From the sequence record OR083247.1: a DNA stretch of 64,000 nt; one strand, 5' to 3'. Shown one piece after another: positions 1 through 64,000 of this stretch. Numbering within the stretch: the first letter of the stretch is position 1; the number at the start of each line of letters is the position of its first letter. The notes under the pieces are model-generated. The model was not told where the DNA came from, ran no database searches, and was given only the letters and a program-made list of their open reading frames with translations. The DNA is from Escherichia phage Bf23. The position numbers were made by a program, and so were the translations under genes.

Positions 1-55
1 CGAACCCCCAACTTCTGGTTGGCAACCAAAAATTATACCCTTTAACTACGAACGC
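1..55 (-). tRNA. tRNA-Gly(GCC), 3' part cut by window edge
   Basis: Minus-strand fold: acceptor GCGTTCG, D-arm GTTA/AAGGGTA/TAAT, anticodon stem TTTGG/CCAGA (one G-U), loop TTGCCAA; T-loop runs off the window start. Confidence 0.5.
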
Positions 56-64
56 AAAATAAGT

Positions 65-186
65 CATTCTAGGCAGGATTCGAACCTGCTATCACTTGTG
101 CGGACTTACGAGAACCATTCTTTCACTCGAATCGAACGAGCTTCTGCCCTAGCCAAGCTGGTTTCCCCATCAACCACGCTAGAATG
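65..186 (-). ncRNA. tRNA-like element, non-canonical (about 121 nt, no encoded CCA)
   Basis: T-arm GCAGG/TTCGAAT/CCTGC at 73-89; perfect 7-bp acceptor-like pairing between 66-72 and 179-185; D-arm-like TGGT..ACCA; no canonical anticodon arm found. Confidence 0.3.
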
Positions 187-307
187 TTTGATTGTTTTCA
201 GTGCAAGAGTCCGAGTCTTGGACACGACCGCTTCGCAAGTACATAGGCAGCTTATCATGAGTCAGCACTTCCGAATTGCTAGCTCCGTGTTCTGCACTGA
301 AATTTTA

Positions 308-655
308 TTAGTTTAACCGTAAAGTATTATCTACTTCACCATTAATTGTTCGGCATTCCTCTGGGATTGTCGGAGTGGCCTTGTATTCCCACCACTCAGC
401 ACCGTCATACTCCCCACGTTCTAGCCAAGTTCCATCGGCAAACCATACATTACCATAAAGTAATTGTCCACCGTATCCAGAATCATATTCAAAGTCTAGG
501 TTATTAAGAAAATCCTCAATATCTTCTTCTGTATAGCCTAAAGGTAGTACCCAAACTTTTTTATCCCCATAATACCCGAATTCTATTTTAATACACTTAA
601 CTTCAGAATTAGTATTTTTTAAGGCAAGTAACAACTCTTCTTTGGCATTACGCAT
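308..655 (-). CDS. hypothetical protein (115 aa)
   Basis: ORF on the same strand as neighbouring early genes; no recognised motif. Confidence 0.45.
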   Translation of the reverse strand: MRNAKEELLLALKNTNSEVKCIKIEFGYYGDKKVWVLPLGYTEEDIEDFLNNLDFEYDSGYGGQLLYGNVWFADGTWLERGEYDGAEWWEYKATPTIPEECRTINGEVDNTLRLN

Positions 656-680
656 AGTATATTCTCATACTGAATTATTT

Positions 681-757
681 TGGCGCGACCGATGGGATTT
701 GAACCCACATTCTCTCCCGTGACAGGGGAGTACCATTACCAAGCCAGCCCCGGTCGC
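681..757 (-). tRNA. tRNA-Asp(GTC)
   Basis: Acceptor GCGACCG/CGGTCGC, anticodon stem CTCCC/GGGAG, loop CTGTCAC, T-arm GTGGG/TTCAAAT/CCCAT, discriminator G, CCA encoded (TGG at 681-683 on plus). Confidence 0.8.
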
Positions 758-766
758 ATAATTTAT

Positions 767-952
767 TTACTCAGCTTTGAGTTTTTCAATAGCTGCATTA
801 AGTTCTTTAAGAAACTCTTTTCGTACATTAAGACGATTGAGACTTACTAGTATATCATGTTTAAGTTCTTCGATGTATTTCTTCTCAACTTCAATATTGT
901 TGATAGTGCTATCACGATGAACCTCTAGCTGTGCAATTACGTTCTTAGACAT
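767..952 (-). CDS. hypothetical small coiled-coil protein (61 aa)
   Basis: ORF track; charged heptad-like sequence. Confidence 0.35.
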   Translation of the reverse strand: MSKNVIAQLEVHRDSTINNIEVEKKYIEELKHDILVSLNRLNVRKEFLKELNAAIEKLKAE

Positions 953-1054
953 ACTTATTTCCTCAGTTATTAATGAAAATGGTATCTGTGGCTGAATTCG
1001 ATGTCAGCAATGATAGCTGGTTGGCTACCGGTTTACTTAACTCTACACAGAATT

Positions 1055-1132
1055 TGGCGGTTCCTGCTGGATTCGAACCAGCAACCCTCAACTTAACAAG
1101 ATGCCGCTCTAACCAATTAGAGCTAAGGAACC
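1055..1132 (-). tRNA. tRNA-Asn(GTT)
   Basis: Acceptor GGTTCCT/AGGAACC, D-arm GCTC..GAGC, loop TTGTTAA, T-arm GCTGG/TTCGAAT/CCAGC, discriminator G, CCA encoded; anticodon stem has mismatches (3 of 5 pairs). Confidence 0.6.
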
Positions 1133-1627
1133 ATATAAGTCAGAACTAGAGTTAATACGTTCTAGATATTTACTAAGATCTCTAGAATTTATACTAAACC
1201 ACTCATGTTCTTTTAAATCTTTGAAATACTGGTGAATTAGTTTTTCACCTTTTCGTTTGTCAAACCAAAAAGACCAATGCTCTAACTTATAATCCCTATA
1301 AGGGGAATAAGTCTGATATTGAGCTAATCTCTCTTTTGGATTTTGACTCATGCCTATTTTATACTGATTTTTCCATGCAGGATTACTAATACAGTATACA
1401 AAACCTTCAGAAATAGGAAGTTTATTTTCCTGCTTAAACTTTATAAAGGAAAGTGCAGCAAGTTTTCTCGAATACATAGTATTTGTATTCTTTTTGGTAT
1501 TACCATTGGTTCCTGAAAGATTTATATATTCTTCCATAAATCTTTGGATTAGTTCTGCAGTTATATAGAAGGGCTCATTAGTAACAACGCCTTTCTTTAC
1601 CAAACTATCAAAAACTTTTGTATGCAC
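1109..1627 (-). CDS. GIY-YIG / T5orf172-like domain protein (172 aa)
   Basis: Motif GFVYCISNP..YKIGMSQNP..RLAQYQT matches the GIY-YIG-like T5orf172 pattern; 3' end overlaps tRNA-Asn by about 24 nt. Confidence 0.55.
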   Translation of the reverse strand: MHTKVFDSLVKKGVVTNEPFYITAELIQRFMEEYINLSGTNGNTKKNTNTMYSRKLAALSFIKFKQENKLPISEGFVYCISNPAWKNQYKIGMSQNPKERLAQYQTYSPYRDYKLEHWSFWFDKRKGEKLIHQYFKDLKEHEWFSINSRDLSKYLERINSSSDLYGSLALIG

Positions 1628-1648
1628 TACGCCTTTCCTTTAGTAATT

Positions 1649-1724
1649 TGGACGACCGCATGAGATTTGAACTCACATAAAAAGGATTTGCAATCCTTCG
1701 CCTAAGCCATTCAGCCAACGGTCG
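1649..1724 (-). tRNA. tRNA-Cys(GCA)
   Basis: Anticodon stem AAGGA/TCCTT, loop TTGCAAA, T-arm GTGAG/TTCAAAT/CTCAT, acceptor 7 bp with one G-U, discriminator U73 (Cys identity element), CCA encoded. Confidence 0.8.
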
Positions 1725-1902
1725 ATTTATCTTGTTTTTCGAGATCTTCAAATTCTAAATCATTGAAGTTCCCTAGAGTACGGGAGTAGAACCCGTCTCC
1801 TGCGTCATAGCCTGATTTGCCACAATCACACATTTTAAATTCACGAAGATGTGTAAAAACATGTTCAGAACCACAACACTTAAATCTAACTAATCGTTTC
1901 AT
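1711..1902 (-). CDS. small Cys-rich protein, possible zinc ribbon (63 aa)
   Basis: CC..H..C.C spacing in the translated ORF; stop overlaps the tRNA-Cys 5' end. Confidence 0.4.
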   Translation of the reverse strand: MKRLVRFKCCGSEHVFTHLREFKMCDCGKSGYDAGDGFYSRTLGNFNDLEFEDLEKQDKSTVG

Positions 1903-1931
1903 TAGCTTCTCCAGTTCAATTTATGTAATTA

Positions 1932-2240
1932 TTATATAGAACTTTTGGAAACTAAGCAACTACATTTTTTTAAGAATTTGATGCCTTTCTTTTTCTTCTT
2001 ATATTTCCACGTTAATGGATTTTGTCGATTATGAACGCTTGAGATCTTTGTCTCGTCAAAGTTCTTCAATATCATGTAATCACAGGATAATTGTTTTAGT
2101 GGAATGTGATCCCCGTCAAAAGCGTATACATAAGGCTGTTGACTAGCACGATAATGATAGACTTTGTTAATTCTACGTTTCAGCGACTTATCCGCACAGT
2201 AAATAAAGAAGTTTTCAGGATGCACTAGCATCTCCTTCAA
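1932..2240 (-). CDS. hypothetical protein (102 aa)
   Basis: ORF track; lysine-rich C-terminus. Confidence 0.4.
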   Translation of the reverse strand: MKEMLVHPENFFIYCADKSLKRRINKVYHYRASQQPYVYAFDGDHIPLKQLSCDYMILKNFDETKISSVHNRQNPLTWKYKKKKKGIKFLKKCSCLVSKSSI

Positions 2241-2242
2241 TT

Positions 2243-2317
2243 TGGTGCACCCTGTTCGAATTGAACGAACCTCTCAAGCTCTTCAGGCAAGCGCTAATCC
2301 ATCTCAGCTAAAGGTGC
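2243..2317 (-). tRNA. tRNA-Phe(GAA)
   Basis: Acceptor GCACCTT/AGGGTGC (one G-U), D-stem GCTG/TAGC, loop CTGAAGA, T-arm GTTCG/TTCAATT/CGAAC, discriminator A73, CCA encoded; anticodon stem carries two U-U mismatches. Confidence 0.55.
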
Positions 2318-2323
2318 AAATTT

Positions 2324-2394
2324 TGGCAGGGGTAAAGGTATTCGAAACCTTTTCATGGGTTTTGTAGGCCCATTTGCAACCTATGCGTACCCCA
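2324..2394 (-). tRNA. tRNA-like gene, anticodon unassigned (short, possibly degenerate)
   Basis: CCA encoded, T-arm AAGGT/TTCGAAT/ACCTT, 6-bp acceptor GGGGTA/TACCCC; middle region only 35 nt and no canonical 7-nt anticodon loop resolved. Confidence 0.35.
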
Positions 2395-2403
2395 ATTGTT
2401 AAT

Positions 2404-2480
2404 TGGCGTCCTGTGCGGGGATCGAACCCGCAAACCCTACCTTGAAAGGGTAGTGACTTTACCCGTTTGTCTAACAGGAC
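2404..2480 (-). tRNA. tRNA-Glu(TTC)
   Basis: Perfect acceptor GTCCTGT/ACAGGAC, anticodon stem CTACC/GGTAG, loop CTTTCAA, T-arm GCGGG/TTCGATC/CCCGC, discriminator G, CCA encoded. Confidence 0.8.
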
Positions 2481-2486
2481 TTAAAT

Positions 2487-2574
2487 TGGTAGGGGAGGAT
2501 GGAGTCGAACCACCCGAGTCGCAATGACAACTAATTTACAGTCAGCTCTGCTACCACTTACAGAATACTCCCCC
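2487..2574 (-). tRNA. tRNA-Tyr(GTA), type II with long variable arm
   Basis: Anticodon loop CTGTAAA with stem GCTGA/TTAGT (two G-U), variable arm about 15 nt, T-arm GGTGG/TTCGACT/CCATC, discriminator A73, CCA encoded; 88 nt. Confidence 0.65.
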
Positions 2575-2699
2575 ATATTTGAATGAAAAGTAAGTCGGTT
2601 AAACTCAAGGTGGAATATTTCAGGATTTCCTGACTTTACCCCTCAAAGCAGCTCGCTTAGTTACTTCTCATTCAGATATGTTTTCCAAATTAGATAACT

Positions 2700-2728
2700 A
2701 TTATACCAAGTTTTAGGGCACTGAGCAA
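2700..2728 (-). promoter_or_regulatory. sigma70-type promoter reading into the tRNA cluster (-35 TTGCTC, 17-nt spacer, -10 TATAAT)
   Basis: Hexamers read on the minus strand immediately upstream of tRNA-Tyr. Confidence 0.5.
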
Positions 2729-2756
2729 GTCAGATTTTGAAGAACTTGCTCAGTGC
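2718..2756. terminator. 12-bp perfect hairpin GCACTGAGCAAG/CTTGCTCAGTGC downstream of ORF 2765-3040
   Basis: Inverted repeat with 15-nt loop; overlaps the -35 of the tRNA promoter; no strong U-tract, so could be a processing or attenuation structure. Confidence 0.4.
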
Positions 2757-2764
2757 TGTATTAG

Positions 2765-3040
2765 TTAGTCGAACTTAGGAGTGACAGCTAAGGAAAACGG
2801 AAGTTCAAAAATTTCTTCGCCCTCATTACTAACGGTAACTACACGACCTTTAAGTTCAGACATTGAAATATCAATATCAGCTTTTGCATCTGGAGCCATG
2901 CCAGCTTCAATACACTTAGCTTTAACTTCCGGTAAAAGCTCTACATTATAGAGATAGAGCCACTCAATCTCACCTTCCCAGTCTTCCCAGGATTTACAGA
3001 TTGCACTTTCAATACCAGTTGCTACAACACGATTTTGCAT
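2765..3040 (-). CDS. hypothetical protein (91 aa)
   Basis: ORF track; same-strand context. Confidence 0.5.
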   Translation of the reverse strand: MQNRVVATGIESAICKSWEDWEGEIEWLYLYNVELLPEVKAKCIEAGMAPDAKADIDISMSELKGRVVTVSNEGEEIFELPFSLAVTPKFD

Positions 3041-3130
3041 TAGTTAACTCCTTCATCAATTTATATAACTATTATATCAGAAATTTAAAGCAAAAGGCAA
3101 GTACATTTTTAAAAATTCTATTCGGAGGAG

Positions 3131-3337
3131 CTAAACTCCAGATTCTTCGGCCAAGTCTAGGCTAATAAGAGTTATAGCCATAATTGCTGCACCGTGTTCT
3201 TTTTCTCCGGTGTTTTTAGCAGAGTCTATAATATCCTTAATCTGCTCGTAATAACTTTTTACTTCTTGTTCAATGCCCGCCTCGGCTATCATGCCTTTAG
3301 TCATGAGTCGTTGCATGGTAATTTCAGGATTAGCCAT
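3131..3337 (-). CDS. hypothetical protein (68 aa)
   Basis: ORF track. Confidence 0.4.
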   Translation of the reverse strand: MANPEITMQRLMTKGMIAEAGIEQEVKSYYEQIKDIIDSAKNTGEKEHGAAIMAITLISLDLAEESGV

Positions 3338-3526
3338 GTTGTTTCTCCAGTTTCATTTTTAATAGTTTACAAATGAAGTCAATATCTTCATCTGTGCCTA
3401 AGTCTCTATCCTCAAGGGTCGCCTTGAAGTTTTTCGTCAATTCCATGAGGATGACCTCTCTAGAACGACGTGTTGGTGGCGGAGGAGATCTATACATCTT
3501 AATTCCTTAATTTGGTAGGGGTTATA

Positions 3527-4210
3527 TCATCTATTTTTCTTAATACTTTTAGGATCTTTCCCTGTTAGGGACTTATACCTTTTCCTTAATCCAGTATCAG
3601 ACAATCCTAGTTCTTTGGAGGCACGAATCCAGGAATATTTAGATACCCAGTACTCTATTTGCTCCACAGTAATATCTGGATTTATAGTTATCTCTTTAGG
3701 AGTACATGATTTACAGTGTGTTGCTCTTGAGCTAATTTCGCAGTGACAAATAGCACACGTATTTACAGTCCTTTCTGTATACCTGCCAATATTTTTGCCT
3801 GCATGAGTAGGTGTTAGTGCATGGCAATTTGGGCATAGGAGGGCTAAGTTATCCCATTCATTATTATAGTGATTTCCATCCTTATGTTCAAGTTCTAAAG
3901 GAATTGGTTTATCTAACCAACTTTCTAAGCCACAACTCTCACATTTATGTGGTTTTAGCCCCTCGTTAAGAATTTTATTCTTTAGTTTATAGGAAGAAAT
4001 AGGGCTGCCGTTATATAAATACTCTGTTGCAGACTTATATTTATTATCATACTGCCTATTCGCAGGAATAACTACTATTCCTAGTTTTCCTAAATATGCT
4101 TCCAAAGTGTTCGAGGAGCAGGATAGCATTCTTGCTATCTCTGCTTTAGATTTTCCCTGAGCTATCCACTGAGCTATTTCTTCCTTTCTATCTAGTATAT
4201 CAGTTCTCAT
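3527..4210 (-). CDS. HNH homing endonuclease (227 aa) with N-terminal HTH
   Basis: HNH core ELEHKDGNHYNNEWDNLALLCPNCHA plus additional Cys clusters; free-standing gene beside the tRNA cluster. Confidence 0.75.
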   Translation of the reverse strand: MRTDILDRKEEIAQWIAQGKSKAEIARMLSCSSNTLEAYLGKLGIVVIPANRQYDNKYKSATEYLYNGSPISSYKLKNKILNEGLKPHKCESCGLESWLDKPIPLELEHKDGNHYNNEWDNLALLCPNCHALTPTHAGKNIGRYTERTVNTCAICHCEISSRATHCKSCTPKEITINPDITVEQIEYWVSKYSWIRASKELGLSDTGLRKRYKSLTGKDPKSIKKNR

Positions 4211-4233
4211 AGTTTATGACTTTATAATTAAGT

Positions 4234-4272
4234 TGGTGGCTCCCCGAGGATTCGAACCTACATCTTCCACCA
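4234..4272 (-). ncRNA. tRNA-like minihelix (T-arm-like hairpin with encoded CCA)
   Basis: TGG, then stem TGGTGG/CCACCA enclosing a GGATTCGAACC T-loop motif; no partner acceptor strand or anticodon arm found; lies in the ORF-free 4211-4568 region. Confidence 0.3.
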
Positions 4273-4531
4273 GTTACGGCTTGATAATACCAATTATACT
4301 AGGACGGCAGTGTTACTACATAAGTGATTTCCACACCCCACTATTTATAAATTAGAGAAGAGTTTAGGGGAGAGGTTTCAGACGCCCCATTTTATACGTT
4401 CTAGCCACTAACCGGGATTGCCGCCCCCTGTGTACTAGTTTTACAACTAACCCACCGACTCTATTCAGTGCACTCCGGTTGGGATTCTGCACTCAGCGTA
4501 ATCGGCTCGCTGTTCCCTAATTTATGAATAT

Positions 4532-4560
4532 ATTATACAGAATTTATAAGCATTTAGCAA
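4532..4560 (-). promoter_or_regulatory. early promoter (-35 TTGCTA, 17-nt spacer, -10 TATAAT)
   Basis: Consensus hexamers on the minus strand inside an AT-rich block. Confidence 0.6.
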
Positions 4561-4568
4561 ATGAATTT

Positions 4569-5003
4569 TTAGAAAAATTCACTAGCGATCAAAGCAGTTG
4601 TTTTACCGTCATAACGTCCAGGAAATTCTGCCTTAATAGTTTTCATTAATAGAGCTTTGGTAATACCTGGGTTTAATTTAACCAGTTCTGCAAAATACTC
4701 ACGAATTTCAGTTTCAGTCAGTTGACTTGGCTGATACTCTTGCAGCATGGAATAAAGCAGTTGCTCATAGTCCACATCAGTAGGAACTTTCGTACCAACT
4801 TTAATGGCGCGCTGTTTTGCATTTTCTAGAGCCTTAATCTGAGCTTTCAGATAGGCTACAAACTCGATTCGAGTAACAATGTCTTTATCAATACGTTGCA
4901 GGTCGCCAATCATGGTCTGAAGATTAAGTGCCCGCTCTTTATCACCGTGAGTACGTGCTAGACTAAGCAGTCCACGAAGGGTCATTAGGATATTTTCACC
5001 CAT
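4569..5003 (-). CDS. hypothetical protein (144 aa)
   Basis: ORF track. Confidence 0.5.
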   Translation of the reverse strand: MGENILMTLRGLLSLARTHGDKERALNLQTMIGDLQRIDKDIVTRIEFVAYLKAQIKALENAKQRAIKVGTKVPTDVDYEQLLYSMLQEYQPSQLTETEIREYFAELVKLNPGITKALLMKTIKAEFPGRYDGKTTALIASEFF

Positions 5004-5169
5004 TATTTCATCCCCAATGCTTGGTTAAAAGATTGTTCTGTCATAACTGCTGAGACTTTGGCGAAATCAAACTTTTTAGGGTTCGTAGTGATCTCAGCAA
5101 CGTTGGAAGTTTTAACAGTTTTCGTAGTACGAATACCGCGAGTGTTAACACCAATGACGATCAAGTTCT

Positions 5170-5859
5170 TCATAAACTACCCCCTTTCTGTACTATTGTG
5201 GCCCCCTCTTTCAAGAGGAATTCTTCTGCCTCTTCGGGGGAAATATTAAAGTATTCAGTAGATCCAGCAAATCCACTATAACCACAATTATGACTTTTAA
5301 AATACATATGTGCCTTCTTCTCTAAAGCAAGGGTTTCTGATTTAGAAGAGCTACCATATGTATAGTGGCCATAATACTTAGCTGTGGGATCCCCGGATGC
5401 AGTAATCAAATCCCTTAACCTACGAGCAGGAGAATTAGTAATTCCTATTTTTGTACCTAATGAACTAGTTATTATATAAAGTATCCCACCATCGCTCCAT
5501 ATATTGGAGCACTCAGGGCATCTATTACCCATATTTTTTATGGCACTAAAAGTGGTAATCCATACATGCCCCTTACTACAAGTAAGTTGTAGCTTAGAGT
5601 TATTATTTATATATTTGGTAATGGTGTAATATCCTAAACTACGCAAATATTCAGATACTTGTTCTTGAGTGTACCTAACATTTCCATAGCAGTAGGGACA
5701 ACCTCTTCCGTTCCTAATATTATTTAGGGTAGCATTAAAAACATGTCCATAGGTGCAACAGAACTGCATTTTAGTCCTAGTATTAGTATACTTATCATTA
5801 GTGAATAAGCCTCTACTAACTAGGTAACTCTCTACTTCTTCTTGTGTTAATTTTTTCAT
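5170..5859 (-). CDS. T5orf172 / GIY-YIG-like domain protein with N-terminal tandem zinc-ribbon repeats (229 aa)
   Basis: Two repeats of C..GH..(N20)..CP(Y/E)C followed by GGILYIIT..KIGITNSPARRLRDL. Confidence 0.55.
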   Translation of the reverse strand: MKKLTQEEVESYLVSRGLFTNDKYTNTRTKMQFCCTYGHVFNATLNNIRNGRGCPYCYGNVRYTQEQVSEYLRSLGYYTITKYINNNSKLQLTCSKGHVWITTFSAIKNMGNRCPECSNIWSDGGILYIITSSLGTKIGITNSPARRLRDLITASGDPTAKYYGHYTYGSSSKSETLALEKKAHMYFKSHNCGYSGFAGSTEYFNISPEEAEEFLLKEGATIVQKGGSL

Positions 5860-5870
5860 TTAATAAATTT

Positions 5871-6338
5871 TTAAGTTTTAGTGACAACAGGTTTATAAAA
5901 CGTATGTCCCTTAATCTTAGTTGTTTTCTTAAACTTCTTTGTCCAGTAAGGTTTATCTTTACCACTATGGAAGTATAAAGCTCCATGTGTAGGATCTTGT
6001 GGTAAATCAACGTAGTATATCACTCTAGCTAAATTCTTGGCGGTTTGCCAAGCCTCATCGGTTTTATCAACTTTTGGCCTCTTAGATACCCAAGAGAACT
6101 GGTTAGACTGATATACTACTTTACAGTAGGAATCTGGAAATTTGCCGGAGTTTACACGGTTTTTAGTAACATGTGCAATCGCCGTCATTCCCTTTATGCC
6201 CTCACCACGACTTTCGAAATAGATATTTTTAGCAATGCAATCTATTTCTTTTGCATCGTGCGATGCCTGACTACTAAAGCTGAAGGTAAGGGCAGCTACT
6301 AAAAGCAAAGCTGCCTTCATTCGTTTTACTCCTGCCAA
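5871..6338 (-). CDS. secreted SleB/CwlJ-like cell-wall hydrolase (155 aa)
   Basis: N-terminal signal peptide (hydrophobic LLLVAALTFSFSSQA), then IYFESRGEG..G..AIAHVTKNR resembling the Hydrolase_2 core. Confidence 0.5.
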   Translation of the reverse strand: MAGVKRMKAALLLVAALTFSFSSQASHDAKEIDCIAKNIYFESRGEGIKGMTAIAHVTKNRVNSGKFPDSYCKVVYQSNQFSWVSKRPKVDKTDEAWQTAKNLARVIYYVDLPQDPTHGALYFHSGKDKPYWTKKFKKTTKIKGHTFYKPVVTKT

Positions 6339-6643
6339 TCGTATTCAATACGATTAGGGTTTTCTTTGTACCCCAAGTCAAGCAAATCATTACGCATAGT
6401 TTGCTTAGCTACGGGATTCGAGGTTACTAGTACCACTTTCTTTGGTCTCTGCCCAAATTCTAAGAGTAAACGAAGAATTTGATAACCTTCCATACCATCT
6501 ACAGCCAAATCGTTATCGAAATAAACAAAATGGCCAGTGGTATCAGTCTTATTCAGAAACTCAACAGCGGCTTCTGGGGTTCGAATGATAATGTCCATTC
6601 CGTGAAGATTACGCACATCATCAATCAAAATGTGAAAAGTCAT
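6326..6643 (-). CDS. CheY-like receiver (REC) domain-like protein (105 aa)
   Basis: HILIDDV .. FDNDL..DGMEGYQILRLL .. VVLVTSN pattern resembles receiver-domain acidic pocket, phosphoacceptor and T/S positions. Confidence 0.4.
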   Translation of the reverse strand: MTFHILIDDVRNLHGMDIIIRTPEAAVEFLNKTDTTGHFVYFDNDLAVDGMEGYQILRLLLEFGQRPKKVVLVTSNPVAKQTMRNDLLDLGYKENPNRIEYDWQE

Positions 6644-6673
6644 AATAGCCTCGTTTCATCAATTTAAAAATAT

Positions 6674-6702
6674 ATTATACAGAGAACTTAATAAATTAGC
6701 AA
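6674..6702 (-). promoter_or_regulatory. early promoter (-35 TTGCTA, 17-nt spacer, -10 TATAAT)
   Basis: Consensus hexamers upstream of the 6326-6643 gene. Confidence 0.6.
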
Positions 6703-7085
6703 ATACATTTTTAAATTGTGAAACTAGTAAACCGATAAACAGCCTAGAGGCGCCACAGGCCATATCTTACGAGCCATGTACCTTTGATCTAGGGTTTGAA
6801 TCATCAACGAATACTTTGCATCTTTTAGCTTTAGAAGTTTAGAAGTTTGAGTTCTTTAAACTTTTCAGCTTTCATACTTAAATGTTGATCTTTGAAGTTG
6901 TGTCGGTAATATCAACGACTCTTTGTTTTTACGTGTCAGATTAAATGTCTGATGTAATAAACATAATCTCCAATAGATTATACTTTATAGTATGGTTAGC
7001 GGTCTTATTTAACCTCGTATTTCAACCGCTGCTGCGAGGTAAGATGCTTGGGCTTTCGTCTACCGATTTACTAGCTTTTAAATTA

Positions 7086-7724
7086 TTACTCTACTTCAAT
7101 GAAAGTAGAGGCGTTAGACTCGGACAGAACAAAATCAACATTTGTTGCAAAGTCCTGGTATTCCTCGTCATGCTGTTTAATCAGCTTCTCCAGTTCCAGC
7201 GGATCAATCAAGAATGGAGTATTCTTGAGTTCCAACAGGTTGAGCTGCATTTTAACTTCATCTTCGGAAGTTTTCTTATCGCGGGTAGCCATGCTATCCT
7301 GCAAACGCTCATATTTAGCATCAAACTGTGCTTTCTGCGTATTAAACTTAACCGTAGCGGCATGGAACTGCTTACGCATATTAGCCAGCAACTGAGCTTT
7401 AAGCTCCATAGAACGTTTAGCTTCAATTGCTTCTGCAACAGTCATTTTACGAGAACCAATCTCAACGATTGTTTCCGCATTGCTCTTAATCAAAGCAGCT
7501 TTGATTCGGTCACGCTGGGACATCATATCCAGCAGAGACTGGAAATCTGTCTTAATACGATTAGACAGATCTTCTACTTCGATTGCAGCGCCAACTACAA
7601 CCTGGTTTTTATCCTTACCCTCACCAACAGCGATCAGAAGCTGTTGTTCAGTAGCTTTACGGATTTTAGCTTCCAGAGATTTGATGGTTGCCAGAGCACG
7701 AGTTTTAGAAATACGAGTGGTCAT
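7086..7724 (-). CDS. hypothetical coiled-coil protein (212 aa)
   Basis: Charged heptad-rich sequence; co-directional with neighbours; preferred over the overlapping plus-strand ORF 6945-7742. Confidence 0.55.
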   Translation of the reverse strand: MTTRISKTRALATIKSLEAKIRKATEQQLLIAVGEGKDKNQVVVGAAIEVEDLSNRIKTDFQSLLDMMSQRDRIKAALIKSNAETIVEIGSRKMTVAEAIEAKRSMELKAQLLANMRKQFHAATVKFNTQKAQFDAKYERLQDSMATRDKKTSEDEVKMQLNLLELKNTPFLIDPLELEKLIKQHDEEYQDFATNVDFVLSESNASTFIEVE

Positions 7725-7776
7725 TGTTTCTTCCTTATATGAAGTTTAAGATTTGAATTTATTTAAAGTTGGCCTA

Positions 7777-7959
7777 TTACAGACCCATTGCCAGTAAGGT
7801 ACGCAGAACAGTATCTTTACTGTTATCAATTTTAGGGTTAGCACGATTTAGCAGATCAAAGATTTTCTGGACACCTGATTGACGTTCAACCATACGACGG
7901 ATACCCAGATTACGAGTAGCTTTCTTACCATTTTTACGAACATTTTTAGATACTGGCAT
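7777..7959 (-). CDS. small basic protein (60 aa)
   Basis: ORF track; K/R-rich. Confidence 0.4.
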   Translation of the reverse strand: MPVSKNVRKNGKKATRNLGIRRMVERQSGVQKIFDLLNRANPKIDNSKDTVLRTLLAMGL

Positions 7960-7999
7960 ATTTGTTTTCCTTTTATTGTTTTCTCAAATTTATGAATAT

Positions 8000-8028
8000 A
8001 TTATACAGAATTTTGGAGCCGGAAGCAA
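8000..8028 (-). promoter_or_regulatory. early promoter (-35 TTGCTT, 17-nt spacer, -10 TATAAT)
   Basis: Consensus hexamers on the minus strand. Confidence 0.6.
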
Positions 8029-8029
8029 A

Positions 8030-8731
8030 TCAAATTTTCATTTTTTCGATCATAGCTGCAACACAATAGCTCTCAACTAAGGCATCAAATGCTGGGTCGT
8101 GCTTAACCGGATAGATTCCATAACGAATGGTGTCCATCTTCTCCATCTTAGCTTTTGCCCAGCTAATCCCCTCTGCTTCTAGGTCTTTGTAACTATAACC
8201 AGCCTGCATCCAGAGATTGCGGAGAGATCGAACATTACCCAAATTCCAGAATTTCCACGGAATTATTTCCTCATGGGTTCCAGCATGAAACGTATTTGCA
8301 GAATAGATAGTCATATCAAATTCTGGGCCATTACCGTAGTATAGAGCATTTTCACCTAGAGCCAACTCCATAATGTTTTTAGCCATAGAATAAGCTGCAT
8401 AGTTAGAGCCGAGCTTATTAGTACAGTGATGTTTACCGTCTTGAAAAGCAATCAGCTTTGGATTGCATTCCTTCATAGCTTCCATAATATGTAGAGCTGA
8501 TGGGCTATTTTTAGCTTGATCCATCCAGAATGCTAGGGTAGATGCCGTAACTTTAGCTCCAGAATTAAGCTGATCTTGTACATCCAAAGTAACAAACACT
8601 AGATCAGGATCTTTATCAATTCCATGCATAGCCACAAAAGCGAAAGAAGGCATTACGATATGAGTAGTACCGCAATCTCCCGGAGTTCCTAGAGATTCAA
8701 TATCTAACATACCAAATGGTTTTACTTTCAT
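8030..8731 (-). CDS. DEDDh-type 3'-5' exonuclease-like protein (233 aa)
   Basis: Exo I-like MLDIESLG, Exo II-like N..PEFD, Exo III-like HDPAFDA. Confidence 0.5.
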   Translation of the reverse strand: MKVKPFGMLDIESLGTPGDCGTTHIVMPSFAFVAMHGIDKDPDLVFVTLDVQDQLNSGAKVTASTLAFWMDQAKNSPSALHIMEAMKECNPKLIAFQDGKHHCTNKLGSNYAAYSMAKNIMELALGENALYYGNGPEFDMTIYSANTFHAGTHEEIIPWKFWNLGNVRSLRNLWMQAGYSYKDLEAEGISWAKAKMEKMDTIRYGIYPVKHDPAFDALVESYCVAAMIEKMKI

Positions 8732-8759
8732 AACTTATCCTTTATTGTGTAGAAAACTA

Positions 8760-8996
8760 TTAAAGAGCTGTCTCTTTAATAGACTCCCACTTCTTGGGGT
8801 CTTTAAAACCAGGAAGCATATCTTCACTAACATCCCAGTTTTCTTCCATAGAAAAGTCTGGCCATTCATTCCAGCTACCTTCTAGCTCTTCATAACAGGT
8901 ATCCATTACCTCATGACTAGAAAGTCGTGTATAATCTCTAGCGGACTTATGAGTGCTAGCACGGTTAAAATCATTCTTTGCTACAAAATTACGCAT
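8760..8996 (-). CDS. hypothetical acidic protein (78 aa)
   Basis: ORF track. Confidence 0.4.
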   Translation of the reverse strand: MRNFVAKNDFNRASTHKSARDYTRLSSHEVMDTCYEELEGSWNEWPDFSMEENWDVSEDMLPGFKDPKKWESIKETAL

Positions 8997-9037
8997 AGTT
9001 TCTCCGAACTAAGAGGGGCTTTCGCCCCTCTTATCTA

Positions 9038-9553
9038 TTACTTCGCTTTACGTTTACGAGCTGGTTTAGCAGATTTACGAGCAGAATCACCCGTGAACTT
9101 AATGCCTACACCGTAACACAGAGCACGAACATTATCTTTACTATACTCTACGCCAAAGATATTTGGCTTAACAGAACCAAACTGTCCACGAGTATCACGC
9201 AATACATCTGCCGTTGGTTTGCGTTTCTGGTTAACTGCTTTCTCGTAATCTTTCATGGCCATGCCATTACGAGGGAACAATTCTGCTCCAGCATTGAAAC
9301 TCAGTGTTACTGGAACAGATTTGTGACCATAACCCTGTACATAGGTCACAAGGCGGGCTACAGAACGAGTAGCATTCTTAGCCTTCGGCTTTTGACGAAT
9401 CGGAGCCGGATGATTCAGTGCCTGTGCAGCTTGAGCATCAGTAGGGTGCTTGCGCAGGTGGCGTTCCAGACGAGCTTTGCGGTTAGCCTCAGTCTGCGGG
9501 AAAGTTTTAACTGTAGTAGCTGCTTGAGTTTTTGCGTTTTTCTGCTTAGCCAT
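9038..9553 (-). CDS. hypothetical basic protein (171 aa)
   Basis: ORF track; Lys/Arg-rich termini. Confidence 0.5.
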   Translation of the reverse strand: MAKQKNAKTQAATTVKTFPQTEANRKARLERHLRKHPTDAQAAQALNHPAPIRQKPKAKNATRSVARLVTYVQGYGHKSVPVTLSFNAGAELFPRNGMAMKDYEKAVNQKRKPTADVLRDTRGQFGSVKPNIFGVEYSKDNVRALCYGVGIKFTGDSARKSAKPARKRKAK

Positions 9554-9591
9554 TATTTGTTTTCCTTTTTGTTTATCAATTTATGAAGTAT

Positions 9592-9620
9592 ATTATACGA
9601 GAATTTGAAGCGTTTAGCAA
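9592..9620 (-). promoter_or_regulatory. early promoter (-35 TTGCTA, 17-nt spacer, -10 TATAAT)
   Basis: Consensus hexamers upstream of the 9038-9553 gene. Confidence 0.6.
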
Positions 9621-9636
9621 ATGAATTTTTTAAAAA

Positions 9637-9915
9637 TTATCTGCCGACCAGCTTAGCTTGTTCTTCATCAGAAACGTATTGATATGCACCCTTGTTATAC
9701 GCCGGAGCAGTACACATTTTCTTACGCTCAATCTCTTCTTGAGCTTTTCTTTCGCGTTCAGCTAATTCTTCATCCAGATAAACTAAACGTTGTTCTGGAG
9801 GAGGTGGAAGACGTGTTTCTGGCTCACCAATATTAGCCTTTCTTATTTGACGAGGTGATTGTGCACGTTTTCTCAACGGTTTAAATCCTAATGAATTTGA
9901 GTTATAAATTCGCAT
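9637..9915 (-). CDS. hypothetical protein (92 aa)
   Basis: ORF track. Confidence 0.4.
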   Translation of the reverse strand: MRIYNSNSLGFKPLRKRAQSPRQIRKANIGEPETRLPPPPEQRLVYLDEELAERERKAQEEIERKKMCTAPAYNKGAYQYVSDEEQAKLVGR

Positions 9916-9991
9916 AAAGCCCTCCTCACTTTCAATATGAATATTATACTAAATTAGAGGGCTTTAAGCAAGAAGATTTTTAATTTATTTA

Positions 9992-10468
9992 TCACATCTC
10001 AGCAAGTTCTTGCTCAGTAATAACTGTATTACATAGTGCATCTACAGCTTCATTACCACTAATTCCTGAGTGCCCTTTTACCTTAATAAAAGTAGGATTA
10101 GTATTGTGGAAGTTAATGTATTGCTGAGTTAATTTAAATGCTTCTTGCCAAAGCTCTAGATTAAGAGGGATTTCACCATCTGCTTTCTTCCAGCCTTTCC
10201 TCTGCCAAGAAAACATCCAACTTTCCATACCATTTTTGCAATAAGCAGAATCAGTATAGATAACAATTGGTCTATTATCTTTTTTAACTGACCAACGTAG
10301 AGCCTCTACAATAGCCGTGAGTTCCATCTCATTATTTGTAGTTTTAGGACTATATCCAGATTTAGAACCTAGACGATCGTCGTTATCATCATAGACAATA
10401 AAACCCCAAGCACCTAAACCCGGATTGCCTTTACATGCACCATCTGTATATATATGAAATGTACTCAT
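9992..10468 (-). CDS. rnh: ribonuclease H
   Basis: IYTDGACKGNPG..TNNEMEL..YTDS..G..W..W..KGH clearly aligns with RNase HI. Confidence 0.85.
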   Translation of the reverse strand: MSTFHIYTDGACKGNPGLGAWGFIVYDDNDDRLGSKSGYSPKTTNNEMELTAIVEALRWSVKKDNRPIVIYTDSAYCKNGMESWMFSWQRKGWKKADGEIPLNLELWQEAFKLTQQYINFHNTNPTFIKVKGHSGISGNEAVDALCNTVITEQELAEM

Positions 10469-11010
10469 CTATTAAGTTCCTCTAATGTAGGATAATAGTT
10501 ATTATAAAATGTTTCTTCTACAGCATCTTTACCATGTAACTCATGTCGCAAGGTATTTGCTTTTAATACGGCGTTCTCTAAATCTAGATATTCGAATATT
10601 CCACCATAAATATTCTTACCCTCACAATTTATTATCTGTACTTGCCACTTTTGTAGCTGTTTATTCCAATGTACTCCTAAGTACCCTGATTTGCTAGAGG
10701 CAGTGCAGTTTCTATTATTAATTTGACTAGTAGATTCTCTTAAATTTTTCCATCTATTATCTGACCGTATACGATTTATATGATCTACTAAGTCAGGAAT
10801 ACTTCCTGTCATATACAGAAATGCCAGTCTATGGGCTAGATAATCTACCTTATCTATTTTTATAGTTATATAACCATCTTTTCTTAAATAGCCAGCAACT
10901 GCTCCGGCTTTACCTCCCCTACCTCTACTTATTTTATTAGTAAATATTCCAGTATCGGGATCATAATTTAGAAGTTCTTTTAATCTCTCTAGTGTCGGTT
11001 GTTTACTCAT
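10465..11010 (-). CDS. HNH endonuclease with AP2-like DNA-binding domain (181 aa)
   Basis: HNH-like DHINRIRSDNRWKNL and AP2-like GYLGVHWNKQLQKWQVQI; sits between rnh and the thyA side. Confidence 0.65.
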   Translation of the reverse strand: MSKQPTLERLKELLNYDPDTGIFTNKISRGRGGKAGAVAGYLRKDGYITIKIDKVDYLAHRLAFLYMTGSIPDLVDHINRIRSDNRWKNLRESTSQINNRNCTASSKSGYLGVHWNKQLQKWQVQIINCEGKNIYGGIFEYLDLENAVLKANTLRHELHGKDAVEETFYNNYYPTLEELNR

Positions 11011-11386
11011 CCAACCATCCTATGTCTATACTAAGTAATGCTTTTATTCCTGTAATACCTGTACCATAAGTATTATATCGAATAGCACTTCTGCTCTTTA
11101 CTTCAAGTATATTTTCATGCTCTGTATTTTCTAGAATTTCTGTAGATATACCTAAATATCCTGATTGATCTTCCTCGTCCCAACCCATATCTTCTAGAAG
11201 ATTTAGACGTAATTCTACCTTCTCATCTCCATTGCCTACAGAGTAGTAGTCTTCTAAAGTCCTGAATTTAGAAGTGATAGAGTCTAGTATTAATAATATC
11301 TGTTCCTTAGTAATAGTTTCTTTATCGCCATGCAAGTAATTGGAGTAATTCAGAAGGGCTTGTTCTAATTCAATTTCTTTACTCAT
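11003..11386 (-). CDS. hypothetical acidic protein (127 aa)
   Basis: ORF track; strongly D/E-rich. Confidence 0.5.
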   Translation of the reverse strand: MSKEIELEQALLNYSNYLHGDKETITKEQILLILDSITSKFRTLEDYYSVGNGDEKVELRLNLLEDMGWDEEDQSGYLGISTEILENTEHENILEVKSRSAIRYNTYGTGITGIKALLSIDIGWLDE

Positions 11387-11485
11387 TTTATTATCCTTTT
11401 GTACTTATTGAGTATATTATACTTAAAATTTCACTAAATAAGCAAATGAAATTTTAAATATAATAGCCCCGAAGGGCTATTTAAT

Positions 11486-12325
11486 TTAAGAGGACATTTT
11501 AGCTTTAAGAGCTGGATGAGGATCATACCCCTCTAAATGGAATGACCAAGCTGCTGTATTATTTTCTAATAAATCGTAAAGATCTACAAACTCTGGCATT
11601 ACTAGAGTTGGCAGAGGGCGTGGCTTGCGTTTTACCTGTTCTTCTACCTGTTCCATGTGGTCATTATAGATATGAGTATCACCGCCACTAAAGATAAGAT
11701 AACGAGGTTTTAATCCTGTCAGTTTTGCTAATATATGCGTTAATAAAGCATAACTAGCAATATTGAAAGGTAAACCGAGGAAACAATCCACAGAACGTTG
11801 TGTCCATTTAAGATCTAGGTATCCATCGTTACTTACATAGCACTGGAAGCCGTAGTGACAGGGTGGTAATGCCATTTTATCAAGTTCAGCTACGTTCCAT
11901 GCAGAAACTAGATGTCTGCGGCCATGAGGATTATTCTTGAGTCCTTCAATAAGTTCTAGAATCTGATCTCGCCCACCAAAGTTGCGCCACTGTTTACCAT
12001 ATACTGGTCCTAGATTACCCTTATCATACCCCATACTTATAGCTTGGTCTTCATAATTTGGAGTCCAGATGGTCCACTGTCCTTCGTCACGACCAAATGT
12101 GAATACACGTAGATCATGGAGATTTGTGGAACCAGACAAGAACCATAAGAGTTCTCCTACTACTGATTTCCAGGCCAGGCGTTTAGTAGTTACAGCCGGG
12201 AATCCCTCACGTAGGTCGAACTTAGCATAGGAATCAAAAATCGAAACTGTGCCCGTTCCTGTACGATCGTTACGTGGTTCACCTAGTAAAATTACATCTG
12301 TCAAAATTTTTAAGTATTGTTGCAT
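11486..12325 (-). CDS. thyA: thymidylate synthase
   Basis: Conserved PPCH..FQ and LPFNIASYALLTH..GGDTHIYNDH motifs. Confidence 0.9.
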   Translation of the reverse strand: MQQYLKILTDVILLGEPRNDRTGTGTVSIFDSYAKFDLREGFPAVTTKRLAWKSVVGELLWFLSGSTNLHDLRVFTFGRDEGQWTIWTPNYEDQAISMGYDKGNLGPVYGKQWRNFGGRDQILELIEGLKNNPHGRRHLVSAWNVAELDKMALPPCHYGFQCYVSNDGYLDLKWTQRSVDCFLGLPFNIASYALLTHILAKLTGLKPRYLIFSGGDTHIYNDHMEQVEEQVKRKPRPLPTLVMPEFVDLYDLLENNTAAWSFHLEGYDPHPALKAKMSS

Positions 12326-12858
12326 TAATAAGTAACCAATTCCTGTACAAATCGCAGGCTGTTATCACTGTTTGCGCCAGTTGCGTAAACTAAACGAGTA
12401 GATTCATAGTTGTAATCTAGAATCGTATTATCCAGATGTACATCTGCCTCTAGTTTTTGATCACTAAAGATTGTGGATACAAAAGCACTTTCAATATGTC
12501 CATGAATATACATTTCTAGAAGAAGGTTAGCCCCACCTAGAACTACTGTCTGCTGATCTTTCAGAAATGTAGGTAAAGCATCCCCAATCTTAGAAATTGG
12601 AGTGTAAATATCATGTGTAATATCGTCTGGCAGTGGACGATCAGCACGAATAAATAGGTCAGAAGCTCCAATCATACGTTCTCTAACGGCGTATGGAAGA
12701 GCTAAATAAGTACCCGCACCAATGATGATGTTATCTGGATTCAACACGTCCAGTTGAGAATAGAAAGCATCTAGTTCTTCTTTGAAGGAACCCCATGGAA
12801 GTTTACCGCGGAGGCCGAACTCCCCATTCGGCCCAACTGCATACATTGCTGTAATCAT
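12325..12858 (-). CDS. frd: dihydrofolate reductase
   Basis: DHFR-like N-terminus MITAMYAVGPNGEFGLRGKLPW, about 177 aa; coupled to thyA and nrdB by overlaps. Confidence 0.8.
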   Translation of the reverse strand: MITAMYAVGPNGEFGLRGKLPWGSFKEELDAFYSQLDVLNPDNIIIGAGTYLALPYAVRERMIGASDLFIRADRPLPDDITHDIYTPISKIGDALPTFLKDQQTVVLGGANLLLEMYIHGHIESAFVSTIFSDQKLEADVHLDNTILDYNYESTRLVYATGANSDNSLRFVQELVTY

Positions 12859-14000
12859 AAGAAATCTCCAAATTCATTACCTAGATCTTTCAGAGTATCA
12901 GCAGAGGTCTCAGTTACCTGACCTACACGGTAAGCTGCACCAATCTGGATTTCTTGCGGAGCAGGCTGTAGAGAAGTAGTATCCAACCAGTTCATGATCC
13001 ATGGAATAGGGTTTTTGGTGATTACTGGTAAGTGACTAGGCCATTCTACACCGATGTGCATAAATGCATTACGCCCCACAAAGTACAGATATTCTTCTAG
13101 AAGTTCTGCATTCAAGCCAATCAGACTACGACCTTTGAAAATGAAATGACCCCATTCAATTTCAGTTTTCAGAGTTTTCAGGAGCTGTGCTGGTGCTTTA
13201 GCCACTGCTTCATCTACCAGATCTTTGTCAAACTGCTGGAACATAATCTGGATGATTGCTTTAGACATCTGAGTGTGCAGAGCTTCATCTTTAGCGATTA
13301 ATTGCAGATTTTTAGCAATACCTTGCAGAATATCGTTCTCTGCTAATGCAAAGGTACATGCAAAGGATGCGTAAAACTGCATTGCTTCCAGACCATAGAT
13401 CGCAAAGTAAGCGTCTAATAGCTTAGCCTGAGTTTCACGTTTAACCTCAGGGAACTCAGTTTCTGGATATGTATTGTCGCCACGATGATCGCGTACTGCG
13501 ATGAAATACTGACCTAACTGGTACAGTTCATCGAATAGTTCAACAGAATCAGCGATGCGTGCGAATGCTTCTTGGTTTTTGGTTACAGAATCAATAAATT
13601 CTGCTGGATCAGTCAGAACATTACGAATAATATTGCTATAAGCACGACTATGCAGGTCTTCAAAATAGCTCCACTGTTTGAGCATACCTTCCAGTTCTGG
13701 ACGACTTACAAGCGGCATAATAGCTGCTTCAGGGGCACGACTGATAAAGGAATCAGTTTGAGTCTGCCATGCTAAGTTCAGGAGTGTGATTTCCTGGATT
13801 TCACGTGGGAGATTGGGCCATTGTTTCTTATCTGCTTCCAGACTGATTTCAGTTTCAGTCCAAAATTGAGAGCGTTGCAGAAGTGCCAGACGTTCTAGTT
13901 CTGGATGTGCTACACGTACATAATCTGCGATACCTAGAGAATCGCCCAGGAAAAGATCAGCGTTAGTATGATCCCAATTCAGGTTTAGTAAAGTAGTCAT
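12855..14000 (-). CDS. nrdB: ribonucleotide reductase small subunit (class Ia)
   Basis: 381 aa, ferritin-like, adjacent to nrdA. Confidence 0.85.
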   Translation of the reverse strand: MTTLLNLNWDHTNADLFLGDSLGIADYVRVAHPELERLALLQRSQFWTETEISLEADKKQWPNLPREIQEITLLNLAWQTQTDSFISRAPEAAIMPLVSRPELEGMLKQWSYFEDLHSRAYSNIIRNVLTDPAEFIDSVTKNQEAFARIADSVELFDELYQLGQYFIAVRDHRGDNTYPETEFPEVKRETQAKLLDAYFAIYGLEAMQFYASFACTFALAENDILQGIAKNLQLIAKDEALHTQMSKAIIQIMFQQFDKDLVDEAVAKAPAQLLKTLKTEIEWGHFIFKGRSLIGLNAELLEEYLYFVGRNAFMHIGVEWPSHLPVITKNPIPWIMNWLDTTSLQPAPQEIQIGAAYRVGQVTETSADTLKDLGNEFGDFL

Positions 14001-14031
14001 TGATTTTCCTCTTTCTCACTATTTCAGGAAT

Positions 14032-14060
14032 ATTATAGCAAATCAGGTAGCGATTAGCAA
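14032..14060 (-). promoter_or_regulatory. early promoter (-35 TTGCTA, 17-nt spacer, -10 TATAAT) upstream of nrdB
   Basis: Consensus hexamers on the minus strand. Confidence 0.6.
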
Positions 14061-14061
14061 G

Positions 14062-14100
14062 TAAAATTTCAAAGAAAAAGGAGACCCGAAGATCTCCTTG
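14062..14100 (-). terminator. rho-independent terminator after nrdA
   Basis: Hairpin AGGAGA..TCTCCT flanked by T-runs on both strands. Confidence 0.55.
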
Positions 14101-14107
14101 TTTTTTA

Positions 14108-16438
14108 TTATAACTGGCAACCACCCGAAGCACAACCCGCTGCTTCTTCACCAGCCCCACCACCATTTGCAGTGTTGAAGTTTGCGTAGTACCAAGTCTT
14201 CCAACCATATTTAACAGCAGTCATGAAATCACGAACTACTACCGGGCCAGGAATGATTTCATTCTCAAACTTGGTGTAGTCATAGTACATATTAGTACTG
14301 ATAGACTGGCTGAAGAATTTCTGCATAGTTGCTACCCATTTGATCCATTCAATACGATCTACATCATAAGCCAGTTTATAGCTCATTAACGTTTCCCAGT
14401 CGGTTGCACCTGGAGCAATTGCAATTACTTTATTCACTGCACTACCCTTGATAGATACAATCTTACGAGGTGGTTCAATAGAGTTAGTAACCCCTAACAG
14501 AACGGAAGAACTTTCTCCCGGCATCTGCGCAGTCAGAACAGAATTACGCATACCGTACTTCAGAATGTCTGCACGCAGAGATTCCCAATCCATTTCTAGA
14601 CCTACGGATACCAACTCATCAACAGTTTTCTTATACGTGTCGATTACCAGGATTCCTTTGGATGGTTTAGTACGATTAAACCATTCACATGCACCTTGCT
14701 CTTTGGCTAGACGTACAGAGGCTTTATGCAGGAAGTAGGACAATTTTTCAGCTTCACGATGAATCCAGTTACGAGCCTCAATACCTTCATAAGCCAGACC
14801 TTCTGCTGCCATTGCACCTGCTGCGTTCATAAGGCCAATACCAACGTTACGACGTTTCTTAGCTGTATATTCCATGGTCGGGAACGGATAGTCCTGAATT
14901 TCAATAATTGTATCAACGAATTTCAGGAGGATGTAGCAGGTTTTTTCCCACTCAGCCAGAGATTCCATGCGTCCAAGTACAACACCACCTAAGTTACACA
15001 GAGATACTTCACCAATATCCTCCGGCTTCATTTGATCAAGTTGTTCTTTTGTTTTATACAGTTCCGTGATATGATGGAACGGGCGTGTAGGTTGAGTAAT
15101 TTCAACACAAAGGTTTGTCATACGGATCGGATCAAGGAAGTTACCGTGACGATTAGATTCCCCGATGTGGTGAGCATACATACGTCCTGTTTCCATTCGG
15201 ATACGTAGCCAAGTATCTAGGATTTCTTTTGCAGAGACTTTAGGAGCTGCTGGAACTGTTTTTCCTTCGTGGTCGATCTTTGTAAGAGATGCCACACGTT
15301 TCTCCGCTGCCACATAGATTTCTTCAAATTTAGCCTCGTCATCACTATAAAACGCTTCATGAACTTCTGGAGCATAGAAGTATGACATTAGCGTAATATC
15401 TTCATTTTTCAGATAACGTTTTAACAAAAGATTGTTGAAGCTCAGAGAATAATCCATCTTATCGATTTTATTCTCATCTGTAGCACGTTGTTGCTTAACC
15501 TGCATCAATTGAATGATTTCAGGGTCAAAGTATGGATAAGACACTGTAGCAGAACCACCACGAGTTTGCTGAGTATTGGCCTTTACTGAGCGGTCAATGT
15601 GTCGATAATATGGCAGTTTTCCGGAATGCGGGAATGCCCCATTTCGCACCGGATCAGCAATTGATCGGCTTTCAAGATGATACCCGATTCCCGCTCTGGC
15701 TGCGACCATTTTGAAGACGATGTGCTCGGCGGTGTCGATTGAATCCAACGTGTCAGTGGAATCCACGAGGCAGCAACTAGCAAATCCACGGTCACTAGAG
15801 CGCAGACCAACCAGTGGCGGCGTAGGAACGTTGATTTTGTGGAGCGACATTGCGTTGTAGAGGTCGATTGCATCTAGAATTGTCCAGTTAGGTTGAGATA
15901 ACATCGCCATTGCCATACCCATGTAGGCAAACTGCGGAGTTTCATAAATTTCACCAGTGGCTATGTTGCGGCGGGAATACTTATCAAAGAACTGCTTCAG
16001 TCCACCACTAGTAAAAAGACGGTCACGATCATGGTCGATAACCTGATTCAGAGCTTCAAATTGCTCATCGGTAATCCATGCACTCATGTCTTCCCATGCA
16101 CCTACGCTAACCATGTGGTCATGGAAGAAGCGCAGAGAAGGTGGTTCGAAAGAATCATAAAGGCGTTTACGCATTTGCGCAAGACGTAATTCCTTTGCTG
16201 GCACATCGTATGCTGGGTTATCTTTGATAAGACTTTCAGCAGCCTTAATTAATGCGTCCATCAGAGTGTCGGAATCTACAACCCCTTTAGGCAGAGTTTT
16301 TTGAGCAGCCATAGTAATGGCTGACCAACTTACATCAACTGTTTTGCAACCATACTCTGCCCAACCATTGAGTTTTTCAGGAGCAAAGTCTTCTACAGTA
16401 CCGTCACGTTTAATTACTTTTTCAATGCGATGGCTCAT
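14108..16438 (-). CDS. nrdA: ribonucleotide reductase large subunit (class Ia)
   Basis: About 776 aa; start moved to MSHRIEKV (ATG at 16436-16438) because of an AAAGGAAAG RBS; the ORF-track start lies 35 codons upstream. Confidence 0.9.
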   Translation of the reverse strand: MSHRIEKVIKRDGTVEDFAPEKLNGWAEYGCKTVDVSWSAITMAAQKTLPKGVVDSDTLMDALIKAAESLIKDNPAYDVPAKELRLAQMRKRLYDSFEPPSLRFFHDHMVSVGAWEDMSAWITDEQFEALNQVIDHDRDRLFTSGGLKQFFDKYSRRNIATGEIYETPQFAYMGMAMAMLSQPNWTILDAIDLYNAMSLHKINVPTPPLVGLRSSDRGFASCCLVDSTDTLDSIDTAEHIVFKMVAARAGIGYHLESRSIADPVRNGAFPHSGKLPYYRHIDRSVKANTQQTRGGSATVSYPYFDPEIIQLMQVKQQRATDENKIDKMDYSLSFNNLLLKRYLKNEDITLMSYFYAPEVHEAFYSDDEAKFEEIYVAAEKRVASLTKIDHEGKTVPAAPKVSAKEILDTWLRIRMETGRMYAHHIGESNRHGNFLDPIRMTNLCVEITQPTRPFHHITELYKTKEQLDQMKPEDIGEVSLCNLGGVVLGRMESLAEWEKTCYILLKFVDTIIEIQDYPFPTMEYTAKKRRNVGIGLMNAAGAMAAEGLAYEGIEARNWIHREAEKLSYFLHKASVRLAKEQGACEWFNRTKPSKGILVIDTYKKTVDELVSVGLEMDWESLRADILKYGMRNSVLTAQMPGESSSVLLGVTNSIEPPRKIVSIKGSAVNKVIAIAPGATDWETLMSYKLAYDVDRIEWIKWVATMQKFFSQSISTNMYYDYTKFENEIIPGPVVVRDFMTAVKYGWKTWYYANFNTANGGGAGEEAAGCASGGCQL

Positions 16439-16559
16439 TTGGCTTTCCTTTTTATAGTTATCAGGATTTAAGGAATATTCTACTTTATTATCGGTCATTA
16501 GGCAAATAAAATTTTCTGATAGAAAAGGCCCGAGTATTTTCATACCCAGGCCCTGTATA

Positions 16560-16802
16560 TTACCAGTCTAGCTTTTTAGCTTGTTCAATTACTTTAGCTC
16601 TAGCTACTTCTTTTAATAGAATATCTATAGAGGTGCTCAGCTCGTTATAATTGAATGGTTTATTTGGATTTGAGGTTACAATTTTCCACGCTAGGGTTGT
16701 CTTAGGACTTTCTTCCCCTTCCTTACGTGTAATCATATTAGCAGCACTCAGTGAAGTACGATGTATTTTAGTTTTACGGCTCAGATGAACGACGTTTCCC
16801 AT
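16560..16802 (-). CDS. hypothetical protein (about 81 aa)
   Basis: Start taken at internal MGNVVHL, which overlaps the phoH stop. Confidence 0.4.
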   Translation of the reverse strand: MGNVVHLSRKTKIHRTSLSAANMITRKEGEESPKTTLAWKIVTSNPNKPFNYNELSTSIDILLKEVARAKVIEQAKKLDW

Positions 16803-16803
16803 A

Positions 16804-17556
16804 TTACACCTTCCCCATGTCTTTAAAAATATCATAGAATGCTTTAGACTCAACAGAACGAACGTTATCAATCAATTCGATCATTGAGAAGGGGGCATTT
16901 TCGTATTTCTCATAGACTTCCATAAGTAGTGCTAGACCTGAGTCACCTTTAATGTCTTTCTGAGCTATATCTCCGCAGATAATTAAACGGCAGTCTTGCC
17001 CTACACGAGTTAGGAGACAAATCATTGCCTCAACGGAAATATTCTGAGCTTCATCGACAATTACATAGGAGTTGTTGAAAGTTCTGCCACGAGCATGTTC
17101 GACAGCCAAAAATTTAATTTTCTGACGTTCGACATATCCTTTATATGCATGATCGCCGATGGCCCATTTCATACCATCAGCTATTGGCTCTAACCAAGGC
17201 TCTAGCTTTTCCGCTAGATCACCAGGAAGCATACCAAGAGACTTACCTAGAGGTTCATTAGGACGTACGAGGATCACTTGCTCAATATCTGAGTGAATGT
17301 CTACGAGTTCCTGAGCTGCAAGAACAGACGGGATAAAGGTTTTACCAGTACCTGGCTCACCAATACCCACAGTCACTGTGTTGTTCTTGATCATATTGAT
17401 ATATGATTTTTGCTCGCGGTTTTTACCTACTAGGGATTTAGCAACTGGGTTAGCGTAATCATTAGAAAAATCAGCCTGAATTACGTTATTCTCATATTTG
17501 TTGCCACGCTTTCTTGAACCATTGCGGTTCTCTCTTTTTTGACGTGCTTTTCCCAT
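16804..17556 (-). CDS. phoH: PhoH-like ATPase
   Basis: Walker A GEPGTGKT and PhoH-like core; start at MGKARQ with an AGGAG RBS 8 nt upstream. Confidence 0.85.
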   Translation of the reverse strand: MGKARQKRENRNGSRKRGNKYENNVIQADFSNDYANPVAKSLVGKNREQKSYINMIKNNTVTVGIGEPGTGKTFIPSVLAAQELVDIHSDIEQVILVRPNEPLGKSLGMLPGDLAEKLEPWLEPIADGMKWAIGDHAYKGYVERQKIKFLAVEHARGRTFNNSYVIVDEAQNISVEAMICLLTRVGQDCRLIICGDIAQKDIKGDSGLALLMEVYEKYENAPFSMIELIDNVRSVESKAFYDIFKDMGKV

Positions 17557-17629
17557 AAATAACACTCCTATAGTGTACTTCGCTAACAGAGGATCAACAA
17601 AAAGATCTTGTTTATCAACTTACAAATAT

Positions 17630-17658
17630 ATTATACCAATATATACAGTAAAAAGCAA
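17630..17658 (-). promoter_or_regulatory. early promoter (-35 TTGCTT, 17-nt spacer, -10 TATAAT) upstream of phoH
   Basis: Consensus hexamers in the divergent phoH/nrdD intergenic region. Confidence 0.6.
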
Positions 17659-17809
17659 CTACAATTTTAAATAAGCCTATGATATTGCATTTAAATAAAA
17701 AATTTGCTTGCTTTTAACGTGAGATGTGTGATACTAGATAATCATTTTATATCGCGTGCACGAGTGCGTGATTATACAATTTTTAATAGAGATTGGCAAA
17801 TAAAATTTT

Positions 17810-17823
17810 TTGACTCAGATCAT
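17810..17823 (+). promoter_or_regulatory. FNR-box-like palindrome TTGAC-N4-ATCAT upstream of nrdD
   Basis: Matches TTGAT-N4-ATCAA at 8 of 10 positions. Confidence 0.3.
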
Positions 17824-17850
17824 GTTACAGAACTTTATAGTAAAATATTG

Positions 17851-17879
17851 TTGACATCCGCCCTCGAATGAGTTATAAT
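17851..17879 (+). promoter_or_regulatory. nrdD promoter (-35 TTGACA, 17-nt spacer, -10 TATAAT)
   Basis: Perfect consensus hexamers followed by RBS GAAGGAGAG and the ATG at 17909. Confidence 0.65.
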
Positions 17880-17908
17880 AGTAGTCTTAGTTAGAGAAGG
17901 AGAGTATA

Positions 17909-19783
17909 ATGAATCGTAATGAAGAACTAAAGTATAAAGAAATGCAGGCGTTAATTAGAAACTGCAAAGAGATTATCGAAGGATCAGCAGATGAAGAGCT
18001 GCTGTTTAATAATGCCAATAAACCCTCAGAACGTTTCCCTACACAAAGGGATATGCTTGCAGGGGAATTGAGTAAATATCTGATTCTAGAAGAAATGCCA
18101 ATTCAGATTCGAAATGCTCATATGATTGGAGATATTCATTTCCATGATGCTGATTACGCTGCTTTAGGTATGACTAACTGTTGTCTAGTAGCTCTGGAAG
18201 ATATGCTAAAAAATGGTATGAAAGTTGGTAATGCTGAAATTAGTACACCAAATTCTATTACTACTGCGGCTGCTATTACAGCTCAGATTATCACACAGGT
18301 TAGCTCCCATCAGTATGGCGGTACTTCTGTAGACCGATTAGATGAAGTATTGGCTCCTTATGTTCGTAAGTCTTATGATAAGAATCATGCGTTTGCAAAA
18401 CGTTGGACTAAGGATGAAGCCAAAGCATCAGTAATGGCTACTGAGATGACTGAAAAAGAAGTCTATGATGCTTGTCAGGGTCTAGAGTATGAAATCAATA
18501 CGATGTTCAATTCTAATGGTCAGAGTCCATTTATTACCTTTGGTTTTGGTCTAGGAACTTCTTGGGAAGCACGTCTAGTACAGAAAGCAATACTGAAAGT
18601 ACGTATGGATGGCCTAGGCATCAATAAACGTACAGCTATCTTTCCGAAACTGGTGTTTGTTCTGCGTGATGGCGTAAATATGAAGCCAGGAGATGTTAAT
18701 TATGACATCAAGAAGTTAGCTATGAAATGTACTGCTGAACGTATGTATCCCGACTATATCAGCTACGATAAGGTTGTGGAAGTTACTGGTGACTATAAAG
18801 TTTCTATGGGCTGCCGTTCATTCCTGGCTGCTACAGAGGATGGTGAAACTGCCGGTCGTAATAACTTAGGTGTTGTTTCTGTAAACTTGCCTAGAATTGC
18901 TATCGAAGCTGAAGGGAATATTGATCTATTCTTTGATTTGCTTGAGCTACGTGTGGATACAGCGTTAAAAGCATTGGAGTGGAGAGTTGATCGCTTAAAA
19001 TACATTCAAGCTAAAGCTGCGCCTATCCTCTATATGTCAGGAGCCTTTGGATTACGCTTAGGGCCTGATGAATATGTATTCGATCATTTCTATAACCGTG
19101 CTTCTGTATCTCTGGGGTATATTGGTTGCCATGAAATGCTACAGTTCATGTTTGGCAAAGATGTAGATACAATGTCTGAGACCTGCATCAAGTTTGTTCA
19201 GCGTGTGCTGCAGTACATGCGGGATAGGGTCGATCAGAAGAAGGAAGAGACTAAGTTAGGTTATAGCCTGTATGCTACACCATCAGAGTCCCTATGTGAT
19301 CGCTTTTGTCGTCTAGACCGTGAATATTTCCCGGAGCATGAAGATATTCTGTCCAAAGGATACTACACTAACTCTCACCACCTTGATGTGGAACGTAAAG
19401 TTGCTCCTAACGTGAAATTTGATTATGAATCTAACTTTACTCCGATTGCTTCTGGTGGATGTATCTCTTATGTAGAACTACCAGATATGAAACGATTCCC
19501 GGATGCACTGGAATGGGTTATTAATTATGCTGCTAGTAAGGTTCATTACTTCGGTATTAATACTCCAGTGGATTCCTGTGGTAAATGTGGATTCTTAGGT
19601 GAAACAGTAGCATCCGAAGATGGATTCAAGTGCCCTATCTGTGGTAATCATGACCCTGAAACTCTTGAAGTAACTCGTCGAGTTTGTGGGTATCTTGGAA
19701 ATCCAGGTGCTCGTCCGTTTAACCCAGGAAAACAACATGAGGTTATGGGCAGGGTGAAACATCAGGATATTCGAGCTAAATAA
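17909..19783 (+). CDS. nrdD: anaerobic ribonucleoside-triphosphate reductase (class III)
   Basis: C-terminal glycyl-radical motif RVCGYLG and zinc ribbon CGKCGF..CPICG. Confidence 0.9.
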   Translation: MNRNEELKYKEMQALIRNCKEIIEGSADEELLFNNANKPSERFPTQRDMLAGELSKYLILEEMPIQIRNAHMIGDIHFHDADYAALGMTNCCLVALEDMLKNGMKVGNAEISTPNSITTAAAITAQIITQVSSHQYGGTSVDRLDEVLAPYVRKSYDKNHAFAKRWTKDEAKASVMATEMTEKEVYDACQGLEYEINTMFNSNGQSPFITFGFGLGTSWEARLVQKAILKVRMDGLGINKRTAIFPKLVFVLRDGVNMKPGDVNYDIKKLAMKCTAERMYPDYISYDKVVEVTGDYKVSMGCRSFLAATEDGETAGRNNLGVVSVNLPRIAIEAEGNIDLFFDLLELRVDTALKALEWRVDRLKYIQAKAAPILYMSGAFGLRLGPDEYVFDHFYNRASVSLGYIGCHEMLQFMFGKDVDTMSETCIKFVQRVLQYMRDRVDQKKEETKLGYSLYATPSESLCDRFCRLDREYFPEHEDILSKGYYTNSHHLDVERKVAPNVKFDYESNFTPIASGGCISYVELPDMKRFPDALEWVINYAASKVHYFGINTPVDSCGKCGFLGETVASEDGFKCPICGNHDPETLEVTRRVCGYLGNPGARPFNPGKQHEVMGRVKHQDIRAK

Positions 19784-19792
19784 GCTAAACAG

Positions 19793-19825
19793 CCAGGTTG
19801 CTAGTCGACCTGGCTTTTATTTTAT
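19793..19825 (+). terminator. rho-independent terminator after nrdD
   Basis: Hairpin CCAGGT..ACCTGG followed by a T-rich tract. Confidence 0.7.
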
Positions 19826-19854
19826 TTGCTTTCAGCTAAAAATATATGTATAAT
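19826..19854 (+). promoter_or_regulatory. T5-type early promoter (-35 TTGCTT, 17-nt spacer, -10 TATAAT, downstream ATAAATTTGAGAGG box)
   Basis: Near-identical architecture to the PN25-like promoter at 26525. Confidence 0.7.
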
Positions 19855-19882
19855 AGATTTATAAATTTGAGAGGAGAAAGAT

Positions 19883-20164
19883 ATGAGCGAATTGCTTCCG
19901 AAAGTAGATATTTCTCATCTTGGAGAGCCTAGTGAAGAACGTAAGGCTCTTGATTGGCTAGGTTACTTTGATTATCGTCGTGTTGTTGCAACATGGAATG
20001 ATAAGAAAGTTAAGAAGTTTCGGGTACATTATGTAGGTAAAGACAAGTGGCTCTGGATTGATTATGAAGAATCGAAGGGGTCTACTAAGGCTGTGAAAAT
20101 TTATTGTATGTATGGGTATTATTATGCTCACTGTGATAAGAATGAATTTACAGTACAGAACTAA
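19883..20164 (+). CDS. hypothetical protein (93 aa)
   Basis: ORF with RBS GAGGAGAAAG directly after the promoter. Confidence 0.5.
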   Translation: MSELLPKVDISHLGEPSEERKALDWLGYFDYRRVVATWNDKKVKKFRVHYVGKDKWLWIDYEESKGSTKAVKIYCMYGYYYAHCDKNEFTVQN

Positions 20165-20173
20165 GGAACAAGA

Positions 20174-20377
20174 ATGAAAAACGTAAAACATCTTAAATAT
20201 CGCTTAATCTATAATGGACGTATGGAAACTGAAGAGCTAGCTCAATTAGCTATTAACTCTAATGAGGTTATGGTGCGTGCGCTAGCAATTGAAAAGTTGC
20301 GGGCTTCTTATGAAAGTCGTATTATGGAACTAGAGGAGAAACTTTATGGCATTCTCGAAGCCGATGCTACCCGATAA
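20174..20377 (+). CDS. hypothetical protein (67 aa)
   Basis: ORF track. Confidence 0.4.
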   Translation: MKNVKHLKYRLIYNGRMETEELAQLAINSNEVMVRALAIEKLRASYESRIMELEEKLYGILEADATR

Positions 20378-20567
20378 TGGCTTAAATGCTGCGCTGGAAA
20401 ATGCATTGATGCAGCAGTGGGAGGCTGGATATAAGGATGGGGTTGAATCTTGTGCGAAAATAATGGATATAATGGCTAATTCTGTAGTTGGGAAAGCCCA
20501 TCCAGAAGTATCTGATATACTCCATAACCTTAGTAAAAACTTCAGAGAGCAGGTGAAAAATGCGTAG
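20346..20567 (+). CDS. hypothetical protein (73 aa)
   Basis: ORF track; overlaps the previous ORF in another frame. Confidence 0.4.
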   Translation: MAFSKPMLPDNGLNAALENALMQQWEAGYKDGVESCAKIMDIMANSVVGKAHPEVSDILHNLSKNFREQVKNA

Positions 20568-21396
20568 ATTAATTATTATTAGTGGTGCAGGTTTGAGTGT
20601 TGAAAGTGGTGTACGAGCCTTCCGTACTGATACTGCTAGTGGTAAAGCATTGTGGGATGATTATGACTTAGAAGAGGTATGTAATATTCATGCCTTTCGT
20701 GGTAATTTTTATCATAAAACCCACACGTTTTACAACAAACGTCGTGAAGAGTTAGAAACTGTTGAACCCAATCTTGCACACCTGCGTATTGGTGAATGGT
20801 ATAAGAAATATCCGGGTCAAGTAGTAAACTTAACTACCAACGTTGATGACCTTATTGAGCGTGCTGGCGTTCCACATAGTGACATTCTGCACATTCATGG
20901 GTATTTAAAAGAGATTGTTGTAGCTGATAGCTACAATAGTAGCAATAAACGAGTTATTGATGTTGGGTATAACTCTATTGACCCAGATGATTATAAATGG
21001 GTTAAACCTAATGTAGTCTTCTTCGGAGAACATGCTCCAGCATATGCAGAAATGTACAATGTTTTTGATGGTATTACCAGTCAAGATATGATCATTGTGG
21101 TTGGTTGCTCTAACCAAGTAATTAACTTCTACTGGGAATTATTCCCTGTTCTTAATCTGACTGCTGCAAAACTTATGGTAGTTAACTACTACGATAGTGC
21201 CTTAGCGGCGGAACCAGGCTATCAAGGTATGACTCGTAGTGATATGTACCAACTGGAAGATCGTGGTATTCCTTACTGGAGTAAAGGTGCGGTAGATGCT
21301 TTCAGTGACCCTGGTTTTATTGCTCGTGTGGAAGCTCATCTAGAGGGTAGGCCTTATGTGCCGGAGAGAAGGGGAAACAGATATGTCCATAGTTAA
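20560..21396 (+). CDS. Sir2-like (sirtuin-family) NAD-binding protein (278 aa)
   Basis: N-terminal GAGLSVESGVRAFR matches the sirtuin NAD-binding signature GAGIS.ESGI..FR. Confidence 0.65.
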   Translation: MRRLIIISGAGLSVESGVRAFRTDTASGKALWDDYDLEEVCNIHAFRGNFYHKTHTFYNKRREELETVEPNLAHLRIGEWYKKYPGQVVNLTTNVDDLIERAGVPHSDILHIHGYLKEIVVADSYNSSNKRVIDVGYNSIDPDDYKWVKPNVVFFGEHAPAYAEMYNVFDGITSQDMIIVVGCSNQVINFYWELFPVLNLTAAKLMVVNYYDSALAAEPGYQGMTRSDMYQLEDRGIPYWSKGAVDAFSDPGFIARVEAHLEGRPYVPERRGNRYVHS

Positions 21397-21565
21397 ATCT
21401 GTATATACACATCCCGATGATATATTTGTATGGGCGGATGGTAGTTGGTGCTATCGATGTGAGCTATGGGAAATGGACTATAAATCCGATGACTATGGTG
21501 TCATATATGTTGATACAGTTGAGTATGATACGTTCTTAGAAAGGGACAAAAATGAAAATAAGTAA
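21356..21565 (+). CDS. hypothetical protein (69 aa)
   Basis: ORF track. Confidence 0.35.
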   Translation: MCRREGETDMSIVKSVYTHPDDIFVWADGSWCYRCELWEMDYKSDDYGVIYVDTVEYDTFLERDKNENK

Positions 21566-22058
21566 TACTCCAATTATTTTTCTAGATATTGATGGGGTGC
21601 TCAACTCGAGCATCTCCCATCACCATGCACCTGATGATGAAAAGATTTTCTTTGGAAGTGACTGGGTCTTTAAACCGCTTCTCAAGGCTTTTCAGGACTT
21701 TATTCGTCCTTCTCCAATAATGATTGTTGGGGTATCTTCATGGTTCTCTGTTAGGAATGAGGTGGAGAACGTTCAGATTATGACCGGATTAGATCTTATC
21801 GATCGTTTTCTTGGTACAACGGATTTTACTGGTGGTGGATTATCTAGAGGTAATTCTGTTCTTCGCTTCGTTGAAAAGCATAAGCTCAAACATTGGTGTG
21901 TGCTGGATGACGCTGGTGCTATGATGTACCAGTATCCAACGGTTATAGTCAACGGTAGAACTGGAATAAATCTTCAAGATTTAAGAGCTGTTAGCTATAT
22001 GCTAGAATTTAGCCCAGATCTTGAAATGTGTAAATCCTTACAACAATTTAAGGTGTAA
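21552..22058 (+). CDS. HAD-superfamily hydrolase-like protein (168 aa)
   Basis: HAD motif I IIFLDIDGVLNS and a later VLDDAG aspartate pair. Confidence 0.5.
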   Translation: MKISNTPIIFLDIDGVLNSSISHHHAPDDEKIFFGSDWVFKPLLKAFQDFIRPSPIMIVGVSSWFSVRNEVENVQIMTGLDLIDRFLGTTDFTGGGLSRGNSVLRFVEKHKLKHWCVLDDAGAMMYQYPTVIVNGRTGINLQDLRAVSYMLEFSPDLEMCKSLQQFKV

Positions 22059-22060
22059 AT

Positions 22061-22489
22061 ATGTTCAATAATGTATTCTCTAAAGAAGCTAACCCAATTT
22101 TGGTTAATTTTTGGCGTACTCTTCCAGCCAACCTGTACAATGAGGCTATTAATGCTCTGAAAATATGGTGTGAGAATAATGAAATCTCCTTTGCTTTTAA
22201 GGGTGAGATTGAAGAAGCTCCCTGTATTGGTTTAATTGTGCAGGTAGAGGATGGTTTGGAAGAGATTGTCGGCTGGAAAGAGTTGGATGAAATGGGGTTG
22301 GTTTTTGCATTAAACTATAAGCTATTTATGCCCAATAAACACCGTATTGTTGTTAACTATAAAACCAGTGAATCTCCGGGCTTTCAAGTTAATGAACATT
22401 ACGGTTGGTCTTACTCACCGGAAGAAGTAAATGATGGTATCCAAAAACTTCGTCGTTTTGGTTATCAAATTCCGGGTTTAACCGCCTAA
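22061..22489 (+). CDS. hypothetical protein, paralogue A of a tandem pair (142 aa)
   Basis: Shares PCIGL, ELDEMGLVFALNYKLFMP and C-terminal YQIPGL with the next ORF. Confidence 0.5.
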   Translation: MFNNVFSKEANPILVNFWRTLPANLYNEAINALKIWCENNEISFAFKGEIEEAPCIGLIVQVEDGLEEIVGWKELDEMGLVFALNYKLFMPNKHRIVVNYKTSESPGFQVNEHYGWSYSPEEVNDGIQKLRRFGYQIPGLTA

Positions 22490-22498
22490 GGGGGCACA

Positions 22499-22891
22499 AT
22501 GGAACAAGTATATTGGCGTCAGATTGATCCTAGTTTGGTGAAGCGTGCGGAGAAGCTGCTACAACGTTGGTTGGGGGTAAGACAAGCCTCCTTCACTTTT
22601 CCGGAGCAGCAAATAGACGATCCCTGTATTGGTGTTTTCCTATCAGGCTACGCTAGGGAATGGGAATTGGATTGGAATGAGTTGTCTGCTATGGGTTTAA
22701 TTGTTGCACTAAATTTCTCTTTGTTCCATCCACGTGGTTTGGCCCTATGTCGTGTGCCTGATGACGGTTGTTCGCCCCATCTTTTACAGGTGGAAGATGA
22801 TATTTGGGAGTACACTCCAGATATTCTCAAAGAAGCTAAAGAACAGTTAAACCATGTTGGGATCTATGTTCCAGGCTTGAATGATGAATGA
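22499..22891 (+). CDS. hypothetical protein, paralogue B of a tandem pair (130 aa)
   Basis: PCIGV, ELSAMGLIVALNFSLFHP and C-terminal IYVPGL mirror the previous ORF. Confidence 0.5.
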   Translation: MEQVYWRQIDPSLVKRAEKLLQRWLGVRQASFTFPEQQIDDPCIGVFLSGYAREWELDWNELSAMGLIVALNFSLFHPRGLALCRVPDDGCSPHLLQVEDDIWEYTPDILKEAKEQLNHVGIYVPGLNDE

Positions 22892-22982
22892 TTTTTATTA
22901 GCTGAACTCTGATTACCGAGTCATTTTGGCTCGGTTTTCTCTGTGCTTAAAGACACTGATAGCACCTTTGGGAAAAATTTAC

Positions 22983-23011
22983 TTGCATGATGCCCAAAAT
23001 CTTGATATAAT
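22983..23011 (+). promoter_or_regulatory. T5-type promoter (-35 TTGCAT, 17-nt spacer, -10 TATAAT) with no ORF directly downstream
   Basis: Hexamers plus downstream ATTTATATTGAATTGAGAG box; next CDS begins at 23509. Confidence 0.6.
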
Positions 23012-23508
23012 ATTTATATTGAATTGAGAGACATTAGTAAAAATTGATTTTGCTAATTTTTCTTGTTTACAATCCGCGATACGGAACAGTTAGGCTGCCC
23101 CATTAAGGGTTGTTTTAACTATTACTAGTGTTTATATTGCATTAGTTAATCTTCAATTAAGTGATCTGTGTACCCTGAATTCGGAAAGGTAAATCCAAAC
23201 CGTGCATATTTAGCTCGTTATATAGGCAGAGTTTTATATGGGGGTGCGAACGAAAAGAGCAGCGAATGGCGGCACGTACAGTAGTCACCTACCAATAGGA
23301 TAGTGAGGACAAATAGAATCGGCTTAGCGGCCAATGACCTAGGTTCTATTCTGTATATGAGCGAAGAGAGCACAGCACTGAGATATGATAACTTATTCAT
23401 ATTGTTTGATGATAATTGATGTTTACGTAAATAGTAGTAATAGTTGTTCTATTCTTTCTGAATAGTCCTAAAGAAAAGATTTCGATTAACCAACATAGGA
23501 GTATTGTT

Positions 23509-26298
23509 GTGTTTTCTATCCTCCAAGGTCACGCCGGGTTTTCTCGTGATTTAGCAACAGGTATTTGGCGAGAAATCAAAGCGGAAGATTATACCTTTGC
23601 CAAGCGATTCTCGAAAGAGCATCCAGAAGGTAAACCAGCTTCTATGCCCTTCAAATTTGATGTAATAGAAGAGCACGACCCACAAAGCCTTGCCGAAATG
23701 TTACCCCTTATGAGACGTTTAACGTCTGATCCTCATATCGTTGCGGTACGAGGTCGATGTCTTGCACCTAAAAATAATGTGCGGCGTAAGAAAGGTAACT
23801 TTAATGTATCTAATCCTAGTAATATTATTGCTATGGACGTGGATGGTATCCTAGATACCGGTGGGTACGACAAATTTAATCTTGTTGGTATGGCTCGCCA
23901 CATTATTAAGATGTTGAATAGTATTAGTGAGGATATGTTCCCTCTTGATGCAGGCTTTATAGCTCATGCATCGTCTTCGGCTGGGCTAAAACCAGGTATC
24001 CGAATGCACTTAATGCTAGAATCTAATGTCAAGGTAACTCAGGGTCAGCTAAAGTTCTTATTTACATCTATCAACGATAGTAGTAAGCAAAAATTTGGTT
24101 TTGATATTGCCGACCTAGCTTATTATTCATCTGTCCAGCTCCACTATTTTGCCGACCCCTTATTTAGCGATGGTATTGTTGATCCGTTTAAAGCGGAGAG
24201 TAAGCCACGTCTGGTGTATGTTAAAGGTTCGAAAGTAAATTTGCCCAATAATCTGGTTGACTATGAAACAACTAGAGGGGAGTTTAAGGAAGAGTTTTAT
24301 TCCTTACTTGATCAAATTAAAGGCAAAAAGATTGCTTCTGATAAAGTAGAAGAAACCATCAGCGAGTTAGAAGAGGCTGATGATGGGGTGTATTTGCGTA
24401 TTATCCCCAAACTATACCATAGAGCATTAGAGGATGGGGTTGATTTTGCATGGCTAGAACGTGAGATTAAACCAGCTTTATCTGAATATATTGCAACTAA
24501 AGATAACAGTCGTAATATTCAAGATTACTTTAATAACGGTCGTAAGCAGGCTCTCAAAGCGTTTGTTAATAATTCTAAACGTGAGATTCCATTAAATCTG
24601 AAAGGTGTTCCACTTAAGAAATTAGAAGTGGATTCTCCACCAGAAGTTCCATACCTGAAGATTAACATTGTGCCCCCCAAAGGCCATATAACATTTGTTA
24701 AGGCAAGTCTTGGTACTGGTAAAACTACGGCAGTAACTAAATGGCTGGACGCAGGTGTTCTTCCGGGCAACTTTTTAGCAGTTACAAATACTAGAGCACT
24801 GGTATCTTCAAATGCCAAGAAATTTAGTGCAGGACAATACGATAAGTCTGTAGATATGCTCAACTTTAAACGTGGAGCTATTGATCGTATGTCCACAACT
24901 ATTCACTCTTTGCATAAGTTCAAAAGTTTTATTGGGCAAATAGACACCATTTTTATTGATGAATGTGACGCTGTAATGAATGACCTATTATTCGCCCCTG
25001 TTGTTAAACAACGTCGCGAGTGTATTCAAGTTCTACGTGACATCCTCATGACAGCTAAGACTGTAATCTTATCCGATGGTGATATTAGCGCTGAGACGAT
25101 TGAAGCATATGGTTCTCTAATTGATTTTGATAAACCAGTAGCATTTTATAATCATCACCGTAAAATGCTGTCAAAAGCACACGCTTATGAGTTCCCTGAT
25201 GAATCCAGTATTTGGGTTGCACTTCAGACTTCTCTAGAGATGGGTGAGAAATCTATTCTAGTATCTGATTGTGGTCCTGATGAGCTGAATGAGAAGGGTA
25301 TGGCACTACGTCGTAATACTGGTGCGTTAGTTAAGGAAATCCATTCAAACTCTACGTCAGATGTGGATATTCGACGTATTCTGGATTATACAACTAATGA
25401 GCTAATTGATCAACAAATTGATTGCTTATTATGTAGCCCATCCGTAACGAGTGGTGTTGACTTTAACTACTTTGATAACGTATTTGTTATTACTAGAACC
25501 AGTAATCAAGCGCCAAACATGCGTTTCCAAGCAATCAGGCGCGACCGTGGTGCTCAGAATATCTATTATTTTATTGATAAATCCACTAGTGGGTTCTCCG
25601 CAGGTTCTGAACAATATAATATTGATGAAGGTTGGCTGGAGTTAGCACAGCAATTATACGCACGTCGCAGGGAACTGGAATCCAGGAACTATACTAGTAC
25701 TTTACGTTATTACTTGCTTGATCAAGGTGCAACTATTGATATTTTCAGCGAAAGCTGGGGAACTATTGAAGGTGCTGGTAAAGAGTACACAGAAGAGCGA
25801 ATCAAAGCTATTCTGCATTCAACTCCAGATTATTGTGCTCCACGTCATGCGGATGCGTATGAAGCTAAACTACTTCTTGTTCGCTATTATCATCTTGAGT
25901 CTATTAAAGATGTAACAGTTGAGCATGTTGAACAATATATCAAAGATAAACCGAATGATCGAGCTGCATTCTTCCATAAGATGCACGAGATGTTTTGGGA
26001 AGATATTAAGAAGTGTTCAAACGTCACTATCAAACCATTCATAGAAGCTCTGAAAGGTAAGAAGAAAGATTTCTTCCTTAAAACAGGTCAGAGTGCTAAT
26101 GCAAAATATGCTAGAATGTATCTTGGTATGATGGGCATTGGTAAAGATATGAACACGGAGAATATTGTAGACTGGTATAGAACCTATTGTAAAATCGAGT
26201 GTATGCCAATTCCTTATAAGTTCATGACTGACGAGGAAAAACATATGCATGATGAAGCAATGTCAGAGCTAGGTGCTAGAAATGACAGTGAAGAATAA
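23509..26298 (+). CDS. Walker-type ATPase/helicase, putative replication-origin-binding protein (929 aa), GTG start
   Basis: Walker A SLGTGKTT, Walker B FIDECDAV; AGGAG RBS 8 nt upstream of GTG. Confidence 0.65.
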   Translation: MFSILQGHAGFSRDLATGIWREIKAEDYTFAKRFSKEHPEGKPASMPFKFDVIEEHDPQSLAEMLPLMRRLTSDPHIVAVRGRCLAPKNNVRRKKGNFNVSNPSNIIAMDVDGILDTGGYDKFNLVGMARHIIKMLNSISEDMFPLDAGFIAHASSSAGLKPGIRMHLMLESNVKVTQGQLKFLFTSINDSSKQKFGFDIADLAYYSSVQLHYFADPLFSDGIVDPFKAESKPRLVYVKGSKVNLPNNLVDYETTRGEFKEEFYSLLDQIKGKKIASDKVEETISELEEADDGVYLRIIPKLYHRALEDGVDFAWLEREIKPALSEYIATKDNSRNIQDYFNNGRKQALKAFVNNSKREIPLNLKGVPLKKLEVDSPPEVPYLKINIVPPKGHITFVKASLGTGKTTAVTKWLDAGVLPGNFLAVTNTRALVSSNAKKFSAGQYDKSVDMLNFKRGAIDRMSTTIHSLHKFKSFIGQIDTIFIDECDAVMNDLLFAPVVKQRRECIQVLRDILMTAKTVILSDGDISAETIEAYGSLIDFDKPVAFYNHHRKMLSKAHAYEFPDESSIWVALQTSLEMGEKSILVSDCGPDELNEKGMALRRNTGALVKEIHSNSTSDVDIRRILDYTTNELIDQQIDCLLCSPSVTSGVDFNYFDNVFVITRTSNQAPNMRFQAIRRDRGAQNIYYFIDKSTSGFSAGSEQYNIDEGWLELAQQLYARRRELESRNYTSTLRYYLLDQGATIDIFSESWGTIEGAGKEYTEERIKAILHSTPDYCAPRHADAYEAKLLLVRYYHLESIKDVTVEHVEQYIKDKPNDRAAFFHKMHEMFWEDIKKCSNVTIKPFIEALKGKKKDFFLKTGQSANAKYARMYLGMMGIGKDMNTENIVDWYRTYCKIECMPIPYKFMTDEEKHMHDEAMSELGARNDSEE

Positions 26299-26515
26299 AA
26301 AATGGGAAACAAGGAAGTTTCCAGTAAAGGAACGTAAAGTTCCTGTTTATGATACTTCGGAAAAGCTATGTAGGGTGGTACCACATAGATTAGCTGGTAT
26401 CCCTAACATATCCGAGTGGTTACTTAAACAACGGAGGACTAACGTATCTCTTCGCATAGGGTTTGAGTTAGATAAAGTATATGCTGAACTTTCTTCTTTG
26501 CTCAAAGAATCATAA
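26273..26515 (+). CDS. hypothetical protein (80 aa)
   Basis: ORF track. Confidence 0.35.
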   Translation: MLEMTVKNKKWETRKFPVKERKVPVYDTSEKLCRVVPHRLAGIPNISEWLLKQRRTNVSLRIGFELDKVYAELSSLLKES

Positions 26516-26524
26516 AAAATTTAT

Positions 26525-26553
26525 TTGCTTTCAGGAAAATTTTTCTGTATAAT
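26525..26553 (+). promoter_or_regulatory. T5 PN25-type early promoter (-35 TTGCTT, 17-nt spacer, -10 TATAAT)
   Basis: The stretch TTTGCTTTCAGGAAAATTTTTCTGTATAATAGATTTATAAATTTGAGAGAGGAG is almost identical to the classical PN25 promoter as I recall it. Confidence 0.9.
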
Positions 26554-26584
26554 AGATTTATAAATTTGAGAGAGGAGTTTAAAT

Positions 26585-27289
26585 ATGGCTGGTTCTCGCA
26601 GAAAGAAACATATCCATGAAATCCCGGATGAAGTCTTTAAAAAAGTTATAGAGCATCTGGAGAACGGTGGTACTAAGAAAGCAGCATGTGAAATGCTCGG
26701 GGTATCATCCAACCCAACTATGGAAAGGATGATAGAAGAATGGCAAGATCGCCAAATTCAAGTTGCCGAGATGAAGAAAAAGAAACGTGGTACACTCATT
26801 GAAGGTATTGAGTTGGCCAACGTTATTGAACAGTATCTATCTGGCGATTCTTTTGAAGAGATTGCCGATCGTAATTACCGCTCTGTAGCAATGGTTAAAT
26901 CTGTTCTGGAACGATATGGTGCTCTACTTCGTTTGAACGATATTGTAGACCCATTGAATCCTCCAATTATCCCTGACGATGCTGTAGCAGAAGAATTTGA
27001 AGTTGGAGAACTAGTTTGGGTTCCTGGATACCAGTGTATCGGTGAAATCAAAAAAGCAATGGATAATCCTGTTGGTTGTTATCGAGTCTGGTTACTATCG
27101 GAAGGCAAACAACAGAACGTTCATTATATGAATTATGAGCTGGCTTCTGTTAAACATCTGGAAAAGTTAGGGGTTGACGTAAAATCTCTGGGGTACAAGT
27201 GGACTCGTGAAGAAGTTATTACGTTGATTAACGAAGCTGTTAAGGCTGCCCTGAAACTTGATAAAGAAAAAGGAAAACGCCGTGAGTAG
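26585..27289 (+). CDS. hypothetical protein with N-terminal HTH-like region (234 aa)
   Basis: First gene after the PN25-like promoter; KKAACEMLGVSSNPTMERMIEEW resembles a helix-turn-helix. Confidence 0.55.
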   Translation: MAGSRRKKHIHEIPDEVFKKVIEHLENGGTKKAACEMLGVSSNPTMERMIEEWQDRQIQVAEMKKKKRGTLIEGIELANVIEQYLSGDSFEEIADRNYRSVAMVKSVLERYGALLRLNDIVDPLNPPIIPDDAVAEEFEVGELVWVPGYQCIGEIKKAMDNPVGCYRVWLLSEGKQQNVHYMNYELASVKHLEKLGVDVKSLGYKWTREEVITLINEAVKAALKLDKEKGKRRE

Positions 27290-27533
27290 ACTAACCGATT
27301 TACTTAAAGATGGGGAAGTAAAAACACTATATCGTAGAAGCTGGGATAACGATAATAACGGCTTAGTGTTATTAACTTTAGATGCTGACTCAGATGTAGC
27401 TACTCAGCATACCTGGGTAGCGGGTAACTATCCCTATAGCGAGATTGTTCCATTAACAGTATGCGAAGCTATTGCGGACGATTGGGAGGTTGCCAGCATT
27501 GATGATATGCTCGCTGTTGGCCTGGTGGAGTAA
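27258..27533 (+). CDS. hypothetical protein (about 91 aa; start uncertain, possibly GTG near 27285)
   Basis: ORF overlaps the 3' end of the previous gene. Confidence 0.4.
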   Translation: MIKKKENAVSRLTDLLKDGEVKTLYRRSWDNDNNGLVLLTLDADSDVATQHTWVAGNYPYSEIVPLTVCEAIADDWEVASIDDMLAVGLVE

Positions 27534-27636
27534 CTACTTAAAAATTTCAGTTGCTTAATCCTACAATTCTTGATATAATATTCTCATAGTTTGAAAGAAC
27601 TATTCTGTTTAATTCTTAATTAAGGAAATATAAAAT

Positions 27637-28047
27637 ATGACTACTCCAACTCAGTGGACTGATGAACTGTTCGAAAAAATGTCTTCCGAATACGTTGCTC
27701 GTATGGAGCAATTCCCAGAGGATGAACGTCCGGGTGTTAGCATGGAAATTGTTAGCGAAATTGCCCAGGAAAATGGTGTAACTCCGAACGGTTTTCGTAT
27801 GAAGCTGACTAAAGCAGGTTTGTATATCAAGAAAGCTGCTGGCTCTGCTTCTAAATCTAGCGCATCTACTGGAGAAAAAGCTTCCGGTGGTTCTCGTACC
27901 TCCAAAGCTCAAGCCCATGCCGACCTTCGTTCAGCTTTCTCTGATGCTGGCTTAGCACCAGATTTTCTGGATGATGCAATTATCGACAAACTGACCGGTA
28001 AAGCGGCTGCTCATCTGGCAGAAGCAATCCGAGCTATCACTAAGTAA
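27637..28047 (+). CDS. hypothetical protein (136 aa)
   Basis: ORF with RBS AAGGAAAT; codon usage typical of the well-expressed genes here. Confidence 0.55.
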   Translation: MTTPTQWTDELFEKMSSEYVARMEQFPEDERPGVSMEIVSEIAQENGVTPNGFRMKLTKAGLYIKKAAGSASKSSASTGEKASGGSRTSKAQAHADLRSAFSDAGLAPDFLDDAIIDKLTGKAAAHLAEAIRAITK

Positions 28048-28084
28048 TATTTAGATAAATCCACCAACAAAAGGAACTATAGCT

Positions 28085-28381
28085 ATGACTAAAGCTGAAA
28101 TTATTGCACAGTGCGAAAAATTTGGTGAGTTTTATCTTCATTACGAGAAACTTCGTCAGAAAGGAACCACGTACCTTCAGGGTACAATGGAATTTGATCC
28201 GGCCCAAGATAAATATCTGGCTGAGCGTATTAAACGTGAACGTATTCGTAAAGCGAAAGATGATGAAATCCTTGTCTTCTCTCGTACTAATGATAGCTTC
28301 CGTTTTATTCCTGTCGAGAAAGTTCGTCGTGTGACTAGCCTCCAATCAGAGTTAGATCGTGCTTCTCCAGTAGGCCGATAA
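28085..28381 (+). CDS. hypothetical protein (98 aa)
   Basis: ORF track. Confidence 0.5.
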   Translation: MTKAEIIAQCEKFGEFYLHYEKLRQKGTTYLQGTMEFDPAQDKYLAERIKRERIRKAKDDEILVFSRTNDSFRFIPVEKVRRVTSLQSELDRASPVGR

Positions 28382-28391
28382 GAAAACAATT

Positions 28392-28413
28392 AGCCCCTAT
28401 ATGGGGCTTTTTG
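28392..28413 (+). terminator. rho-independent terminator
   Basis: Hairpin AGCCCC-TATAT-GGGGCT followed by TTTTT. Confidence 0.6.
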
Positions 28414-28431
28414 TGTATTTGGGATATGTAA

Positions 28432-28740
28432 ATGAGCGAACAGGTAAATCAAAACTATGAAGGACACGTTGATGACCAGTCCATCATACTTTGGGAGAAG
28501 GAGGGGGAACAAGTAAGATTAACAGTATCTGAATTTCGTGGGAATCTATACATGGGTATTCGTTACTGGCTTCTTGATATTAATGATGAATGGTTTCCAA
28601 CGAAATCTGGCTTCTCTTTTCCTTACACCCTAGAAACAACATCACAGCTTTTCTATGCGTTTACACAGATTCTTAGCGAATCTGAGGTTTTACATGAAGT
28701 ACAGAAACGAGCTGAAGAACTCAAAGCCAAGAATGCCTAG
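28432..28740 (+). CDS. hypothetical protein (102 aa)
   Basis: ORF track. Confidence 0.5.
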   Translation: MSEQVNQNYEGHVDDQSIILWEKEGEQVRLTVSEFRGNLYMGIRYWLLDINDEWFPTKSGFSFPYTLETTSQLFYAFTQILSESEVLHEVQKRAEELKAKNA

Positions 28741-28767
28741 TTCTTGGCTTTTTCTTTATAAATGTAT

Positions 28768-28796
28768 TTGCTTTCAACTCAGTTTTGTTATATAAT
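28768..28796 (+). promoter_or_regulatory. T5-type early promoter (-35 TTGCTT, 17-nt spacer, -10 TATAAT) upstream of ligase subunit A
   Basis: Consensus hexamers plus downstream ATAAATTAATGAGAG box. Confidence 0.7.
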
Positions 28797-28827
28797 ATTT
28801 ATATAAATTAATGAGAGATATAAATAA

Positions 28828-29799
28828 ATGACCAATGTAAAAGAATTTATTAAACGCTGTCAAGAAGCATATTATCAAGGTATGTCTTTAATCTCTGATG
28901 AGGAGTATGATTGCCTAGTAAAACGCTTCCCGTTAGAGGAAGAGATCGGGCCTAAGGGTGATATTCCACATCTGTATCGTATGTATTCTTTACAGAAAGT
29001 TTACTATAACCGTGGAGATAAACCACCATTCAATCCTTTAGGTCAGGTGGAAACCGATAAGTTAGATGGTTGTGCAATTTCTCTGCTATATATTAATGGC
29101 GAATTTGTTCAAGCACTAACTCGTGGTAATGGTATTCTGGGGAATGATGTCACAAGCAACATAAGATTGCTGAACATCCCTAAAAAGATTTCCCAAAAAG
29201 TACCTACTCAAATCACTGGTGAAGTTCTAATTACAAAAGAAGTAGAAAATAAACGTAACTTTGCCTCTGGTGCTATTAACCTCAAAGATAGCGATGATTT
29301 CGTACAACGTATCGGGGAAGGTGGTTTAATCTTTGTTGCTTATGGTATCCAATGTTCTGCTGAATCTGTGGGTATTACAGAAGCATATTTAAAAGATATG
29401 CTTTGGCTAGAGAATGAGAACTTCTTAACAGTTGTTAATGTGCGTTCCTTCTTTAAATGGATTCCGACGGACGGTAAAGTTGTTCGTATTAATGACAACA
29501 ACAAATTCTTCCGTGAAGGCTGGACTAATAAATTCCCTCGTGGAGCATTCGCCATTAAAGAGGATGAAGAAGGCGAGATTACAACTCTTACTAAGGTTGA
29601 ATGGCAGGTAGGGGCTTCTGGTAAAGTAACTCCAGTTGGTTATTTCGAACCGGTAATTATTGATGATGCTACAATTGTTAAAGCGACTCTTAATAACGTT
29701 GATTATATTAACTCTCTCGATCTAGAGATCGGTTGCCAGATTCGAGTGATTCGTGCTGGTGGTGTAATCCCGTGCATAGTAGAGCGAGTATACGATTAA
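28828..29799 (+). CDS. NAD-dependent DNA ligase, N-terminal adenylation part (subunit A, 323 aa)
   Basis: KxDG adenylation motif in ETDKLDGCAISL; OB-fold-like C-terminal region. Confidence 0.8.
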   Translation: MTNVKEFIKRCQEAYYQGMSLISDEEYDCLVKRFPLEEEIGPKGDIPHLYRMYSLQKVYYNRGDKPPFNPLGQVETDKLDGCAISLLYINGEFVQALTRGNGILGNDVTSNIRLLNIPKKISQKVPTQITGEVLITKEVENKRNFASGAINLKDSDDFVQRIGEGGLIFVAYGIQCSAESVGITEAYLKDMLWLENENFLTVVNVRSFFKWIPTDGKVVRINDNNKFFREGWTNKFPRGAFAIKEDEEGEITTLTKVEWQVGASGKVTPVGYFEPVIIDDATIVKATLNNVDYINSLDLEIGCQIRVIRAGGVIPCIVERVYD

Positions 29800-29942
29800 T
29801 ACATAATCCTTTGCTACCCATCTACCATATCGGAATTATAAAGTGGTTATTGACATTTTCGCCGCTTAGGTATATACTATTATCATTCAGTTGAGGGATA
29901 GAAAGTTATGGCGAGGGTAAGCAAAGTTAGTTAAAATTGTAG

Positions 29943-29971
29943 TTGCTAAATGCTTAAATACTTGCTATAAT
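29943..29971 (+). promoter_or_regulatory. T5-type early promoter (-35 TTGCTA, 17-nt spacer, -10 TATAAT) between the two ligase parts
   Basis: Consensus hexamers plus downstream ATAAATTGATAAGGAAG. Confidence 0.7.
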
Positions 29972-29998
29972 ATTTATATAAATTGATAAGGAAGAAAT

Positions 29999-30781
29999 TT
30001 GATGAAAATCGAAATTCCAACACAATGTCCCTCTTGTGGTTCTAAGCTAGATCTTGTCAACGGACAATTATTTTGTCGTAATAAGTCCAACTGTCCAGCG
30101 CAATCAAGTAAGTTAATTGAGAACTTCTGTACAAAAATGAAGTTAAAGGGTTTTGGCCCGAAAACTATTGAGAAGCTGGAGCTGACGAAGATTTCAGAAC
30201 TATTTTACCTAACCGAAGAAGATTTGGTTAGAGCCGTGGGTAGCAAGGTTGCCGCTAAGTTAATTAGCGAATTAAATACTAAAGTTCGCGGAGACATTGA
30301 CTTTGGTTCAGTTCTCGGTTCTTTAGGAATCTCTCTAATTGGAGAGGTTGCAGCAAAGAAATTATCCCAAAATTGCACTAGCTTCCACGATGTGAAGGCT
30401 GACGGCAAGGCTGGAGAAAACTATAAAGCCTGGCTAAATTCCCCACAAGGCAAGGATGTTATCGAATTACCGTGGAAATTCACAACTGGTATTAAAGGTG
30501 CTAAAGCTGACATCATCATTACTGATGGTCTAGTAGCCCAACCAAACGGAATAACGGTATGTATTACCGGATCTTTGCAAGATTTTGCAAATAGAACGGA
30601 TGCAACAAACTATTTAGAAGGTCTAGGATATACGGTTAAGAAATCCGTTACCAAAGACGTCAAATACCTAATCTGTGAGGATGAATCGAAGCGTTCTTCC
30701 TCATCTTATAAGAAAGCCGAAACGAATGGGATAGAAATCCTGTCGATTAAAGAACTATTGGAGAAAAATAATAATGTCTAA
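29999..30781 (+). CDS. NAD-dependent DNA ligase, C-terminal part (subunit B: zinc finger, HhH, BRCT-like; 260 aa)
   Basis: Zn finger CPSCGS..C..C, helix-hairpin-helix-like GFGPKTIEKL. Confidence 0.75.
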   Translation: MMKIEIPTQCPSCGSKLDLVNGQLFCRNKSNCPAQSSKLIENFCTKMKLKGFGPKTIEKLELTKISELFYLTEEDLVRAVGSKVAAKLISELNTKVRGDIDFGSVLGSLGISLIGEVAAKKLSQNCTSFHDVKADGKAGENYKAWLNSPQGKDVIELPWKFTTGIKGAKADIIITDGLVAQPNGITVCITGSLQDFANRTDATNYLEGLGYTVKKSVTKDVKYLICEDESKRSSSSYKKAETNGIEILSIKELLEKNNNV

Positions 30782-31541
30782 ACTGAACTGGAACGTAGAA
30801 GGTGTAACCGAGTCTCTGAAAGCAAAAGCCACTGCTCTGGGTGTTGATGTAATCTCTCAAGAACAAGTAGCTGCTATCGCCGCTGAACTGGCTGCTGAAA
30901 CTGGCAAAGACGTTACCGCTCGCTCTGTTGGCTCTAAGCTGCGTAAAGAAGGTTTCGAAGTACAGAAAGCTAACGAAGTACAGAAATCCCCGTGGACTCC
31001 TGAGCAGGAAGCTGAACTGGTTGATTTCCTGAACGCTCACGCTGGTCAGTATACCTATGCTGAAATCGCTGCTGCTGTAGCTGGTGGTCAGTTCGGTGCT
31101 AAACAGGTACAGGGTAAGATCCTGAGTCTGGAAATGACCGCTTCTGTTAAACCAACTGAAAAAGCTGCTGCTGTTCGTTCCTTCACTCCGGATGAAGAAA
31201 CTGATTTTGTTAATCAGGTTGTTGCTGGTGCTACTATTGAAGCTATCGCTGCTCACTTCGGTCGTAATATCAAGCAGATCCGTGGTAAAGCTCTGAGCCT
31301 GCTTCGTGAAGGTCGTATCGCTGCTATGCCGGTACAGGAAACCTCAAGTGCTAAAACTCGTGAAGATCTGTTAGAAGGTCTGGATCTGGTTAACATGACT
31401 GTTGCTGAGATCGCTGAGAAAACTGGTAAATCTGAGCGCGGTGTTAAATCTATGCTGTCTCGTCGTGGTCTGGTTGCTAAGGACTATGATGGTGCCGCTA
31501 AGCGTGCTAAACTGGATGCAAAAGCTGCGGCTGCTGAATAA
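30774..31541 (+). CDS. abundant DNA-binding protein (T5 D5-like) with four internal HTH-like repeats (255 aa)
   Basis: Four repeats of an (I/V)AxIAxxxG(K/R)..(K/R)xxGKxLSL pattern; codon usage typical of highly expressed genes. Confidence 0.55.
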   Translation: MSKLNWNVEGVTESLKAKATALGVDVISQEQVAAIAAELAAETGKDVTARSVGSKLRKEGFEVQKANEVQKSPWTPEQEAELVDFLNAHAGQYTYAEIAAAVAGGQFGAKQVQGKILSLEMTASVKPTEKAAAVRSFTPDEETDFVNQVVAGATIEAIAAHFGRNIKQIRGKALSLLREGRIAAMPVQETSSAKTREDLLEGLDLVNMTVAEIAEKTGKSERGVKSMLSRRGLVAKDYDGAAKRAKLDAKAAAAE

Positions 31542-31558
31542 TCTGGTAAATTAAACCT

Positions 31559-31591
31559 AAGGGGAGGGGGCTATGCTCCTTCCCCTTTTTG
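31559..31591 (+). terminator. rho-independent terminator
   Basis: Hairpin AAGGGGA..TCCCCTT followed by TTTTT. Confidence 0.6.
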
Positions 31592-31623
31592 CATTTAGAA
31601 GGCACGAAAGCGTGCAAAGGAGA

Positions 31624-33096
31624 ATGACCTTGTTTAACGTGCAAGCTGTAGTGTTGAAGATGCTTCTAGCTTCCGAACAGAAGCAAATAGCATTGGAAAC
31701 ATTCTCAAAACTGCATAAAGATCATTTTAATGACGCTTTCTCCTCAATTTACCAAGCCGTCCAGAATTATTATAAAAAATATAACACAATGCCGTCCATT
31801 GACGCACTTATGCTTGAAGCTAATAGGAACGCCCGCCTTTCTCAAGCTCTAGTCGTCTTAGCTAACACTCAAATTCCAGAAGTGAGCATGGAACAGGCAC
31901 TTGAAGTCCTAGAGGCTGAATATACACAGGATTTATTCCTGAAGCTTCTAGAAACAGACGTGCTTCAAGATTTAACAATGCTGGATCAGGGAGAAATTCT
32001 CAACCGAGTTGCCTCCCTTCACTTAAAATTAGAAGAGAAAGTAACGAATACTGGAAAAGTATTCAACGCAGATAACATGCGTATTTTCCAGAGAGAAGAA
32101 GATACCAAACTGAACTTAATCGCTCTTGGTATTTGTAATGAGTTCGACGCTCAAATTGGTTTAGCTCGCACAGAAACGTTACTGCTTGGTGGTTGGCGTG
32201 GTACTGGTAAATCCATTATCTGTTCAAACATACAGGTTCAGCAATATTTGAATGGGGATATTGCTCCATACTTCTCAATTGAGATGAAAGAACATGAAGT
32301 ATTTAGACGTAATCTAGCCATGTTAGCTGGTGTATCAGCACTAGCAATGCGTAATAATACTCTAGAAGGTGCGGCTCTGTTGAGATTAGCCAGAACTAGA
32401 GCTAGGATGTTTAACGGTGGTGAAGAGCTTTTCGATAACTTCGTTAAACAGTACACAATGGCTAAGATGAGTGATTTCTACGATATGGAAAGTAAGCTAA
32501 TAGAAGGGTATGAGCTACATACTCCTATGATTATTGTTTATGATCCTGAGCTGTCTATTACAACAGTTGACGTAGAATTAAATAAATTAGTTGCTAGATA
32601 TGGGGATAAAGTTACAGTAGCTTTACTTGACTATATTAACCAAACCCGACTTCCAGATTCTAAAACCATTGATATGTATGACTGGAAAGAACAGATGGTT
32701 GTTAGCTCGTCTTTCAAATCTATCTGTCAGAAACATAACGTGGCTGGTGTAGCTCCTTACCAGATCGATCAAGATGGTAGAACACGTATGTCAAAAGGGA
32801 TTCTTGATTCCGCAGACATGGCTGCTAATCTTAACGCTGCAAAAGCTGATAATGGTCAAGGTGCTATTATGTTTGACTTCGTTAAGACTCGTTCTTCTGA
32901 TAGCGTGAAGTTTATGCCTAAAATGAACTGGGAAACCCTGCGGATGGATAACACTACCAACCTAGCAATGGAAGATATATCTCAAATGGAAGCTGAGTTC
33001 GTTATCCCTATTGAGAAGGATAAGCCGGCTCAATCTAAACGTGCTAAGAAAGACAAAGCTGAAAATTCAACAGGTGAACAGGCCAGCGATATATGA
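31624..33096 (+). CDS. RecA-fold ATPase / DnaB-like replicative helicase (about 490 aa)
   Basis: Walker A-like GGWRGTGKS; start moved to the ATG at 31624 after an AAGGAG RBS. Confidence 0.6.
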   Translation: MTLFNVQAVVLKMLLASEQKQIALETFSKLHKDHFNDAFSSIYQAVQNYYKKYNTMPSIDALMLEANRNARLSQALVVLANTQIPEVSMEQALEVLEAEYTQDLFLKLLETDVLQDLTMLDQGEILNRVASLHLKLEEKVTNTGKVFNADNMRIFQREEDTKLNLIALGICNEFDAQIGLARTETLLLGGWRGTGKSIICSNIQVQQYLNGDIAPYFSIEMKEHEVFRRNLAMLAGVSALAMRNNTLEGAALLRLARTRARMFNGGEELFDNFVKQYTMAKMSDFYDMESKLIEGYELHTPMIIVYDPELSITTVDVELNKLVARYGDKVTVALLDYINQTRLPDSKTIDMYDWKEQMVVSSSFKSICQKHNVAGVAPYQIDQDGRTRMSKGILDSADMAANLNAAKADNGQGAIMFDFVKTRSSDSVKFMPKMNWETLRMDNTTNLAMEDISQMEAEFVIPIEKDKPAQSKRAKKDKAENSTGEQASDI

Positions 33097-33983
33097 GTAG
33101 AATAACAGAACTACTTGATCTGAAAGGCATTGAATATAAAGACACAGGTGGGGACATCCTCATCTGTTGTCTCAATCCAGATCATGACGATAAACACCCA
33201 AGTTTGCGTATTGACCCTGAAACAGGTATTATGCACTGCTTGAGTTGTGGCTTCGGTAAGGGTATACCGAGCATTTACCATTATTTTAATGAGACTCAGT
33301 ACCGACAGTCCCCAAGGCTATCGCAAGTACGTAAAAAGATTTCAGAGATTAGGAATGGATCAACGAATCTTGCAATCCCTGAATCTGCTTACCTTTTCGA
33401 AGGTGATTTCCGAGGTATAAGTTCTAAGACCTTGAAGAAATATTTTGCTTTCCAACACCAAGCAGACTGGGAAGGCAGAATTGTATTCCCAATCACAGAT
33501 GCTGTTGGACGCAATATCCTATTTTTGGGTCGTTCTATAAACAGTTCTGCCCCTCCTAAATACTTAGTAAAACCAAAACAAGTTTCACCACCAATTTTTC
33601 CTGTACGATATAATACTCCAGTCCTTATTCTAGTTGAAGGCATCTTTGATATGCTAAACCTAGAGGATAATGGTATAGACTATGCTTCTTGTTGCTTTGG
33701 TACACATCAGTTTACTTCGGATAACATTGCAGATAAGTTCAGTCCTTATATTATTGCCGGCGTAAAAGTTGTTGTTATCTTACTAGATAATGATGCTTCT
33801 GGTAATAAAGCTGCACAAGCATTGGCCAAGCTAATTCGTACAAAAACGCGTTTAACACCTATAGTTGCTAACTTTCTTCTGCCTGAAGGTAAAGACCCTG
33901 GTGACTTAAATAAAGAAGAGATTGATATGTTAGCAAAACGTATTGAAATTTTAGTTGCTGAATCGCTTAAAGATTTGGTATAA
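33093..33983 (+). CDS. DnaG-like DNA primase (296 aa)
   Basis: Zinc-binding CC..H..H..C..C N-terminus and Toprim-like LVEGIFD, LLDND motifs. Confidence 0.75.
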   Translation: MSRITELLDLKGIEYKDTGGDILICCLNPDHDDKHPSLRIDPETGIMHCLSCGFGKGIPSIYHYFNETQYRQSPRLSQVRKKISEIRNGSTNLAIPESAYLFEGDFRGISSKTLKKYFAFQHQADWEGRIVFPITDAVGRNILFLGRSINSSAPPKYLVKPKQVSPPIFPVRYNTPVLILVEGIFDMLNLEDNGIDYASCCFGTHQFTSDNIADKFSPYIIAGVKVVVILLDNDASGNKAAQALAKLIRTKTRLTPIVANFLLPEGKDPGDLNKEEIDMLAKRIEILVAESLKDLV

Positions 33984-34009
33984 TAGTCCTAAATAACTGA
34001 GGAGCTACT

Positions 34010-34339
34010 ATGGAATATGTATATATTTATGAGGATGTTCCAGTATACGATAGTATAACACACGAAGAGGTTAAACTAGAGCTGTTTACAGTACTAGAGT
34101 CCCTTAATAAACGGAAGGATTTTCATTTATTTGGTGATCCTAAATTACCTGCATCTTATATTTTCTTTAAAGTAAAAGATACAGGTCAAGAGGTGTATCT
34201 AACTTATGATTGGGCTGTTGTAGAAAATACTGAGCAATCTATGAAAGTGTTAGGCGCTTTTCTGCGTATAGATGAAGAATTTCAGGCACTAGAAAAGCAG
34301 CGCAATGAAATGCGTAAATTACTACATACCTATAAATAG
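34010..34339 (+). CDS. hypothetical protein (109 aa)
   Basis: ORF with RBS GAGGAG. Confidence 0.5.
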   Translation: MEYVYIYEDVPVYDSITHEEVKLELFTVLESLNKRKDFHLFGDPKLPASYIFFKVKDTGQEVYLTYDWAVVENTEQSMKVLGAFLRIDEEFQALEKQRNEMRKLLHTYK

Positions 34340-34342
34340 TAT

Positions 34343-34371
34343 TTGCTATTATCCCAATATTTTGATATAAT
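34343..34371 (+). promoter_or_regulatory. T5-type early promoter (-35 TTGCTA, 17-nt spacer, -10 TATAAT) upstream of the DNA polymerase
   Basis: Consensus hexamers. Confidence 0.7.
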
Positions 34372-34432
34372 ATATTGGTAAGTTAGAGAAGAAACACTGA
34401 AGTTATACTTACTTACCAAGAGGAGATTAAAT

Positions 34433-37000
34433 TTGAAAATCGCAGTAGTTGATAAAGCTCTAAACAACACTCGTTATGATAAACATTTCCAGCTATACGG
34501 CGAGGAAGTTGATGTATTCCATATGTGTAACGAGAAGTTATCCGGTCGTTTGCTCAAAAAGCATATTACCATCGGGACTCCGGAAAACCCATTTGACCCA
34601 AATGATTATGATTTTGTTATACTGGTAGGTGCCGAACCTTTCCTGTACTTTGCAGGTAAGAAAGGTATTGGTGATTATACCGGTAAACGTGTAGAGTATA
34701 ATGGATATGCTAACTGGATTGCGAGTATCAGCCCAGCCCAGTTACACTTTAAACCTGAAATGAAACCAGTTTTTGATGCAACAGTAGAGAATATCCACGA
34801 TATTATCAACGGTCGTGAGAAGATTGCAAAAGCTGGTGATTACCGTCCTATTACTGACCCTGATGAGGCAGAAGAATATATCAAGATGGTGTATAATATG
34901 GTTATCGGACCTGTCGCATTCGACTCCGAAACCTCAGCACTATACTGTCGAGATGGTTATCTGCTTGGTGTTTCTATGTCTCACCAAGAGTATCAGGGTG
35001 TATATATCGATTCTGATTGTCTCACAGAGGTTGCAGTATATTATCTCCAGAAAATTCTGGATAGTGAAAACCACACTATTGTTTTTCACAACTTGAAGTT
35101 TGATATGCACTTTTATAAGTACCATCTGGGGCTTACTTTTGATAAAGCACATAAAGAACGCAGGCTCCATGATACCATGTTGCAGCACTATGTTCTAGAT
35201 GAACGTCGTGGTACTCATGGCTTGAAGTCTCTAGCAATGAAGTATACCGATATGGGTGACTATGACTTTGAACTGGATAAGTTCAAAGATGATTACTGCA
35301 AAGCACATAAAATCAAGAAAGAAGATTTCACCTATGATTTAATTCCGTTTGATATTATGTGGCCTTACGCTGCGAAAGATACAGATGCCACCATACGTTT
35401 GCACAACTTCTTCTTACCAAAGATTGAGAAGAATGAAAAACTTTGCAGTCTGTATTACGATGTTTTGATGCCTGGTTGCGTATTCTTGCAACGTGTTGAA
35501 GATCGTGGTGTACCTATTTCTATCGATCGTTTAAAAGAAGCTCAGTATCAGTTAACCCATAATCTGAATAAAGCCCGTGAGAAACTGTACACTTATCCAG
35601 AAGTTAAACAGCTAGAACAAGATCAGAATGAAGCGTTTAACCCGAACTCTGTTAAGCAACTTCGTGTTCTTCTGTTCGATTATGTTGGTTTGACTCCAAC
35701 TGGTAAGTTAACAGATACTGGGGCAGATTCTACGGATGCAGAAGCTCTGAATGAACTGGCTACGCAGCATCCGATTGCTAAAACTCTTCTAGAGATTCGT
35801 AAGCTGACTAAGCTAATCTCTACTTATGTTGAGAAGATTCTTCTGAGTATTGATGCAGATGGTTGCATTCGTACTGGTTTTCATGAACATATGACTACTT
35901 CTGGTCGTCTGAGTTCTTCTGGCAAACTGAACCTGCAACAGTTACCCCGTGATGAATCTATTATCAAAGGTTGTGTAGTAGCTCCTCCTGGGTATCGTGT
36001 AATCGCGTGGGACTTAACAACTGCGGAAGTTTATTATGCTGCTGTTCTATCTGGGGATAGAAATATGCAACAGGTATTTATCAACATGAGAAATGAACCT
36101 GATAAATACCCAGACTTCCACTCTAACATCGCACACATGGTGTTTAAGCTGCAATGCGAACCCCGTGATGTTAAGAAGTTGTTCCCAGCACTACGTCAGG
36201 CAGCTAAGGCAATTACCTTTGGTATTTTGTATGGTTCTGGCCCAGCTAAAGTAGCTCATTCTGTTAATGAGGCTCTTCTGGAACAGTCTGCTAAAACAGG
36301 CGAACCGTTTGTTGAATGTACTGTTGCGGATGCGAAGGACTATATCGAAACTTACTTCGGTCAGTTCCCACAGCTTAAGCGTTGGATTGATAAGTGCCAC
36401 GATCAGATCAAGAATCATGGATTTATCTATAGTCACTTTGGTCGTAAACGTCGTCTGCATAATATCCATTCCGAAGACCGTGGCGTTCAGGGTGAAGAAA
36501 TTCGTTCTGGATTTAACGCAATCATTCAGTCTGCTTCTTCTGATAGTCTCCTTTTAGGTGCTGTAGATGCAGATAATGAGATCATTTCTCTTGGCTTAGA
36601 ACAAGAGATGAAGATTGTTATGCTGGTTCATGACTCCGTAGTTGCTATTGTTCGCGAGGATTTGATCGACCAGTACAATGAAATCCTGATTCGTAATATT
36701 CAGAAAGACCGTGGTATCAGTATTCCTGGCTGTCCTATTGGTATTGATTCAGATTCTGAAGCTGGAGGTTCTCGTGACTATTCTTGTGGTAAGATGAAGA
36801 AACAGCACCCATCAATCGCTTGTATTGATGATGATGAATATACTCGTTATGTCAAGGGTGTATTACTTGATGCAGAGTTCGAGTATAAGAAACTAGCTGC
36901 AATGGATAAAGAGCATCCAGACCACAGCAAGTACAAGGATGATAAGTTTATTGCTGTATGTAAAGATCTGGATAACGTGAAAAGGATTCTCGGTGCTTAA
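34433..37000 (+). CDS. DNA polymerase, family A (T5 DNA polymerase-like, 855 aa), TTG start
   Basis: 3'-5' exonuclease motifs; motif A-like DL..AE, motif B KAITFGILYG, motif C LVHDS; length matches the T5 polymerase as I recall it. Confidence 0.9.
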   Translation: MKIAVVDKALNNTRYDKHFQLYGEEVDVFHMCNEKLSGRLLKKHITIGTPENPFDPNDYDFVILVGAEPFLYFAGKKGIGDYTGKRVEYNGYANWIASISPAQLHFKPEMKPVFDATVENIHDIINGREKIAKAGDYRPITDPDEAEEYIKMVYNMVIGPVAFDSETSALYCRDGYLLGVSMSHQEYQGVYIDSDCLTEVAVYYLQKILDSENHTIVFHNLKFDMHFYKYHLGLTFDKAHKERRLHDTMLQHYVLDERRGTHGLKSLAMKYTDMGDYDFELDKFKDDYCKAHKIKKEDFTYDLIPFDIMWPYAAKDTDATIRLHNFFLPKIEKNEKLCSLYYDVLMPGCVFLQRVEDRGVPISIDRLKEAQYQLTHNLNKAREKLYTYPEVKQLEQDQNEAFNPNSVKQLRVLLFDYVGLTPTGKLTDTGADSTDAEALNELATQHPIAKTLLEIRKLTKLISTYVEKILLSIDADGCIRTGFHEHMTTSGRLSSSGKLNLQQLPRDESIIKGCVVAPPGYRVIAWDLTTAEVYYAAVLSGDRNMQQVFINMRNEPDKYPDFHSNIAHMVFKLQCEPRDVKKLFPALRQAAKAITFGILYGSGPAKVAHSVNEALLEQSAKTGEPFVECTVADAKDYIETYFGQFPQLKRWIDKCHDQIKNHGFIYSHFGRKRRLHNIHSEDRGVQGEEIRSGFNAIIQSASSDSLLLGAVDADNEIISLGLEQEMKIVMLVHDSVVAIVREDLIDQYNEILIRNIQKDRGISIPGCPIGIDSDSEAGGSRDYSCGKMKKQHPSIACIDDDEYTRYVKGVLLDAEFEYKKLAAMDKEHPDHSKYKDDKFIAVCKDLDNVKRILGA

Positions 37001-37490
37001 TTTCAATCTGCCCGTCTATGCGTTACGGGCGTTTGTATCAATTGAGCAAGAAGGTGATTATTCCGTAATTACAACAAGATATAATAAATATGTGCTAGAT
37101 AACAGGAAGTTGCCTGGCACGTTTTCTCAACGTAGGCTTATTCTATTTGAGAAACGGAAAGAATTACCATACAAGCTCTATCCTATTAGGGGCAGAATAT
37201 CAATGTTGTCTCAATTAGTTGGGTCAAAGCGTAACCAATTTATAGATTCTGATGGAAATCTTATTAATTGGAAGAAAACTACGTTCTATGATGTTGTCAC
37301 CTCTAAAGTTTTACATTCAGCTAGAATTTATAATGGAAAATACCAATGCTATGTGGCTAAAGTCCCTTATCCATTTGTATTATCCTATGTTCCAGCTTAT
37401 ATAAGCTATATTCTGGTAAATAATAGCCCTGTTATTTATCAAGTCCATCAAGAGGAGCCTGAAATTCCTAGACTTAGAATAAAATTATGA
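36993..37490 (+). CDS. hypothetical protein (165 aa) with atypical codon usage
   Basis: Overlaps the polymerase stop and the helicase start; enriched in AGG/AGA/ATA/CTA codons compared with neighbours. Confidence 0.45.
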   Translation: MLNFNLPVYALRAFVSIEQEGDYSVITTRYNKYVLDNRKLPGTFSQRRLILFEKRKELPYKLYPIRGRISMLSQLVGSKRNQFIDSDGNLINWKKTTFYDVVTSKVLHSARIYNGKYQCYVAKVPYPFVLSYVPAYISYILVNNSPVIYQVHQEEPEIPRLRIKL

Positions 37491-38839
37491 AGGTTGTTAT
37501 ATCTAATAAAGCCTATTTCAAGCCCGATGATGAACTTTGGGATTATTGTAGTAAGCAAACCACTTATCACATAGAGACAATGACTAGTAAATACCCTATC
37601 ATGTATAAGAATAGTGGTGTTGTTGCCAAAGAGATTAAGTGGATTCCTATTACGCGTCTGGACTTACTAGATGCTAAAGGAGTAAAATACGAATTAGTCG
37701 ATAAACGCACATTAGCTCCGGTAGATATACCAAAACCTAAGTTCAAGCTGCGTGAAGAAGATCAGCTTCCAATATACGAAGAATGCGATGATACCTGTAT
37801 TATTAATGGTAAGCCTGGATTTGGTAAAACTATCCTAGCCCTTGCACTTGCGTATAAATTTGGCCAGAAAACTTTGGTAATCTGTACGAATACATCCATT
37901 CGTGAAATGTGGGCGGCAGAAGTTCGTAAATGGTTTGGGTTTGAACCAGGCATCATAGGTTCTGGGAAATACAATATTGATCCACCAATTGTAGTCAGTA
38001 ATATTCAAACAGTGAATAAACATGCGAATAATCTTTCTAAAGTATTCGGTACTGTTATAGTTGATGAAGTTCACCATTGTGTGGCTACAACTTTCACTAA
38101 CTTCCTAGAAATATCATGTGCTCGCTATAAAATTGGACTATCTGGTACACTAAAACGAAAAGATGGTTTACAAGTTATGTTCAAAGATTTCTTTGGATAT
38201 AAGATATTTAGCCCACCGGTTAATAATACTGTTGCACCTACAATCCATAGGTACTCCGTGCCTGTTGAGCTATCAGGAAACCAAAACGTACCGTGGGCAT
38301 TACGTGCTAACGATGTGTATAACCATCCTGAATATCGAGAGACTATTATAAACCTAGCACATTTATATGTGAATATGGGACATAAAGTACTCATTGTAAG
38401 TGATAGAACAGAGTTAATCCAAACAGTACTAGAAGCACTATCTCAGCGAGGAGTCACAACCTATGAGATTATTGGCGCAACCCACTTAGATGACCGATTA
38501 AAAATTCAGGAAGATATAGCAAAAGGTGGGCCTTGTGTGCTTGCAGCAGCTCAAAGTATCTTCTCGGAAGGTATTTCCCTTAATGAGCTATCTTGTTTAA
38601 TAATGGGAAGCCTCATTAATAATGAATCTCTCATTGAACAGCTTGCAGGCCGTGTTCAACGTATTGTTGATGGTAAACTCGACCCTATTGTTGTAGATCT
38701 AATTATGAAAGGTGGCACTGGGCTAAGACAGGCTTCTGGACGTATGGCAGTATATCGTAACAATGGGTGGAAAACTATTACTATGACTCCGGAGAAAGCA
38801 GTTCAATTAGCTAAAATTGCATTTGGCAACAGCTCATAA
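37487..38839 (+). CDS. SF2 DNA helicase (T5 D10-like, 450 aa)
   Basis: Walker A GKPGFGKT, DEAH-like VDEVHH, helicase C-terminal motifs. Confidence 0.8.
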   Translation: MKVVISNKAYFKPDDELWDYCSKQTTYHIETMTSKYPIMYKNSGVVAKEIKWIPITRLDLLDAKGVKYELVDKRTLAPVDIPKPKFKLREEDQLPIYEECDDTCIINGKPGFGKTILALALAYKFGQKTLVICTNTSIREMWAAEVRKWFGFEPGIIGSGKYNIDPPIVVSNIQTVNKHANNLSKVFGTVIVDEVHHCVATTFTNFLEISCARYKIGLSGTLKRKDGLQVMFKDFFGYKIFSPPVNNTVAPTIHRYSVPVELSGNQNVPWALRANDVYNHPEYRETIINLAHLYVNMGHKVLIVSDRTELIQTVLEALSQRGVTTYEIIGATHLDDRLKIQEDIAKGGPCVLAAAQSIFSEGISLNELSCLIMGSLINNESLIEQLAGRVQRIVDGKLDPIVVDLIMKGGTGLRQASGRMAVYRNNGWKTITMTPEKAVQLAKIAFGNSS

Positions 38840-38851
38840 ATGATGTATAAT
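38823..38851 (+). promoter_or_regulatory. promoter (-35 TTGGCA, 17-nt spacer, -10 TATAAT) followed by a hairpin terminator
   Basis: Hexamers overlap the helicase 3' end; downstream box ATAAATTTGAGAGAG then hairpin TTCGGA..TCCGAA and an A/T-run. Confidence 0.6.
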
Positions 38852-38923
38852 ATATACATAAATTTGAGAGAGAAAGTTTCGGATTGATAAGAAAGTCCGA
38901 AGCAGAAAAATAAAAATTTTAGT

Positions 38924-38952
38924 TGCTAAATTCTCTCGAAATCTAGTATAAT
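38924..38952 (+). promoter_or_regulatory. promoter (-35 TTGCTA, 18-nt spacer, -10 TATAAT)
   Basis: Consensus hexamers plus downstream ATAAATTCGAGGAG. Confidence 0.55.
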
Positions 38953-39059
38953 ATATACATAAATTCGAGGAGAAAACAAAAATTAAATTCTTCGATTATG
39001 AAAAGCTATACTTACTAGCTAGAGGAAATTCCGACCTAATTATTAAGCTCTTTAAAAGA

Positions 39060-39344
39060 ATGCTTACAGAGCCTGATGCTCACCAATTATTGGTCGGTTC
39101 CTCATTCATTTTGAATGAATCAACAATAGTTGATAATACAAATAAATTGTCTAATAGACAACTGGCAGAATATCTAGGAATTTTAAGTCTACGAAATTAT
39201 GCCGAATACAAGTTTACAAACGATCCTAGCTTGGACATACAATATGTTCCAGTATGGATACCACGTTTAGTAATCGACACTAACCCACTAATCGCAATTA
39301 ACAAATCGAAATTAATCTTTAAAGAGGAAATAAAATATGGCTAA
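39060..39344 (+). CDS. hypothetical protein (94 aa), weakly supported
   Basis: ORF track; no clear RBS, AT-rich codons. Confidence 0.3.
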   Translation: MLTEPDAHQLLVGSSFILNESTIVDNTNKLSNRQLAEYLGILSLRNYAEYKFTNDPSLDIQYVPVWIPRLVIDTNPLIAINKSKLIFKEEIKYG

Positions 39345-40110
39345 GTCTTGGGGCGAAACTACTGGCGGTTCTAACGATAAAATCGAATTCCTGAAGTTCA
39401 ACAACGGTATCACTCGTGTTCGTATCGTTTCTGGTGTTCTTCCACGTTATGTCTATTGGCTGACTAATAAAGAAGGTAGCGTAGCTCCTTTCGAATGTCT
39501 CCGTTTTAACCGCGACAAAGAGAGCTTTGTTCGTGGTAAAGCTGATCCGGTTCATGAGATGGGCTTCTTTGAGAAAGAGCTAGATAAAGATGGTAATCGC
39601 GTTCCGCTGAAACCAAAGAAAAACTATATCGCTTTTGTTATCGACCGTTCTGATAACAAACTGAAAGTAATGGAAGTCAAAGCTACTATTCTGAAAGGCA
39701 TCCAGTCTATCATGAAGCAGTTGAATCTGGCAACTCCGTTTGATATTGATATTTCTATCGAGAAAAAAGGCAAAGGTTTCGATACTGAGTATGATGTACA
39801 ACAGATTGCTGCTATGCAGTTCCAGATTAAGCTGCAAGATCCTAATAGTGCAGAATCTAAGCAATATGCTGCTGATGTAGATCTGATCGGTGAAGCTATG
39901 TGTGACGAAGATGGCGACATCATTAAGTTCGAAAAAGTTCCTTCTCTGGAACAAACCTATCCGGTTCCTACCTATGAAGAGCAGAAAGAAGCAATTCAAG
40001 CCTTCATGGAAGGTCGCGAGAATAAAGATGATGATGCCAAATCTGGTAACAGCAATGCTGGTTCCCAGAAAGGTATTGATCACGAAGCTGCAAGCGATCT
40101 GGATGACTAA
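39337..40110 (+). CDS. putative ssDNA-binding protein (acidic C-terminal tail; 257 aa)
   Basis: High-expression codon usage; acidic tail EAASDLDD typical of SSB-type proteins; replication-module context. Confidence 0.45.
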   Translation: MAKSWGETTGGSNDKIEFLKFNNGITRVRIVSGVLPRYVYWLTNKEGSVAPFECLRFNRDKESFVRGKADPVHEMGFFEKELDKDGNRVPLKPKKNYIAFVIDRSDNKLKVMEVKATILKGIQSIMKQLNLATPFDIDISIEKKGKGFDTEYDVQQIAAMQFQIKLQDPNSAESKQYAADVDLIGEAMCDEDGDIIKFEKVPSLEQTYPVPTYEEQKEAIQAFMEGRENKDDDAKSGNSNAGSQKGIDHEAASDLDD

Positions 40111-40117
40111 TAGATAG

Positions 40118-40141
40118 AGGGGCTTCGGCCCCTTTCTTTTT
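40118..40141 (+). terminator. rho-independent terminator
   Basis: Hairpin AGGGGC-TTCG-GCCCCT followed by a T-run. Confidence 0.65.
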
Positions 40142-40146
40142 AACTT

Positions 40147-41124
40147 ATGAGAATATTATTTAGTGCTGATCATCATATCAAACTAGGACAAGATAAAGTT
40201 CCAAAGGAATGGCAGAAGCGTCGCTTCCTGATGCTAGGAGAACGGTTAAATGATATATTCCATAATCATAACTGTGATCTTCATATTGCTGGTGGTGATA
40301 TACTTGATGTTGCCGACCCGTCGTCAGAAGAAATAGAACTGCTTGAACAGTTCATGTCAAGACTTGACCATCCAGGCAAAATCTTTACTGGAAATCATGA
40401 AATGTTAACTAAAACCATTTCGTGTCTGTATCATTACGCGGGGGTTATTAATAAAGTAACTAGTGGGAAGTGGGAAGTAATTACCAAACCATATCGTTCC
40501 CCTGAATTTGATATTGTTCCATATGATGAGATCCATAAATCTAAGTGGAAACCTCCTGTATCAAAACTATGTTTCACGCATGTTCGTGGTGAAATCCCTC
40601 CACATGTAAAACCAGAAATTGATCTAACTAAGTACAACTGTTATGATACTGTAATTGCTGGCGATTTACATTCTTATACTAATAGCCAGACTATCGGATC
40701 TACTAGACTTCTCTACCCAGGATCTCCATTAACTACATCGTTCCATAGAGAACGCACAAAAGGTACAAATGGTTGTTTTATCGTTGATACCGACACATTA
40801 AAAGTAGAATGGATTGAACTAGGTGATTTACCACAACTGATTCGTAAAACAATCGGAGCAGGTGAAGAGATGGAACCTAGTGATTATGATCGTGTAGTCT
40901 ACGAAGTTACTGGTGACGTTGTTCAATTAAAGTCTATTAAAGACTCTGATTTATTAGATAAGAAGATTAACCATCGAGTTACTAAAGATGCTAAGTTAAA
41001 TCTTGTTGATCTTGATATGTTGGGCGAACTTGAACTTTACTTCCGTGAAGTCGAGAAGCTATCTCAAGGCGACATTGATAGAATCTTGGCTAGAGCTGCG
41101 AAATATGTCAAAGATTACAATTAA
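40147..41124 (+). CDS. SbcD/Mre11-like nuclease (T5 D12-like, 325 aa)
   Basis: Metallophosphoesterase motifs DHH, GD..D, GNHE. Confidence 0.8.
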   Translation: MRILFSADHHIKLGQDKVPKEWQKRRFLMLGERLNDIFHNHNCDLHIAGGDILDVADPSSEEIELLEQFMSRLDHPGKIFTGNHEMLTKTISCLYHYAGVINKVTSGKWEVITKPYRSPEFDIVPYDEIHKSKWKPPVSKLCFTHVRGEIPPHVKPEIDLTKYNCYDTVIAGDLHSYTNSQTIGSTRLLYPGSPLTTSFHRERTKGTNGCFIVDTDTLKVEWIELGDLPQLIRKTIGAGEEMEPSDYDRVVYEVTGDVVQLKSIKDSDLLDKKINHRVTKDAKLNLVDLDMLGELELYFREVEKLSQGDIDRILARAAKYVKDYN

Positions 41125-42943
41125 GACACTAAAATTTAGTAACGTTATGTCTTACGGTAAGGACATCGTAATTCATTTCGATAAGAATCCAGTTACTCAA
41201 TTAATTGGTGGCAATGGGCTAGGGAAGTCCACCATCGCCACGGTTATCGAGGAATTGTTTTATAACAAGAACTCTCGAGGTATCAAGAAGGATGCTCTAT
41301 TCTCCTGGGCTTCTCCGAAGAAAGAGTATGATATGCACGCTTACTTCTCAAAAGATGAAGATGAGTATGAATTGCATAAAGTAGTTAAATCAACTGCTAA
41401 GATTACACTCATTAAGAATGGGGAAGATATTAGCGGACATACGGCAACCCAAACATATAAGATGATTGAAGAAATTATGGGTGGTGACTTTCAAACATTC
41501 ACCAAACTGATTTATCAATCAGTGGGTTCCAACCTAGATTTTCTAAAAGCAACAGATGCAACACGTAAGGCTTTTCTTGTTAATTTGTTCAATCAAGAAC
41601 AGTACAAAGAAATGTCGGAAACTATTAAGGCTGACCGTAAAGAAATAGCAAATACCTTAAATAATTTGCAGGGCCAAATGGCTGTAATTACAAAAATCCT
41701 TAATGGAAAAAATAATCTAGGAACTTTGCAGGAACCTGTAGAAGTACCGGAGTTTGATGAAGAGCCATTAGCACAAGAACTTACTGAATCGAAAATTAAG
41801 GCGGCATTAGCCAAGTCTCAAGAGGCTAATATTACTAAGTTGCGTAATTTGGACAAAGCTGTACAAGTTGCCGAACAATCTTTCGAACCTTTCAAAAATT
41901 TGCCCGCGCCCACCGACCTAAATGAAGAGATCTCGAGTGTTACGCGTGACCTAACGATTGTGACCTCACGTGCGAGCGAAGTTAAGAAACGTTATCAGAA
42001 GTTCAAGCAAGAGGCTTCAAATACTGAATGTCCTACTTGTGGTACTCATCTGGATACAACTGCTGCTCAAAAAGCAATGGATATGGCTAGAGTAGAATAT
42101 GATCCTCTGTTCAAAGAGAAGCAATCTCTTGAAGCTAAGCTAGAACAGTTGAAGAAAGAACAACTTGAGTACGTTGCGTATACTAGAGCAAAGGATGCTT
42201 TGGATAAAGCAGTGGTAGCTAGAGACGAGTTCAAAAATTCAATGAGTGATGCTTCTTTTGAAGAACTCAATGTGCAAATCCTACAGGTGCAAATCCGACA
42301 ACTAGAACAGGAAATCGCTGATGGCCGCTCTAAGGTTGCAATTGCCAAAGAGCATAATGCAAATGTCGAATTAGCCAATGCAAAATATAAAGCAAAGTTA
42401 GAGCAGATTGAGAAAGCAGAAGCAGAAATGACTGAGATTACTTCCAAACTTGATGGAGTAGCCGAAGCTGTAGCTGATCTCGATATTCTAATTGCTGCAT
42501 TGAAAAATCTGGTGGGGTATAAACTAGAGCATAGTGTGAAAGTATTTGAAGAGCTAATTAATAAATACCTTTCTATTATGACTGGCGGTAAATTCGCACT
42601 TGGATTTGAACTAGATGAAACTAAATTACAAGTAGTAATCTTCAATGATGGAAATCGTACCAGTATGGAGAACTGCTCTACTGGTCAGCAAAGTCGAATC
42701 AACCTAGCAACTCTGTTAGCGATTCGTATGCTGTTAACATCTATTAGTAAAGTTAATATTAATCTTCTATTCCTTGATGAAGTAATTAGCTTTATTGATA
42801 CGAAAGGGCTTGATACTCTCGTTGAACTATTAAATGAGGAAGAAAGTCTAAATTCTATCATTGTTTCTCATGGGCATACGCATCCATTAGCTCATAAGAT
42901 TACTGTCAAAAAAGATGCAGAAGGATTTTCCTACTTAGAATAA
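41105..42943 (+). CDS. SbcC/Rad50-like ATPase (T5 D13-like, about 612 aa)
   Basis: Walker A GGNGLGKST, long coiled-coil, Walker B LLFLDEV; start placed at MSKITIK. Confidence 0.8.
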   Translation: MSKITIKTLKFSNVMSYGKDIVIHFDKNPVTQLIGGNGLGKSTIATVIEELFYNKNSRGIKKDALFSWASPKKEYDMHAYFSKDEDEYELHKVVKSTAKITLIKNGEDISGHTATQTYKMIEEIMGGDFQTFTKLIYQSVGSNLDFLKATDATRKAFLVNLFNQEQYKEMSETIKADRKEIANTLNNLQGQMAVITKILNGKNNLGTLQEPVEVPEFDEEPLAQELTESKIKAALAKSQEANITKLRNLDKAVQVAEQSFEPFKNLPAPTDLNEEISSVTRDLTIVTSRASEVKKRYQKFKQEASNTECPTCGTHLDTTAAQKAMDMARVEYDPLFKEKQSLEAKLEQLKKEQLEYVAYTRAKDALDKAVVARDEFKNSMSDASFEELNVQILQVQIRQLEQEIADGRSKVAIAKEHNANVELANAKYKAKLEQIEKAEAEMTEITSKLDGVAEAVADLDILIAALKNLVGYKLEHSVKVFEELINKYLSIMTGGKFALGFELDETKLQVVIFNDGNRTSMENCSTGQQSRINLATLLAIRMLLTSISKVNINLLFLDEVISFIDTKGLDTLVELLNEEESLNSIIVSHGHTHPLAHKITVKKDAEGFSYLE

Positions 42944-42946
42944 AAC

Positions 42947-43429
42947 ATGGCTGTAGATAGTAGAGATAAAGGTAAACGTGGTGAATATCAGGTAAGAGAT
43001 ATTCTACGTGAGCGTACAGGTCTTGAGTGGGAACGTGTTCCTGGCTCTGGTGCTTTTGGCCAGAGCCACGGACTGAAAGGTGACATCTACCTTCCACCAC
43101 AAAGTGGACACATTAGTAAATACTGCTTCGAAGTTAAGTGGTATAAAGATGATAATATATCAAGTAATTTATTTAATGTTGGTGAATCCACTCTAGAGAA
43201 GTGGTGGCAGCAGTGCTCACGTGAAGGTGAGCAGATGAACTCCAAACCTGCATTAATATTCAAAAAAGACAGAGGACAGTGGTTAATAGCTTTGGATAGC
43301 TCAGACCCGATGGTTGACAACTTAATGAGTCGTACCCATATGGTGTTAAATAAGAAAGGCATGGAAATCGTAATCGGTTTATTTGAGCCGTGGCTACATA
43401 ATGCATCTGTTGAGGACTTAATTAAATAA
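42947..43429 (+). CDS. hypothetical protein (D14-position, 160 aa), possibly nuclease-like
   Basis: ORF between the SbcC-like gene and the flap endonuclease. Confidence 0.5.
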   Translation: MAVDSRDKGKRGEYQVRDILRERTGLEWERVPGSGAFGQSHGLKGDIYLPPQSGHISKYCFEVKWYKDDNISSNLFNVGESTLEKWWQQCSREGEQMNSKPALIFKKDRGQWLIALDSSDPMVDNLMSRTHMVLNKKGMEIVIGLFEPWLHNASVEDLIK

Positions 43430-44304
43430 TGAGTAAATCCTGGGGAAAATTTATTGAAGAAGAGGAAGCTGAAATGGCTTCCCGTCGTAACCTAATGATT
43501 GTCGATGGAACTAACTTAGGCTTTCGCTTCAAACATAACAACAGTAAAAAACCATTTGCCTCAAGTTATGTTTCCACTATCCAGTCTCTAGCAAAATCTT
43601 ATTCTGCTAGAACTACAATAGTTTTAGGGGATAAAGGGAAGTCTGCATTCCGCTTAGAGCATCTTCCTGAGTATAAGGGGAATCGAGATGAGAAATACTC
43701 GCAGCGTACGGAAGAGGAGAAAGCACTAGATGAGCAGTTCTTCGAGTATTTGAGAGATGCTTTCGAATTATGTGAAACTACATTCCCAACTTTCACTATT
43801 CGTGGTGTAGAAGCAGATGATATGGCGGCTTATATTGTTAAACTCATTGGGCATCTATATGATCATGTTTGGTTAATCTCTACAGACGGTGACTGGGATA
43901 CTTTACTAACAGATAAAGTTTCTCGTTTTTCTTTCACAACACGTCGTGAATATCATCTTCGTGATATGTATGAGCATCATAATGTTGACAATGTAGAGCA
44001 GTTTATCTCTCTAAAAGCAATTATGGGGGATCTAGGAGATAATATTCGTGGTGTTGAAGGTATTGGGGCAAAACGCGGATATAATATTATTCGTGAGTTT
44101 GGCAACGTACTGGATATTATTGATCAGCTCCCACTACCTGGAAAACAGAAATATATACAGAATTTAAATGCTTCGGAAGAATTGCTTTACCGAAACCTAA
44201 TTCTGGTTGATTTACCTACCTACTGTGTGGATGCTATTGCTGCTGTAGGTCAAGACGTATTAGATAAGTTTACAAAAGATATTTTGGAGATTGCAGGACA
44301 ATGA
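43429..44304 (+). CDS. D15: flap endonuclease / 5'-3' exonuclease (291 aa)
   Basis: Sequence MSKSWGKFIEEEEAEMASRRNLMIVDGTNLGFRFKH... matches the T5 D15 5'-exonuclease as I recall it. Confidence 0.9.
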   Translation: MSKSWGKFIEEEEAEMASRRNLMIVDGTNLGFRFKHNNSKKPFASSYVSTIQSLAKSYSARTTIVLGDKGKSAFRLEHLPEYKGNRDEKYSQRTEEEKALDEQFFEYLRDAFELCETTFPTFTIRGVEADDMAAYIVKLIGHLYDHVWLISTDGDWDTLLTDKVSRFSFTTRREYHLRDMYEHHNVDNVEQFISLKAIMGDLGDNIRGVEGIGAKRGYNIIREFGNVLDIIDQLPLPGKQKYIQNLNASEELLYRNLILVDLPTYCVDAIAAVGQDVLDKFTKDILEIAGQ

Positions 44305-44747
44305 TTAAAATTAAATTAACTCATCCAGATTGTATGCCTAAGATTGGTTCCGAAGATGCCGCAGGTATGGATCTGCGGGCATTCTTTGGTACTAACCCTG
44401 CAGCGGATTTACGTGCTATTGCACCAGGCAAATCCCTAATGATTGACACCGGTGTTGCGGTAGAAATTCCGCGAGGTTGGTTCGGTTTAGTGGTTCCGCG
44501 TAGTTCTTTAGGAAAGCGCCATTTGATGATCGCAAACACCGCAGGAGTGATCGACTCAGACTATCGTGGAACTATTAAGATGAACCTGTTCAACTACGGT
44601 TCTGAAATTCAAACTCTGGAGAATTTCGAGAGACTTTGTCAACTAGTGGTACTACCACATTACTCAACCCATAATTTTAAAATCGTTGACGAACTAGAGG
44701 AGACTATTCGTGGAGAAGGTGGATTTGGAAGCTCAGGAAGCAAGTAA
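44301..44747 (+). CDS. dut: dUTPase
   Basis: Motifs AGMDLRA, G..D.DYRG, RGEGGFGSSG. Confidence 0.85.
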   Translation: MIKIKLTHPDCMPKIGSEDAAGMDLRAFFGTNPAADLRAIAPGKSLMIDTGVAVEIPRGWFGLVVPRSSLGKRHLMIANTAGVIDSDYRGTIKMNLFNYGSEIQTLENFERLCQLVVLPHYSTHNFKIVDELEETIRGEGGFGSSGSK

Positions 44748-44973
44748 TTTTGTTGATCCTAGTATGATAGGTATTGATACTAATATGTCAACTTATCGAA
44801 CTAAAACTACAGAACCAGAAACATTTGTACTAAAAACAGACAAAGAAGGTAATGTTACTTTCTGGGATCCTGAAGGTTTTGTAGAGCTTTGTAATAATAC
44901 AGATAATGAGCAGTTAAAATTACTACTAACTATTTATAATCTTGGTATTATAGAAGGTTGTAGAAGCAAATAA
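44710..44973 (+). CDS. hypothetical protein (at most 87 aa; true start possibly the internal ATG near 44764)
   Basis: ORF overlapping the dut 3' end. Confidence 0.3.
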   Translation: MEKVDLEAQEASNFVDPSMIGIDTNMSTYRTKTTEPETFVLKTDKEGNVTFWDPEGFVELCNNTDNEQLKLLLTIYNLGIIEGCRSK

Positions 44974-44978
44974 TAGAA

Positions 44979-45016
44979 AAACCCCAGTGGACAAAATCCA
45001 CTGGGGTTTCTTTTTA
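44979..45016. terminator. bidirectional rho-independent terminator between convergent early and late units
   Basis: Hairpin AAACCCCAGTGGA..TCCACTGGGGTTT flanked by A- and T-runs. Confidence 0.7.
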
Positions 45017-45019
45017 TAT

Positions 45020-48000
45020 TTAACTATTTTTCATAGTAGTCAACAAGTGCTCTACTACAGTTTTCAAATCTTCCACATCTTTCTCAAGTTTATTAATACG
45101 TTCGGTTTTCTCCTCATCCCGTTGTGCTAATACTTTTATAGCACATAGCGCGTCTAGTAAAAGAACGTTATTATCTAGAACGATCCTTTCCTTCGTATCA
45201 GTATACCCTTGAACAACCCCATCATCATCAACAATGGGTTCCCCACATGGTTCATATGTGTGCTTGACGTATGTAGGATCTATCTCCTCAATCTGTTGAG
45301 CAATGACCCCTCTGCGAGTACGTTTTTTCTCATCATCCTTAAATACAAAAGTAACAAGATCCATAGCCTTAATATTTTCTATGGAACGAATACCATCATA
45401 TTCTTCTATGTTAGTCTTGTAGTTAATGTCAGATGTTCCACTTAATGCAAGTGTACCCGCCGCTGTAGGAAAGTTAATGATCCATTGTCCAGTATTGTTA
45501 GCATTATTACGACGTGCTACATATAATGCACCATCGGGAGATACTTCAAATAAGTTACGTGTACCAACTGTCGCATCACCTTTAGCAGTAGTAGTAATAG
45601 CAATGCCACTATATCTTGTAGTAGTTACATCTACAGAACCTTTAGACGTCCATCCCTGCTCAAACCTAGTATTTAGAGTAAAGTAAGAACTTACCCCCAA
45701 TTTAAGCTCGTTCTGAGTACGACTATAGTTGAATAGTTCAGCTCCAGCAGTGCTATCTCTATTAAGTCTAAACCCACCACCATCTGCTACAAACATGTAA
45801 GTAGAGTTATCTGCGTCAGACTCCACAAATGATAGCGTTGGATTACCAGACTTAAGAGTAAGCGGATTGGCAGCACTACATAGAATATCTCCAAGAAAAG
45901 TATTACTTCCTGTGAATCTATTATCCAGCTCTAGCATCGCAGCACTTTTCCAAGGAACATCCGTTTTTGAGGTTGTAGGCTGATTAGTTGTTAGAAATCT
46001 GCTGTAGAGTCTTCCAGCACCATCAATCCAGCTCTGCATAATGCGGTTTTCAGCATAACTAGACTGAAAACCACCACCGTTGCTAGGTGCCCAGGAAGGG
46101 TCCCCCGCGTTATCACTGATGAAACCATCTCGTGCATCCGTAGGAATTTTAGGGGCTAATGTAGCAGTAATAAGTTTTAACCATTCACCTACAGTACCCC
46201 CTTCAATACTTCTAGCAAAGAATTTTGAGTTACGTCCGGCAAATTGGGTTGCGTATGTGCCGCTAAATCCAACATGAAAACCACCATAAGTTATGCTGCT
46301 TTCAGGTGTGTTAAGATTCCCGGCAATAGCTTTAAATTTGTTTACGCCGTCTGACTGCTGAGCGTTCCAGTCCTGGTCTGAATACGTTCCCAATCCGTTT
46401 GGTGGCTGTATAATTCCGTTTGCTTGTACAACCTGGTAAGAGTCACCATACTTATTGCGGTATGTATCGCTGCAATAAAATCCTGTTGCACCCGATGTAA
46501 AATCAAGTAAATTTCCGTATATACCTAGACCACCGTCAATGCCGTCACTTGCATCTGAGATACCCCATTTATAAACAGGAGCATCACTTGCAGTTGCTGG
46601 CGACCAATCTGCTGTAGGAATGGTGATAGTAGATCCTACTGTTGCAGCAAGTCTAATTGGGAAAGCGTCACCGCGAACATAGATCGCGTTATGTGGATAG
46701 TATGCCTTGTCAGTACCACGCACGCAAAGTATAGCTACCTCACCAGAATCATAGCAATGGTAGTGCCCAAAAGCTCCCTGACCCATATCAGACCAACCAG
46801 CATCACGAATCCACATATGTATCATGTTACAGTTTGGCTCCTGTGATCCACTAAGAGATCGTGTACGCATTGATACTTCTACAAATGCATCGCCATTCCA
46901 TCCTGCCGGATGACTAATAATTACTGGGTAATACTTTTTAGCTTCAGCTCCTGCGGGGGCATTATAGTCATACCAACGAGATAATCCAGTATTAGGAATT
47001 AATAGACTATCTTTTGTTTGTTGCAATTTTGCTTTGGGAACGGATAGAAGAGCAGCCTGTACATTTGGTAAATCAATCTGGTCATTTTTATAGCTATAAC
47101 CTATTACGTATTCACCATTATACCCGTCTCCATCTTTTTGTATACGCCAGTTACCACCATCAAAAATGAAGTTGTAGTAAGGGGCATTAGCTGGGCGATC
47201 AGTTTCATTGAATTGGATCGTAGGATGCTGGCTTGTCAGAGTTAGTGGGTTACTTACATTAGATCTTAATTCAGCACTAGAACCAATAAATTTTCCATTA
47301 GTGGCTACGTTGCCATCTTCGTCCATTCCAAGATACTGATTTTTATCGCCAGTTTGTAGATGCAAGGTAGCCCATCCGCGGTTATCTCCTCGAAATTCTG
47401 GGTATAAGCGAAGCCTCGTTCTTTGTGTACCGGCACCATTATTTAGAATGCACTGTAATATACCACCAGCCACCTGATTTGCATCGGAAGATCTTACAAG
47501 ATTAAGAGCGTAGAATTGTGGAGTACTTGTCCAATCATATGACTGAAAAATCTTCCACTCGGTCCACTCCCAGCCAGTTGTCGAGGATTGCTTGATATAT
47601 TGGCGCATATAGAACGAACCATTAATGGAGTTGTAAGGAAAGTATAGCTGAGTACCTCCTTGCGGGCCATTAGCGTTATTCTGCATTACAAGAAGTGCAC
47701 CAGCACTAGTTACAGGGAAGTGGTTCGCCGACGTAGCACCAGCATTGGCACCTTGATGATAAAAACCTGCCCTAGTACCATCAAGCGTGTTAAGATCAGT
47801 ACCATTAAGATCTGCTTTTTGGTCTCTCATTGCATTAAGATTGGTTAACGCAGAATTATAGTCACGTGCACCAGTACCACCCTGCTCTATTGCTAATGGC
47901 TTCCAATTTTGATCAGCTGGACTGTAATATCCCCATCTTCCACTAGCATCAAGCTGTAAATAACACCCTGTACTTTTATCGTCAGATGAAAATATAACTG

Positions 48001-48817
48001 TTCTTTCGCTGGAGCTATGACTGAATCTCGAAACCTCATCTTTACGTGCATGACGTGTCCACTGTGGGCCTAGATTGCTTGCCCAACGATAGGTGTATAA
48101 TGAGCGACTACTCCATCCCTGAAAAATACCAGTATAAGAAGGAGAGCCATCATTAATAGATATAAAACCTGTTAAGTAGGCTTCTCCCGATGCAATAGAA
48201 GGCCACCCAGGCACACCCTCACGAATACGCATAAAACCAATATACGCAGAAGGATTACCGGAAATATCCGGGCAATCACGAACTGAATTACCAAGGCCTA
48301 TAGAAGCTTTCATACCAGAAGCTACATTTTCAGCTTTAGTAGCAGATGCCGCCGCATTAGTTTCTGAGGTCTTAGCATTGGTTTCTGATGCTTTAGCAGC
48401 ATTAGCACTGTTAGCAGCAGCAGTTTTACTATTATTAGCATTAGTTTCTGAAGTTTTAGCAGCCGTCTCACTAGCTTTTGCGTTAGTCTCAGAAGTCTTA
48501 GCAGCTTTAGCACTATTAGCAGAAGCAGTAGCAGAAGAAGCAGACTGAGTTGCAGACTGCTGGGAAGATGCCGCAGAAATTTCTGCTTCATTCTCAGAAT
48601 CTTTGGCATTTAGCTCTGACTGTTTTGCATTAATTTCAGATTGTTTAGCTGCTGCTGCAGAAGTCTTAGAGGATTCTATTGCAGTAGTTAGCTCACCAGC
48701 AGTGATAGAACTAATAGAATTAGAAAGCACAACTGTATACTTAGGATATTTACTTGCAGTTATACTATTCTGGTCCATAGTGACCATTTGCTGTAGAATT
48801 ATTTTAGTTATAGCCAT
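45020..48817 (-). CDS. ltf: L-shaped tail fibre protein (pb1-like, 1265 aa) with C-terminal intramolecular chaperone domain
   Basis: N-terminal Ala/Ser/Thr-rich repeats, long beta-rich shaft, C-terminal chaperone-like segment (DINYKTNIEEYDG..GVIAQQIEEIDPTYV). Confidence 0.8.
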   Translation of the reverse strand: MAITKIILQQMVTMDQNSITASKYPKYTVVLSNSISSITAGELTTAIESSKTSAAAAKQSEINAKQSELNAKDSENEAEISAASSQQSATQSASSATASANSAKAAKTSETNAKASETAAKTSETNANNSKTAAANSANAAKASETNAKTSETNAAASATKAENVASGMKASIGLGNSVRDCPDISGNPSAYIGFMRIREGVPGWPSIASGEAYLTGFISINDGSPSYTGIFQGWSSRSLYTYRWASNLGPQWTRHARKDEVSRFSHSSSERTVIFSSDDKSTGCYLQLDASGRWGYYSPADQNWKPLAIEQGGTGARDYNSALTNLNAMRDQKADLNGTDLNTLDGTRAGFYHQGANAGATSANHFPVTSAGALLVMQNNANGPQGGTQLYFPYNSINGSFYMRQYIKQSSTTGWEWTEWKIFQSYDWTSTPQFYALNLVRSSDANQVAGGILQCILNNGAGTQRTRLRLYPEFRGDNRGWATLHLQTGDKNQYLGMDEDGNVATNGKFIGSSAELRSNVSNPLTLTSQHPTIQFNETDRPANAPYYNFIFDGGNWRIQKDGDGYNGEYVIGYSYKNDQIDLPNVQAALLSVPKAKLQQTKDSLLIPNTGLSRWYDYNAPAGAEAKKYYPVIISHPAGWNGDAFVEVSMRTRSLSGSQEPNCNMIHMWIRDAGWSDMGQGAFGHYHCYDSGEVAILCVRGTDKAYYPHNAIYVRGDAFPIRLAATVGSTITIPTADWSPATASDAPVYKWGISDASDGIDGGLGIYGNLLDFTSGATGFYCSDTYRNKYGDSYQVVQANGIIQPPNGLGTYSDQDWNAQQSDGVNKFKAIAGNLNTPESSITYGGFHVGFSGTYATQFAGRNSKFFARSIEGGTVGEWLKLITATLAPKIPTDARDGFISDNAGDPSWAPSNGGGFQSSYAENRIMQSWIDGAGRLYSRFLTTNQPTTSKTDVPWKSAAMLELDNRFTGSNTFLGDILCSAANPLTLKSGNPTLSFVESDADNSTYMFVADGGGFRLNRDSTAGAELFNYSRTQNELKLGVSSYFTLNTRFEQGWTSKGSVDVTTTRYSGIAITTTAKGDATVGTRNLFEVSPDGALYVARRNNANNTGQWIINFPTAAGTLALSGTSDINYKTNIEEYDGIRSIENIKAMDLVTFVFKDDEKKRTRRGVIAQQIEEIDPTYVKHTYEPCGEPIVDDDGVVQGYTDTKERIVLDNNVLLLDALCAIKVLAQRDEEKTERINKLEKDVEDLKTVVEHLLTTMKNS
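48300..48720 (-). repeat. in-frame coding repeats within the ltf N-terminal region
   Basis: Repeated AK(T/A)SETNA peptide units from repeated GCAGCAGAAGCAGTAGC-type DNA. Confidence 0.6.
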
Positions 48818-49239
48818 TATTGAGTTACTCCATCACTAATATAAACCTTGCCTTCCATAATACGGAAAGAACTAGCAGCACTACCAACAGCTGTTCTAGT
48901 AATAATTACATCATAGTATCCAGCCAATCTCTGTCTAGGGTTATATCTATCTCTTTCTTTGGATGCTTTGGAAGCAATAGTAGTTACAGCACTAACAGGT
49001 AGACTTATAGAGGCTACTCCTTGTGCAGCATCAACAATAGATGTAGTAAAAGATGCTAAAGTTTCAGCCCCGTCTTCTAAGCTACTTTTAATACTTCCTC
49101 TAAGAGAAAAGCCAGTAAGATCTACCGGCTTAGATGTAGCAGGATAAACACTATCATCTACATCCATAAATTGCATAAGTAAACCATAAGGTACGTTCTC
49201 ATCTACTACTAAATCAATAACTCTATTTTCTGTACTCAT
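48817..49239 (-). CDS. tail collar protein (p132-like, 140 aa)
   Basis: Size and position between ltf and pb4. Confidence 0.5.
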
Positions 49240-49243
49240 TATT

Positions 49244-51364
49244 TTACCTTATATGGATATACCCGTTTTGCAGGTCTATCTTCATTTTGTAAGATCCCTC
49301 TGGATTAGAGGATAGTGCTGCTGCACGATCATATATAATATTTACACCAATTTGTGATAAGAAAGCATTGTTAGCAACAATTTTACTGGCAGTTACCGTA
49401 CCATTAACTATCATATCTCCATGTAAAACCATTGCAGGGCTAGTCCATGCTGAACCATTCCACTGCCTAGTAAACGCTGTTCCTGGTGCCCCACTTTTAT
49501 ACTCAGTTAATACATCATATTTAACAGGACCAGTACCAAAGTTAGATGTAAAAAACGCATTAGCCTGAGAATCGTTCCATGCCGTTAAATTAGCAATAGC
49601 AAGAGAGTACATTCCAGGACCACGTTGTCCATTATCACCTGGTCGTCCATCTGCTCCTGGTTTACCATCAGCTCCTGGTTTACCATCCGCTCCGGGTCTA
49701 CCATCAACACCTTCTGTACCACTCCATTGAACTACGTCTGACCAGCTAGTTCCAGATACTAATTGATTAGTAACAGGATCTAAAGTACCTGTAGAACAGT
49801 AAATATTTTGAGTATTAGATGTTCTATTGGGTGGAGTTTTTGACCAGCCTGAAGGCGGATATGCAGGGCTTGTAGGCTTAGCAGGTAGTGAGGTTCCTAG
49901 AGTATAGATAAATACTGTTTGCTTACCTTGTATACCTGTTGCTATATCGATGTCACCGTTAGGTGTACCAATTACAACCCCACTAGAGATTCTTAATGTA
50001 TCACCGTCATAACGAATGTACTGGGTAGCATTGCCAATATCCAGTTTTGGTTTAGCAGTAGCATTATCCATACCCATCCAGATACCAGATCTTGTATCAC
50101 CCCAAGTTTTGCCTTGAGTATAAATTGCTGGGTTATCTTGACCGGTTAAATTAGTCATGACAAAGTTAGCAGCGTTAATAGTTTTAGTTATTACACTTCC
50201 ATCAACGTTAACTATCTTTTTAATAGGGTCAAAGGATATTGGAGCTTTTCCTTCCGCATCTAGAAGACCTATATTAATAGCACCAGTAGCAGCATCTATC
50301 AGGAAAGTTTGTTTCCAAGTAGAACCATCTTTGATCTTACCTTTAATATACGCGTAGTTTACCTCAATACCAGTTTCATTTACAAAACTATTATCTAGTG
50401 GAGTATCCTCCTTTAGTATAAAAGTTTGTACAGCAGAGTCGGTAATATCCTGCTTACTTGGCCCCCAGGCAATAGACGACACTTTAAATTTATGCTCTAC
50501 TTTCCACGGGAATGATATAATTGTTGCTGATTGGGCAGCACCCACGTTAATTTTTTGTGCTTTAGTCCATCCAGTTCTTGCAAACTCTGCTGAATCTATA
50601 TAGGATAGAACAAACTCACGAACATTAGCCCCTGCACCTCTATTCCAATCCCACTGAACACGCAAATCATAGCGTTCTTTACCGTCGGCTATACGTGCTG
50701 CTTTAAACTCAATATTAGTAGGTGCGGTAGGAGGAACAAAATTATAGTTAACTTCAAAGACAGTAGGATACTCATAGTATCCAGATGAATCAATAGTAAC
50801 ACCGTCTGGTAGGCTTATTTGACCAGAAATTCTTACTTTATAGAATCCGATTGGCACGCCCCCAAACATAATAGTTGGCATTAGTGCACCAACGTAATAT
50901 TTAACCCACGGATTATTAGCATTAGAATTGTTTTTTAACTCTATAGTACAATAATCAGCTTCTCCAGTAGTATCGATAAAAACTATGGGTGCTCCAACAC
51001 CAACATCTACTGGTTCTGACTCACATCGAGCGCCAGTGATTCTGGGTGCTGATTTCATTTTAAGAGTTTGTTTGTCAGATAAATTAATACCTATCTGAGC
51101 ATTAAGTAGTTCAGAGTCTATTATAGAATCATAAAATGCACCCTGAACTTCATAAGTTGTTGTAGGTTTTAGGTTATTAATAGTTACAGAGAAGGTATCA
51201 ACTCCAGTAAAATCTCTACGAGTAACGTTGCTACCTTCTTTAAGCCAAAAAGATCTGCCTATAACGTCATAATCAGAATAGATAGAATGCTGGATATACG
51301 CCAACGTATATCCAGTTAAGACGCTATTTAGGACCATTTTAGCTGGTGCATTATTTGAAATCAT
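49244..51364 (-). CDS. baseplate/central fibre protein (pb4-like, 706 aa) with collagen-like G-X-Y stretch
   Basis: [30 protein letters not shown] segment; position in the tail module. Confidence 0.6.
49618..49712 (-). repeat. collagen-like Gly-X-Y repeat coding region inside the pb4-like gene
   Basis: Ten consecutive G-X-Y triplets in translation. Confidence 0.6.
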
Positions 51365-54214
51365 TTAAATAGTAGCCCAACCAACAGATTGCTCACCATT
51401 TTCCCCTTCTGCTCTAATCCTAAATCGTAGTTTACGATTAATTCCTAAAGCACCAGAGTTTAATAGTGCAAAATCCGCCTTATTATATGTTAATAGATAG
51501 TCATAAGTACAGGCATCCTCTATCCTAATACTACGAAGCATTCTATCCTGAGAATCATGTATTTCTAGAGTATAATAAATTTCTGGAATTATTTCTTCCT
51601 CAGGTATCTTATCCCAAGCAAGTTTCACGTCTGGTCCAACAAATTCAGTCACGTCTCCAGAAGCTGTATTAGTTACTCTAAAGTTACTAACTACACTTAA
51701 GTTTCTAGCAGAATTAAGATCCACGGAAAGAGTAACAGGAGAACTACGTCTACCATTAATATCAACGGCACGTAATTCAAAAATAGCTAAACCAGCAGGC
51801 TCACCTATAATCTCCTGAATCATCCTTTCATTAGGATTATTCTCTAATTGCTGAATTATGTAAGGATCTACATGACCTGAATGAGCTATAGAGTAATATA
51901 CTACGTTATTAGTAAAACTAGGTAGCCAAGATAGTTCCCCATTTTTACCTATAGCACCTATCGTACCACCAGGAGTTGGTGTATACTTAAAGTCTCTAGG
52001 AGGAAGAACATTATTACTAATATCTGGAATATCATTACCACTATTATCTACTTGATCAGAGTTGATAAATACATCTTCACCATACTCTTGTAGTGTTAAG
52101 TTAATCCTACCATCACGAGTATTTTCTACTTCATCTACTAGGAAGAACTTGTCTTTCCACCCATAACGCTCATAAGTAAACGCAATCGGATCATTTGGCT
52201 CTATACCAATGAATTTATAAGGTACTGAGAAGCTAAGCGTACGTGAGTATCTAGATTTTTTAAGCTCCCTATCTGCATAACTACGAGCAGTGTAGTAGTT
52301 AGTAATATTTGCAAAAGATAGCTGAAGTTTTTTATCCAAGCCCTTGTCTTGTTCTTTAAACTTAGAGTTATAGAATGTAATAGAGTTTGTTTTCCAACTT
52401 AGCGCAGGGTCTACTAGGGATGCTTGTACTGAGTTAAACTTATTTCTACCAGTAGTATCAGATAAGTCTAAGTCCCCATAAGTATCTAGAAAACTTATAT
52501 TCAAAGGAGTTGTAGAGTGCTTCTCTACAGTTATTCTATACTCACCAGATAAGTTATTTATAGCTCCTCCAAAAGAATCCAGTACTCCTTGAACATTTTT
52601 AAATACTGATTCGGAGGTATCTAATATAGTGTTTAACTGAACTACTTGGCGATGTTCAGAAATAGAATCACTCCAACCAACATATCTCCAATATGGTTGC
52701 CAGCTAATCTGATAAGATTCATCAATTATATCTAGAATTTTTGCTTCTGATATAATCTTTTGTAGGGGGAACTGATCTAGAGTTATATTAGCTCCATAAC
52801 GTTCAGAGGTTAGATAGTCCATAAGCTGCCAGATACCGTTAAGGCTAGTTTTATCAGCTTTAACAGACCCATCAGAACTATATACTTTGACTTTCTTACC
52901 TTGTACTTCAGCACTAATTTCTGGAATTTCAGTTCTATTCTCATTAATAGTAAATCTAACTACAGCGTAGGCTGTGTCTAAGAGCTTATAACGAGAATCC
53001 CAGTATTCAGGTCCATTGCCGTTTTGATTCTGTAAATAGAAACCTTTTCTTTTAGCAATATCCACTAATACTTGAGCTGCTGTCTGGTCTGGTTTGCCAT
53101 GAAAGGTCCATATTCTTATGTCACCATTACCATCATTATACTTATACTCCTGACCATGAACAGAAGGTTGAGAAGTACTTGTACCCGCAGCTAGTCTATG
53201 CATTGTATCACCCACTAGTTTCTTACGACCGAAGCAGGTTCTAGTATTGGAATCCGTTTCATCGAAACAGATCATTGGGCTGTCCCCAATATAGAAATCC
53301 AGGAATCCGTCTATTTCTCCTTCCGAAAAAGCATAGACTACATACACTATATTAGGGTTATTTAGCTCAGTATCTGCAAAAATAGGGATACCAGGAATTT
53401 TCTGAACCCCATATACAACAGGTATAAATTTAGCTGCTAAGTTAAAGTCCAGGTCCACTTCTTTAGTTACAGTCTCATAATACTTTTTAAGACTGTAACT
53501 TCTTGATAGACCAAAGAGCTTCTTCTTGGACTGAAGTTTATAGCGTTCTTCTTTTACTTGATACTTAGCTAAGATAGTGGTACTTTTATTAGAGTGGAAG
53601 AATCCATAGTCTTCTTGATATTCAGGACGTTTAGCACCATTAGAAGGTTGTAATTGTCCATTAACAACTTCAAGTCCTCGGTGGGAAGCATCATCGGTAT
53701 AACGACCATTCACCCTATCAAAGTCATAGAACTGGTTGGAACAGTTCCATGTGATAACAGAAGTTCCTATTCCTGAAGTAGTAACATTATCTTTTATTCC
53801 GCCTCCGGTAATTCTACCACGGAAGAATAATAAAGGGCCGTCTGTACTAGGATCTACTGGAAGAATATTTCCTTCTTCATCAATTATCGCTTGATGTATA
53901 GTAATAGTTCTATCTAAGAAAGATACCCCATTTTGAACTAGTTTTAATACTTCATCTTCTGCTGTACCAGTTATAGTGAAAGATAAACTACCAATAGATA
54001 ATTGACGGTTCTGCTTATGGGAGCTTATACTTTTTACTTTACCTGATCTATATAAGATTCCGCTATAAGTAACATCTCTAAAATAGTCTGTCAGGTAGAT
54101 ATAAGTAGCTGCGGAACCAGATGAACTAGGAAGCTCTAAAGCTATAAGACAAGCTGTTTTTAGCTTGTCATGAGTATTAAGATATGTTTTAGCACTATCG
54201 AGTATCTGCTTCAT
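51365..54214 (-). CDS. baseplate hub protein (pb3-like, 949 aa)
   Basis: Size and position immediately upstream of pb4. Confidence 0.65.
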   Translation of the reverse strand: MKQILDSAKTYLNTHDKLKTACLIALELPSSSGSAATYIYLTDYFRDVTYSGILYRSGKVKSISSHKQNRQLSIGSLSFTITGTAEDEVLKLVQNGVSFLDRTITIHQAIIDEEGNILPVDPSTDGPLLFFRGRITGGGIKDNVTTSGIGTSVITWNCSNQFYDFDRVNGRYTDDASHRGLEVVNGQLQPSNGAKRPEYQEDYGFFHSNKSTTILAKYQVKEERYKLQSKKKLFGLSRSYSLKKYYETVTKEVDLDFNLAAKFIPVVYGVQKIPGIPIFADTELNNPNIVYVVYAFSEGEIDGFLDFYIGDSPMICFDETDSNTRTCFGRKKLVGDTMHRLAAGTSTSQPSVHGQEYKYNDGNGDIRIWTFHGKPDQTAAQVLVDIAKRKGFYLQNQNGNGPEYWDSRYKLLDTAYAVVRFTINENRTEIPEISAEVQGKKVKVYSSDGSVKADKTSLNGIWQLMDYLTSERYGANITLDQFPLQKIISEAKILDIIDESYQISWQPYWRYVGWSDSISEHRQVVQLNTILDTSESVFKNVQGVLDSFGGAINNLSGEYRITVEKHSTTPLNISFLDTYGDLDLSDTTGRNKFNSVQASLVDPALSWKTNSITFYNSKFKEQDKGLDKKLQLSFANITNYYTARSYADRELKKSRYSRTLSFSVPYKFIGIEPNDPIAFTYERYGWKDKFFLVDEVENTRDGRINLTLQEYGEDVFINSDQVDNSGNDIPDISNNVLPPRDFKYTPTPGGTIGAIGKNGELSWLPSFTNNVVYYSIAHSGHVDPYIIQQLENNPNERMIQEIIGEPAGLAIFELRAVDINGRRSSPVTLSVDLNSARNLSVVSNFRVTNTASGDVTEFVGPDVKLAWDKIPEEEIIPEIYYTLEIHDSQDRMLRSIRIEDACTYDYLLTYNKADFALLNSGALGINRKLRFRIRAEGENGEQSVGWATI

Positions 54215-54825
54215 AGACTTTCCCTCAAGGAAAGTGAAATACCAGAATAAGTACCATTGTTATTTAGGGTAGAACCGAAGGAATCTCCGTTCATTAGCTT
54301 AGTTCTAAATAAGATACCATTAAAAACTGGTTTTTCACTACCCGTAGTAGTAATAAATAGATCAGGATATAGGGAAATATTCCATACGTTTCCTGAGCTA
54401 CTAAAATTTGTTATTTTATAAACTTTAGGATGATTAGATAACTTAAATAAATCCCCAGCTTTTGGCTGCCCAGTCAAGGTTCCATTAGTATTTAGTATAA
54501 TTTGAGAACCTTTTTGACCGGCAGGTATGGTAACACTCTTAGTATCACCACGTACTCTAAATGCTTCATACTGAGGCAGGAGTACATCTAAATAATCTCC
54601 AGTTCTTTTATATTCTAAAAGCCTAGAGTCTAGAAATGCATATTCATCCGGGAAAAGTTCCGGGTATGAGATATTAATTCCCCAGTATTGAGCAGATATT
54701 TTAACCTCTTTGACTTTACCATTAGGTAATTCATCACGAATCATAGGGTCGTTATCTACTAAATTGACGCTTTCAAAACCTAACCCTGGGTACTCTGGGT
54801 TCGTGTATGGATCTGGTAGTCTCAT
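54211..54825 (-). CDS. distal tail protein (pb9-like, 204 aa)
   Basis: Size and position; strong RBS GAGGAGAAA. Confidence 0.6.
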   Translation of the reverse strand: MRLPDPYTNPEYPGLGFESVNLVDNDPMIRDELPNGKVKEVKISAQYWGINISYPELFPDEYAFLDSRLLEYKRTGDYLDVLLPQYEAFRVRGDTKSVTIPAGQKGSQIILNTNGTLTGQPKAGDLFKLSNHPKVYKITNFSSSGNVWNISLYPDLFITTTGSEKPVFNGILFRTKLMNGDSFGSTLNNNGTYSGISLSLRESL

Positions 54826-54852
54826 AGTTAATTTCTCCTCTTTAATAACAAT

Positions 54853-54881
54853 ATTATAATAGTATTGGAAAATTTTATCAA
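54853..54881 (-). promoter_or_regulatory. sigma70-like promoter (-35 TTGATA, 17-nt spacer, -10 TATAAT) upstream of the pb9-like gene
   Basis: Hexamers read on the minus strand. Confidence 0.5.
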
Positions 54882-54889
54882 GAAATTTT

Positions 54890-54930
54890 TATTTTTCCAT
54901 AAAGAAAAGGAGGACATAAAGTCCTCCTCC
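54890..54930 (-). terminator. rho-independent terminator after the tape measure gene
   Basis: Hairpin GGAGGAC-TTTAT-GTCCTCC followed by a T-rich tract on the minus strand. Confidence 0.6.
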
Positions 54931-54934
54931 AATA

Positions 54935-57900
54935 TTAAGAATTACCAAGAGATTTCAGGGTGGTTCCATTCTCATTAAGAGCCAGTTCCACGGCATCCCT
55001 GAAAGCAGTACTATTATTCGATGCAAAATCTCTGAAGCTTGCTGCATCCATAGTGCTGATATTCAGGATAATAGGTCTACCAGAAGAGGACCTTGATCCT
55101 TCGGAAAGCTGATCATTAGGCGTAGCTTTCATAGGAACCATAGGAGTAATTACCTCGGTACCATGCTCACCCATTTGATAGCTTACTCCAGGATACATCA
55201 TACCGCCTTCCGCACGTGGAACAAAGGAGTTAGCATTACCGATACCTTTATCACCACGTAGATAGGATAATTCTCCTGAGCTAGCTTGCATAGATACATC
55301 AACGTTCTTCTGTCGTTCACCTAGAGTTAAGTACTGAGTAGTATCTGCCCCAGAATCCGCAATAGAAGACATGCCAGATGCAGAAGATGCTTGAGCAAGA
55401 GCTAACGCACCTGCTAAACCTGCCGCCACCATCAAAGGAATAGAGAACGGATATGGTACAGCTGTTGCTGCTTGCATTACTGCTACTGCTGTCTGGATGA
55501 TGATCTGTTTCTTAGCTGCATCTTGCTGAATCTTCAGCTTTTCAGCTTCTAATTTTTTCAGCTTAGCTTTAGATGCCTCAGATTTGCCATCACGCTTCTG
55601 CTCTGCTGCAATAGCCTGATCAATTGCACTAACCTGCTGACTAGTACTGTATTGAATCATAGAAGCCACAGTCTGCATACCAGAAGCAATCATAGATGTA
55701 GTATCTAAAGACCCCTGGGAGAACTGAATCATAGAGTTGGTTAAATTACCCATACTCTGAGCCACCGCGGTTGCTTCAGAATTTAATTCAGATAGCTTAG
55801 AGATCGCCTGGTCATAGGAGGCCATTCTATTCTGCATATCAGCAAAATCTTTATCCTCTCCAGATAGCCCAGTTGTAGGAGTATACGTAGCTCCCACAGA
55901 AGATCCTACTTGTTGCTGCATCTGACTTTCTCTCTGCTTTCTAAGTTGCTCTAAAGCGGCAGCAGTTTTATAAATCTCATTACGATACTTAAGCTCTTCT
56001 TCTGTATTACCCTTAGATAGCTCCAGCTGTTGCTGCAGAATGGATAATCTTTCCGTAAGAATTTGGGATTGGCCAGTAACATTTCTTTGTGTTTGGCTGA
56101 CTTCTAGTGCATCCATGAGAGCTGATACATGTGAGGCAGTTGCCTGCTTTTCTGCTTCCCATAGCTCTCTACTTATCTGTGCCTGAGCACGTCTTGACTG
56201 TTCTACCTTAGCTTGACCATCCGCTTGTTTAGAGTATAACTTCGCTTTTTCCTGCTCTAACTGCAGCTCTAGTCTTAACTGCGCCAAACGATACTGAGTA
56301 CTCGTCATAGTGCGGTCATTCAGAAGAGCTATTTCTCTGTCAACACCAAGAATCTTATCAGTATAGTCTTTAACTTTCTTCTGAGCTTCCATACCCTGAT
56401 TGGTAAGTTTAAGTTTCTCTAGCTGAATTTTTTCAATTTCTTTCTCAACAGCTTTATTCCCCTGGTTTGTTTGAAGAACACGGCGTAAAGCAGCTTCTTG
56501 CTCTTCTAACTGTTGCAACTCTAAACGTCTACCAGCTTCCTGAGCTTTTTCCTTATCCTTAGTTTGATTATATACATCAGCTATCTTCTGTTGAACTGCT
56601 AACTGATTTTTAGTCTCATTACCTGTTAATTTAACATATTCAGATAGAGCTTGAGAAGCAGTTTTCATTTCAGATAGGGTATTAAACCCTAAGTTAAGAT
56701 TTTTAACATACTCATCCGCACTCTTACCAGTTCCTGCGGAGAGAGATTCTACATTTCTAATTACCTCTTCAAAAGTTGCACTAGTTTTAGCAGCGGTATC
56801 TGTACTACTAGCTATATTTTGAAAGTCATTAGCTAAATCACTAGACGTTTTCTTAGTTTGGTTATATGCTTTTTGTTGCTCTGTCAGACCTTTTAGAGCA
56901 GCAGAATTAAAGTCATATACAGCATCTGGGTCATATATATCTTTCTGTAGGTTAATCTGTTTCTGGAACTCTGGGTTAGCTTTTGTAGCAGCAGCCCCCG
57001 CGGTTTGAAATGCAGATTTCCAGGCATTGAGGTTCTCGGTAGAATCAGTAACTTCTTTATCCAAGCGTGCTACTTGTAGACCCATAGCTGCAGTTTCTGC
57101 TACAAATTGCTTATTGGCCTCCGAAGCACCTGCTGCTGCAAGACCAACAGGAATACCTTCACCAACTTGACGTATAGCTAATTTTGTATAGAAATCTGCT
57201 TGTTCCATTCGTTTATCGAACTCAGATTTTAGCTTATTACGCTTATCAAGGGATTCCCTATACATATCTAGAGCTTTATTATATCCTTCCTCAGAAGCAG
57301 CCAAACTTAAAGCAACAGCACCAACGTTGGTAGGATCTATCTGTTTATTAGTTTTTTCTTGAGCTCTAGCTGCCTCAGCAGATACAGAAGCCTGAGATAT
57401 ATAGAATACCGTATTGATGGCATCGACTACTGGCCCTAAATACTTAGCAGCAGCTTGTTGTATTGTTCTTAGTGCAGCATCTGCGTTAGCAGCAAACTGC
57501 TCCCACGGAGTAGCACGCAGAACTTCATCTAGATATCCGAATTGTTTAGTAGATTCTGCTATAGCAGCCTTAGCGTATGCCTGCTGTTTCTGGAAAGTAG
57601 TAAGACTATTAATGTTATAAGTTATACCCGTGTTAGCAGCATTTAGCTGTTTAACATAGTCAGCATAAGCATCGTTAAGACGAATAGTAATACCAAGTTC
57701 ATCCATAAGTTCGATTTCTTGTTTAGATATACCCTTAATTACACGGTTAAGTGCATCAGTCATATCAACACCAAGAACAGCAGCTGCACGACGTGCTATC
57801 AAACCAAACTGCTCCAGTTGTTCCCTGTCAAATCCATAAGCGGAGGCAGTAGATGCTTGCCTCATAGCTTCTTCAAAAGAGATTGCATAGCCAGCTGCCT

Positions 57901-58615
57901 CTTGTAGTGATCTAGCAAGGGACTGAACAGGAGTACCTGTTATGGTGCCAACAATAGTACCAAACTGTTCTAACCTGTTTAGCTGATCACCTACTTTTAG
58001 GCTCTCAAAAGCAGTCTGTAGGACGAATACGTTAGAAGCAATAGCAGCGTATAATATTGGTAAACCACCACCAACTTTAGCCATTGCAGCAAAGTCACGA
58101 GTAGCTCCGCGTGCGGAACCGGAAGTATTACCTAAAGCTCTAGAAGCCCTACCAGCAGCACCAGCAGTGTCATTAAAACCTCTAGTTGTACCGCCTAAAA
58201 CTCTATTGGTGTCATACAATCTATCTTGAACTTTCTCTGTTGCAGCTGCAACATCATTACCCATTGCTTTAACAGATCTAGAAACTCCATCAAATCCAAT
58301 TTCTAGTTTATCTGTTACTTCAATAAGTTGGATAGCCAGGTAATCTAGCTTATCACCAATACCATCAATGGATTTAGTGATGCCAGCCATACCCCTACTA
58401 GCTTGCATTTTAGTAAGACTTTTTGCTGCCCTGTCTGCTGCCCTCTCAATGGAGTATAGAGTTTTGGGCATTTTACCTAACTGTTCATTTGTCAGTTCGG
58501 AAGCAGCAGCAGCATTTTCTAATGCATCAGATACGTTTTCAATAGACTTTGCAGTACGGGTTGCCCCCTTCTGTTTAACGTCTATCAGTAATTCTCGTAT
58601 TAGCTTATCAGTCAT
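54935..58615 (-). CDS. tail tape measure protein (pb2-like, 1226 aa)
   Basis: Very long coiled-coil-rich protein with hydrophobic Ala/Gly-rich segment. Confidence 0.85.
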   Translation of the reverse strand: MTDKLIRELLIDVKQKGATRTAKSIENVSDALENAAAASELTNEQLGKMPKTLYSIERAADRAAKSLTKMQASRGMAGITKSIDGIGDKLDYLAIQLIEVTDKLEIGFDGVSRSVKAMGNDVAAATEKVQDRLYDTNRVLGGTTRGFNDTAGAAGRASRALGNTSGSARGATRDFAAMAKVGGGLPILYAAIASNVFVLQTAFESLKVGDQLNRLEQFGTIVGTITGTPVQSLARSLQEAAGYAISFEEAMRQASTASAYGFDREQLEQFGLIARRAAAVLGVDMTDALNRVIKGISKQEIELMDELGITIRLNDAYADYVKQLNAANTGITYNINSLTTFQKQQAYAKAAIAESTKQFGYLDEVLRATPWEQFAANADAALRTIQQAAAKYLGPVVDAINTVFYISQASVSAEAARAQEKTNKQIDPTNVGAVALSLAASEEGYNKALDMYRESLDKRNKLKSEFDKRMEQADFYTKLAIRQVGEGIPVGLAAAGASEANKQFVAETAAMGLQVARLDKEVTDSTENLNAWKSAFQTAGAAATKANPEFQKQINLQKDIYDPDAVYDFNSAALKGLTEQQKAYNQTKKTSSDLANDFQNIASSTDTAAKTSATFEEVIRNVESLSAGTGKSADEYVKNLNLGFNTLSEMKTASQALSEYVKLTGNETKNQLAVQQKIADVYNQTKDKEKAQEAGRRLELQQLEEQEAALRRVLQTNQGNKAVEKEIEKIQLEKLKLTNQGMEAQKKVKDYTDKILGVDREIALLNDRTMTSTQYRLAQLRLELQLEQEKAKLYSKQADGQAKVEQSRRAQAQISRELWEAEKQATASHVSALMDALEVSQTQRNVTGQSQILTERLSILQQQLELSKGNTEEELKYRNEIYKTAAALEQLRKQRESQMQQQVGSSVGATYTPTTGLSGEDKDFADMQNRMASYDQAISKLSELNSEATAVAQSMGNLTNSMIQFSQGSLDTTSMIASGMQTVASMIQYSTSQQVSAIDQAIAAEQKRDGKSEASKAKLKKLEAEKLKIQQDAAKKQIIIQTAVAVMQAATAVPYPFSIPLMVAAGLAGALALAQASSASGMSSIADSGADTTQYLTLGERQKNVDVSMQASSGELSYLRGDKGIGNANSFVPRAEGGMMYPGVSYQMGEHGTEVITPMVPMKATPNDQLSEGSRSSSGRPIILNISTMDAASFRDFASNNSTAFRDAVELALNENGTTLKSLGNS

Positions 58616-58618
58616 AAT

Positions 58619-58663
58619 TTATTTTTCCCAATAAAAAAGGCTCTGGGCAAATCACCCAGAGCC
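58619..58663 (-). repeat. conserved 22-nt element TTATTTTTCCCAATAAAAAAGG plus GC hairpin immediately upstream of the tape measure start (copy 1)
   Basis: Identical 22-mer recurs at 63624-63645. Confidence 0.6.
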
Positions 58664-58698
58664 AAGCCTCATCGTGGAACGCCCATTGGAGGAAACTT

Positions 58699-59067
58699 TT
58701 ACCGTGCGCGAGATCTAGCATGTGGCTTAACGTTAGGAATCCTTCCGTTTTGCGGTTTATGCTTCTCAGCACGTTTACGTGCAGCATCTACAGCTTTAGC
58801 ATCAAATATATTGATAATGTGTAGAACAAATTCTTTTTCTATGGGATCAGTAATCCCATAAATATCAAATAAAACACCTAAAGCAGCCTTGTCTTTACCT
58901 ATAAAAATAGGGAAGTCACCAGGTATGAAACAGTCAACTAGACTATTATAAATATTCATACTAATAGCTACAATAGGTGGAAAGTCTTCAAGTTCAACAG
59001 GCATAGCTTTAGGATCAGGCTCTATACCCATTGATTCACAAAGTATTAAATATTGTTGTTTAGTCAT
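58699..59067 (-). CDS. tail assembly chaperone, downstream part (122 aa from first ATG; frame open further upstream)
   Basis: Frame is open from 59154 and overlaps the upstream chaperone ORF by about 25 nt in the +1 frame; no SD upstream of its ATG. Confidence 0.45.
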   Translation of the reverse strand: MTKQQYLILCESMGIEPDPKAMPVELEDFPPIVAISMNIYNSLVDCFIPGDFPIFIGKDKAALGVLFDIYGITDPIEKEFVLHIINIFDAKAVDAARKRAEKHKPQNGRIPNVKPHARSRAR

Positions 59068-59128
59068 TTTAGATGCTGAGCTTTTAATACACTTATCTGC
59101 AAAATCAGCAACAGCATCTAGTAATTCT

Positions 59129-59533
59129 TTACGCTTTTGAGCTACGAAAAGTATCTAAGTGGAACACTGTCTGGTTGATCCAAGAATCAAACGCAGCAGA
59201 GTTCTGCATAAGCATTACAGCATTATCACGACTAAATGGAACTTCAGTAGCAGGATCAGCATCTGTTTCAATCAGCATGAGTTTTTCAACGTCACCTACA
59301 GTCAAACCAGTCCAACCTTTAATCGCAGCATCAACGAAAGCTTCAATGAACTTATCATCATCCTGTACCTGAATCAAAGTACCATTAACCCACTCATCAC
59401 GCTTAGCAGAGGTGATAACTCGTTTAGAAGTAGCACGAGACATATAATTAAGCTCTAGCTTAAAGTTTGGCATACCTGGGTATGCAAGAGTGACAGTACG
59501 AGTTTCTAAAGTAATATCTTTTAAGTTAATCAT
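59129..59533 (-). CDS. tail assembly chaperone (134 aa)
   Basis: Position between tail tube/p140 and the tape measure gene. Confidence 0.5.
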   Translation of the reverse strand: MINLKDITLETRTVTLAYPGMPNFKLELNYMSRATSKRVITSAKRDEWVNGTLIQVQDDDKFIEAFVDAAIKGWTGLTVGDVEKLMLIETDADPATEVPFSRDNAVMLMQNSAAFDSWINQTVFHLDTFRSSKA

Positions 59534-60429
59534 TATTTTCTTTCTCCAAAGAAGTTTATTTCTACAGGATCTGAATCAGCAGTAGGAATTACATCATACT
59601 CTACCTGATACAAATCTGAGAATTTTAGGCGTTTTGAAATACGTGCTAAAGGAAATGTTACAGAAACATATTTATTTTTAATAATTAGTGGAGTTCTTGT
59701 TTCAGGATCTAGATTCAAGAACTTATCTCCTACCAATCTCTTAACGTAATAGAAAGCTAACGTTGCAGAAGCATTCATTTCATTGACATAAGCTCGTTTA
59801 TTAGTATAAACTTTATTTATATCAAATATACTTCTATCTTCTCTCCAAGAACATTGTTGCTGGAAGGACATAGATGCTGAAACTAATGCAGGCAATGGTG
59901 CGCTATTAGTATACACAGCTGGAGGACTATATGGGAGTACTTCACCTTGTGTAATCGTATATCCATCACGGAAAGTAGATACTTCAGAGAATTTTCCAGA
60001 CTCAATACCAACATTTAGGATCGGTATACTCTTATCTAGAGAAAAGTCAACTGTTGATACATAACAGTTTTCAAAGTAAATACAGCTATTATTACGGTTA
60101 ATAATATACATATTGAACATAATAGGTTCAATATTGGGAGTATTTCTTGGCAAAAATAAAGAATTTCCCTCACGCGTGAATCCCATCCAATCAAAGAAGT
60201 TAGATTCAATAAGCGTAGTACTGAAATTTATTGCCAATGAAATAGATGAAGGATCTTGAGCATTAATAATAGAGTCTGCATAGTTTGTACGATTATGAAT
60301 AGTACGTCTAAGAGTTTTAAACTCTTGAAAAGACGTACTAGCGTCATAGTTAGAGAGGGCATCGAAATGATACCCTCTACCGTCGTACTCAATAACTATT
60401 TTAGACTCTCGCATGAGAGAATAAAACAT
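59533..60429 (-). CDS. minor tail protein (p140-like, 298 aa)
   Basis: Size and position directly downstream of the tail tube gene. Confidence 0.5.
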   Translation of the reverse strand: MFYSLMRESKIVIEYDGRGYHFDALSNYDASTSFQEFKTLRRTIHNRTNYADSIINAQDPSSISLAINFSTTLIESNFFDWMGFTREGNSLFLPRNTPNIEPIMFNMYIINRNNSCIYFENCYVSTVDFSLDKSIPILNVGIESGKFSEVSTFRDGYTITQGEVLPYSPPAVYTNSAPLPALVSASMSFQQQCSWREDRSIFDINKVYTNKRAYVNEMNASATLAFYYVKRLVGDKFLNLDPETRTPLIIKNKYVSVTFPLARISKRLKFSDLYQVEYDVIPTADSDPVEINFFGERK

Positions 60430-60433
60430 TTAA

Positions 60434-61828
60434 TTAACCACCTGCTGTTACAGTAATAACTTTAGTGCCTTTAACACCAGAGCCATCTTTAGCCGTAGCT
60501 TCAACAGTTACCGCACCTGTTTTACTAGCATCTGCTGTTAACAGTCCTGTTGCATTGATAGTAGCTGCATCACCGGCAGTGATAGCCCAAGTAACTTCCT
60601 TATTCTTTGCGGAAGAAGGAGTAACTTCAACACTCATCTGAAGAGTAGCTGATCTATTTAATGTAGCAACATTTCCAGCAGACTTAACAGTAATTGCGGT
60701 TACAGCTTCAGAAGCACCGTCACCATTAACAATTAGATTATTAATAGTTGTTCTAGTATACTTACTAGAGAAGCCTAAGTAACCTTCGTCACCAGCATCC
60801 AGATCTGACGGAATAGCCTTAAATTCTACTGAAGTACCAAGCACATCATCAGTCTCAATAGTAGGAATATTAACGTGCGCCTGTTTAGCTACCAGAATGG
60901 CAGCAGGACGTTCCTCGTCATATTCGCCACCAAGTACTAGAGCAATTTCGAAGCGGTTAACTACCTTCAGAGTTTTGATAAGATCTTTATATAGTTCCAT
61001 AGAACCAAGAGATTTATCATTCAGGTAAGCAGTTAATGAACCAGTTAACTCAAAAGCACCAGTAAATGAGCCGATCGGAATAGTAACACGAGACATTACG
61101 TTAGGTGTTAGGTAAGTAATGTTGTTGTTAATAGTAAAAGTACCACCGGTAATCGGTATATCATAAGACTTATCGGTATCCATGTCCTTGATCTTCAAGA
61201 TCGTTAGTTTGTTCTTAATGTAAGAACCCTGGATAGTCATATAAGTTTCGTCATCAATACCTATTTGATCTGGATCAAATGGTTGCTCATCCAGTGGGAT
61301 TAGCTGGTTACCATTACCAGACCAAGTTACACGACCAATATCTTCAATATCAACGTTAACTTCTGCCTGATTAATCTGACAGGAATCGATATAACTCCAT
61401 GTTTTATCAGTCAGAATGTAAATATGTAACATTGCTAACTCATGATAGGAGTTATCTTTAAAGTTAACCATGAAGTTAGTAGCATTATTATGTGCTCCAG
61501 TAGTTCCTTCAAGATTAATAGCTCTACCACTAGAAAGTGCATGCCATAACATATAGTCAGGAACAATTTGTTTGCTAGTAGTTTTATCTTTATACGGCAG
61601 GATGTAAGTAGAGAAACTCCACTCAGCTGCGTTTAAAGAGTCGTTAAAACGTTTAGAACCACGAGTTGGACGCGGACCAGCTTCATTAACAGTAATATCT
61701 GTTGAGTTACTGTCCTGACCCCAAGAAATATCATCCTGAACTAGAATCTCTTGCGTGTTGGTCTTATTGTGACCAGTCTTAACCGTAGACACGAAGATTC
61801 GAGTATTACGTAATAGTTGTAAAGACAT
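60434..61828 (-). CDS. major tail tube protein (pb6-like, 464 aa) with C-terminal Ig-like domain
   Basis: Length matches pb6 as I recall it; C-terminal region resembles bacterial Ig-like decoration domains. Confidence 0.75.
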   Translation of the reverse strand: MSLQLLRNTRIFVSTVKTGHNKTNTQEILVQDDISWGQDSNSTDITVNEAGPRPTRGSKRFNDSLNAAEWSFSTYILPYKDKTTSKQIVPDYMLWHALSSGRAINLEGTTGAHNNATNFMVNFKDNSYHELAMLHIYILTDKTWSYIDSCQINQAEVNVDIEDIGRVTWSGNGNQLIPLDEQPFDPDQIGIDDETYMTIQGSYIKNKLTILKIKDMDTDKSYDIPITGGTFTINNNITYLTPNVMSRVTIPIGSFTGAFELTGSLTAYLNDKSLGSMELYKDLIKTLKVVNRFEIALVLGGEYDEERPAAILVAKQAHVNIPTIETDDVLGTSVEFKAIPSDLDAGDEGYLGFSSKYTRTTINNLIVNGDGASEAVTAITVKSAGNVATLNRSATLQMSVEVTPSSAKNKEVTWAITAGDAATINATGLLTADASKTGAVTVEATAKDGSGVKGTKVITVTAGG

Positions 61829-61854
61829 TTAATTATTTTCTCCTAATCTGTAAC

Positions 61855-62340
61855 TTATCTGCGAAGTGACCTACGTGGAGGCTGATACCTCACTGTTACA
61901 TTTATTTCTGCTAAACCATATGGGGCCAGTAGACCCTCATCTGTACTAACTGATGTAATGATCATATCAGTTGCCTCACATGGGAAGGTCGATCCATTAG
62001 GTTTACTAACAGTATATTCTAAATTTCCACCTGTGTCAATAACGGTTTTTATATCCGCTACGAGTTTTTCAAGTTGCTCTTGAATGTCTGTTTTCTCTTT
62101 ATCGTACACCAGGATTGGAAGTTCTAAAAACATCCACTGTTGGCCTGAAGGAAGATACTGCCCAGTTTCAGTTCCGATATGAACTGCTACATAAGGAAAC
62201 TCTCGTATTTCCTCAAATTTATAAGTTTGACGAGAAACGTTTCCATATAGGTTATTAAAATATTCGTCAGGTTGAGAACCATCCATTTGTTTAGAGATTC
62301 GGTCAACCATAGCTTGTGCAATACTTGTTCTATGGTCCAT
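61855..62340 (-). CDS. tail terminator/completion protein (161 aa)
   Basis: Position immediately upstream of the tail tube gene. Confidence 0.45.
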   Translation of the reverse strand: MDHRTSIAQAMVDRISKQMDGSQPDEYFNNLYGNVSRQTYKFEEIREFPYVAVHIGTETGQYLPSGQQWMFLELPILVYDKEKTDIQEQLEKLVADIKTVIDTGGNLEYTVSKPNGSTFPCEATDMIITSVSTDEGLLAPYGLAEINVTVRYQPPRRSLRR

Positions 62341-62343
62341 TTA

Positions 62344-63111
62344 TTAGGTTCCTTGATTAACCTTAATTTTATATCTGGAGTGAATCAGGTCTCTTGCAGC
62401 TTTTGCTATAGCCTCACCAATAAGTTTTTGTGGGTTTCTAGCGCCAGGATAAGGTCGTAGAGATAATCTTCTATATGTAGATACTGCTGGGTTGAATACA
62501 GAATATGGACGAGTCATATAATTATATGTTACGTTTAATTCAGGAGAGCCTTTACTAATTTCAGAATCACGAAGCATAACATCTTTAATTTTTAAAGAGT
62601 TTGCAAAGCGACCAGTTCTAAATTTTAACGGTGCTCCAGCTTTTTTCATATCCTTTATTAAGTATTCTTTAGCAACTATCTCTAATATAATTTTCATATT
62701 GCTGTTAGACACGAAACGTCCAGAAGCACCTGTTACTGCACCAGAATATCCATCTTCAACATCACTAGGATCACCAAAGTTTACCTGCACTCTACCAGTA
62801 GAACGTTTTTTACCTACTGAGGATTTTTTACCAGCGGTTGCTTGTATTAGGCTCTCCAGAGCACCTAAATCTCCAGAAAGATCTAAACTAGAGGATATAG
62901 CCTTTAATATAGAAGCTGTTCTAATGTTAAGGAGATCTTGTGATACAGGTTTTGAAAACTTAAAAGATACTTGAGCAACAGTACCATCTCTAGTAGGATC
63001 TTTTAATCCTGTTTCAACAGAGTATACAACAGTATTCTTATTGTTCTCAGATCGGCTTGCAGTATCTAGCTGCTCTTTAATAATTTGTCTAGCTAGATCA
63101 GAAAGAGACAT
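62344..63111 (-). CDS. head-tail joining / tail completion protein (255 aa)
   Basis: Position in the neck module. Confidence 0.4.
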   Translation of the reverse strand: MSLSDLARQIIKEQLDTASRSENNKNTVVYSVETGLKDPTRDGTVAQVSFKFSKPVSQDLLNIRTASILKAISSSLDLSGDLGALESLIQATAGKKSSVGKKRSTGRVQVNFGDPSDVEDGYSGAVTGASGRFVSNSNMKIILEIVAKEYLIKDMKKAGAPLKFRTGRFANSLKIKDVMLRDSEISKGSPELNVTYNYMTRPYSVFNPAVSTYRRLSLRPYPGARNPQKLIGEAIAKAARDLIHSRYKIKVNQGT

Positions 63112-63623
63112 TATACTCTCCTATATACTTCAATAATAGTACGAATATGCTCTGGAATACCAGATTTAGTATTATTGAATGTTACTGTTTCACCACCAAT
63201 TGTTTTAGCTTGGCGATAATCTTGTTTGTGCCAATGATCTACTAGCATACATGCTGCAAGTTTGAGATCTTCAGGCATTGGATTAAATCCACCTTGTGTA
63301 TATTCTACGTCCATATAACCTTCCGGAGGGTTAAATTTAAGAAGTATAACCCCATCAGAATACAGCTTATACTGTTCGGGATCTATCTCCTTATCATTAA
63401 TAGTCATTTTGGTTACTGAAGTAGCTGAGGGAGAACTTAAAAAGTATTTTTTTCGAGCAGGTTTTGTATTGATTAACTGGTCTACCGCATCAGCATCATC
63501 CATACCTAAAAGGCTAGTAATCAGCGCATTGGCAGCAGTAATCATCACCTCTACTCCAGATTCTAGTTCCGGTCGTTTTAACCCGCCGTATAATCTATAG
63601 TCTTCAGCTGTGATTATTTGCAT
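63111..63623 (-). CDS. head completion / adaptor protein (170 aa)
   Basis: Position in the neck module; preceded by the conserved 22-nt element. Confidence 0.45.
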   Translation of the reverse strand: MQIITAEDYRLYGGLKRPELESGVEVMITAANALITSLLGMDDADAVDQLINTKPARKKYFLSSPSATSVTKMTINDKEIDPEQYKLYSDGVILLKFNPPEGYMDVEYTQGGFNPMPEDLKLAACMLVDHWHKQDYRQAKTIGGETVTFNNTKSGIPEHIRTIIEVYRRV

Positions 63624-63668
63624 TTATTTTTCCCAATAAAAAAGGAGAGCCGAAGCTCTCCTTATCGG
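63624..63668 (-). repeat. conserved 22-nt element TTATTTTTCCCAATAAAAAAGG plus GC hairpin (copy 2); terminator of the upstream structural gene
   Basis: Identical 22-mer to 58619-58640; hairpin AAGGAGAGC-CGAA-GCTCTCCTT. Confidence 0.6.
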
Positions 63669-63682
63669 CTGAAAAGCCTGTA

Positions 63683-64000
63683 TTAAGATGCAGCGTAAGT
63701 ACCAGATACAACGCCATTATTAAAGTAACGTTGCAGGTTAACACGCTGAGTAACGTAGTATGCATCACGCTGTTTACCAGCTTGGCGCTCACGTTCAACA
63801 GTAACAGCACGCTGACGCGGCATTACGAAGTTATCTTTATAAACAATAACTGCGAACTCTGCTGAGTTAGCTTTAGCTGGGAAGAATTCAGAAACTACAA
63901 CCGGCAGACCATAAATACGACCAACCTGACCTTGCAGTTTAACAGCATCGTTACCAACCTGTGCAACATCCTGCCATTCTTCATCTTCCAGCAGATCGTA
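63683..64000 (-). CDS. virion structural protein, C-terminal fragment (possibly capsid-associated), truncated by window edge
   Basis: Minus-strand frame open from 64000 to a TAA at 63683-63685; high-expression codon usage; not in the ORF track because no start lies in the window. Confidence 0.45.
   Translation of the reverse strand, partial: YDLLEDEEWQDVAQVGNDAVKLQGQVGRIYGLPVVVSEFFPAKANSAEFAVIVYKDNFVMPRQRAVTVERERQAGKQRDAYYVTQRVNLQRYFNNGVVSGTYAAS

Follow-up and report, generated by a model that had tools for sequence, protein, structure and literature searches.

What are the repeats in the tail-fibre genes of phage BF23 for: do they give the virus a means of changing host, do they mark particular folds, or do they set distances within the adsorption apparatus? 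The window analysed here (64,000 nucleotides of Escherichia phage Bf23) contains, at a single locus, three features picked out by an initial annotation—repeats in the L-shaped tail fibre protein (LTF), an LTF C-terminus resembling an intramolecular chaperone, and a Gly-X-Y stretch in a pb4-like protein—all of which are present at or near the positions proposed, and far above chance. The region is very probably the tail-tip adsorption module of a T5-like phage, BF23, in which each repeat acts as a structural spacer.

The locus itself is already known, with side-fibre (ltf), collar (LtfC/p132) and central-fibre (pb4) genes, plus pb3, annotated in the published genome (OR083247; Table 1). Our LTF translation is identical to WLW40739.1, ‘L-shaped tail fiber protein [Escherichia phage Bf23]’, and the computed masses of the four products (137.166, 15.023, 76.357 and 107.015 kDa) equal those of BF23 ORF150, ORF151, ORF152 and ORF153 in the virion mass table (Table 1 of PMC10644984). 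The collar protein matches a PHROG described as ‘collar tail protein for L-shaped tail fibre attachment’; ltf lies immediately downstream, its start overlapping the collar stop codon (ATGA). The identities first proposed for ltf and the pb4-like gene both hold, the latter through four PB4 Pfam domains (Fn3-I, Fn3-II, Fn3-III and PB4_spike; PF24169, PF24170, PF24171 and PF24168, all far above their cut-offs) and ~96% identity to the solved T5 pb4, with which phmmer gives an end-to-end alignment (7zlv and related entries; 1484 bits to 7zlv); Foldseek matches to 8hre and 7zn2 have E-values of 1e-42 to 1e-48. The suggestion that fibre and baseplate proteins alike carry Ala/Ser/Thr arrays applies to LTF, but LtfC/p132 has no repeat array and pb4 no Ala/Ser/Thr array. 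Elsewhere in the window, the replication region is 95–96% identical to that of T5.

Table 1. Features of the BF23 tail-tip locus (window coordinates)
Feature	Coordinates	Strand	Description and basis
ltf, L-shaped (lateral) tail fibre protein	45020..48817	minus	1265 aa, 137.17 kDa precursor; ORF, PHROG tail fibre families
LTF aa 1–38	48704..48817	minus	N-terminal collar-binding segment, β-strands predicted by homology to insert into LtfC ring
LTF aa 43–168	48314..48691	minus	18-heptad array, predicted trimeric α-helical coiled-coil rod of ~19 nm; register, composition, shuffle test
Five canonical AK(T/A)SET(N/A) units	48440–48502 (aa 106–126); 48356–48397 (aa 141–154)	minus	inside the 18-heptad array
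LTF aa 169–1128	45434..48313	minus	β-rich shaft and distal mature fibre, presumed receptor-binding, mosaic; sequence comparison
LTF predicted scissile bond T1128–S1129	45431–45436 (codons)	minus	motif GTSDINYK; general base K1134
LTF aa 1129–1265	45023..45433	minus	intramolecular chaperone / Peptidase_S74, 137 aa, 15.8 kDa; Pfam PF13884
LtfC/p132 collar protein	48817..49239	minus	140 aa, 15.02 kDa; Pfam LtfC PF23926, 59 bits
pb4 central straight fibre protein	49244..51364	minus	706 aa, 76.36 kDa; three FNIII domains then β-helix spike
pb4 aa ~482–548	49721..49921	minus	linker 1 and decoration domain d1, approximate boundaries; AF2, T5 Fig. 4 legend
pb4 aa 549–584	49613..49720	minus	run of 12 Gly-X-Y triplets; counterpart of ‘linker 2’, which separates decoration domains d1 and d2 of the spike
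pb4 variable core	49631–49702	minus	four 18-nt G(K/R)PGA(D) units
pb4 aa ~585–639	49448..49612	minus	decoration domain d2 and linker 3, approximate boundaries; AF2, T5 d2 shifted
pb3 baseplate hub protein	51365..54214	minus	949 aa, 107.0 kDa; ORF, weak Phage-tail_3 match

LTF from collar anchor to C-terminal chaperone

Working from the N-terminus, residues 4–140 of LTF align with residues 5–138 of DT57C LtfA (PDB 8hqz_d; domain E 1.2e-28), and the first 100 residues are 96–100% identical to other Tequintavirus LTFs. The DT57C residues ahead of T40 form β-strands that augment the sheets of LtfC, and the helix beginning at T40 enters a three-helix coiled coil, solved over approximately its first 10–15 residues (PMC10713586). 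By homology, LTF would trimerise and be anchored via residues 1–38 in the LtfC/p132 collar, with residues ~39–168 forming the proximal, rod-like part of the L-shaped fibre, a three-stranded α-helical coiled coil with small residues in its core (Ala at a, Ser at d).

The array itself comprises 18 uninterrupted and stutter-free heptads, with Ala at position a in 13 and Ser at position d in 16; the combined score is 29 out of 36, and in 20,000 shuffles of these residues it never exceeded 18. In the DNA, TRF reports periods of 21 and 42 nt (48354–48505), with direct-repeat spacings in ltf of mostly 21, 42 or 63 nt. The AK(T/A)SETNA repeats of the initial annotation are thus present in both DNA and protein, but their true unit is the seven-residue heptad AK(T/A)SET(N/A), the eighth letter of the motif being the first residue of the unit that follows. 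We infer, from sequence, that these heptads extend the three-chain coiled coil known from the DT57C LtfA structure. Past the solved part, the heptad pattern is the evidence for a coiled coil, and a core of Ala and Ser is a weak one.

It is most unlikely, in our view, that this segment is instead a low-complexity spacer, either disordered or β-structured; an idea prompted by its composition (60% Ala+Ser+Thr), by the near absence of large hydrophobic residues from core positions, and by a DT57C structure that resolves the first few helical turns only. Set against this are the strict a/d periodicity maintained across all 18 heptads, the absence of both Pro and Gly from the array (residues 43–168), the fact that it runs on directly from the resolved three-helix bundle, and the observation that every length difference amounts to whole heptads. 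In relatives with the same flanks, the array is longer by 49 or 140 amino acids, i.e. by exactly 7 or 20 heptads, with BF23 LTF lacking exactly 49 residues relative to its four closest counterparts; in seven proteins, the SSITA anchor and the CPDISGNPS domain are 146, 195 or 286 residues apart, always 6 modulo 7. Within the predicted coiled-coil rod, unequal recombination or slippage would add or remove whole heptads because the 21-nt units resemble each other, each one changing the length of the rod by ~1 nm whilst leaving the register unbroken.

For the shaft and distal part (residues 169–1128) we found no Pfam or NCBIfam domain. Residues ~100–330 share 55–69% identity with side tail fibres of E. 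coli prophages and residues 861–1265 ~48–71% with tail fibre proteins of E. coli prophages, whilst between residues ~250 and ~450 another sequence stands in place of that of the nearest Tequintavirus LTFs; the similarity to side tail fibres of lambdoid prophages points to exchange of modules. By analogy with T5 pb1, the distal part is presumed to bind the receptor.

The C-terminus had been predicted to be an intramolecular chaperone, probably auto-cleaved, and at the level of sequence the chaperone is well supported. Peptidase_S74 (PF13884) scores 46.7 bits over residues 1129–1184 (cut-off 22; E 3.9e-12), and T1128, S1129, D1130 and K1134 are invariant among 25 homologues; the serine is the first residue of the S74 domain and the lysine lies five residues downstream (S-x4-K). 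These positions align with T1263/S1264...K1269 of T5 (motif NTSDARLK), where self-cleavage has been shown experimentally and is blocked by an S1264A mutation (PMC4690869). The domain is also of similar length, 137 residues compared with 133 in T5, and phmmer matches it to the C-terminus of DT57C LtfA (E 2.9e-25) and to the MYRF ICA domain (7dc3; E 0.004).

An AF2 monomer of the LTF C-terminus places helices at 279–290 and 311–319, a hairpin of strands 324–336 and 342–354, and a final helix at 358–404 (model numbering); the same order of elements (two helices, long β-hairpin, C-terminal helix) as in the T5 chaperone, described as two helices, a 50 Å hairpin and a coiled-coil helix (PMC4690869), albeit in a model of low confidence (pLDDT 52 overall, pTM 0.23; 60–87 over the last 70 residues). 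A Foldseek search of the PDB with this low-confidence model returned no meaningful match and no chaperone structure, hhalign of LTF against the T5 chaperone was not significant over the whole length (E 0.31), and we could not locate counterparts of T5 Asp1239 and Arg1250.

Self-cleaving S74 chaperones are textbook components of phage fibres. From its sequence, BF23 LTF is inferred to undergo the same auto-cleavage between T1128 and S1129: the chaperone would seed the folding of the distal trimeric domain before cutting itself off by means of a Ser1129/Lys1134 dyad, leaving a mature fibre of ~121 kDa with its receptor-binding tip unmasked. The mass given for LTF in the BF23 virion MS table, 137.17 kDa, is a predicted one (PMC10644984).

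The Gly-X-Y run of pb4

The run of Gly-X-Y triplets in pb4 is real, though it is twelve triplets long rather than the ten originally counted; shuffling pb4 2000 times gave longest runs averaging 2.4, with a maximum of 5. Its DNA has a period of 18 nt, and Pro occupies position Y in four of the 12 triplets. The sole indel between the BF23 and T5 proteins, of 18 amino acids, falls within it.

In T5, residues 548–566 constitute ‘linker 2’ between two decoration domains located outside the spike, with d2 at 567–618 and so shifted in BF23 by the 18-residue insertion; in the legend from which linker 2 is taken there are typographical errors, d1 and l2 being given one range (PMC10038345). AF2 predicts confident strands for the d1 region (model residues 143–209, pLDDT 84–93) and a confident strand, helix and two strands for d2 (model residues 246–300), with the run between them appearing as coil at pLDDT ~40, devoid of secondary structure—although a monomer cannot show a triple helix. 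Since the run matches T5 linker 2, it is probably a single extended chain, a tether rather than a collagen triple helix. As such, it would connect a pair of small decoration domains that loop out of the β-helix spike between strands 15 and 16, the in-frame G(K/R)PGAD repeats setting its length at 36 residues in BF23 compared with 18 in T5. The decoration insert of T5 is described as mobile, and as invisible until the receptor is bound (PMC10038345), with which the smaller number of modelled residues in the pre-infection chain is in keeping (527 in 7zlv_h versus 669–671 in 7zn2).

Could the 12 triplets nevertheless form a genuine collagen triple helix within the trimer, and hence a rigid rod in the central fibre? 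The run is uninterrupted and has its four prolines at Y, pb4 is a trimer, weak matches are found to Pfam Collagen (E 1.3e-4), to a PHROG ‘collagen like minor tail’ and to NCBIfam SclB, and giant pb4 orthologues of Klebsiella phages have been modelled with collagen segments between domains (PMC13611949). We consider this unlikely. The Pfam Collagen (PF01391) match, at 22.1 bits, lies below the gathering score of 27.2, the SclB match reaches 18.5 against a cut-off of 325, and the AF2 confidence over the run is low, for what a monomer is worth on this point. The T5 equivalent, moreover, links decoration domains looped outside each face of the β-prism (PMC10038345), so that the prism would keep the three copies of the linker apart. 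The majority of homologues, too, carry just 4–6 triplets at this site. Runs of that length are too short for a stable triple helix, and a role conserved among them cannot depend on one. The earlier label ‘collagen-like’ is therefore apt for the Gly-X-Y pattern of the sequence, but probably not for the structure, given a linker in T5, a coil at low pLDDT in AF2 and a sub-threshold Pfam score.

Copy number and host range

The expectation that both arrays vary in length is borne out when copy number is compared across relatives, by the additional 49 or 140 residues in LTF and by between 3 and 16 triplets in pb4, the latter range covering 70 homologue clusters at the same site (6–14 in close Tequintaviruses). 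Hexapeptide units are gained or lost between constant GTEGVD and GQRGPG flanks, with one G(K/R)PGAD copy in T5, two in K44/SP01-like phages, three in SE11/NBSal005-like phages, four in BF23/SCF and five in LmqsSP1/PS3-1; linker 2 of pb4 is thus an in-frame 18-nt VNTR of 1–5 units among close Tequintaviruses. In our literature searches we found neither this VNTR nor the whole-heptad changes in LTF length stated.

The initial annotation went further, regarding such arrays as hotspots of host-range change; a proposal for which we see no support, both arrays lying in a spacer segment (shaft or tether), well away from the tip that binds the receptor, and their indels being in frame. That they are contingency loci, at which changes in copy number alter host range, strikes us as very unlikely. 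It is true that copy number varies among phages isolated on different hosts (E. coli as well as several Salmonella serovars) whose flanks are at least 90% identical, and that experimental expansion of host range in a Tequintavirus was accompanied by substitutions in the FNIII and spike decoration domains of pb4 (bioRxiv 10.1101/2024.03.13.584857), so that the module around the linker is under host-related selection. That same study, however, found domain substitutions and not changes in repeat number. Units of 21 and 18 nt are multiples of three, so no frameshift, and no on/off switch, is possible; the arrays are distant from the receptor-binding parts (the LTF distal domain and pb5/Hrs); and in our small sample there is no correlation between copy number and host, Salmonella phages having 8, 12 and 14 triplets.

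Read as a structural spacer, the pb4 linker does leave room for one further idea, to which we give little credence: that in its expanded forms (12–16 triplets; BF23, LmqsSP1, PS3-1) tether length is functionally tuned, a rapidly evolving hexapeptide VNTR adjusting adsorption or the infection trigger. Were this so, the tether could set the reach of d1 towards surface glycans or, alternatively, the clamping of the decoration domains by the FNIII strings during the ~160-degree bend that the central fibre undergoes once the receptor is bound; even a short collagen-like helix, formed from the three linkers, is conceivable.

The significance of these observations beyond annotation is small, the genome being published and homologues from T5 and DT57C structurally solved. 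Saying this, the pb4 linker and the LTF rod are natural, tolerated sites at which to engineer tether or fibre length, and annotators may take warning that a trimeric fibre protein with a Gly-X-Y run need not contain a collagen helix.

Known systems compared

Collagen-like proteins (PF01391; Scl1/Scl2) share with the pb4 run an uninterrupted series of Gly-X-Y triplets, rich in Pro; the run in pb4, however, is short, scores below cut-off and occupies a surface loop between decoration domains, off the trimer axis, and a triple helix is not expected there. The S74 chaperones of endosialidase K1F and of MYRF (ICA domain; PDB 7DC3) resemble that of LTF in their Pfam family, in their Ser...Lys (i, i+5) dyad and in forming the very C-terminal end of a trimeric fibre, but the preceding fibre domain is unrelated and the similarity to MYRF marginal (E 0.004). 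Stf proteins of lambdoid prophages likewise carry S74, and match LTF over residues ~100–330 (55–69%) and 861–1265 (~48–71%); their attachment is through PF08400, which binds a lambda-type tip, whereas LTF has a T5-type collar anchor.

Closer to BF23, LtfA of DT57C (PDB 8HQZ; Ayala et al. 2023, PMC10713586) aligns with LTF over the N-terminal 140 residues (E 1e-28) and the C-terminal 180 (E 1e-24 to 1e-25), the two having in common the collar lasso and a trimerising helix that starts at an ITA motif. [quoted passage not shown]

T5 offers the nearest counterparts for both proteins. Its LTF, pb1, for which structures of the C-terminal chaperone are available (PDB 4UW7/4UW8; Garcia-Doval et al. 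2015, PMC4690869), is likewise encoded downstream of the collar gene and has the same N-terminal anchor, AKTSETN-type heptads, and a TSDxxxK cleavage motif opening a C-terminal domain of ~135 residues; it is longer, however (1396 amino acids versus 1265), and its distal shaft and tip are unrelated, phmmer returning no T5 pb1 chain and hhalign an E-value of 0.31. T5 pb4 (PDB 7ZLV, 7ZN2, 7ZN4 and 7ZQB; Linares et al. 2023, PMC10038345), by contrast, is ~96% identical to the BF23 protein from end to end, with the same four domains and a Gly-X-Y run between its decoration domains, differing in having six triplets (one unit) and 688 residues where BF23 has twelve (four G(K/R)PGAD units) and 706.

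The tail fibre locus and its products

[quoted passage not shown] The masses we compute for these products (137.166, 15.023, 76.357 and 107.015 kDa, respectively) coincide with those listed for ORFs 150–153 of the BF23 virion, all four of which have been detected by mass spectrometry of virions (PMC10644984); LTF is also an exact match for GenBank entry WLW40739.1, ‘L-shaped tail fiber protein [Escherichia phage Bf23]’. The window's pb4 aligns end-to-end with the solved protein from T5, and LtfA of DT57C aligns with both ends of LTF, which itself finds no match in NCBIfam. Over its first 25 kb, the window is 95–96% identical to T5. The window is accordingly BF23, or a phage that this locus does not distinguish from it. 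A collection of 15 billion proteins contains its LTF but not its exact pb4 sequence, the closest clusters to which are 694 aa long, 95–96% identical, and carry eight Gly-X-Y triplets.

Features of the tail fibre locus and its surroundings (window coordinates)
Feature	Position	Strand	Description
87-aa ORF	ends 44973	+	convergent with ltf
Hairpin	44977-45011		perfect, G+C-rich; T-runs either side
ltf	45020-48817	-	1265 aa; Pfam Peptidase_S74
LTF aa 861-1265	45020-46237	-	C-terminal region
LTF aa ~250-450	~47470-48070	-	divergent shaft segment
LTF aa ~100-330	~47830-48520	-	prophage-like segment
LTF heptad array	48314-48691	-	aa 43-168
95-aa ORF	48322-48609	-	Leu-rich (…LLLLLLLLLIVLKLLRLL…); other frame within heptad array
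Collar gene	48817-49239	-	140 aa; Pfam LtfC
pb4	49244-51364	-	706 aa; four Pfam PB4 domains (Fn3-I, Fn3-II, Fn3-III, spike)
pb4 Gly-X-Y run	49613-49720	-	aa 549-584; 12 triplets
pb3	51365-54214	-	949 aa; weak Pfam phage-tail match
pb3 tandem duplication (TRF)	52002-52049		24 nt, 2.0 copies, 79% matches; around aa 722-738

The 46-nt gap that separates ltf from the convergent ORF is occupied by the hairpin, which gives terminator-like matches on both strands (two sites found by the terminator scan, versus 0.3 expected) and is probably a bidirectional intrinsic terminator. In the T5 record (L016 10001-10422; IMG 638276020), the match to the collar gene spans 422 nt rather than 420, at 97% identity, in agreement with the frameshift that Ayala et al. 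report as an error of the T5 reference (PMC10713586).

The heptad array of the L-shaped fibre

Laid out in rows of seven, the Ala/Ser/Thr-rich array of LTF resolves into 18 consecutive heptads without a single stutter, with position a occupied by Ala in 13 of them and by Ser in four, and position d by Ser in 16. The combined score for Ala at a and Ser at d is 29 out of 36, as against a mean of 8.7 and a maximum of 18 over 20,000 shuffles. The initial annotation described this region as AK(T/A)SETNA repeats, visible in both protein and DNA: the repeats are indeed present, but the eight-letter motif is a seven-residue unit plus the first Ala of the next, with the canonical form, AK(T/A)SET(N/A), accounting for five of the heptads. 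Repetition at the DNA level is borne out by TRF, which detects periodicities of 21 and 42 nt, with direct-repeat spacings being mostly 21, 42 or 63 nt. The Leu-rich ORF that lies entirely inside the array, in another frame, was rejected as an overlapping gene; its position suggests an out-of-frame reading of repeat codons.

In DT57C, the N-terminus of LtfA supplies the LtfC ring with inserted beta-strands; from T40 there follows a long helix, three copies of which come together as a coiled coil that extends away from the collar (PMC10713586). The two proteins being homologous here, with T39 of the window's LTF equivalent to T40, we read the array as continuing this coiled coil past the few helical turns that the DT57C structure resolves; the resulting rod would be roughly 19 nm in length (about 130 residues × 1.5 Å).

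Comparison across relatives used 18 T5-like loci fetched by means of the collar protein, plus four annotated Tequintavirus records; homologues of LTF aa 1–330 are mainly partial E. coli prophage Stf proteins of <580 aa, and are unfit for counting T5-like heptads. As Tyr and His occur within arrays of the DT57C type, defeating a ‘first P/W/F/Y/C/H’ rule, the end of each array was set by anchor-to-domain distances together with the a/d pattern. The four closest LTFs (Kenya-K44, LmqsSP1, PS3-1 and SCF) are 96–100% identical to the window across their first 100 residues, and inside the array have exactly 49 more residues, or seven heptads. In the window, a distance of 146 aa separates the SSITA anchor from CPDISGNPS, the next conserved domain; five phages have 195 aa here, and one has 286 aa. 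A simple a/d rule counts about 19 heptads in the window's array and 22, 26, 39 or 50 in others. The length variation anticipated for the array is therefore real and, with all three distances congruent modulo 7, the array is a spacer of variable length but conserved register, as a coiled coil requires.

The Gly-X-Y run of pb4

The collagen-like stretch noted in pb4 is also present, although it comprises 12 triplets rather than the ten first counted; the longest run among 2000 shuffles of the protein is five. The sole indel between the window's pb4 and that of T5, 18 aa in length, falls within it. The two ends of the run are constant (GTEGVD at one, GQRGPG at the other), and enclose a varying number of 18-nt units encoding G(K/R)PGA(D): one in T5; two in K44 and the SP01-like locus; three in the SE11-like and NBSal005-like loci; four in the window and SCF; and five in LmqsSP1 and PS3-1. 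Across 70 clusters of pb4 homologues, the longest run ranges from 3 to 16 triplets (mode 5), starting at around residue 540–553 in proteins of 685–716 aa, with seven clusters lacking any run of at least three triplets. Copy number thus varies here too, amongst close relatives and more widely.

In T5 pb4, a pair of small decoration domains interrupts the spike of each subunit between strands 15 and 16; they are connected via ‘relatively long linkers’ and are not visible before receptor binding. The legend to Figure 4 of that study, whose d1 and l3 entries contain typographical errors, places linker 2, which joins the two domains, at residues 548–566 and domain 2 at 567–618 (numbers identical in the preprint; PMC10038345). 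Residues 549–566 of T5 pb4 are exactly its six Gly-X-Y triplets. Our AlphaFold2 model of the window's pb4 (aa 340–706; mean pLDDT 76), for which the only PDB matches are pb4 of T5 and DT57C, is structureless over precisely the run (pLDDT ~40), with confident, compact elements on either side, and the Pfam Collagen profile scores 22.1, under its cut-off of 27.2. The description ‘collagen-like’ therefore holds for the sequence, and the run is most likely a per-subunit tether, lying outside the beta-prism, of 36 residues in the window versus 18 in T5. That the longer alleles form a collagen triple helix is less probable, although our model is of a single chain, in which no such helix could appear; we favour the tether.

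The suggestion that such repeats are hotspots for host-range change fares less well. Neither array falls in a receptor-binding element, and the repeat units of both are all in frame; in experimental host-range expansion of a Tequintavirus, the substitutions in pb4 were concentrated in its FNIII and decoration domains, with no reported change in repeat number (bioRxiv 10.1101/2024.03.13.584857). An effect of copy number on host range is speculation.

The fibre C-terminus, mosaicism and known systems

The C-terminal chaperone proposed for LTF is upheld at the level of sequence: the Pfam Peptidase_S74 match (46.7 bits; cut-off 22) begins at S1129, and none of T1128, S1129, D1130 and K1134 varies when LTF is aligned with 24 homologues, which establishes family membership and the catalytic motif. 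In T5 it is the Thr1263-Ser1264 bond that is cut, with Lys1269 activating the serine and S1264A stopping cleavage; when retained, the chaperone masks receptor binding (PMC4690869). A local hhalign alignment sets GTSDINYK of the window opposite NTSDARLK of T5, i.e. T1263, S1264 and K1269 (only this motif is used, the C-terminal alignment with T5 pb1 having an overall E of 0.31), and the chaperone domains are of similar size, at 137 aa (15.8 kDa) and 133 aa. We infer that the BF23 fibre also cleaves itself, with the predicted cut at T1128|S1129.

Searched with phmmer, the chaperone retrieves the C-terminus of DT57C LtfA (E 2.9e-25) and the ICA domain of MYRF (7dc3; E 0.004). The C-terminal 226 aa of LTF did not retrieve T5 pb1 (4UW7/4UW8) from the PDB sequences even at E 10, and by sequence no homology is detectable between the two distal domains. 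An AlphaFold2 monomer of aa 861–1265 is a poor model (pLDDT 52, rising to 60–87 at the C-terminal end); the order of its elements (two helices, a long beta-hairpin, a long C-terminal helix) is that described for T5, and the predicted fold is only consistent with the S74 family. Foldseek matches of this model in the PDB (T4 gp34, lectins; TM 0.1–0.2) were judged meaningless and carry no weight here.

The best database relatives of LTF aa ~100–330 and 861–1265 (55–69% and about 48–71% identity, respectively) are side tail fibres of E. coli lambdoid prophages bearing PF08400 and/or S74, rather than T5-like proteins, suggesting that virulent T5-like and temperate lambdoid phages have exchanged fibre modules. 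Over aa ~250–450, identity to the four Tequintavirus LTFs that are closest elsewhere falls to 4–34%, with flanks at 60–100%, and the segment is about 100 aa longer; on alignment, it looks like a recombinational replacement within the shaft.

Overall, the initial observation stands with the corrections described, and its interpretation is partly supported. Full-text literature searches (pb4 with collagen, or with spike and tail-protein terms) returned no paper describing either a hexapeptide VNTR in linker 2 of pb4 or a heptad-quantised LTF rod, and these alone are mildly new. The mosaicism is the usual swapping of modules between tail fibres, and the locus is already known: that of BF23, with solved homologues in T5 and DT57C.

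What the first reader, a model, noticed from the sequence alone, without database searches (positions are those of the whole stretch)
58619..63668. Identical 22-nt element abutting the start codons of two late genes, each preceded by a different hairpin
The 22-mer TTATTTTTCCCAATAAAAAAGG (plus strand) occurs at 58619-58640 and 63624-63645, within 0-3 nt of the start codons of the tape measure gene and the 170-aa head-completion gene. Each copy is preceded by a distinct GC-rich hairpin. On the coding strand it reads hairpin, U-tract, AUUGGGAAAAAUAA, AUG. This looks like a reused terminator-plus-translation-initiation or processing module specific to late genes.
Basis: seen in the sequence. Interest (0 to 1): 0.45.

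Follow-up and report, generated by a model that had tools for sequence, protein, structure and literature searches.

The report
Two phage T5 terminators sharing a tail
The repeated 22-mer is the U-rich tail of two ordinary transcription terminators fused to the weak ribosome-binding site of the next gene in a T5-like phage; the terminators are already annotated in phage T5, so the finding is real but ordinary.

Summary
The exact repeat is 24 nt (58617-58640 and 63622-63645). A third copy, 79% identical, lies at 54887-54910.

The window is a T5-like phage (Tequintavirus) whose late structural operon runs on the minus strand. Copy A lies between the major capsid gene and the 170-aa adaptor (p144) gene. 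Copy B lies between the tail chaperone ORFs and the tape measure gene (pb2).

Each copy has two parts:
- The tail of a strong GC hairpin: CC + TTTTTTATT.
- A weak Shine-Dalgarno site (GGGA) with an A-rich spacer that runs into the ATG.

The T5 reference record already annotates both hairpins, and the one at the third copy, as putative rho-independent terminators. Relatives keep the hairpin and T-tract as far out as Vibrio phages, and hairpin B shows compensatory changes. The ribosome-site half drifts by lineage, and in T5 an endonuclease gene has replaced it.

No promoter fits between terminator and ATG. The low-copy downstream proteins must therefore be made from read-through transcripts: p144 at 12 copies against 775 for the capsid protein, and pb2 against 120 for the tube protein. 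This is the same logic as T7's terminator after its capsid gene.

No transcript data were available. Interest is low.

The parts
63622..63645 (-). Copy A of the shared 24-mer. Coding strand: CCTTTTTTATTGGGAAAAATAAAT. The last AT is the start of the ATG.
58617..58640 (-). Copy B of the shared 24-mer, followed by T and then the ATG at 58615.
63642..63663 (-). Hairpin A: 9 bp with a C(UUCG)G tetraloop, -14.5 kcal/mol. Stem of the terminator after the major capsid gene.
   Evidence: The homologous T5 position is annotated as a putative rho-independent terminator. The same core occurs in at least 50 unrelated viral contigs.
58639..58663 (-). Hairpin B: 10 bp, -19.1 kcal/mol. Stem of the terminator after the tail chaperone ORFs.
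   Evidence: Across 9 relatives, 6 of 10 pairs show compensatory changes and 96.6% of cells are paired. Annotated as a terminator in T5.
63635..63643 (-). U-tract of terminator A (TTTTTTATT).
   Evidence: Conserved in Klebsiella, Enterobacter, Providencia and Vibrio phi 3 relatives.
58630..58638 (-). U-tract of terminator B (TTTTTTATT).
63624..63634 (-). Ribosome-binding half of copy A: weak SD GGGA plus the A-rich spacer AAAATAA.
   Evidence: SD/anti-SD duplex -4.2 kcal/mol, against -7.3 for pb6, -9.1 for pb9 and a median of about -6. This half varies by lineage.
58616..58629 (-). Ribosome-binding half of copy B: GGGA + AAAATAA + ATT.
   Evidence: The spacer before the ATG varies among close relatives (none, AAC, AAT, ATT). 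In T5 this half is replaced by the endonuclease gene T5.141.
63111..63623 (-). Head completion / adaptor gene (T5 p144 homologue, 170 aa, 12 copies per virion).
54935..58615 (-). Tape measure gene (T5 pb2 homologue, 1226 aa).
63683..64000 (-). 3' end of the major capsid gene (T5 pb8 homologue, 775 copies per virion), cut by the window edge. Stop codon at 63685-63683.
58699..59067 (-). Second tail assembly chaperone ORF (T5.142 homologue), the gene upstream of terminator B.
54887..54930 (-). Site C: a third late-operon terminator. Hairpin at 54930-54906, -15.4 kcal/mol. Its tail (54910-54887) is 79% identical to the 24-mer, in the same register from the hairpin.
   Evidence: Annotated as a terminator in T5.
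54853..54881 (-). Sigma-70 promoter TTGATA-17-TATAAT, homologue of T5 late promoter PG25. It restarts transcription for the tail-tip genes.
   Evidence: PG25 is active late in vivo by primer extension (PMC7472727).
62011..62039 (-). Sigma-70 promoter TTGACA-17-TATACT inside the tail terminator gene, at the position of T5 late promoter PJ5, upstream of the tail tube gene.
44977..45011 (.). Bidirectional terminator at the end of the late operon.
   Evidence: T5 annotation: 'efficient bidirectional rho-independent transcription terminator'.

Best explanation
The two copies are the 3' tails of two separate intrinsic (rho-independent) terminators inside the late structural operon of a T5-like phage. 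Each tail is fused to the ribosome-binding region of the next gene.

Proposed mechanism:
1. Host RNA polymerase transcribing the major capsid gene (site A) or the tail tube and chaperone genes (site B) meets a stable GC hairpin followed by UUUUUUAUU. Most transcripts end there. The hairpin probably also protects the 3' end of the abundant upstream message.
2. A minority of polymerases read through.
3. Only read-through transcripts carry the next gene. Its weak GGGA Shine-Dalgarno site and A-rich, unstructured spacer start directly after the U-tract.
4. Partial termination plus a weak ribosome site sets low output for proteins needed in few copies: the adaptor p144 at 12 per virion against 775 capsid subunits, and the tape measure pb2 against 120 tube subunits.
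5. The internal late promoters PJ5 and PG25 raise transcription again where more product is needed.

The 24-nt identity is best explained as two sites under the same constraints. They have been near-identical for a long time and differ elsewhere by single-base run-length changes. They are not a mobile or duplicated unit.

Shown here: the anatomy, the conservation, the covariation and the lack of room for a promoter. Inferred: termination, read-through and the effect on protein ratios.
For: Anatomy:
- Stable hairpins of -14.5 and -19.1 kcal/mol, each followed at once by TTTTTTATT. Both lie downstream of a stop codon and in the direction of transcription.
- The T5 RefSeq record annotates the homologous positions, and site C, as putative rho-independent terminators. 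They are the only three annotated inside the late operon.

Conservation:
- Hairpin B keeps its pairing through compensatory changes. Across nine relatives, 6 of 10 pairs change on both sides and 96.6% of cells are paired; 0 of 500 shuffles reach the observed value on four of the five measures.
- Hairpin A shows a G-C to A-T swap in L059 and L063 and different but paired stems in Vibrio phages.
- The same architecture at the same two gene junctions is present in Providencia, Klebsiella, Enterobacter and Vibrio members of the family.
- Within about 26 close relatives, the intergenic columns are almost invariant while third codon positions nearby vary.
- The hairpin A core plus a T-run occurs in many unrelated viral contigs, always in a terminator-like context.

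The two halves are separable:
- T5 keeps hairpin B plus CCTTTTTTATT, but an endonuclease gene follows instead of GGGAAAAATAA.
- More distant relatives have other SD sequences after the same T-tract.
- The GGGA site is weak: -4.2 kcal/mol against -7 to -9 for high-copy genes.
- Other genes in the window use the same kind of SD plus AAAATAA spacer.

Operon logic:
- Only 11 and 14 nt separate the U-tract from the ATG, and no promoter-like site was found there.
- PJ5 and PG25 are proven late promoters.
- Virion copy numbers come from PMC11313276.
Against: - No transcript 3'-end or read-through data for T5 were found in the searchable literature. Termination efficiency and read-through are therefore inferred.
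- Common constraints explain high similarity, but an exact 24-nt identity kept across two genera is more than strictly needed.
- The third copy at site C has the GGAAAAATAAA block at the same distance from its hairpin, although no start codon follows. The ribosome-site reading does not explain this. There the block may serve as the A-rich upstream region of PG25.
- The stretches upstream of both hairpins are also strongly conserved for unknown reasons.
Confidence: 0.8

Rival explanations
1. The shared 24-mer is a sequence-specific cis-element. It would be an RNA operator or cleavage site recognised by a phage or host factor, such as a translational repressor, an antiterminator or an endoribonuclease. 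That factor would co-regulate the adaptor and tape measure genes.
For: - The exact identity at two sites is retained across Tequintavirus and Epseptimavirus genomes.
- A near-identical form is present at both sites in Providencia and Klebsiella relatives.
- A third related copy sits in the same register at site C.
- UUUAUU-GGGAAA-AAUAAA can form a small hairpin that shows GGGA in its loop.
Against: - The small hairpin is marginal: -1.5 kcal/mol, and 18 of 200 shuffles fold as well.
- The distal half is replaced by ordinary SD sequences in other lineages at the same junctions.
- T5 itself lacks the distal half at site B.
- Run-length variants are tolerated.
- There is no Rfam match, and the stems are too short for RNase III.
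- No candidate factor is known.
Confidence: 0.08
2. The identity comes from copying between the sites. The route would be duplication, gene conversion, or co-conversion during movement of the homing-endonuclease-like genes that use these two gaps. On this view it is a truly reused module.
For: Homologous endonuclease-like genes (CapR domain, 36% identity, E 3e-35) sit at site B in T5 and at site A in L059, L063 and L068. Genomes with the insert at site A carry variant hairpin and tail sequences next to it.
Against: - The hairpins and all other flanking sequence are unrelated between A and B.
- Variants at one site are never mirrored at the other in the same genome. Ongoing conversion is therefore not seen.
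- The insertion points differ: upstream of hairpin A, but downstream of the T-tract at B.
- Distant lineages have similar but non-identical tails, which fits slow independent drift.
Confidence: 0.07
3. The hairpins act mainly as RNA stabilisers or barriers to 3' exonucleases after processing, rather than as sites where polymerase stops. The tail similarity is incidental.
For: Very stable hairpins, one with a C(UUCG)G tetraloop, lie at the end of the most abundant late message. From general knowledge, such hairpins are known stabilisers in T4 intercistronic regions.
Against: A perfect U6-rich tract directly after each stem is conserved across the family. That tract is the hallmark of termination and is not needed for a stabiliser. 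The two roles are not exclusive.
Confidence: 0.05

Closest known systems
Putative rho-independent terminators annotated in the phage T5 reference genome (NC_005859: 101563-101586, 96553-96587, 92087-92113)
   Same: They lie at homologous positions, between the same genes. Hairpin A and its tail are identical. Hairpin B is the same apart from one loop base.
   Different: The T5 annotation does not note the shared tail. In T5, site B is followed by the endonuclease gene T5.141, so T5 has only one full copy of the 22-mer.
Phage T7 terminator T-phi after the major capsid gene 10 (general knowledge)
   Same: An intrinsic terminator sits directly after the most highly expressed structural gene. Downstream low-copy structural genes are expressed from read-through transcripts.
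   Different: T-phi acts on T7 RNA polymerase, whereas T5 uses host sigma-70 polymerase. Here the U-tract abuts the next start codon within 11-14 nt, and two terminators share the same tail.
C(UUCG)G tetraloop hairpins in phage T4 intercistronic regions (Tuerk et al. 1988, general knowledge)
   Same: Hairpin A has the C(UUCG)G loop and lies between cistrons of a virulent coliphage. The same hairpin core recurs in many unrelated phages.
   Different: Hairpin B has a different loop. The role here is inferred, not measured.
Terminator-promoter pairs of the T5 early region and site C (PG25)
   Same: Each has a GC hairpin, a T-run and an A/T-rich stretch.
   Different: At sites A and B, no promoter follows. 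The next element is the start codon.

Membership tests
Intrinsic (rho-independent) transcription terminator | GC-rich stem-loop with a stem of about 5-14 bp and a loop of 3-8 nt | tested here: met
   A: 9 bp, loop of 4, -14.5 kcal/mol. B: 10 bp, loop of 5, -19.1 kcal/mol.
Intrinsic (rho-independent) transcription terminator | U-rich tract directly after the stem | tested here: met
   UUUUUUAUU starts 0-2 nt after both stems. It is conserved across the family.
Intrinsic (rho-independent) transcription terminator | Located downstream of a stop codon, in the direction of transcription | tested here: met
   A begins 20 nt after the capsid gene stop. B begins 35 nt after the chaperone ORF stop. Both are on the coding strand of the late operon.
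Intrinsic (rho-independent) transcription terminator | Stem maintained by compensatory substitutions in relatives | tested here: met
   B: 6 of 10 pairs have double changes and 96.6% of cells are paired. A: a G-C to A-U swap in L059/L063 and different paired stems in Vibrio phages.
Intrinsic (rho-independent) transcription terminator | RNA 3' ends map to the U-tract in vivo or in vitro | not testable with these tools
   No T5 3'-end mapping data were found.
Shine-Dalgarno translation initiation region | Purine-rich match to the 16S 3' end, 5-10 nt before a start codon of a conserved ORF | tested here: met
   GGGA lies 7 nt (A) and 10 nt (B) before the ATG. The duplex is -4.2 kcal/mol, weaker than the window median of about -6. 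The ORF starts are conserved.
RNase III processing site (T7 R-site type) | Stem of about 20 bp or more, usually with an internal loop | tested here: not met
   The stems are 9-10 bp. There is no Rfam match.
Dispersed repeat or mobile intergenic element (REP/MITE-like) | Many copies per genome, with the whole unit repeated including its hairpin | tested here: not met
   There are two exact copies per genome at most. The hairpins differ and only the tail is shared.
T5 nick (single-strand interruption) site | Consensus 5'-NPu pGCGCN-3' | tested here: not met
   The consensus is quoted in the T5 annotation. There is no GCGC in the 24-mer or in either hairpin.
Sigma-70 promoter | -35 and -10 hexamers with 16-18 nt spacing, placed so that the transcript includes the ribosome site | tested here: not met
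   The scan found no promoter-like site at either copy. Only 11-14 nt lie between the U-tract and the ATG.

The most novel reading that the evidence does not exclude
The 24-mer, with its degenerate third copy, is a sequence-specific signal shared by all three internal terminators of the T5 late operon. One possibility is a binding site for a late factor that sets read-through or translation of the genes behind them. Another is the recognition region of the CapR-domain endonuclease family that occupies both gaps in different phages.
Probability: 0.07. Interest if true: 0.45.

Novelty: already known. Interest (0 to 1): 0.12.

Why it matters
It matters little beyond annotation. It shows how a T5-like phage can set the ratios of its structural proteins with three internal terminators, two internal late promoters and ribosome sites of graded strength. 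It also gives precise sites for anyone who maps T5 transcripts or engineers these phages. The two gaps tolerate inserted genes in nature. If the shared tail proved to be a specific regulatory signal, it would be a modest new point about T5 late gene control, which is still poorly understood.

Tried and rejected
- Rfam at a permissive threshold over 54700-64000 gave only chance-level hits, none at sites A or B.
- The promoter scan found nothing at A or B. I also looked by eye for a promoter that would use the A-rich block as an upstream element, as at site C, and found no credible hexamers.
- I searched for more copies. There are none in the window with up to 3 mismatches. There are none within 5 edits in the remaining 46 kb of the closest relative, apart from one chance match inside a coding region. 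No IMG/VR genome has more than two exact copies.
- Gene conversion between sites is rejected because variants are site-specific.
- The conserved stretch before hairpin B is not a coding extension or small ORF, because the Enterobacter phage has a 2-nt indel there.
- An antiterminator pairing of the upstream UGGGC with the 3' arm of hairpin B is rejected. It does not co-vary in Klebsiella or Enterobacter phages.
- A T5 nick site is rejected because the GCGC consensus is absent.
- RNase III is rejected because the stems are too short.
- A profile search for distant loci with the adaptor protein alignment failed, because no block was conserved enough.
- The BF23 late gene paper (PMC197117) is not held.
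- Literature searches found no Term-seq or 3'-end map for T5.
Full report
**What the window is.** Positions 58300-64000 match Tequintavirus genomes over their full length. The closest is Salmonella phage GEC_vB_N5 at 97.6%, and 547 T5-like records match in all. The late structural genes run on the minus strand from the window edge down to 45020. By homology with the annotated T5 genome, the order is:
- major capsid protein pb8, cut by the window edge;
- the 170-aa adaptor / head completion protein p144;
- the tail completion protein;
- the tail terminator p142;
- the tail tube protein pb6;
- a 298-aa minor tail protein;
- two chaperone ORFs;
- the tape measure protein pb2;
- the distal tail protein, followed by the tail tip genes.

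**Check of the observation.** The 22-mer is present exactly at both stated positions. There are no other matches with up to three mismatches, and none in shuffled sequence.
- The identity is 24 nt: 58617-58640 and 63622-63645.
- The repeat finder adds a third copy in register at 54887-54910, 79% identical.
- On the coding strand, site A reads AAGGAGAGC-UUCG-GCUCUCCUU, then UUUUAUUGGGAAAAAUAA, then AUG.
- Site B reads GGCUCUGGGU-GAUUU-GCCCAGAGCC, then UUUUUUAUUGGGAAAAAUAAAUU, then AUG.
- The hairpins fold at -14.5 and -19.1 kcal/mol.
- The gene assignments are correct.

**What it is.** The T5 RefSeq record annotates the homologous hairpins as putative rho-independent transcription terminators. 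It does the same for a third hairpin after the tape measure gene, which is followed by promoter P-G25.
- In the T5 annotation, these three are the only terminators inside the late operon. The operon starts at a promoter upstream of the pb5 gene and ends at a bidirectional terminator.
- The window has all of these features, including sigma-70-like promoters at the PG25 and PJ5 positions.
- Klimuk et al. showed by primer extension that PJ5 and PG25 are active late in infection (PMC7472727).

**The element has two separable halves.** The first half, CC plus TTTTTTATT, is the end of the stem plus the U-tract. The second half, GGGA plus AAAATAA, is a weak Shine-Dalgarno site and an A-rich spacer. 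Four observations show that the halves are separable.
- In T5 itself, hairpin B and CCTTTTTTATT are intact. The sequence that follows is the leader of an inserted endonuclease gene (T5.141), which runs up to the tape measure ATG.
- In more distant relatives, the hairpin and T-tract persist at the same two junctions while the second half changes:
  - AGAGGTATATA (L073, site A);
  - GGGTAAAAT and GGAAAAAATC (Klebsiella phage Roth37);
  - ATGGGTACTAC and a longer leader (Enterobacter phage KKP_3711);
  - AGGTGAAATTCAT (L121, site B);
  - GGAGGTAATAAA and AGGAGAAAACTCATA (Vibrio phage phi 3).
- Other genes of the window use the same style of ribosome site: an SD followed by AAAATAA-like spacers. 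One early gene at 30774 has TTGGAGAAAAATAATA before its ATG, with no terminator nearby.
- GGGA pairs with the 16S 3' end at only -4.2 kcal/mol. The tube gene scores -7.3, the distal tail gene -9.1, and the median is near -6.

**Evidence that the hairpins are functional RNA stems.**
- Across nine diverse relatives, hairpin B keeps 96.6% of cells paired.
- Six of its ten pairs change on both sides.
- No shuffle out of 500 reaches the observed value on four of the five measures, and all slid registers score far lower.
- Hairpin A is invariant in enterobacterial members. It shows a G-C to A-U swap in L059 and L063 and different paired stems in Vibrio phages.
- The invariance of hairpin A is less striking than it looks. 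The core GAGAGC-TTCG-GCTCTC plus a T-run occurs in at least 50 unrelated viral contigs, always in a terminator-like setting. It is a generic, recurrent terminator sequence.
- Within about 26 close relatives, both intergenic regions are almost invariant while nearby third codon positions vary. Selection therefore acts on them.

**How it most likely works.**
- Only 11 nt (A) and 14 nt (B) lie between the U-tract and the start codon, and no promoter-like site is there.
- The adaptor gene and the tape measure gene can therefore be transcribed only by polymerases that read through the terminator. This step is an inference.
- The protein numbers fit. There are 775 capsid subunits against 12 adaptor and 6 tail terminator subunits, and 120 tube subunits against the tape measure inside the tube (PMC11313276).
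- PJ5 then raises transcription for the tube gene, terminator B lowers it again, and terminator C plus PG25 resets it for the tip genes.
- Partial termination combined with a weak ribosome site gives low output.
- This is the same logic as the T7 terminator after its capsid gene (general knowledge).

**Why the two tails are identical.**
- Variants at one site are never mirrored at the other in the same genome. Ongoing gene conversion is therefore not seen. Examples are run-length changes, GGG to GG, and an ATT insertion.
- In Providencia, Klebsiella and other lineages, the two tails are similar but not identical.
- The simplest reading is that both sites have long had almost the same sequence because they obey the same rules. 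In the Tequintavirus/Epseptimavirus clade they happen to coincide exactly.
- One observation is not fully explained. The copy at site C has GGAAAAATAAA at the same distance from its hairpin, although no start codon follows. There it lies just upstream of the -35 of PG25 and may act as its A-rich upstream region.
- A specific trans-acting factor cannot be excluded, but nothing requires one.
- The small UUUAUU/AAUAAA hairpin within the element is marginal at -1.5 kcal/mol.

**Comparison with known systems, and novelty.**
- The sites meet every sequence-level criterion of intrinsic terminators. Mapping of the RNA ends could not be tested.
- They do not meet the criteria for RNase III sites, dispersed repeats, T5 nick sites (consensus with GCGC) or promoters.
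- The terminators are already annotated in T5, and the architecture is classical. I therefore rate the finding as already known.
- The shared tail is a small new detail.

**Limits.** No transcript-end data for any T5-like phage were found in the searchable literature. Termination efficiency, read-through and the effect on protein ratios are inferred from sequence and comparative evidence.

Noticed in passing
window 54853-54930 (minus strand): A third late-operon terminator whose tail is 79% identical to the 24-mer in the same register. It is followed by a strong sigma-70 promoter (TTGATA-17-TATAAT, the T5 PG25 homologue) and a strong SD before the distal tail gene.
   Followed up: yes
window 58664-58698 (minus strand); also L075, L076, L077, L078: The 35 nt between the chaperone ORF stop and hairpin B (AAGTTTCCTCCAATGGGCGTTCCACGATGAGGCTT) are conserved from Tequintavirus to Providencia, Klebsiella and Enterobacter phages, and partly in Vibrio phi 3. 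A 2-nt indel in the Enterobacter phage argues against coding. The function is unknown. It may form a second hairpin, GGCGUUC...GAGGCU.
   Followed up: partly
window 63664-63682 (minus strand): A small hairpin, GGCU-UUUC-AGCC, lies upstream of hairpin A. Relatives keep it as GGC(N)...(N)GCC, and the fourth pair switches from U-A to A-U in the Enterobacter and Providencia phages. The alignment was too shifted for a formal count.
   Followed up: partly
L074 5778-6530 (T5 gene T5.141); L059 5876-6448: Homologous endonuclease-like genes occupy the two terminator gaps in different phages. They carry a CapR homology domain and a treble-clef zinc finger and are 36% identical (E 3e-35). One is at site B in T5, inserted right after CCTTTTTTATT. 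The other is at site A in L059, L063 and L068, between the capsid stop and the hairpin.
   Followed up: partly
window 58699-59533 (minus strand): The 122-aa chaperone ORF has no Shine-Dalgarno site (-0.1 kcal/mol). Its frame is open for about 27 nt upstream into the end of the 134-aa ORF, in the +1 frame. A +1 (or -2) shift near UCA AAA GCG UAA would fuse them, like the G/GT chaperone pair of other siphophages.
   Followed up: partly
window 40110-40150 (plus strand): An early-region hairpin with a UUCG loop (GAGGGGCTTCGGCCCCTTTC) plus a T-run ends 5 nt before the ATG at 40147 of a 325-aa ORF. No SD lies in between (-1.5 kcal/mol). This is another terminator that abuts a start codon.
   Followed up: no
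window 14040-14100 (minus strand): A hairpin, AAGGAGATC-TTCG-GGTCTCCTT plus a T-run, closely resembles hairpin A. It lies in the early region and is followed by a TTGCTA promoter-like sequence.
   Followed up: no
window 1912-17668 and 19821-38953: There are families of 40-58 nt repeats (D1, D2, D4, D5, D7). These are the stereotyped T5 early promoters with a shared leader ending in AAATTTGAGAG. Regulatory sequences in this genome are generally reused almost word for word.
   Followed up: no
window 48333-48670: Six copies of a 21-nt-period repeat lie inside the 1265-aa L-shaped tail fibre gene. This is a coding repeat.
   Followed up: no
L080-L145 (IMG/VR contigs): The sequence GAGAGCTTCGGCTCTC plus a T-run, usually preceded by an A-run, recurs in dozens of unrelated viral contigs of very different sizes. 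It looks like a convergent ideal terminator.
   Followed up: partly

Follow-up and report, generated by a model that had tools for sequence, protein, structure and literature searches.

A conserved UUU_CGN motif and a candidate programmed +1 frameshift between the tail assembly chaperone genes of T5-like phages

Comparative sequence analysis indicates that the two small tail assembly chaperone open reading frames (ORFs) upstream of the tape measure gene of a T5-like phage are very probably expressed in part as a G-T fusion made by frameshifting. The fusion (277 aa; complement(join(58699..59145, 59147..59533))) would most likely arise by a +1 slip at UUU_C within the sequence UUU_CGU (Phe129-Arg130 of ORF1; 59144..59149) and not at the CAAAAG run downstream of it. 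The initial annotation had proposed a programmed +1 frameshift joining these ORFs, and four lines of evidence favor that proposal. First, TTT_CGN occupies the homologous codon pair in every related locus examined that has the same frame relation. Second, a sister clade with a different frame relation carries a canonical −1 site at that Phe codon. Third, the linker between the two ORFs is under coding constraint. Fourth, the annotated start codon of the downstream ORF lacks a ribosome binding signal and is not conserved.

Organization of the chaperone locus

The window analyzed here is the whole 64,000-nt stretch of Escherichia phage Bf23 DNA (OR083247.1), from a T5-like phage (Tequintavirus). 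Its morphogenesis genes, and all coordinates given in this article, are on the minus strand. The chaperone region is 97.7% identical to that of T5, and the ORF1 protein is an identical match to an Escherichia phage Bf23 protein. In descending coordinates, the locus comprises the pb6-like tail tube gene (61828 to 60434), a p140-like baseplate tube gene (60429 to 59533; PF23779), ORF1 (59129..59533; 134 aa), ORF2 (122 aa; ATG at 59067 and stop codon at 58701 to 58699), and the tape measure gene (58615 to 54935; 1,226 aa). The ATG of ORF1 at 59533 is preceded by a strong Shine-Dalgarno (SD) sequence (GGAGA), and its stop codon is the TAA at 59131 to 59129. T5, SSP1, and other relatives share the order tube, p140-like, ORF1, ORF2, and tape measure.

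In profile searches, ORF1 and ORF2 alike matched PHROG families of tail assembly chaperones. The 258 positions of phrog_313 span both, ORF1 aligning at 12 to 141 and ORF2 at 170 to 258 (E = 2e-17 for ORF2), and phrog_3914 matched the +1-frame segment that begins at the proposed shift site (E = 1e-56). Gene position and the PHROG matches agree with the earlier assignment of two chaperone ORFs upstream of the tape measure gene, and ORF1 and ORF2 are likely to correspond to G and T, respectively, in a tail assembly chaperone pair of the lambda G/GT type. As a separate observation, a phrog_313 profile that covers both G and T implies that at least one member of the family must be a fused or joined protein.

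Frame relation and overlap

ORF2 lies in the +1 frame relative to ORF1 (59533 mod 3 = 1 and 59067 mod 3 = 0, in descending coordinates). The coordinates bear out the initial description of the ORF2 frame as open up to 59154, immediately past a TAG at 59157 to 59155, and both frames are open between 59129 and 59154. The two runs that had been placed in this overlap, CTTTTC (59151 to 59146) and CAAAAG (59139 to 59134), are both there. The overlap itself, given as 25 nt, exists but measures 26 nt with the ORF1 stop codon and 23 nt when only sense codons are counted. The −1 frame at the window junction is closed, with only seven open codons, and no canonical −1 tandem slippage site (X_XXY_YYZ) is found there.

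A survey of related loci was assembled from GenBank representatives (T5, Sugarlandvirus, Erwinia KEY, and six Vibrio lineages) and six assemblies, found through ORF1 homologues, together with two sets of 80 IMG/VR loci. The resulting 181 loci represent T5-like phages; phages of Vibrio, Klebsiella, and Erwinia; and marine metagenomes. For each locus, ORF1 was aligned, and the codon that corresponds to the window's Phe129 was scored. The overlap proved to be a conserved feature of related phages, with a second frame open across the junction in 181 of 181 loci. Because the second frame is always open, and because the frame relation tracks a specific nucleotide motif (see below), the ORF1/ORF2 arrangement is, on this comparison of sequences, far beyond chance. 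A tblastn search with the hypothetical fusion as the query returned 909 phage records, and all 60 of the matches listed aligned as two pieces in two frames.

Conservation of TTT_CGN at the shift codon

An in-frame TTT_CGN stands at the Phe codon homologous to that of the window (59149 to 59144) in 136 of the 136 loci whose ORF2 is in the +1 frame. The second of these codons, which would occupy the ribosomal A site, is CGT in 116 loci, CGC in 14, and CGA in 6; CGG does not occur, and the Arg codon is never AGR. The motif always lies within the stretch where the second frame is already open. The codon before TTT varies (ACT, as in the window, ACC, AAC, AAT, TCC, ACG, GGG, TTG, CAC, or TAC). The 136 loci form 29 clusters at 80% identity, with divergence down to ∼23% identity, and among 29 T5-like haplotypes, TTTCGT is the sole invariant hexamer around the junction. 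When the loci are grouped at 70% identity (17 clusters), TTT makes up 50% of the Phe codons in these two genes, and CGN makes up 58% of the Arg codons. The corresponding probabilities for the 17 cluster representatives, ∼8e-6 for all TTT and ∼1e-4 for all CGN, are naive values that ignore shared ancestry, though synonymous sites are saturated over such divergence.

Phe129 lies in a conserved amino acid motif, [LI]-x-[NT]-F. This motif accounts for part of the conservation of the site but not for the use of TTT over TTC or of CGN over AGR. The G that follows UUU_C is invariant, yet neither protein forces it: the −1 clade described below has Thr or Ser at this point, and the residue in the +1 frame may be V, E, or A.

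The distance from TTT_CGN to the ORF1 stop codon ranges from 1 to 29 codons in the 136 loci (5 codons in the window), and the ORF1 stop codon is therefore no part of the signal. The range is widest in a marine +1 clade, where ORF1 continues for 12 to 29 nonconserved codons beyond the site while the +1 frame holds conserved sequence. This clade bears on the possibility of a +1 shift farther downstream, made either by tRNA-Lys on AAA_G (59138 to 59134; …FRSSK|RKELL…) or on GCG with UAA in the A site, as in prfB. The tRNA-Lys is shift prone, an A-site stop codon classically stimulates +1 shifting, and CAAAAG is kept in Tequintavirus, Epseptimavirus, and Sugarlandvirus, all of which would suit such a shift. 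However, the position of the stop codon in the marine +1 clade would place it well beyond the conserved site, and the A-run is missing from that clade, from Erwinia KEY, and from all Vibrio lineages. Re-pairing from GCG to CGU would also be poor, and no SD-like element lies upstream. Of the two runs singled out in the initial annotation, CUUUUC (with its UUU_C) is thus the conserved one; CAAAAG has disappeared from relatives as close as phiR2-01, where it is broken (CCA AAG TCG). We consider a shift at these downstream positions highly unlikely and place the slip at UUU_C.

Two other events at the U-run would produce a fusion in the same frame. A −2 shift, of the kind documented for gpGT of phage Mu (mentioned in PMC3498833), would land in the same frame as a +1 shift and add one Phe (…DTF-F-VAQK…). 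After such a shift, tRNA-Phe would face CUU, ACU, or a similar codon, with a mismatch at the first position. The variability of the preceding codon means that no −2 re-pairing is conserved, whereas the +1 re-pairing from UUU to UUC is conserved without exception, and we regard a −2 shift as slightly less probable again than a shift on the A-run. Transcriptional slippage on the T4 run, leaving a minority of mRNAs short of one U, would give the same fusion. Known transcriptional slippage sites need runs of ∼7 to 9, far above the 4 U found here (3 in lineages with AAC TTT CG), and slippage would leave the conserved G after the C unexplained. Certain genes of bacteria and viruses do rely on homopolymer slippage (PMC5009743), but for this locus it is the least probable of the explanations that we considered.

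Elsewhere in the window, in-frame TTT_CGN is mildly depleted (7 observed versus 11.9 expected over all long ORFs; Fisher P = 0.07), and in the long ORFs TTT tends to be followed by AGA and TTC by CGT. The depletion would fit selection against a shifty dicodon but is suggestive only.

Change of frameshift direction in a marine sister clade

The T frame is at −1 rather than +1 in 45 loci from marine metagenomes (within L039 to L089; e.g., L046:1587-1642 and L057:1587-1642). At the homologous Asn-Phe codons, all 45 read GAA or GCA followed by AAT TTT, which constitutes the canonical heptamer A_AAU_UUU. Most of these loci also have a stem-loop (core CAAGUAG…CUACUUG) ∼8 nt downstream of the heptamer. 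For 10 of the 11 cluster representatives of the −1 clade, folding z scores fell in the range from −1.6 to −5.5, while those of the +1 group scatter around 0. RNAalifold gave no consensus structure for the −1 clade, in which loop lengths and registers differ. A count of the named helix found its 7-bp core in about two-thirds of the sequences, with weak covariation.

In a neighbor-joining tree, the −1 clade is monophyletic and is the sister of the marine +1 clade. The direction of recoding therefore changed once, and the covariation of motif with frame represents one event, not many. The contrast between the two clades argues strongly, at the level of sequence comparison, that both shift at the Phe codon. 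Nine +1 loci (within L101 to L180) read A_AAT_TTT_CGN and so hold both motifs together; they possibly represent an intermediate stage in evolution or a site capable of shifting in either direction.

Linker and start codon of ORF2

The competing view is that ORF1 and ORF2 are two independent genes, with ORF2 initiated at the ATG at 59067, either de novo or by reinitiation once ORF1 has terminated, and with no fusion made. Current annotation is in line with it: all 14 annotated GenBank records examined list separate coding sequences or only one, and none has a joined coding sequence. T5-like phages also share an ATG at the position of 59067, and a genome announcement (PMC6256483, citing Zivanovic 2014) describes T5 and Sugarland as lacking a predicted frameshift signal. 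The properties of the start codon and of the sequence ahead of it point the other way.

The ATG (59065..59067) lies 61 nt beyond the ORF1 stop codon. The best anti-SD duplex before it has an energy of −0.1 kcal/mol, in accord with the absence of an SD sequence reported initially, compared with −6.4 kcal/mol for ORF1 and a median of −5.75 kcal/mol for 40 long ORFs of the window. Nor is the codon conserved, as the column that holds the Met of T5 contains M, I, V, L, or F in other lineages. Among 29 lineage representatives, only one has an ATG or GTG with an SD duplex of −4 kcal/mol or stronger upstream of the conserved core, and six have no ATG, GTG, or TTG ahead of the core at all. The ATG at 59067 is probably an internal Met codon of the fusion. 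Around 900 related GenBank genomes annotate two small proteins at this locus, often with arbitrary ORF2 starts; the weak and nonconserved start explains why the ORF2 lengths assigned by gene callers scatter between 104 and 157 aa.

The 61-nt "intergenic" linker (59068..59128) contains no start codon and is coding in the +1 frame (…RKELLDAVADFADKCIKSSASK), as judged from site variation, conservation, and a predicted helix. Among T5-like haplotypes, the variable sites of the linker fall 8/5/18 on the three +1-frame codon positions (chi-square P ∼ 0.011), with a similar bias in ORF1 (4/3/16) and ORF2 (9/7/20). Across lineages, the linker is conserved as an amphipathic segment, is always open, and has only in-frame indels. 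In the AlphaFold (AF2) model of the extended ORF2 (pLDDT of 89.3), residues 2 to 23 of the extension form a confident helix (pLDDT of 86 to 94), which would directly follow the C-terminal helix of G (residues 113 to 130). A scan of the linker for promoter-like sites found none.

A 9-bp stem-loop is predicted within the linker (59070..59120; z = −1.7), formed by UAGAUGCUG (59120 to 59112) pairing with CAGCAUCUA (59078 to 59070). It is intact in 33 of 35 T5-like loci, with one compensatory change from U-A to C-G, and is degraded in phiR2-01 and DU_PP_V. The stem lies ∼24 nt from the shift site, too far for a classical stimulator, and ends 3 nt short of the ORF2 ATG, which it may occlude; it may also be incidental.

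Independent genes would need to start ORF2 from a codon without an SD sequence and just past this stem, would have no use for a linker under coding constraint, and would preserve neither the synonymous choice of TTT_CGN nor its exchange for a −1 heptamer when the frame changed. Independent expression is accordingly unlikely, although it is the least improbable of the alternatives to a G-T fusion made by slippage at UUU_C.

Proposed mechanism

We propose the following. The majority of ribosomes would read ORF1 to its stop codon and release the 134-aa G protein. A minority would slip when tRNA-Phe (anticodon GAA) is in the P site on UUU (59149 to 59147) and the A site holds CGU. The G·U wobble pair of tRNA-Phe on UUU would be exchanged for a G-C pair on UUC (59148 to 59146), one base forward, and decoding would restart in the +1 frame at GUA (59145 to 59143; GUA GCU CAA…) to give …HLDTF|VAQKRKELL…. 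The segment read after the shift (58699..59145; 148 codons and a stop codon) would supply the linker helix and the T domain, as suggested by phrog_3914, phrog_313, and the AF2 model, and the C-terminal helix of G would run on through the linker helix into the T domain. If lambda gpG and gpGT are a guide, G may coat the tape measure protein and the rare GT may recruit the tail tube protein. We infer from the sequence anatomy, rather than read directly from it, that the shift occurs, where exactly and in which direction it takes place, how efficient it is, and what GT does.

The efficiency is expected to be low, since the +1 group shows no conserved stimulator, either SD-like or structural, and our guess is a value like the few percent of lambda. 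A conserved downstream structure was looked for in the +1 group and not found (z around 0), and no conserved SD-like element was found upstream of the site; none is present in the 21 nt upstream. The A-site codon is also common. Of the 838 Arg codons in the genes of the window, 394 are CGT, the most frequent type, and CGU is used at 20.2 per 1,000 codons in E. coli (table in PMC3498833). An explanation based on a "hungry" A-site codon is therefore not obviously applicable, and the invariance of the G does not result from a rare codon.

These features lead to a broader and more tentative suggestion, which we think somewhat less likely to be right than wrong: that UUU_CGN alone, with no rare codon, stop codon, SD sequence, or RNA structure, is intrinsically prone to +1 shifting on both bacterial and eukaryotic ribosomes. 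The T5 family would then have relied on UUU_CGN across a deep divergence (∼23% protein identity), and one marine clade would have swapped in a −1 heptamer with a hairpin at the same Phe codon.

The window also contains a cluster of six tRNA genes of the phage (Asp, Asn, Cys, Phe-GAA, Glu, and Tyr; 681 to 2574, minus strand). The phage's own tRNA-Phe (2243 to 2317) could be the tRNA that slips at UUU_C.

Comparison with known frameshift systems

The tail assembly chaperone frameshift of long-tailed phages, typified by lambda gpG/gpGT, has been reviewed (PMC5009743; Levin 1993; Xu, Hendrix & Duda 2004). The T5-like locus resembles it in several respects: there are two small ORFs directly upstream of the tape measure gene, the downstream ORF runs in a different frame, overlaps the 3′ end of the upstream one, and lacks a start signal, and the proposed slip site lies near the end of G. 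A chaperone-like fold of ORF1 is a candidate further similarity. Unlike in lambda, the proposed shift is +1 rather than −1, there is no X_XXY_YYZ heptamer, and the p140 gene intervenes between the tube gene and G.

The closest counterparts of the site itself are in eukaryotic viruses. UCC_UUU_CGU is the +1 site of PA-X in influenza A virus, proven by peptide sequencing, and tRNA-Phe pairs better with UUC than with UUU (PMC3498833); UUU_CGN is also the inferred +1 motif of amalgaviruses (PMC5052127). The T5-like site has the identical UUU_CGN core, a downstream ORF in the +1 frame, conservation at synonymous sites, and no evident RNA structure as a stimulator, features shared with both systems, and the proposed slip of P-site tRNA-Phe from UUU to UUC is that proposed for PA-X. 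In contrast to PA-X, the host is a bacterium in which CGU is common rather than a rare A-site codon, the E-site codon is ACU, variable among lineages, instead of the stimulatory UCC, and the product is a phage assembly chaperone. The authors of the PA-X study raised the same puzzle of the A-site CGN codon (PMC3498833).

Among bacterial +1 shifts, those of the prfB type differ from the proposed site, in which the A-site codon is CGU, the ORF1 stop codon is 5 codons away (up to 29 in relatives), and the 21 nt upstream have no SD-like sequence. Dicodons of the form UUU/C-CGG/U were reportedly tested in E. coli by Schwartz and Curran in 1997. Sites of the form UUU_Ynn are prone to +1 frameshifting in E. 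coli (PMC5009743), and a shift at UUU_UGG has been proposed for Yersinia YopN-TyeA, where the site was not confirmed by mutagenesis (PMC3789692). The T5-like site shares with these a bacterial setting and a slip of P-site tRNA-Phe onto the following pyrimidine. It differs from the UUU_Ynn sites, which are error-level or engineered, in that an entire phage family conserves it.

Structural genes of phages provide further +1 shifts, namely, Tsh and Cps of Listeria phage PSA and gp17.1* of SPP1 (PMC3498833 and PMC9022992). As in these cases, the shift proposed here would add a C-terminal extension from a site close to the end of a tail or capsid gene. Unlike in these cases, no stop codon is involved, and the product is a chaperone that is not part of the virion. 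The PSA and SPP1 shifts are said to occur on CCC beside a stop codon and to extend virion proteins.

Prior reports and implications

In the literature searched, whose coverage was incomplete so that an earlier description is possible, we found no report of a frameshift at this locus in T5, Tequintavirus, or Demerecviridae. The frameshifted G/GT pair, +1 shifts in phages, and UUU_CGN in eukaryotic viruses were already known; the new element would be a UUU_CGN +1 shift for the T5 family. When 1.84 billion protein representatives were searched with the extended ORF2, the matches were small ORF2-like proteins only, with many alignments entering the 29-residue extension, and no single-ORF G-T fusion. 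The credible homologues of ORF2 were 67 to 178 aa long. Two longer matches (P0006, 1,455 aa, and P0132, 554 aa) were set aside: both are repetitive proteins, they matched ORF2 in several stretches, and the matches look spurious and driven by the repeats. The four possible T5 fusion sequences were absent from a collection of 15 billion proteins.

T5 is a classical model phage, and its tail assembly is under active structural study. If the frameshift is real, T5 would again conform to the rule, general among long-tailed phages, of making G and GT at a fixed ratio, and both ORFs could be joined at TTT_C as an annotation rule for all Demerecviridae. The UUU_CGN signal of PA-X and amalgaviruses would then work in bacteria with a CGU codon that is not rare, which bears on why a CGN codon in the A site promotes +1 slippage, and the direction of frameshifting would have changed from +1 to −1 at one homologous codon within one protein family. 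Should UUU_CGN be intrinsically shifty, T5 or BF23 in E. coli would provide a tractable bacterial model for the A-site CGN effect of PA-X.

Region between T and the tape measure gene

The interval between the stop codon of T and the ATG of the tape measure gene (58615) holds a terminator-like hairpin followed by a T-run (58639..58663), where the T5 record (NC_005859) also annotates a terminator. The hairpin and T-run are strong, and their position is an odd one for a terminator, within the late operon. In the T5 record, an endonuclease gene, T5.141 (L004:1530-2032), lies between the T ORF and the tape measure gene; it is missing from the corresponding interval of the window (58699 to 58615) and from most relatives. 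An ORF of 59 aa (58608 to 58787, minus strand) overlaps the end of ORF2 and the terminator, and a shorter version is annotated as hypothetical in some records (e.g., L002:2352-2453). This ORF is probably not a gene.
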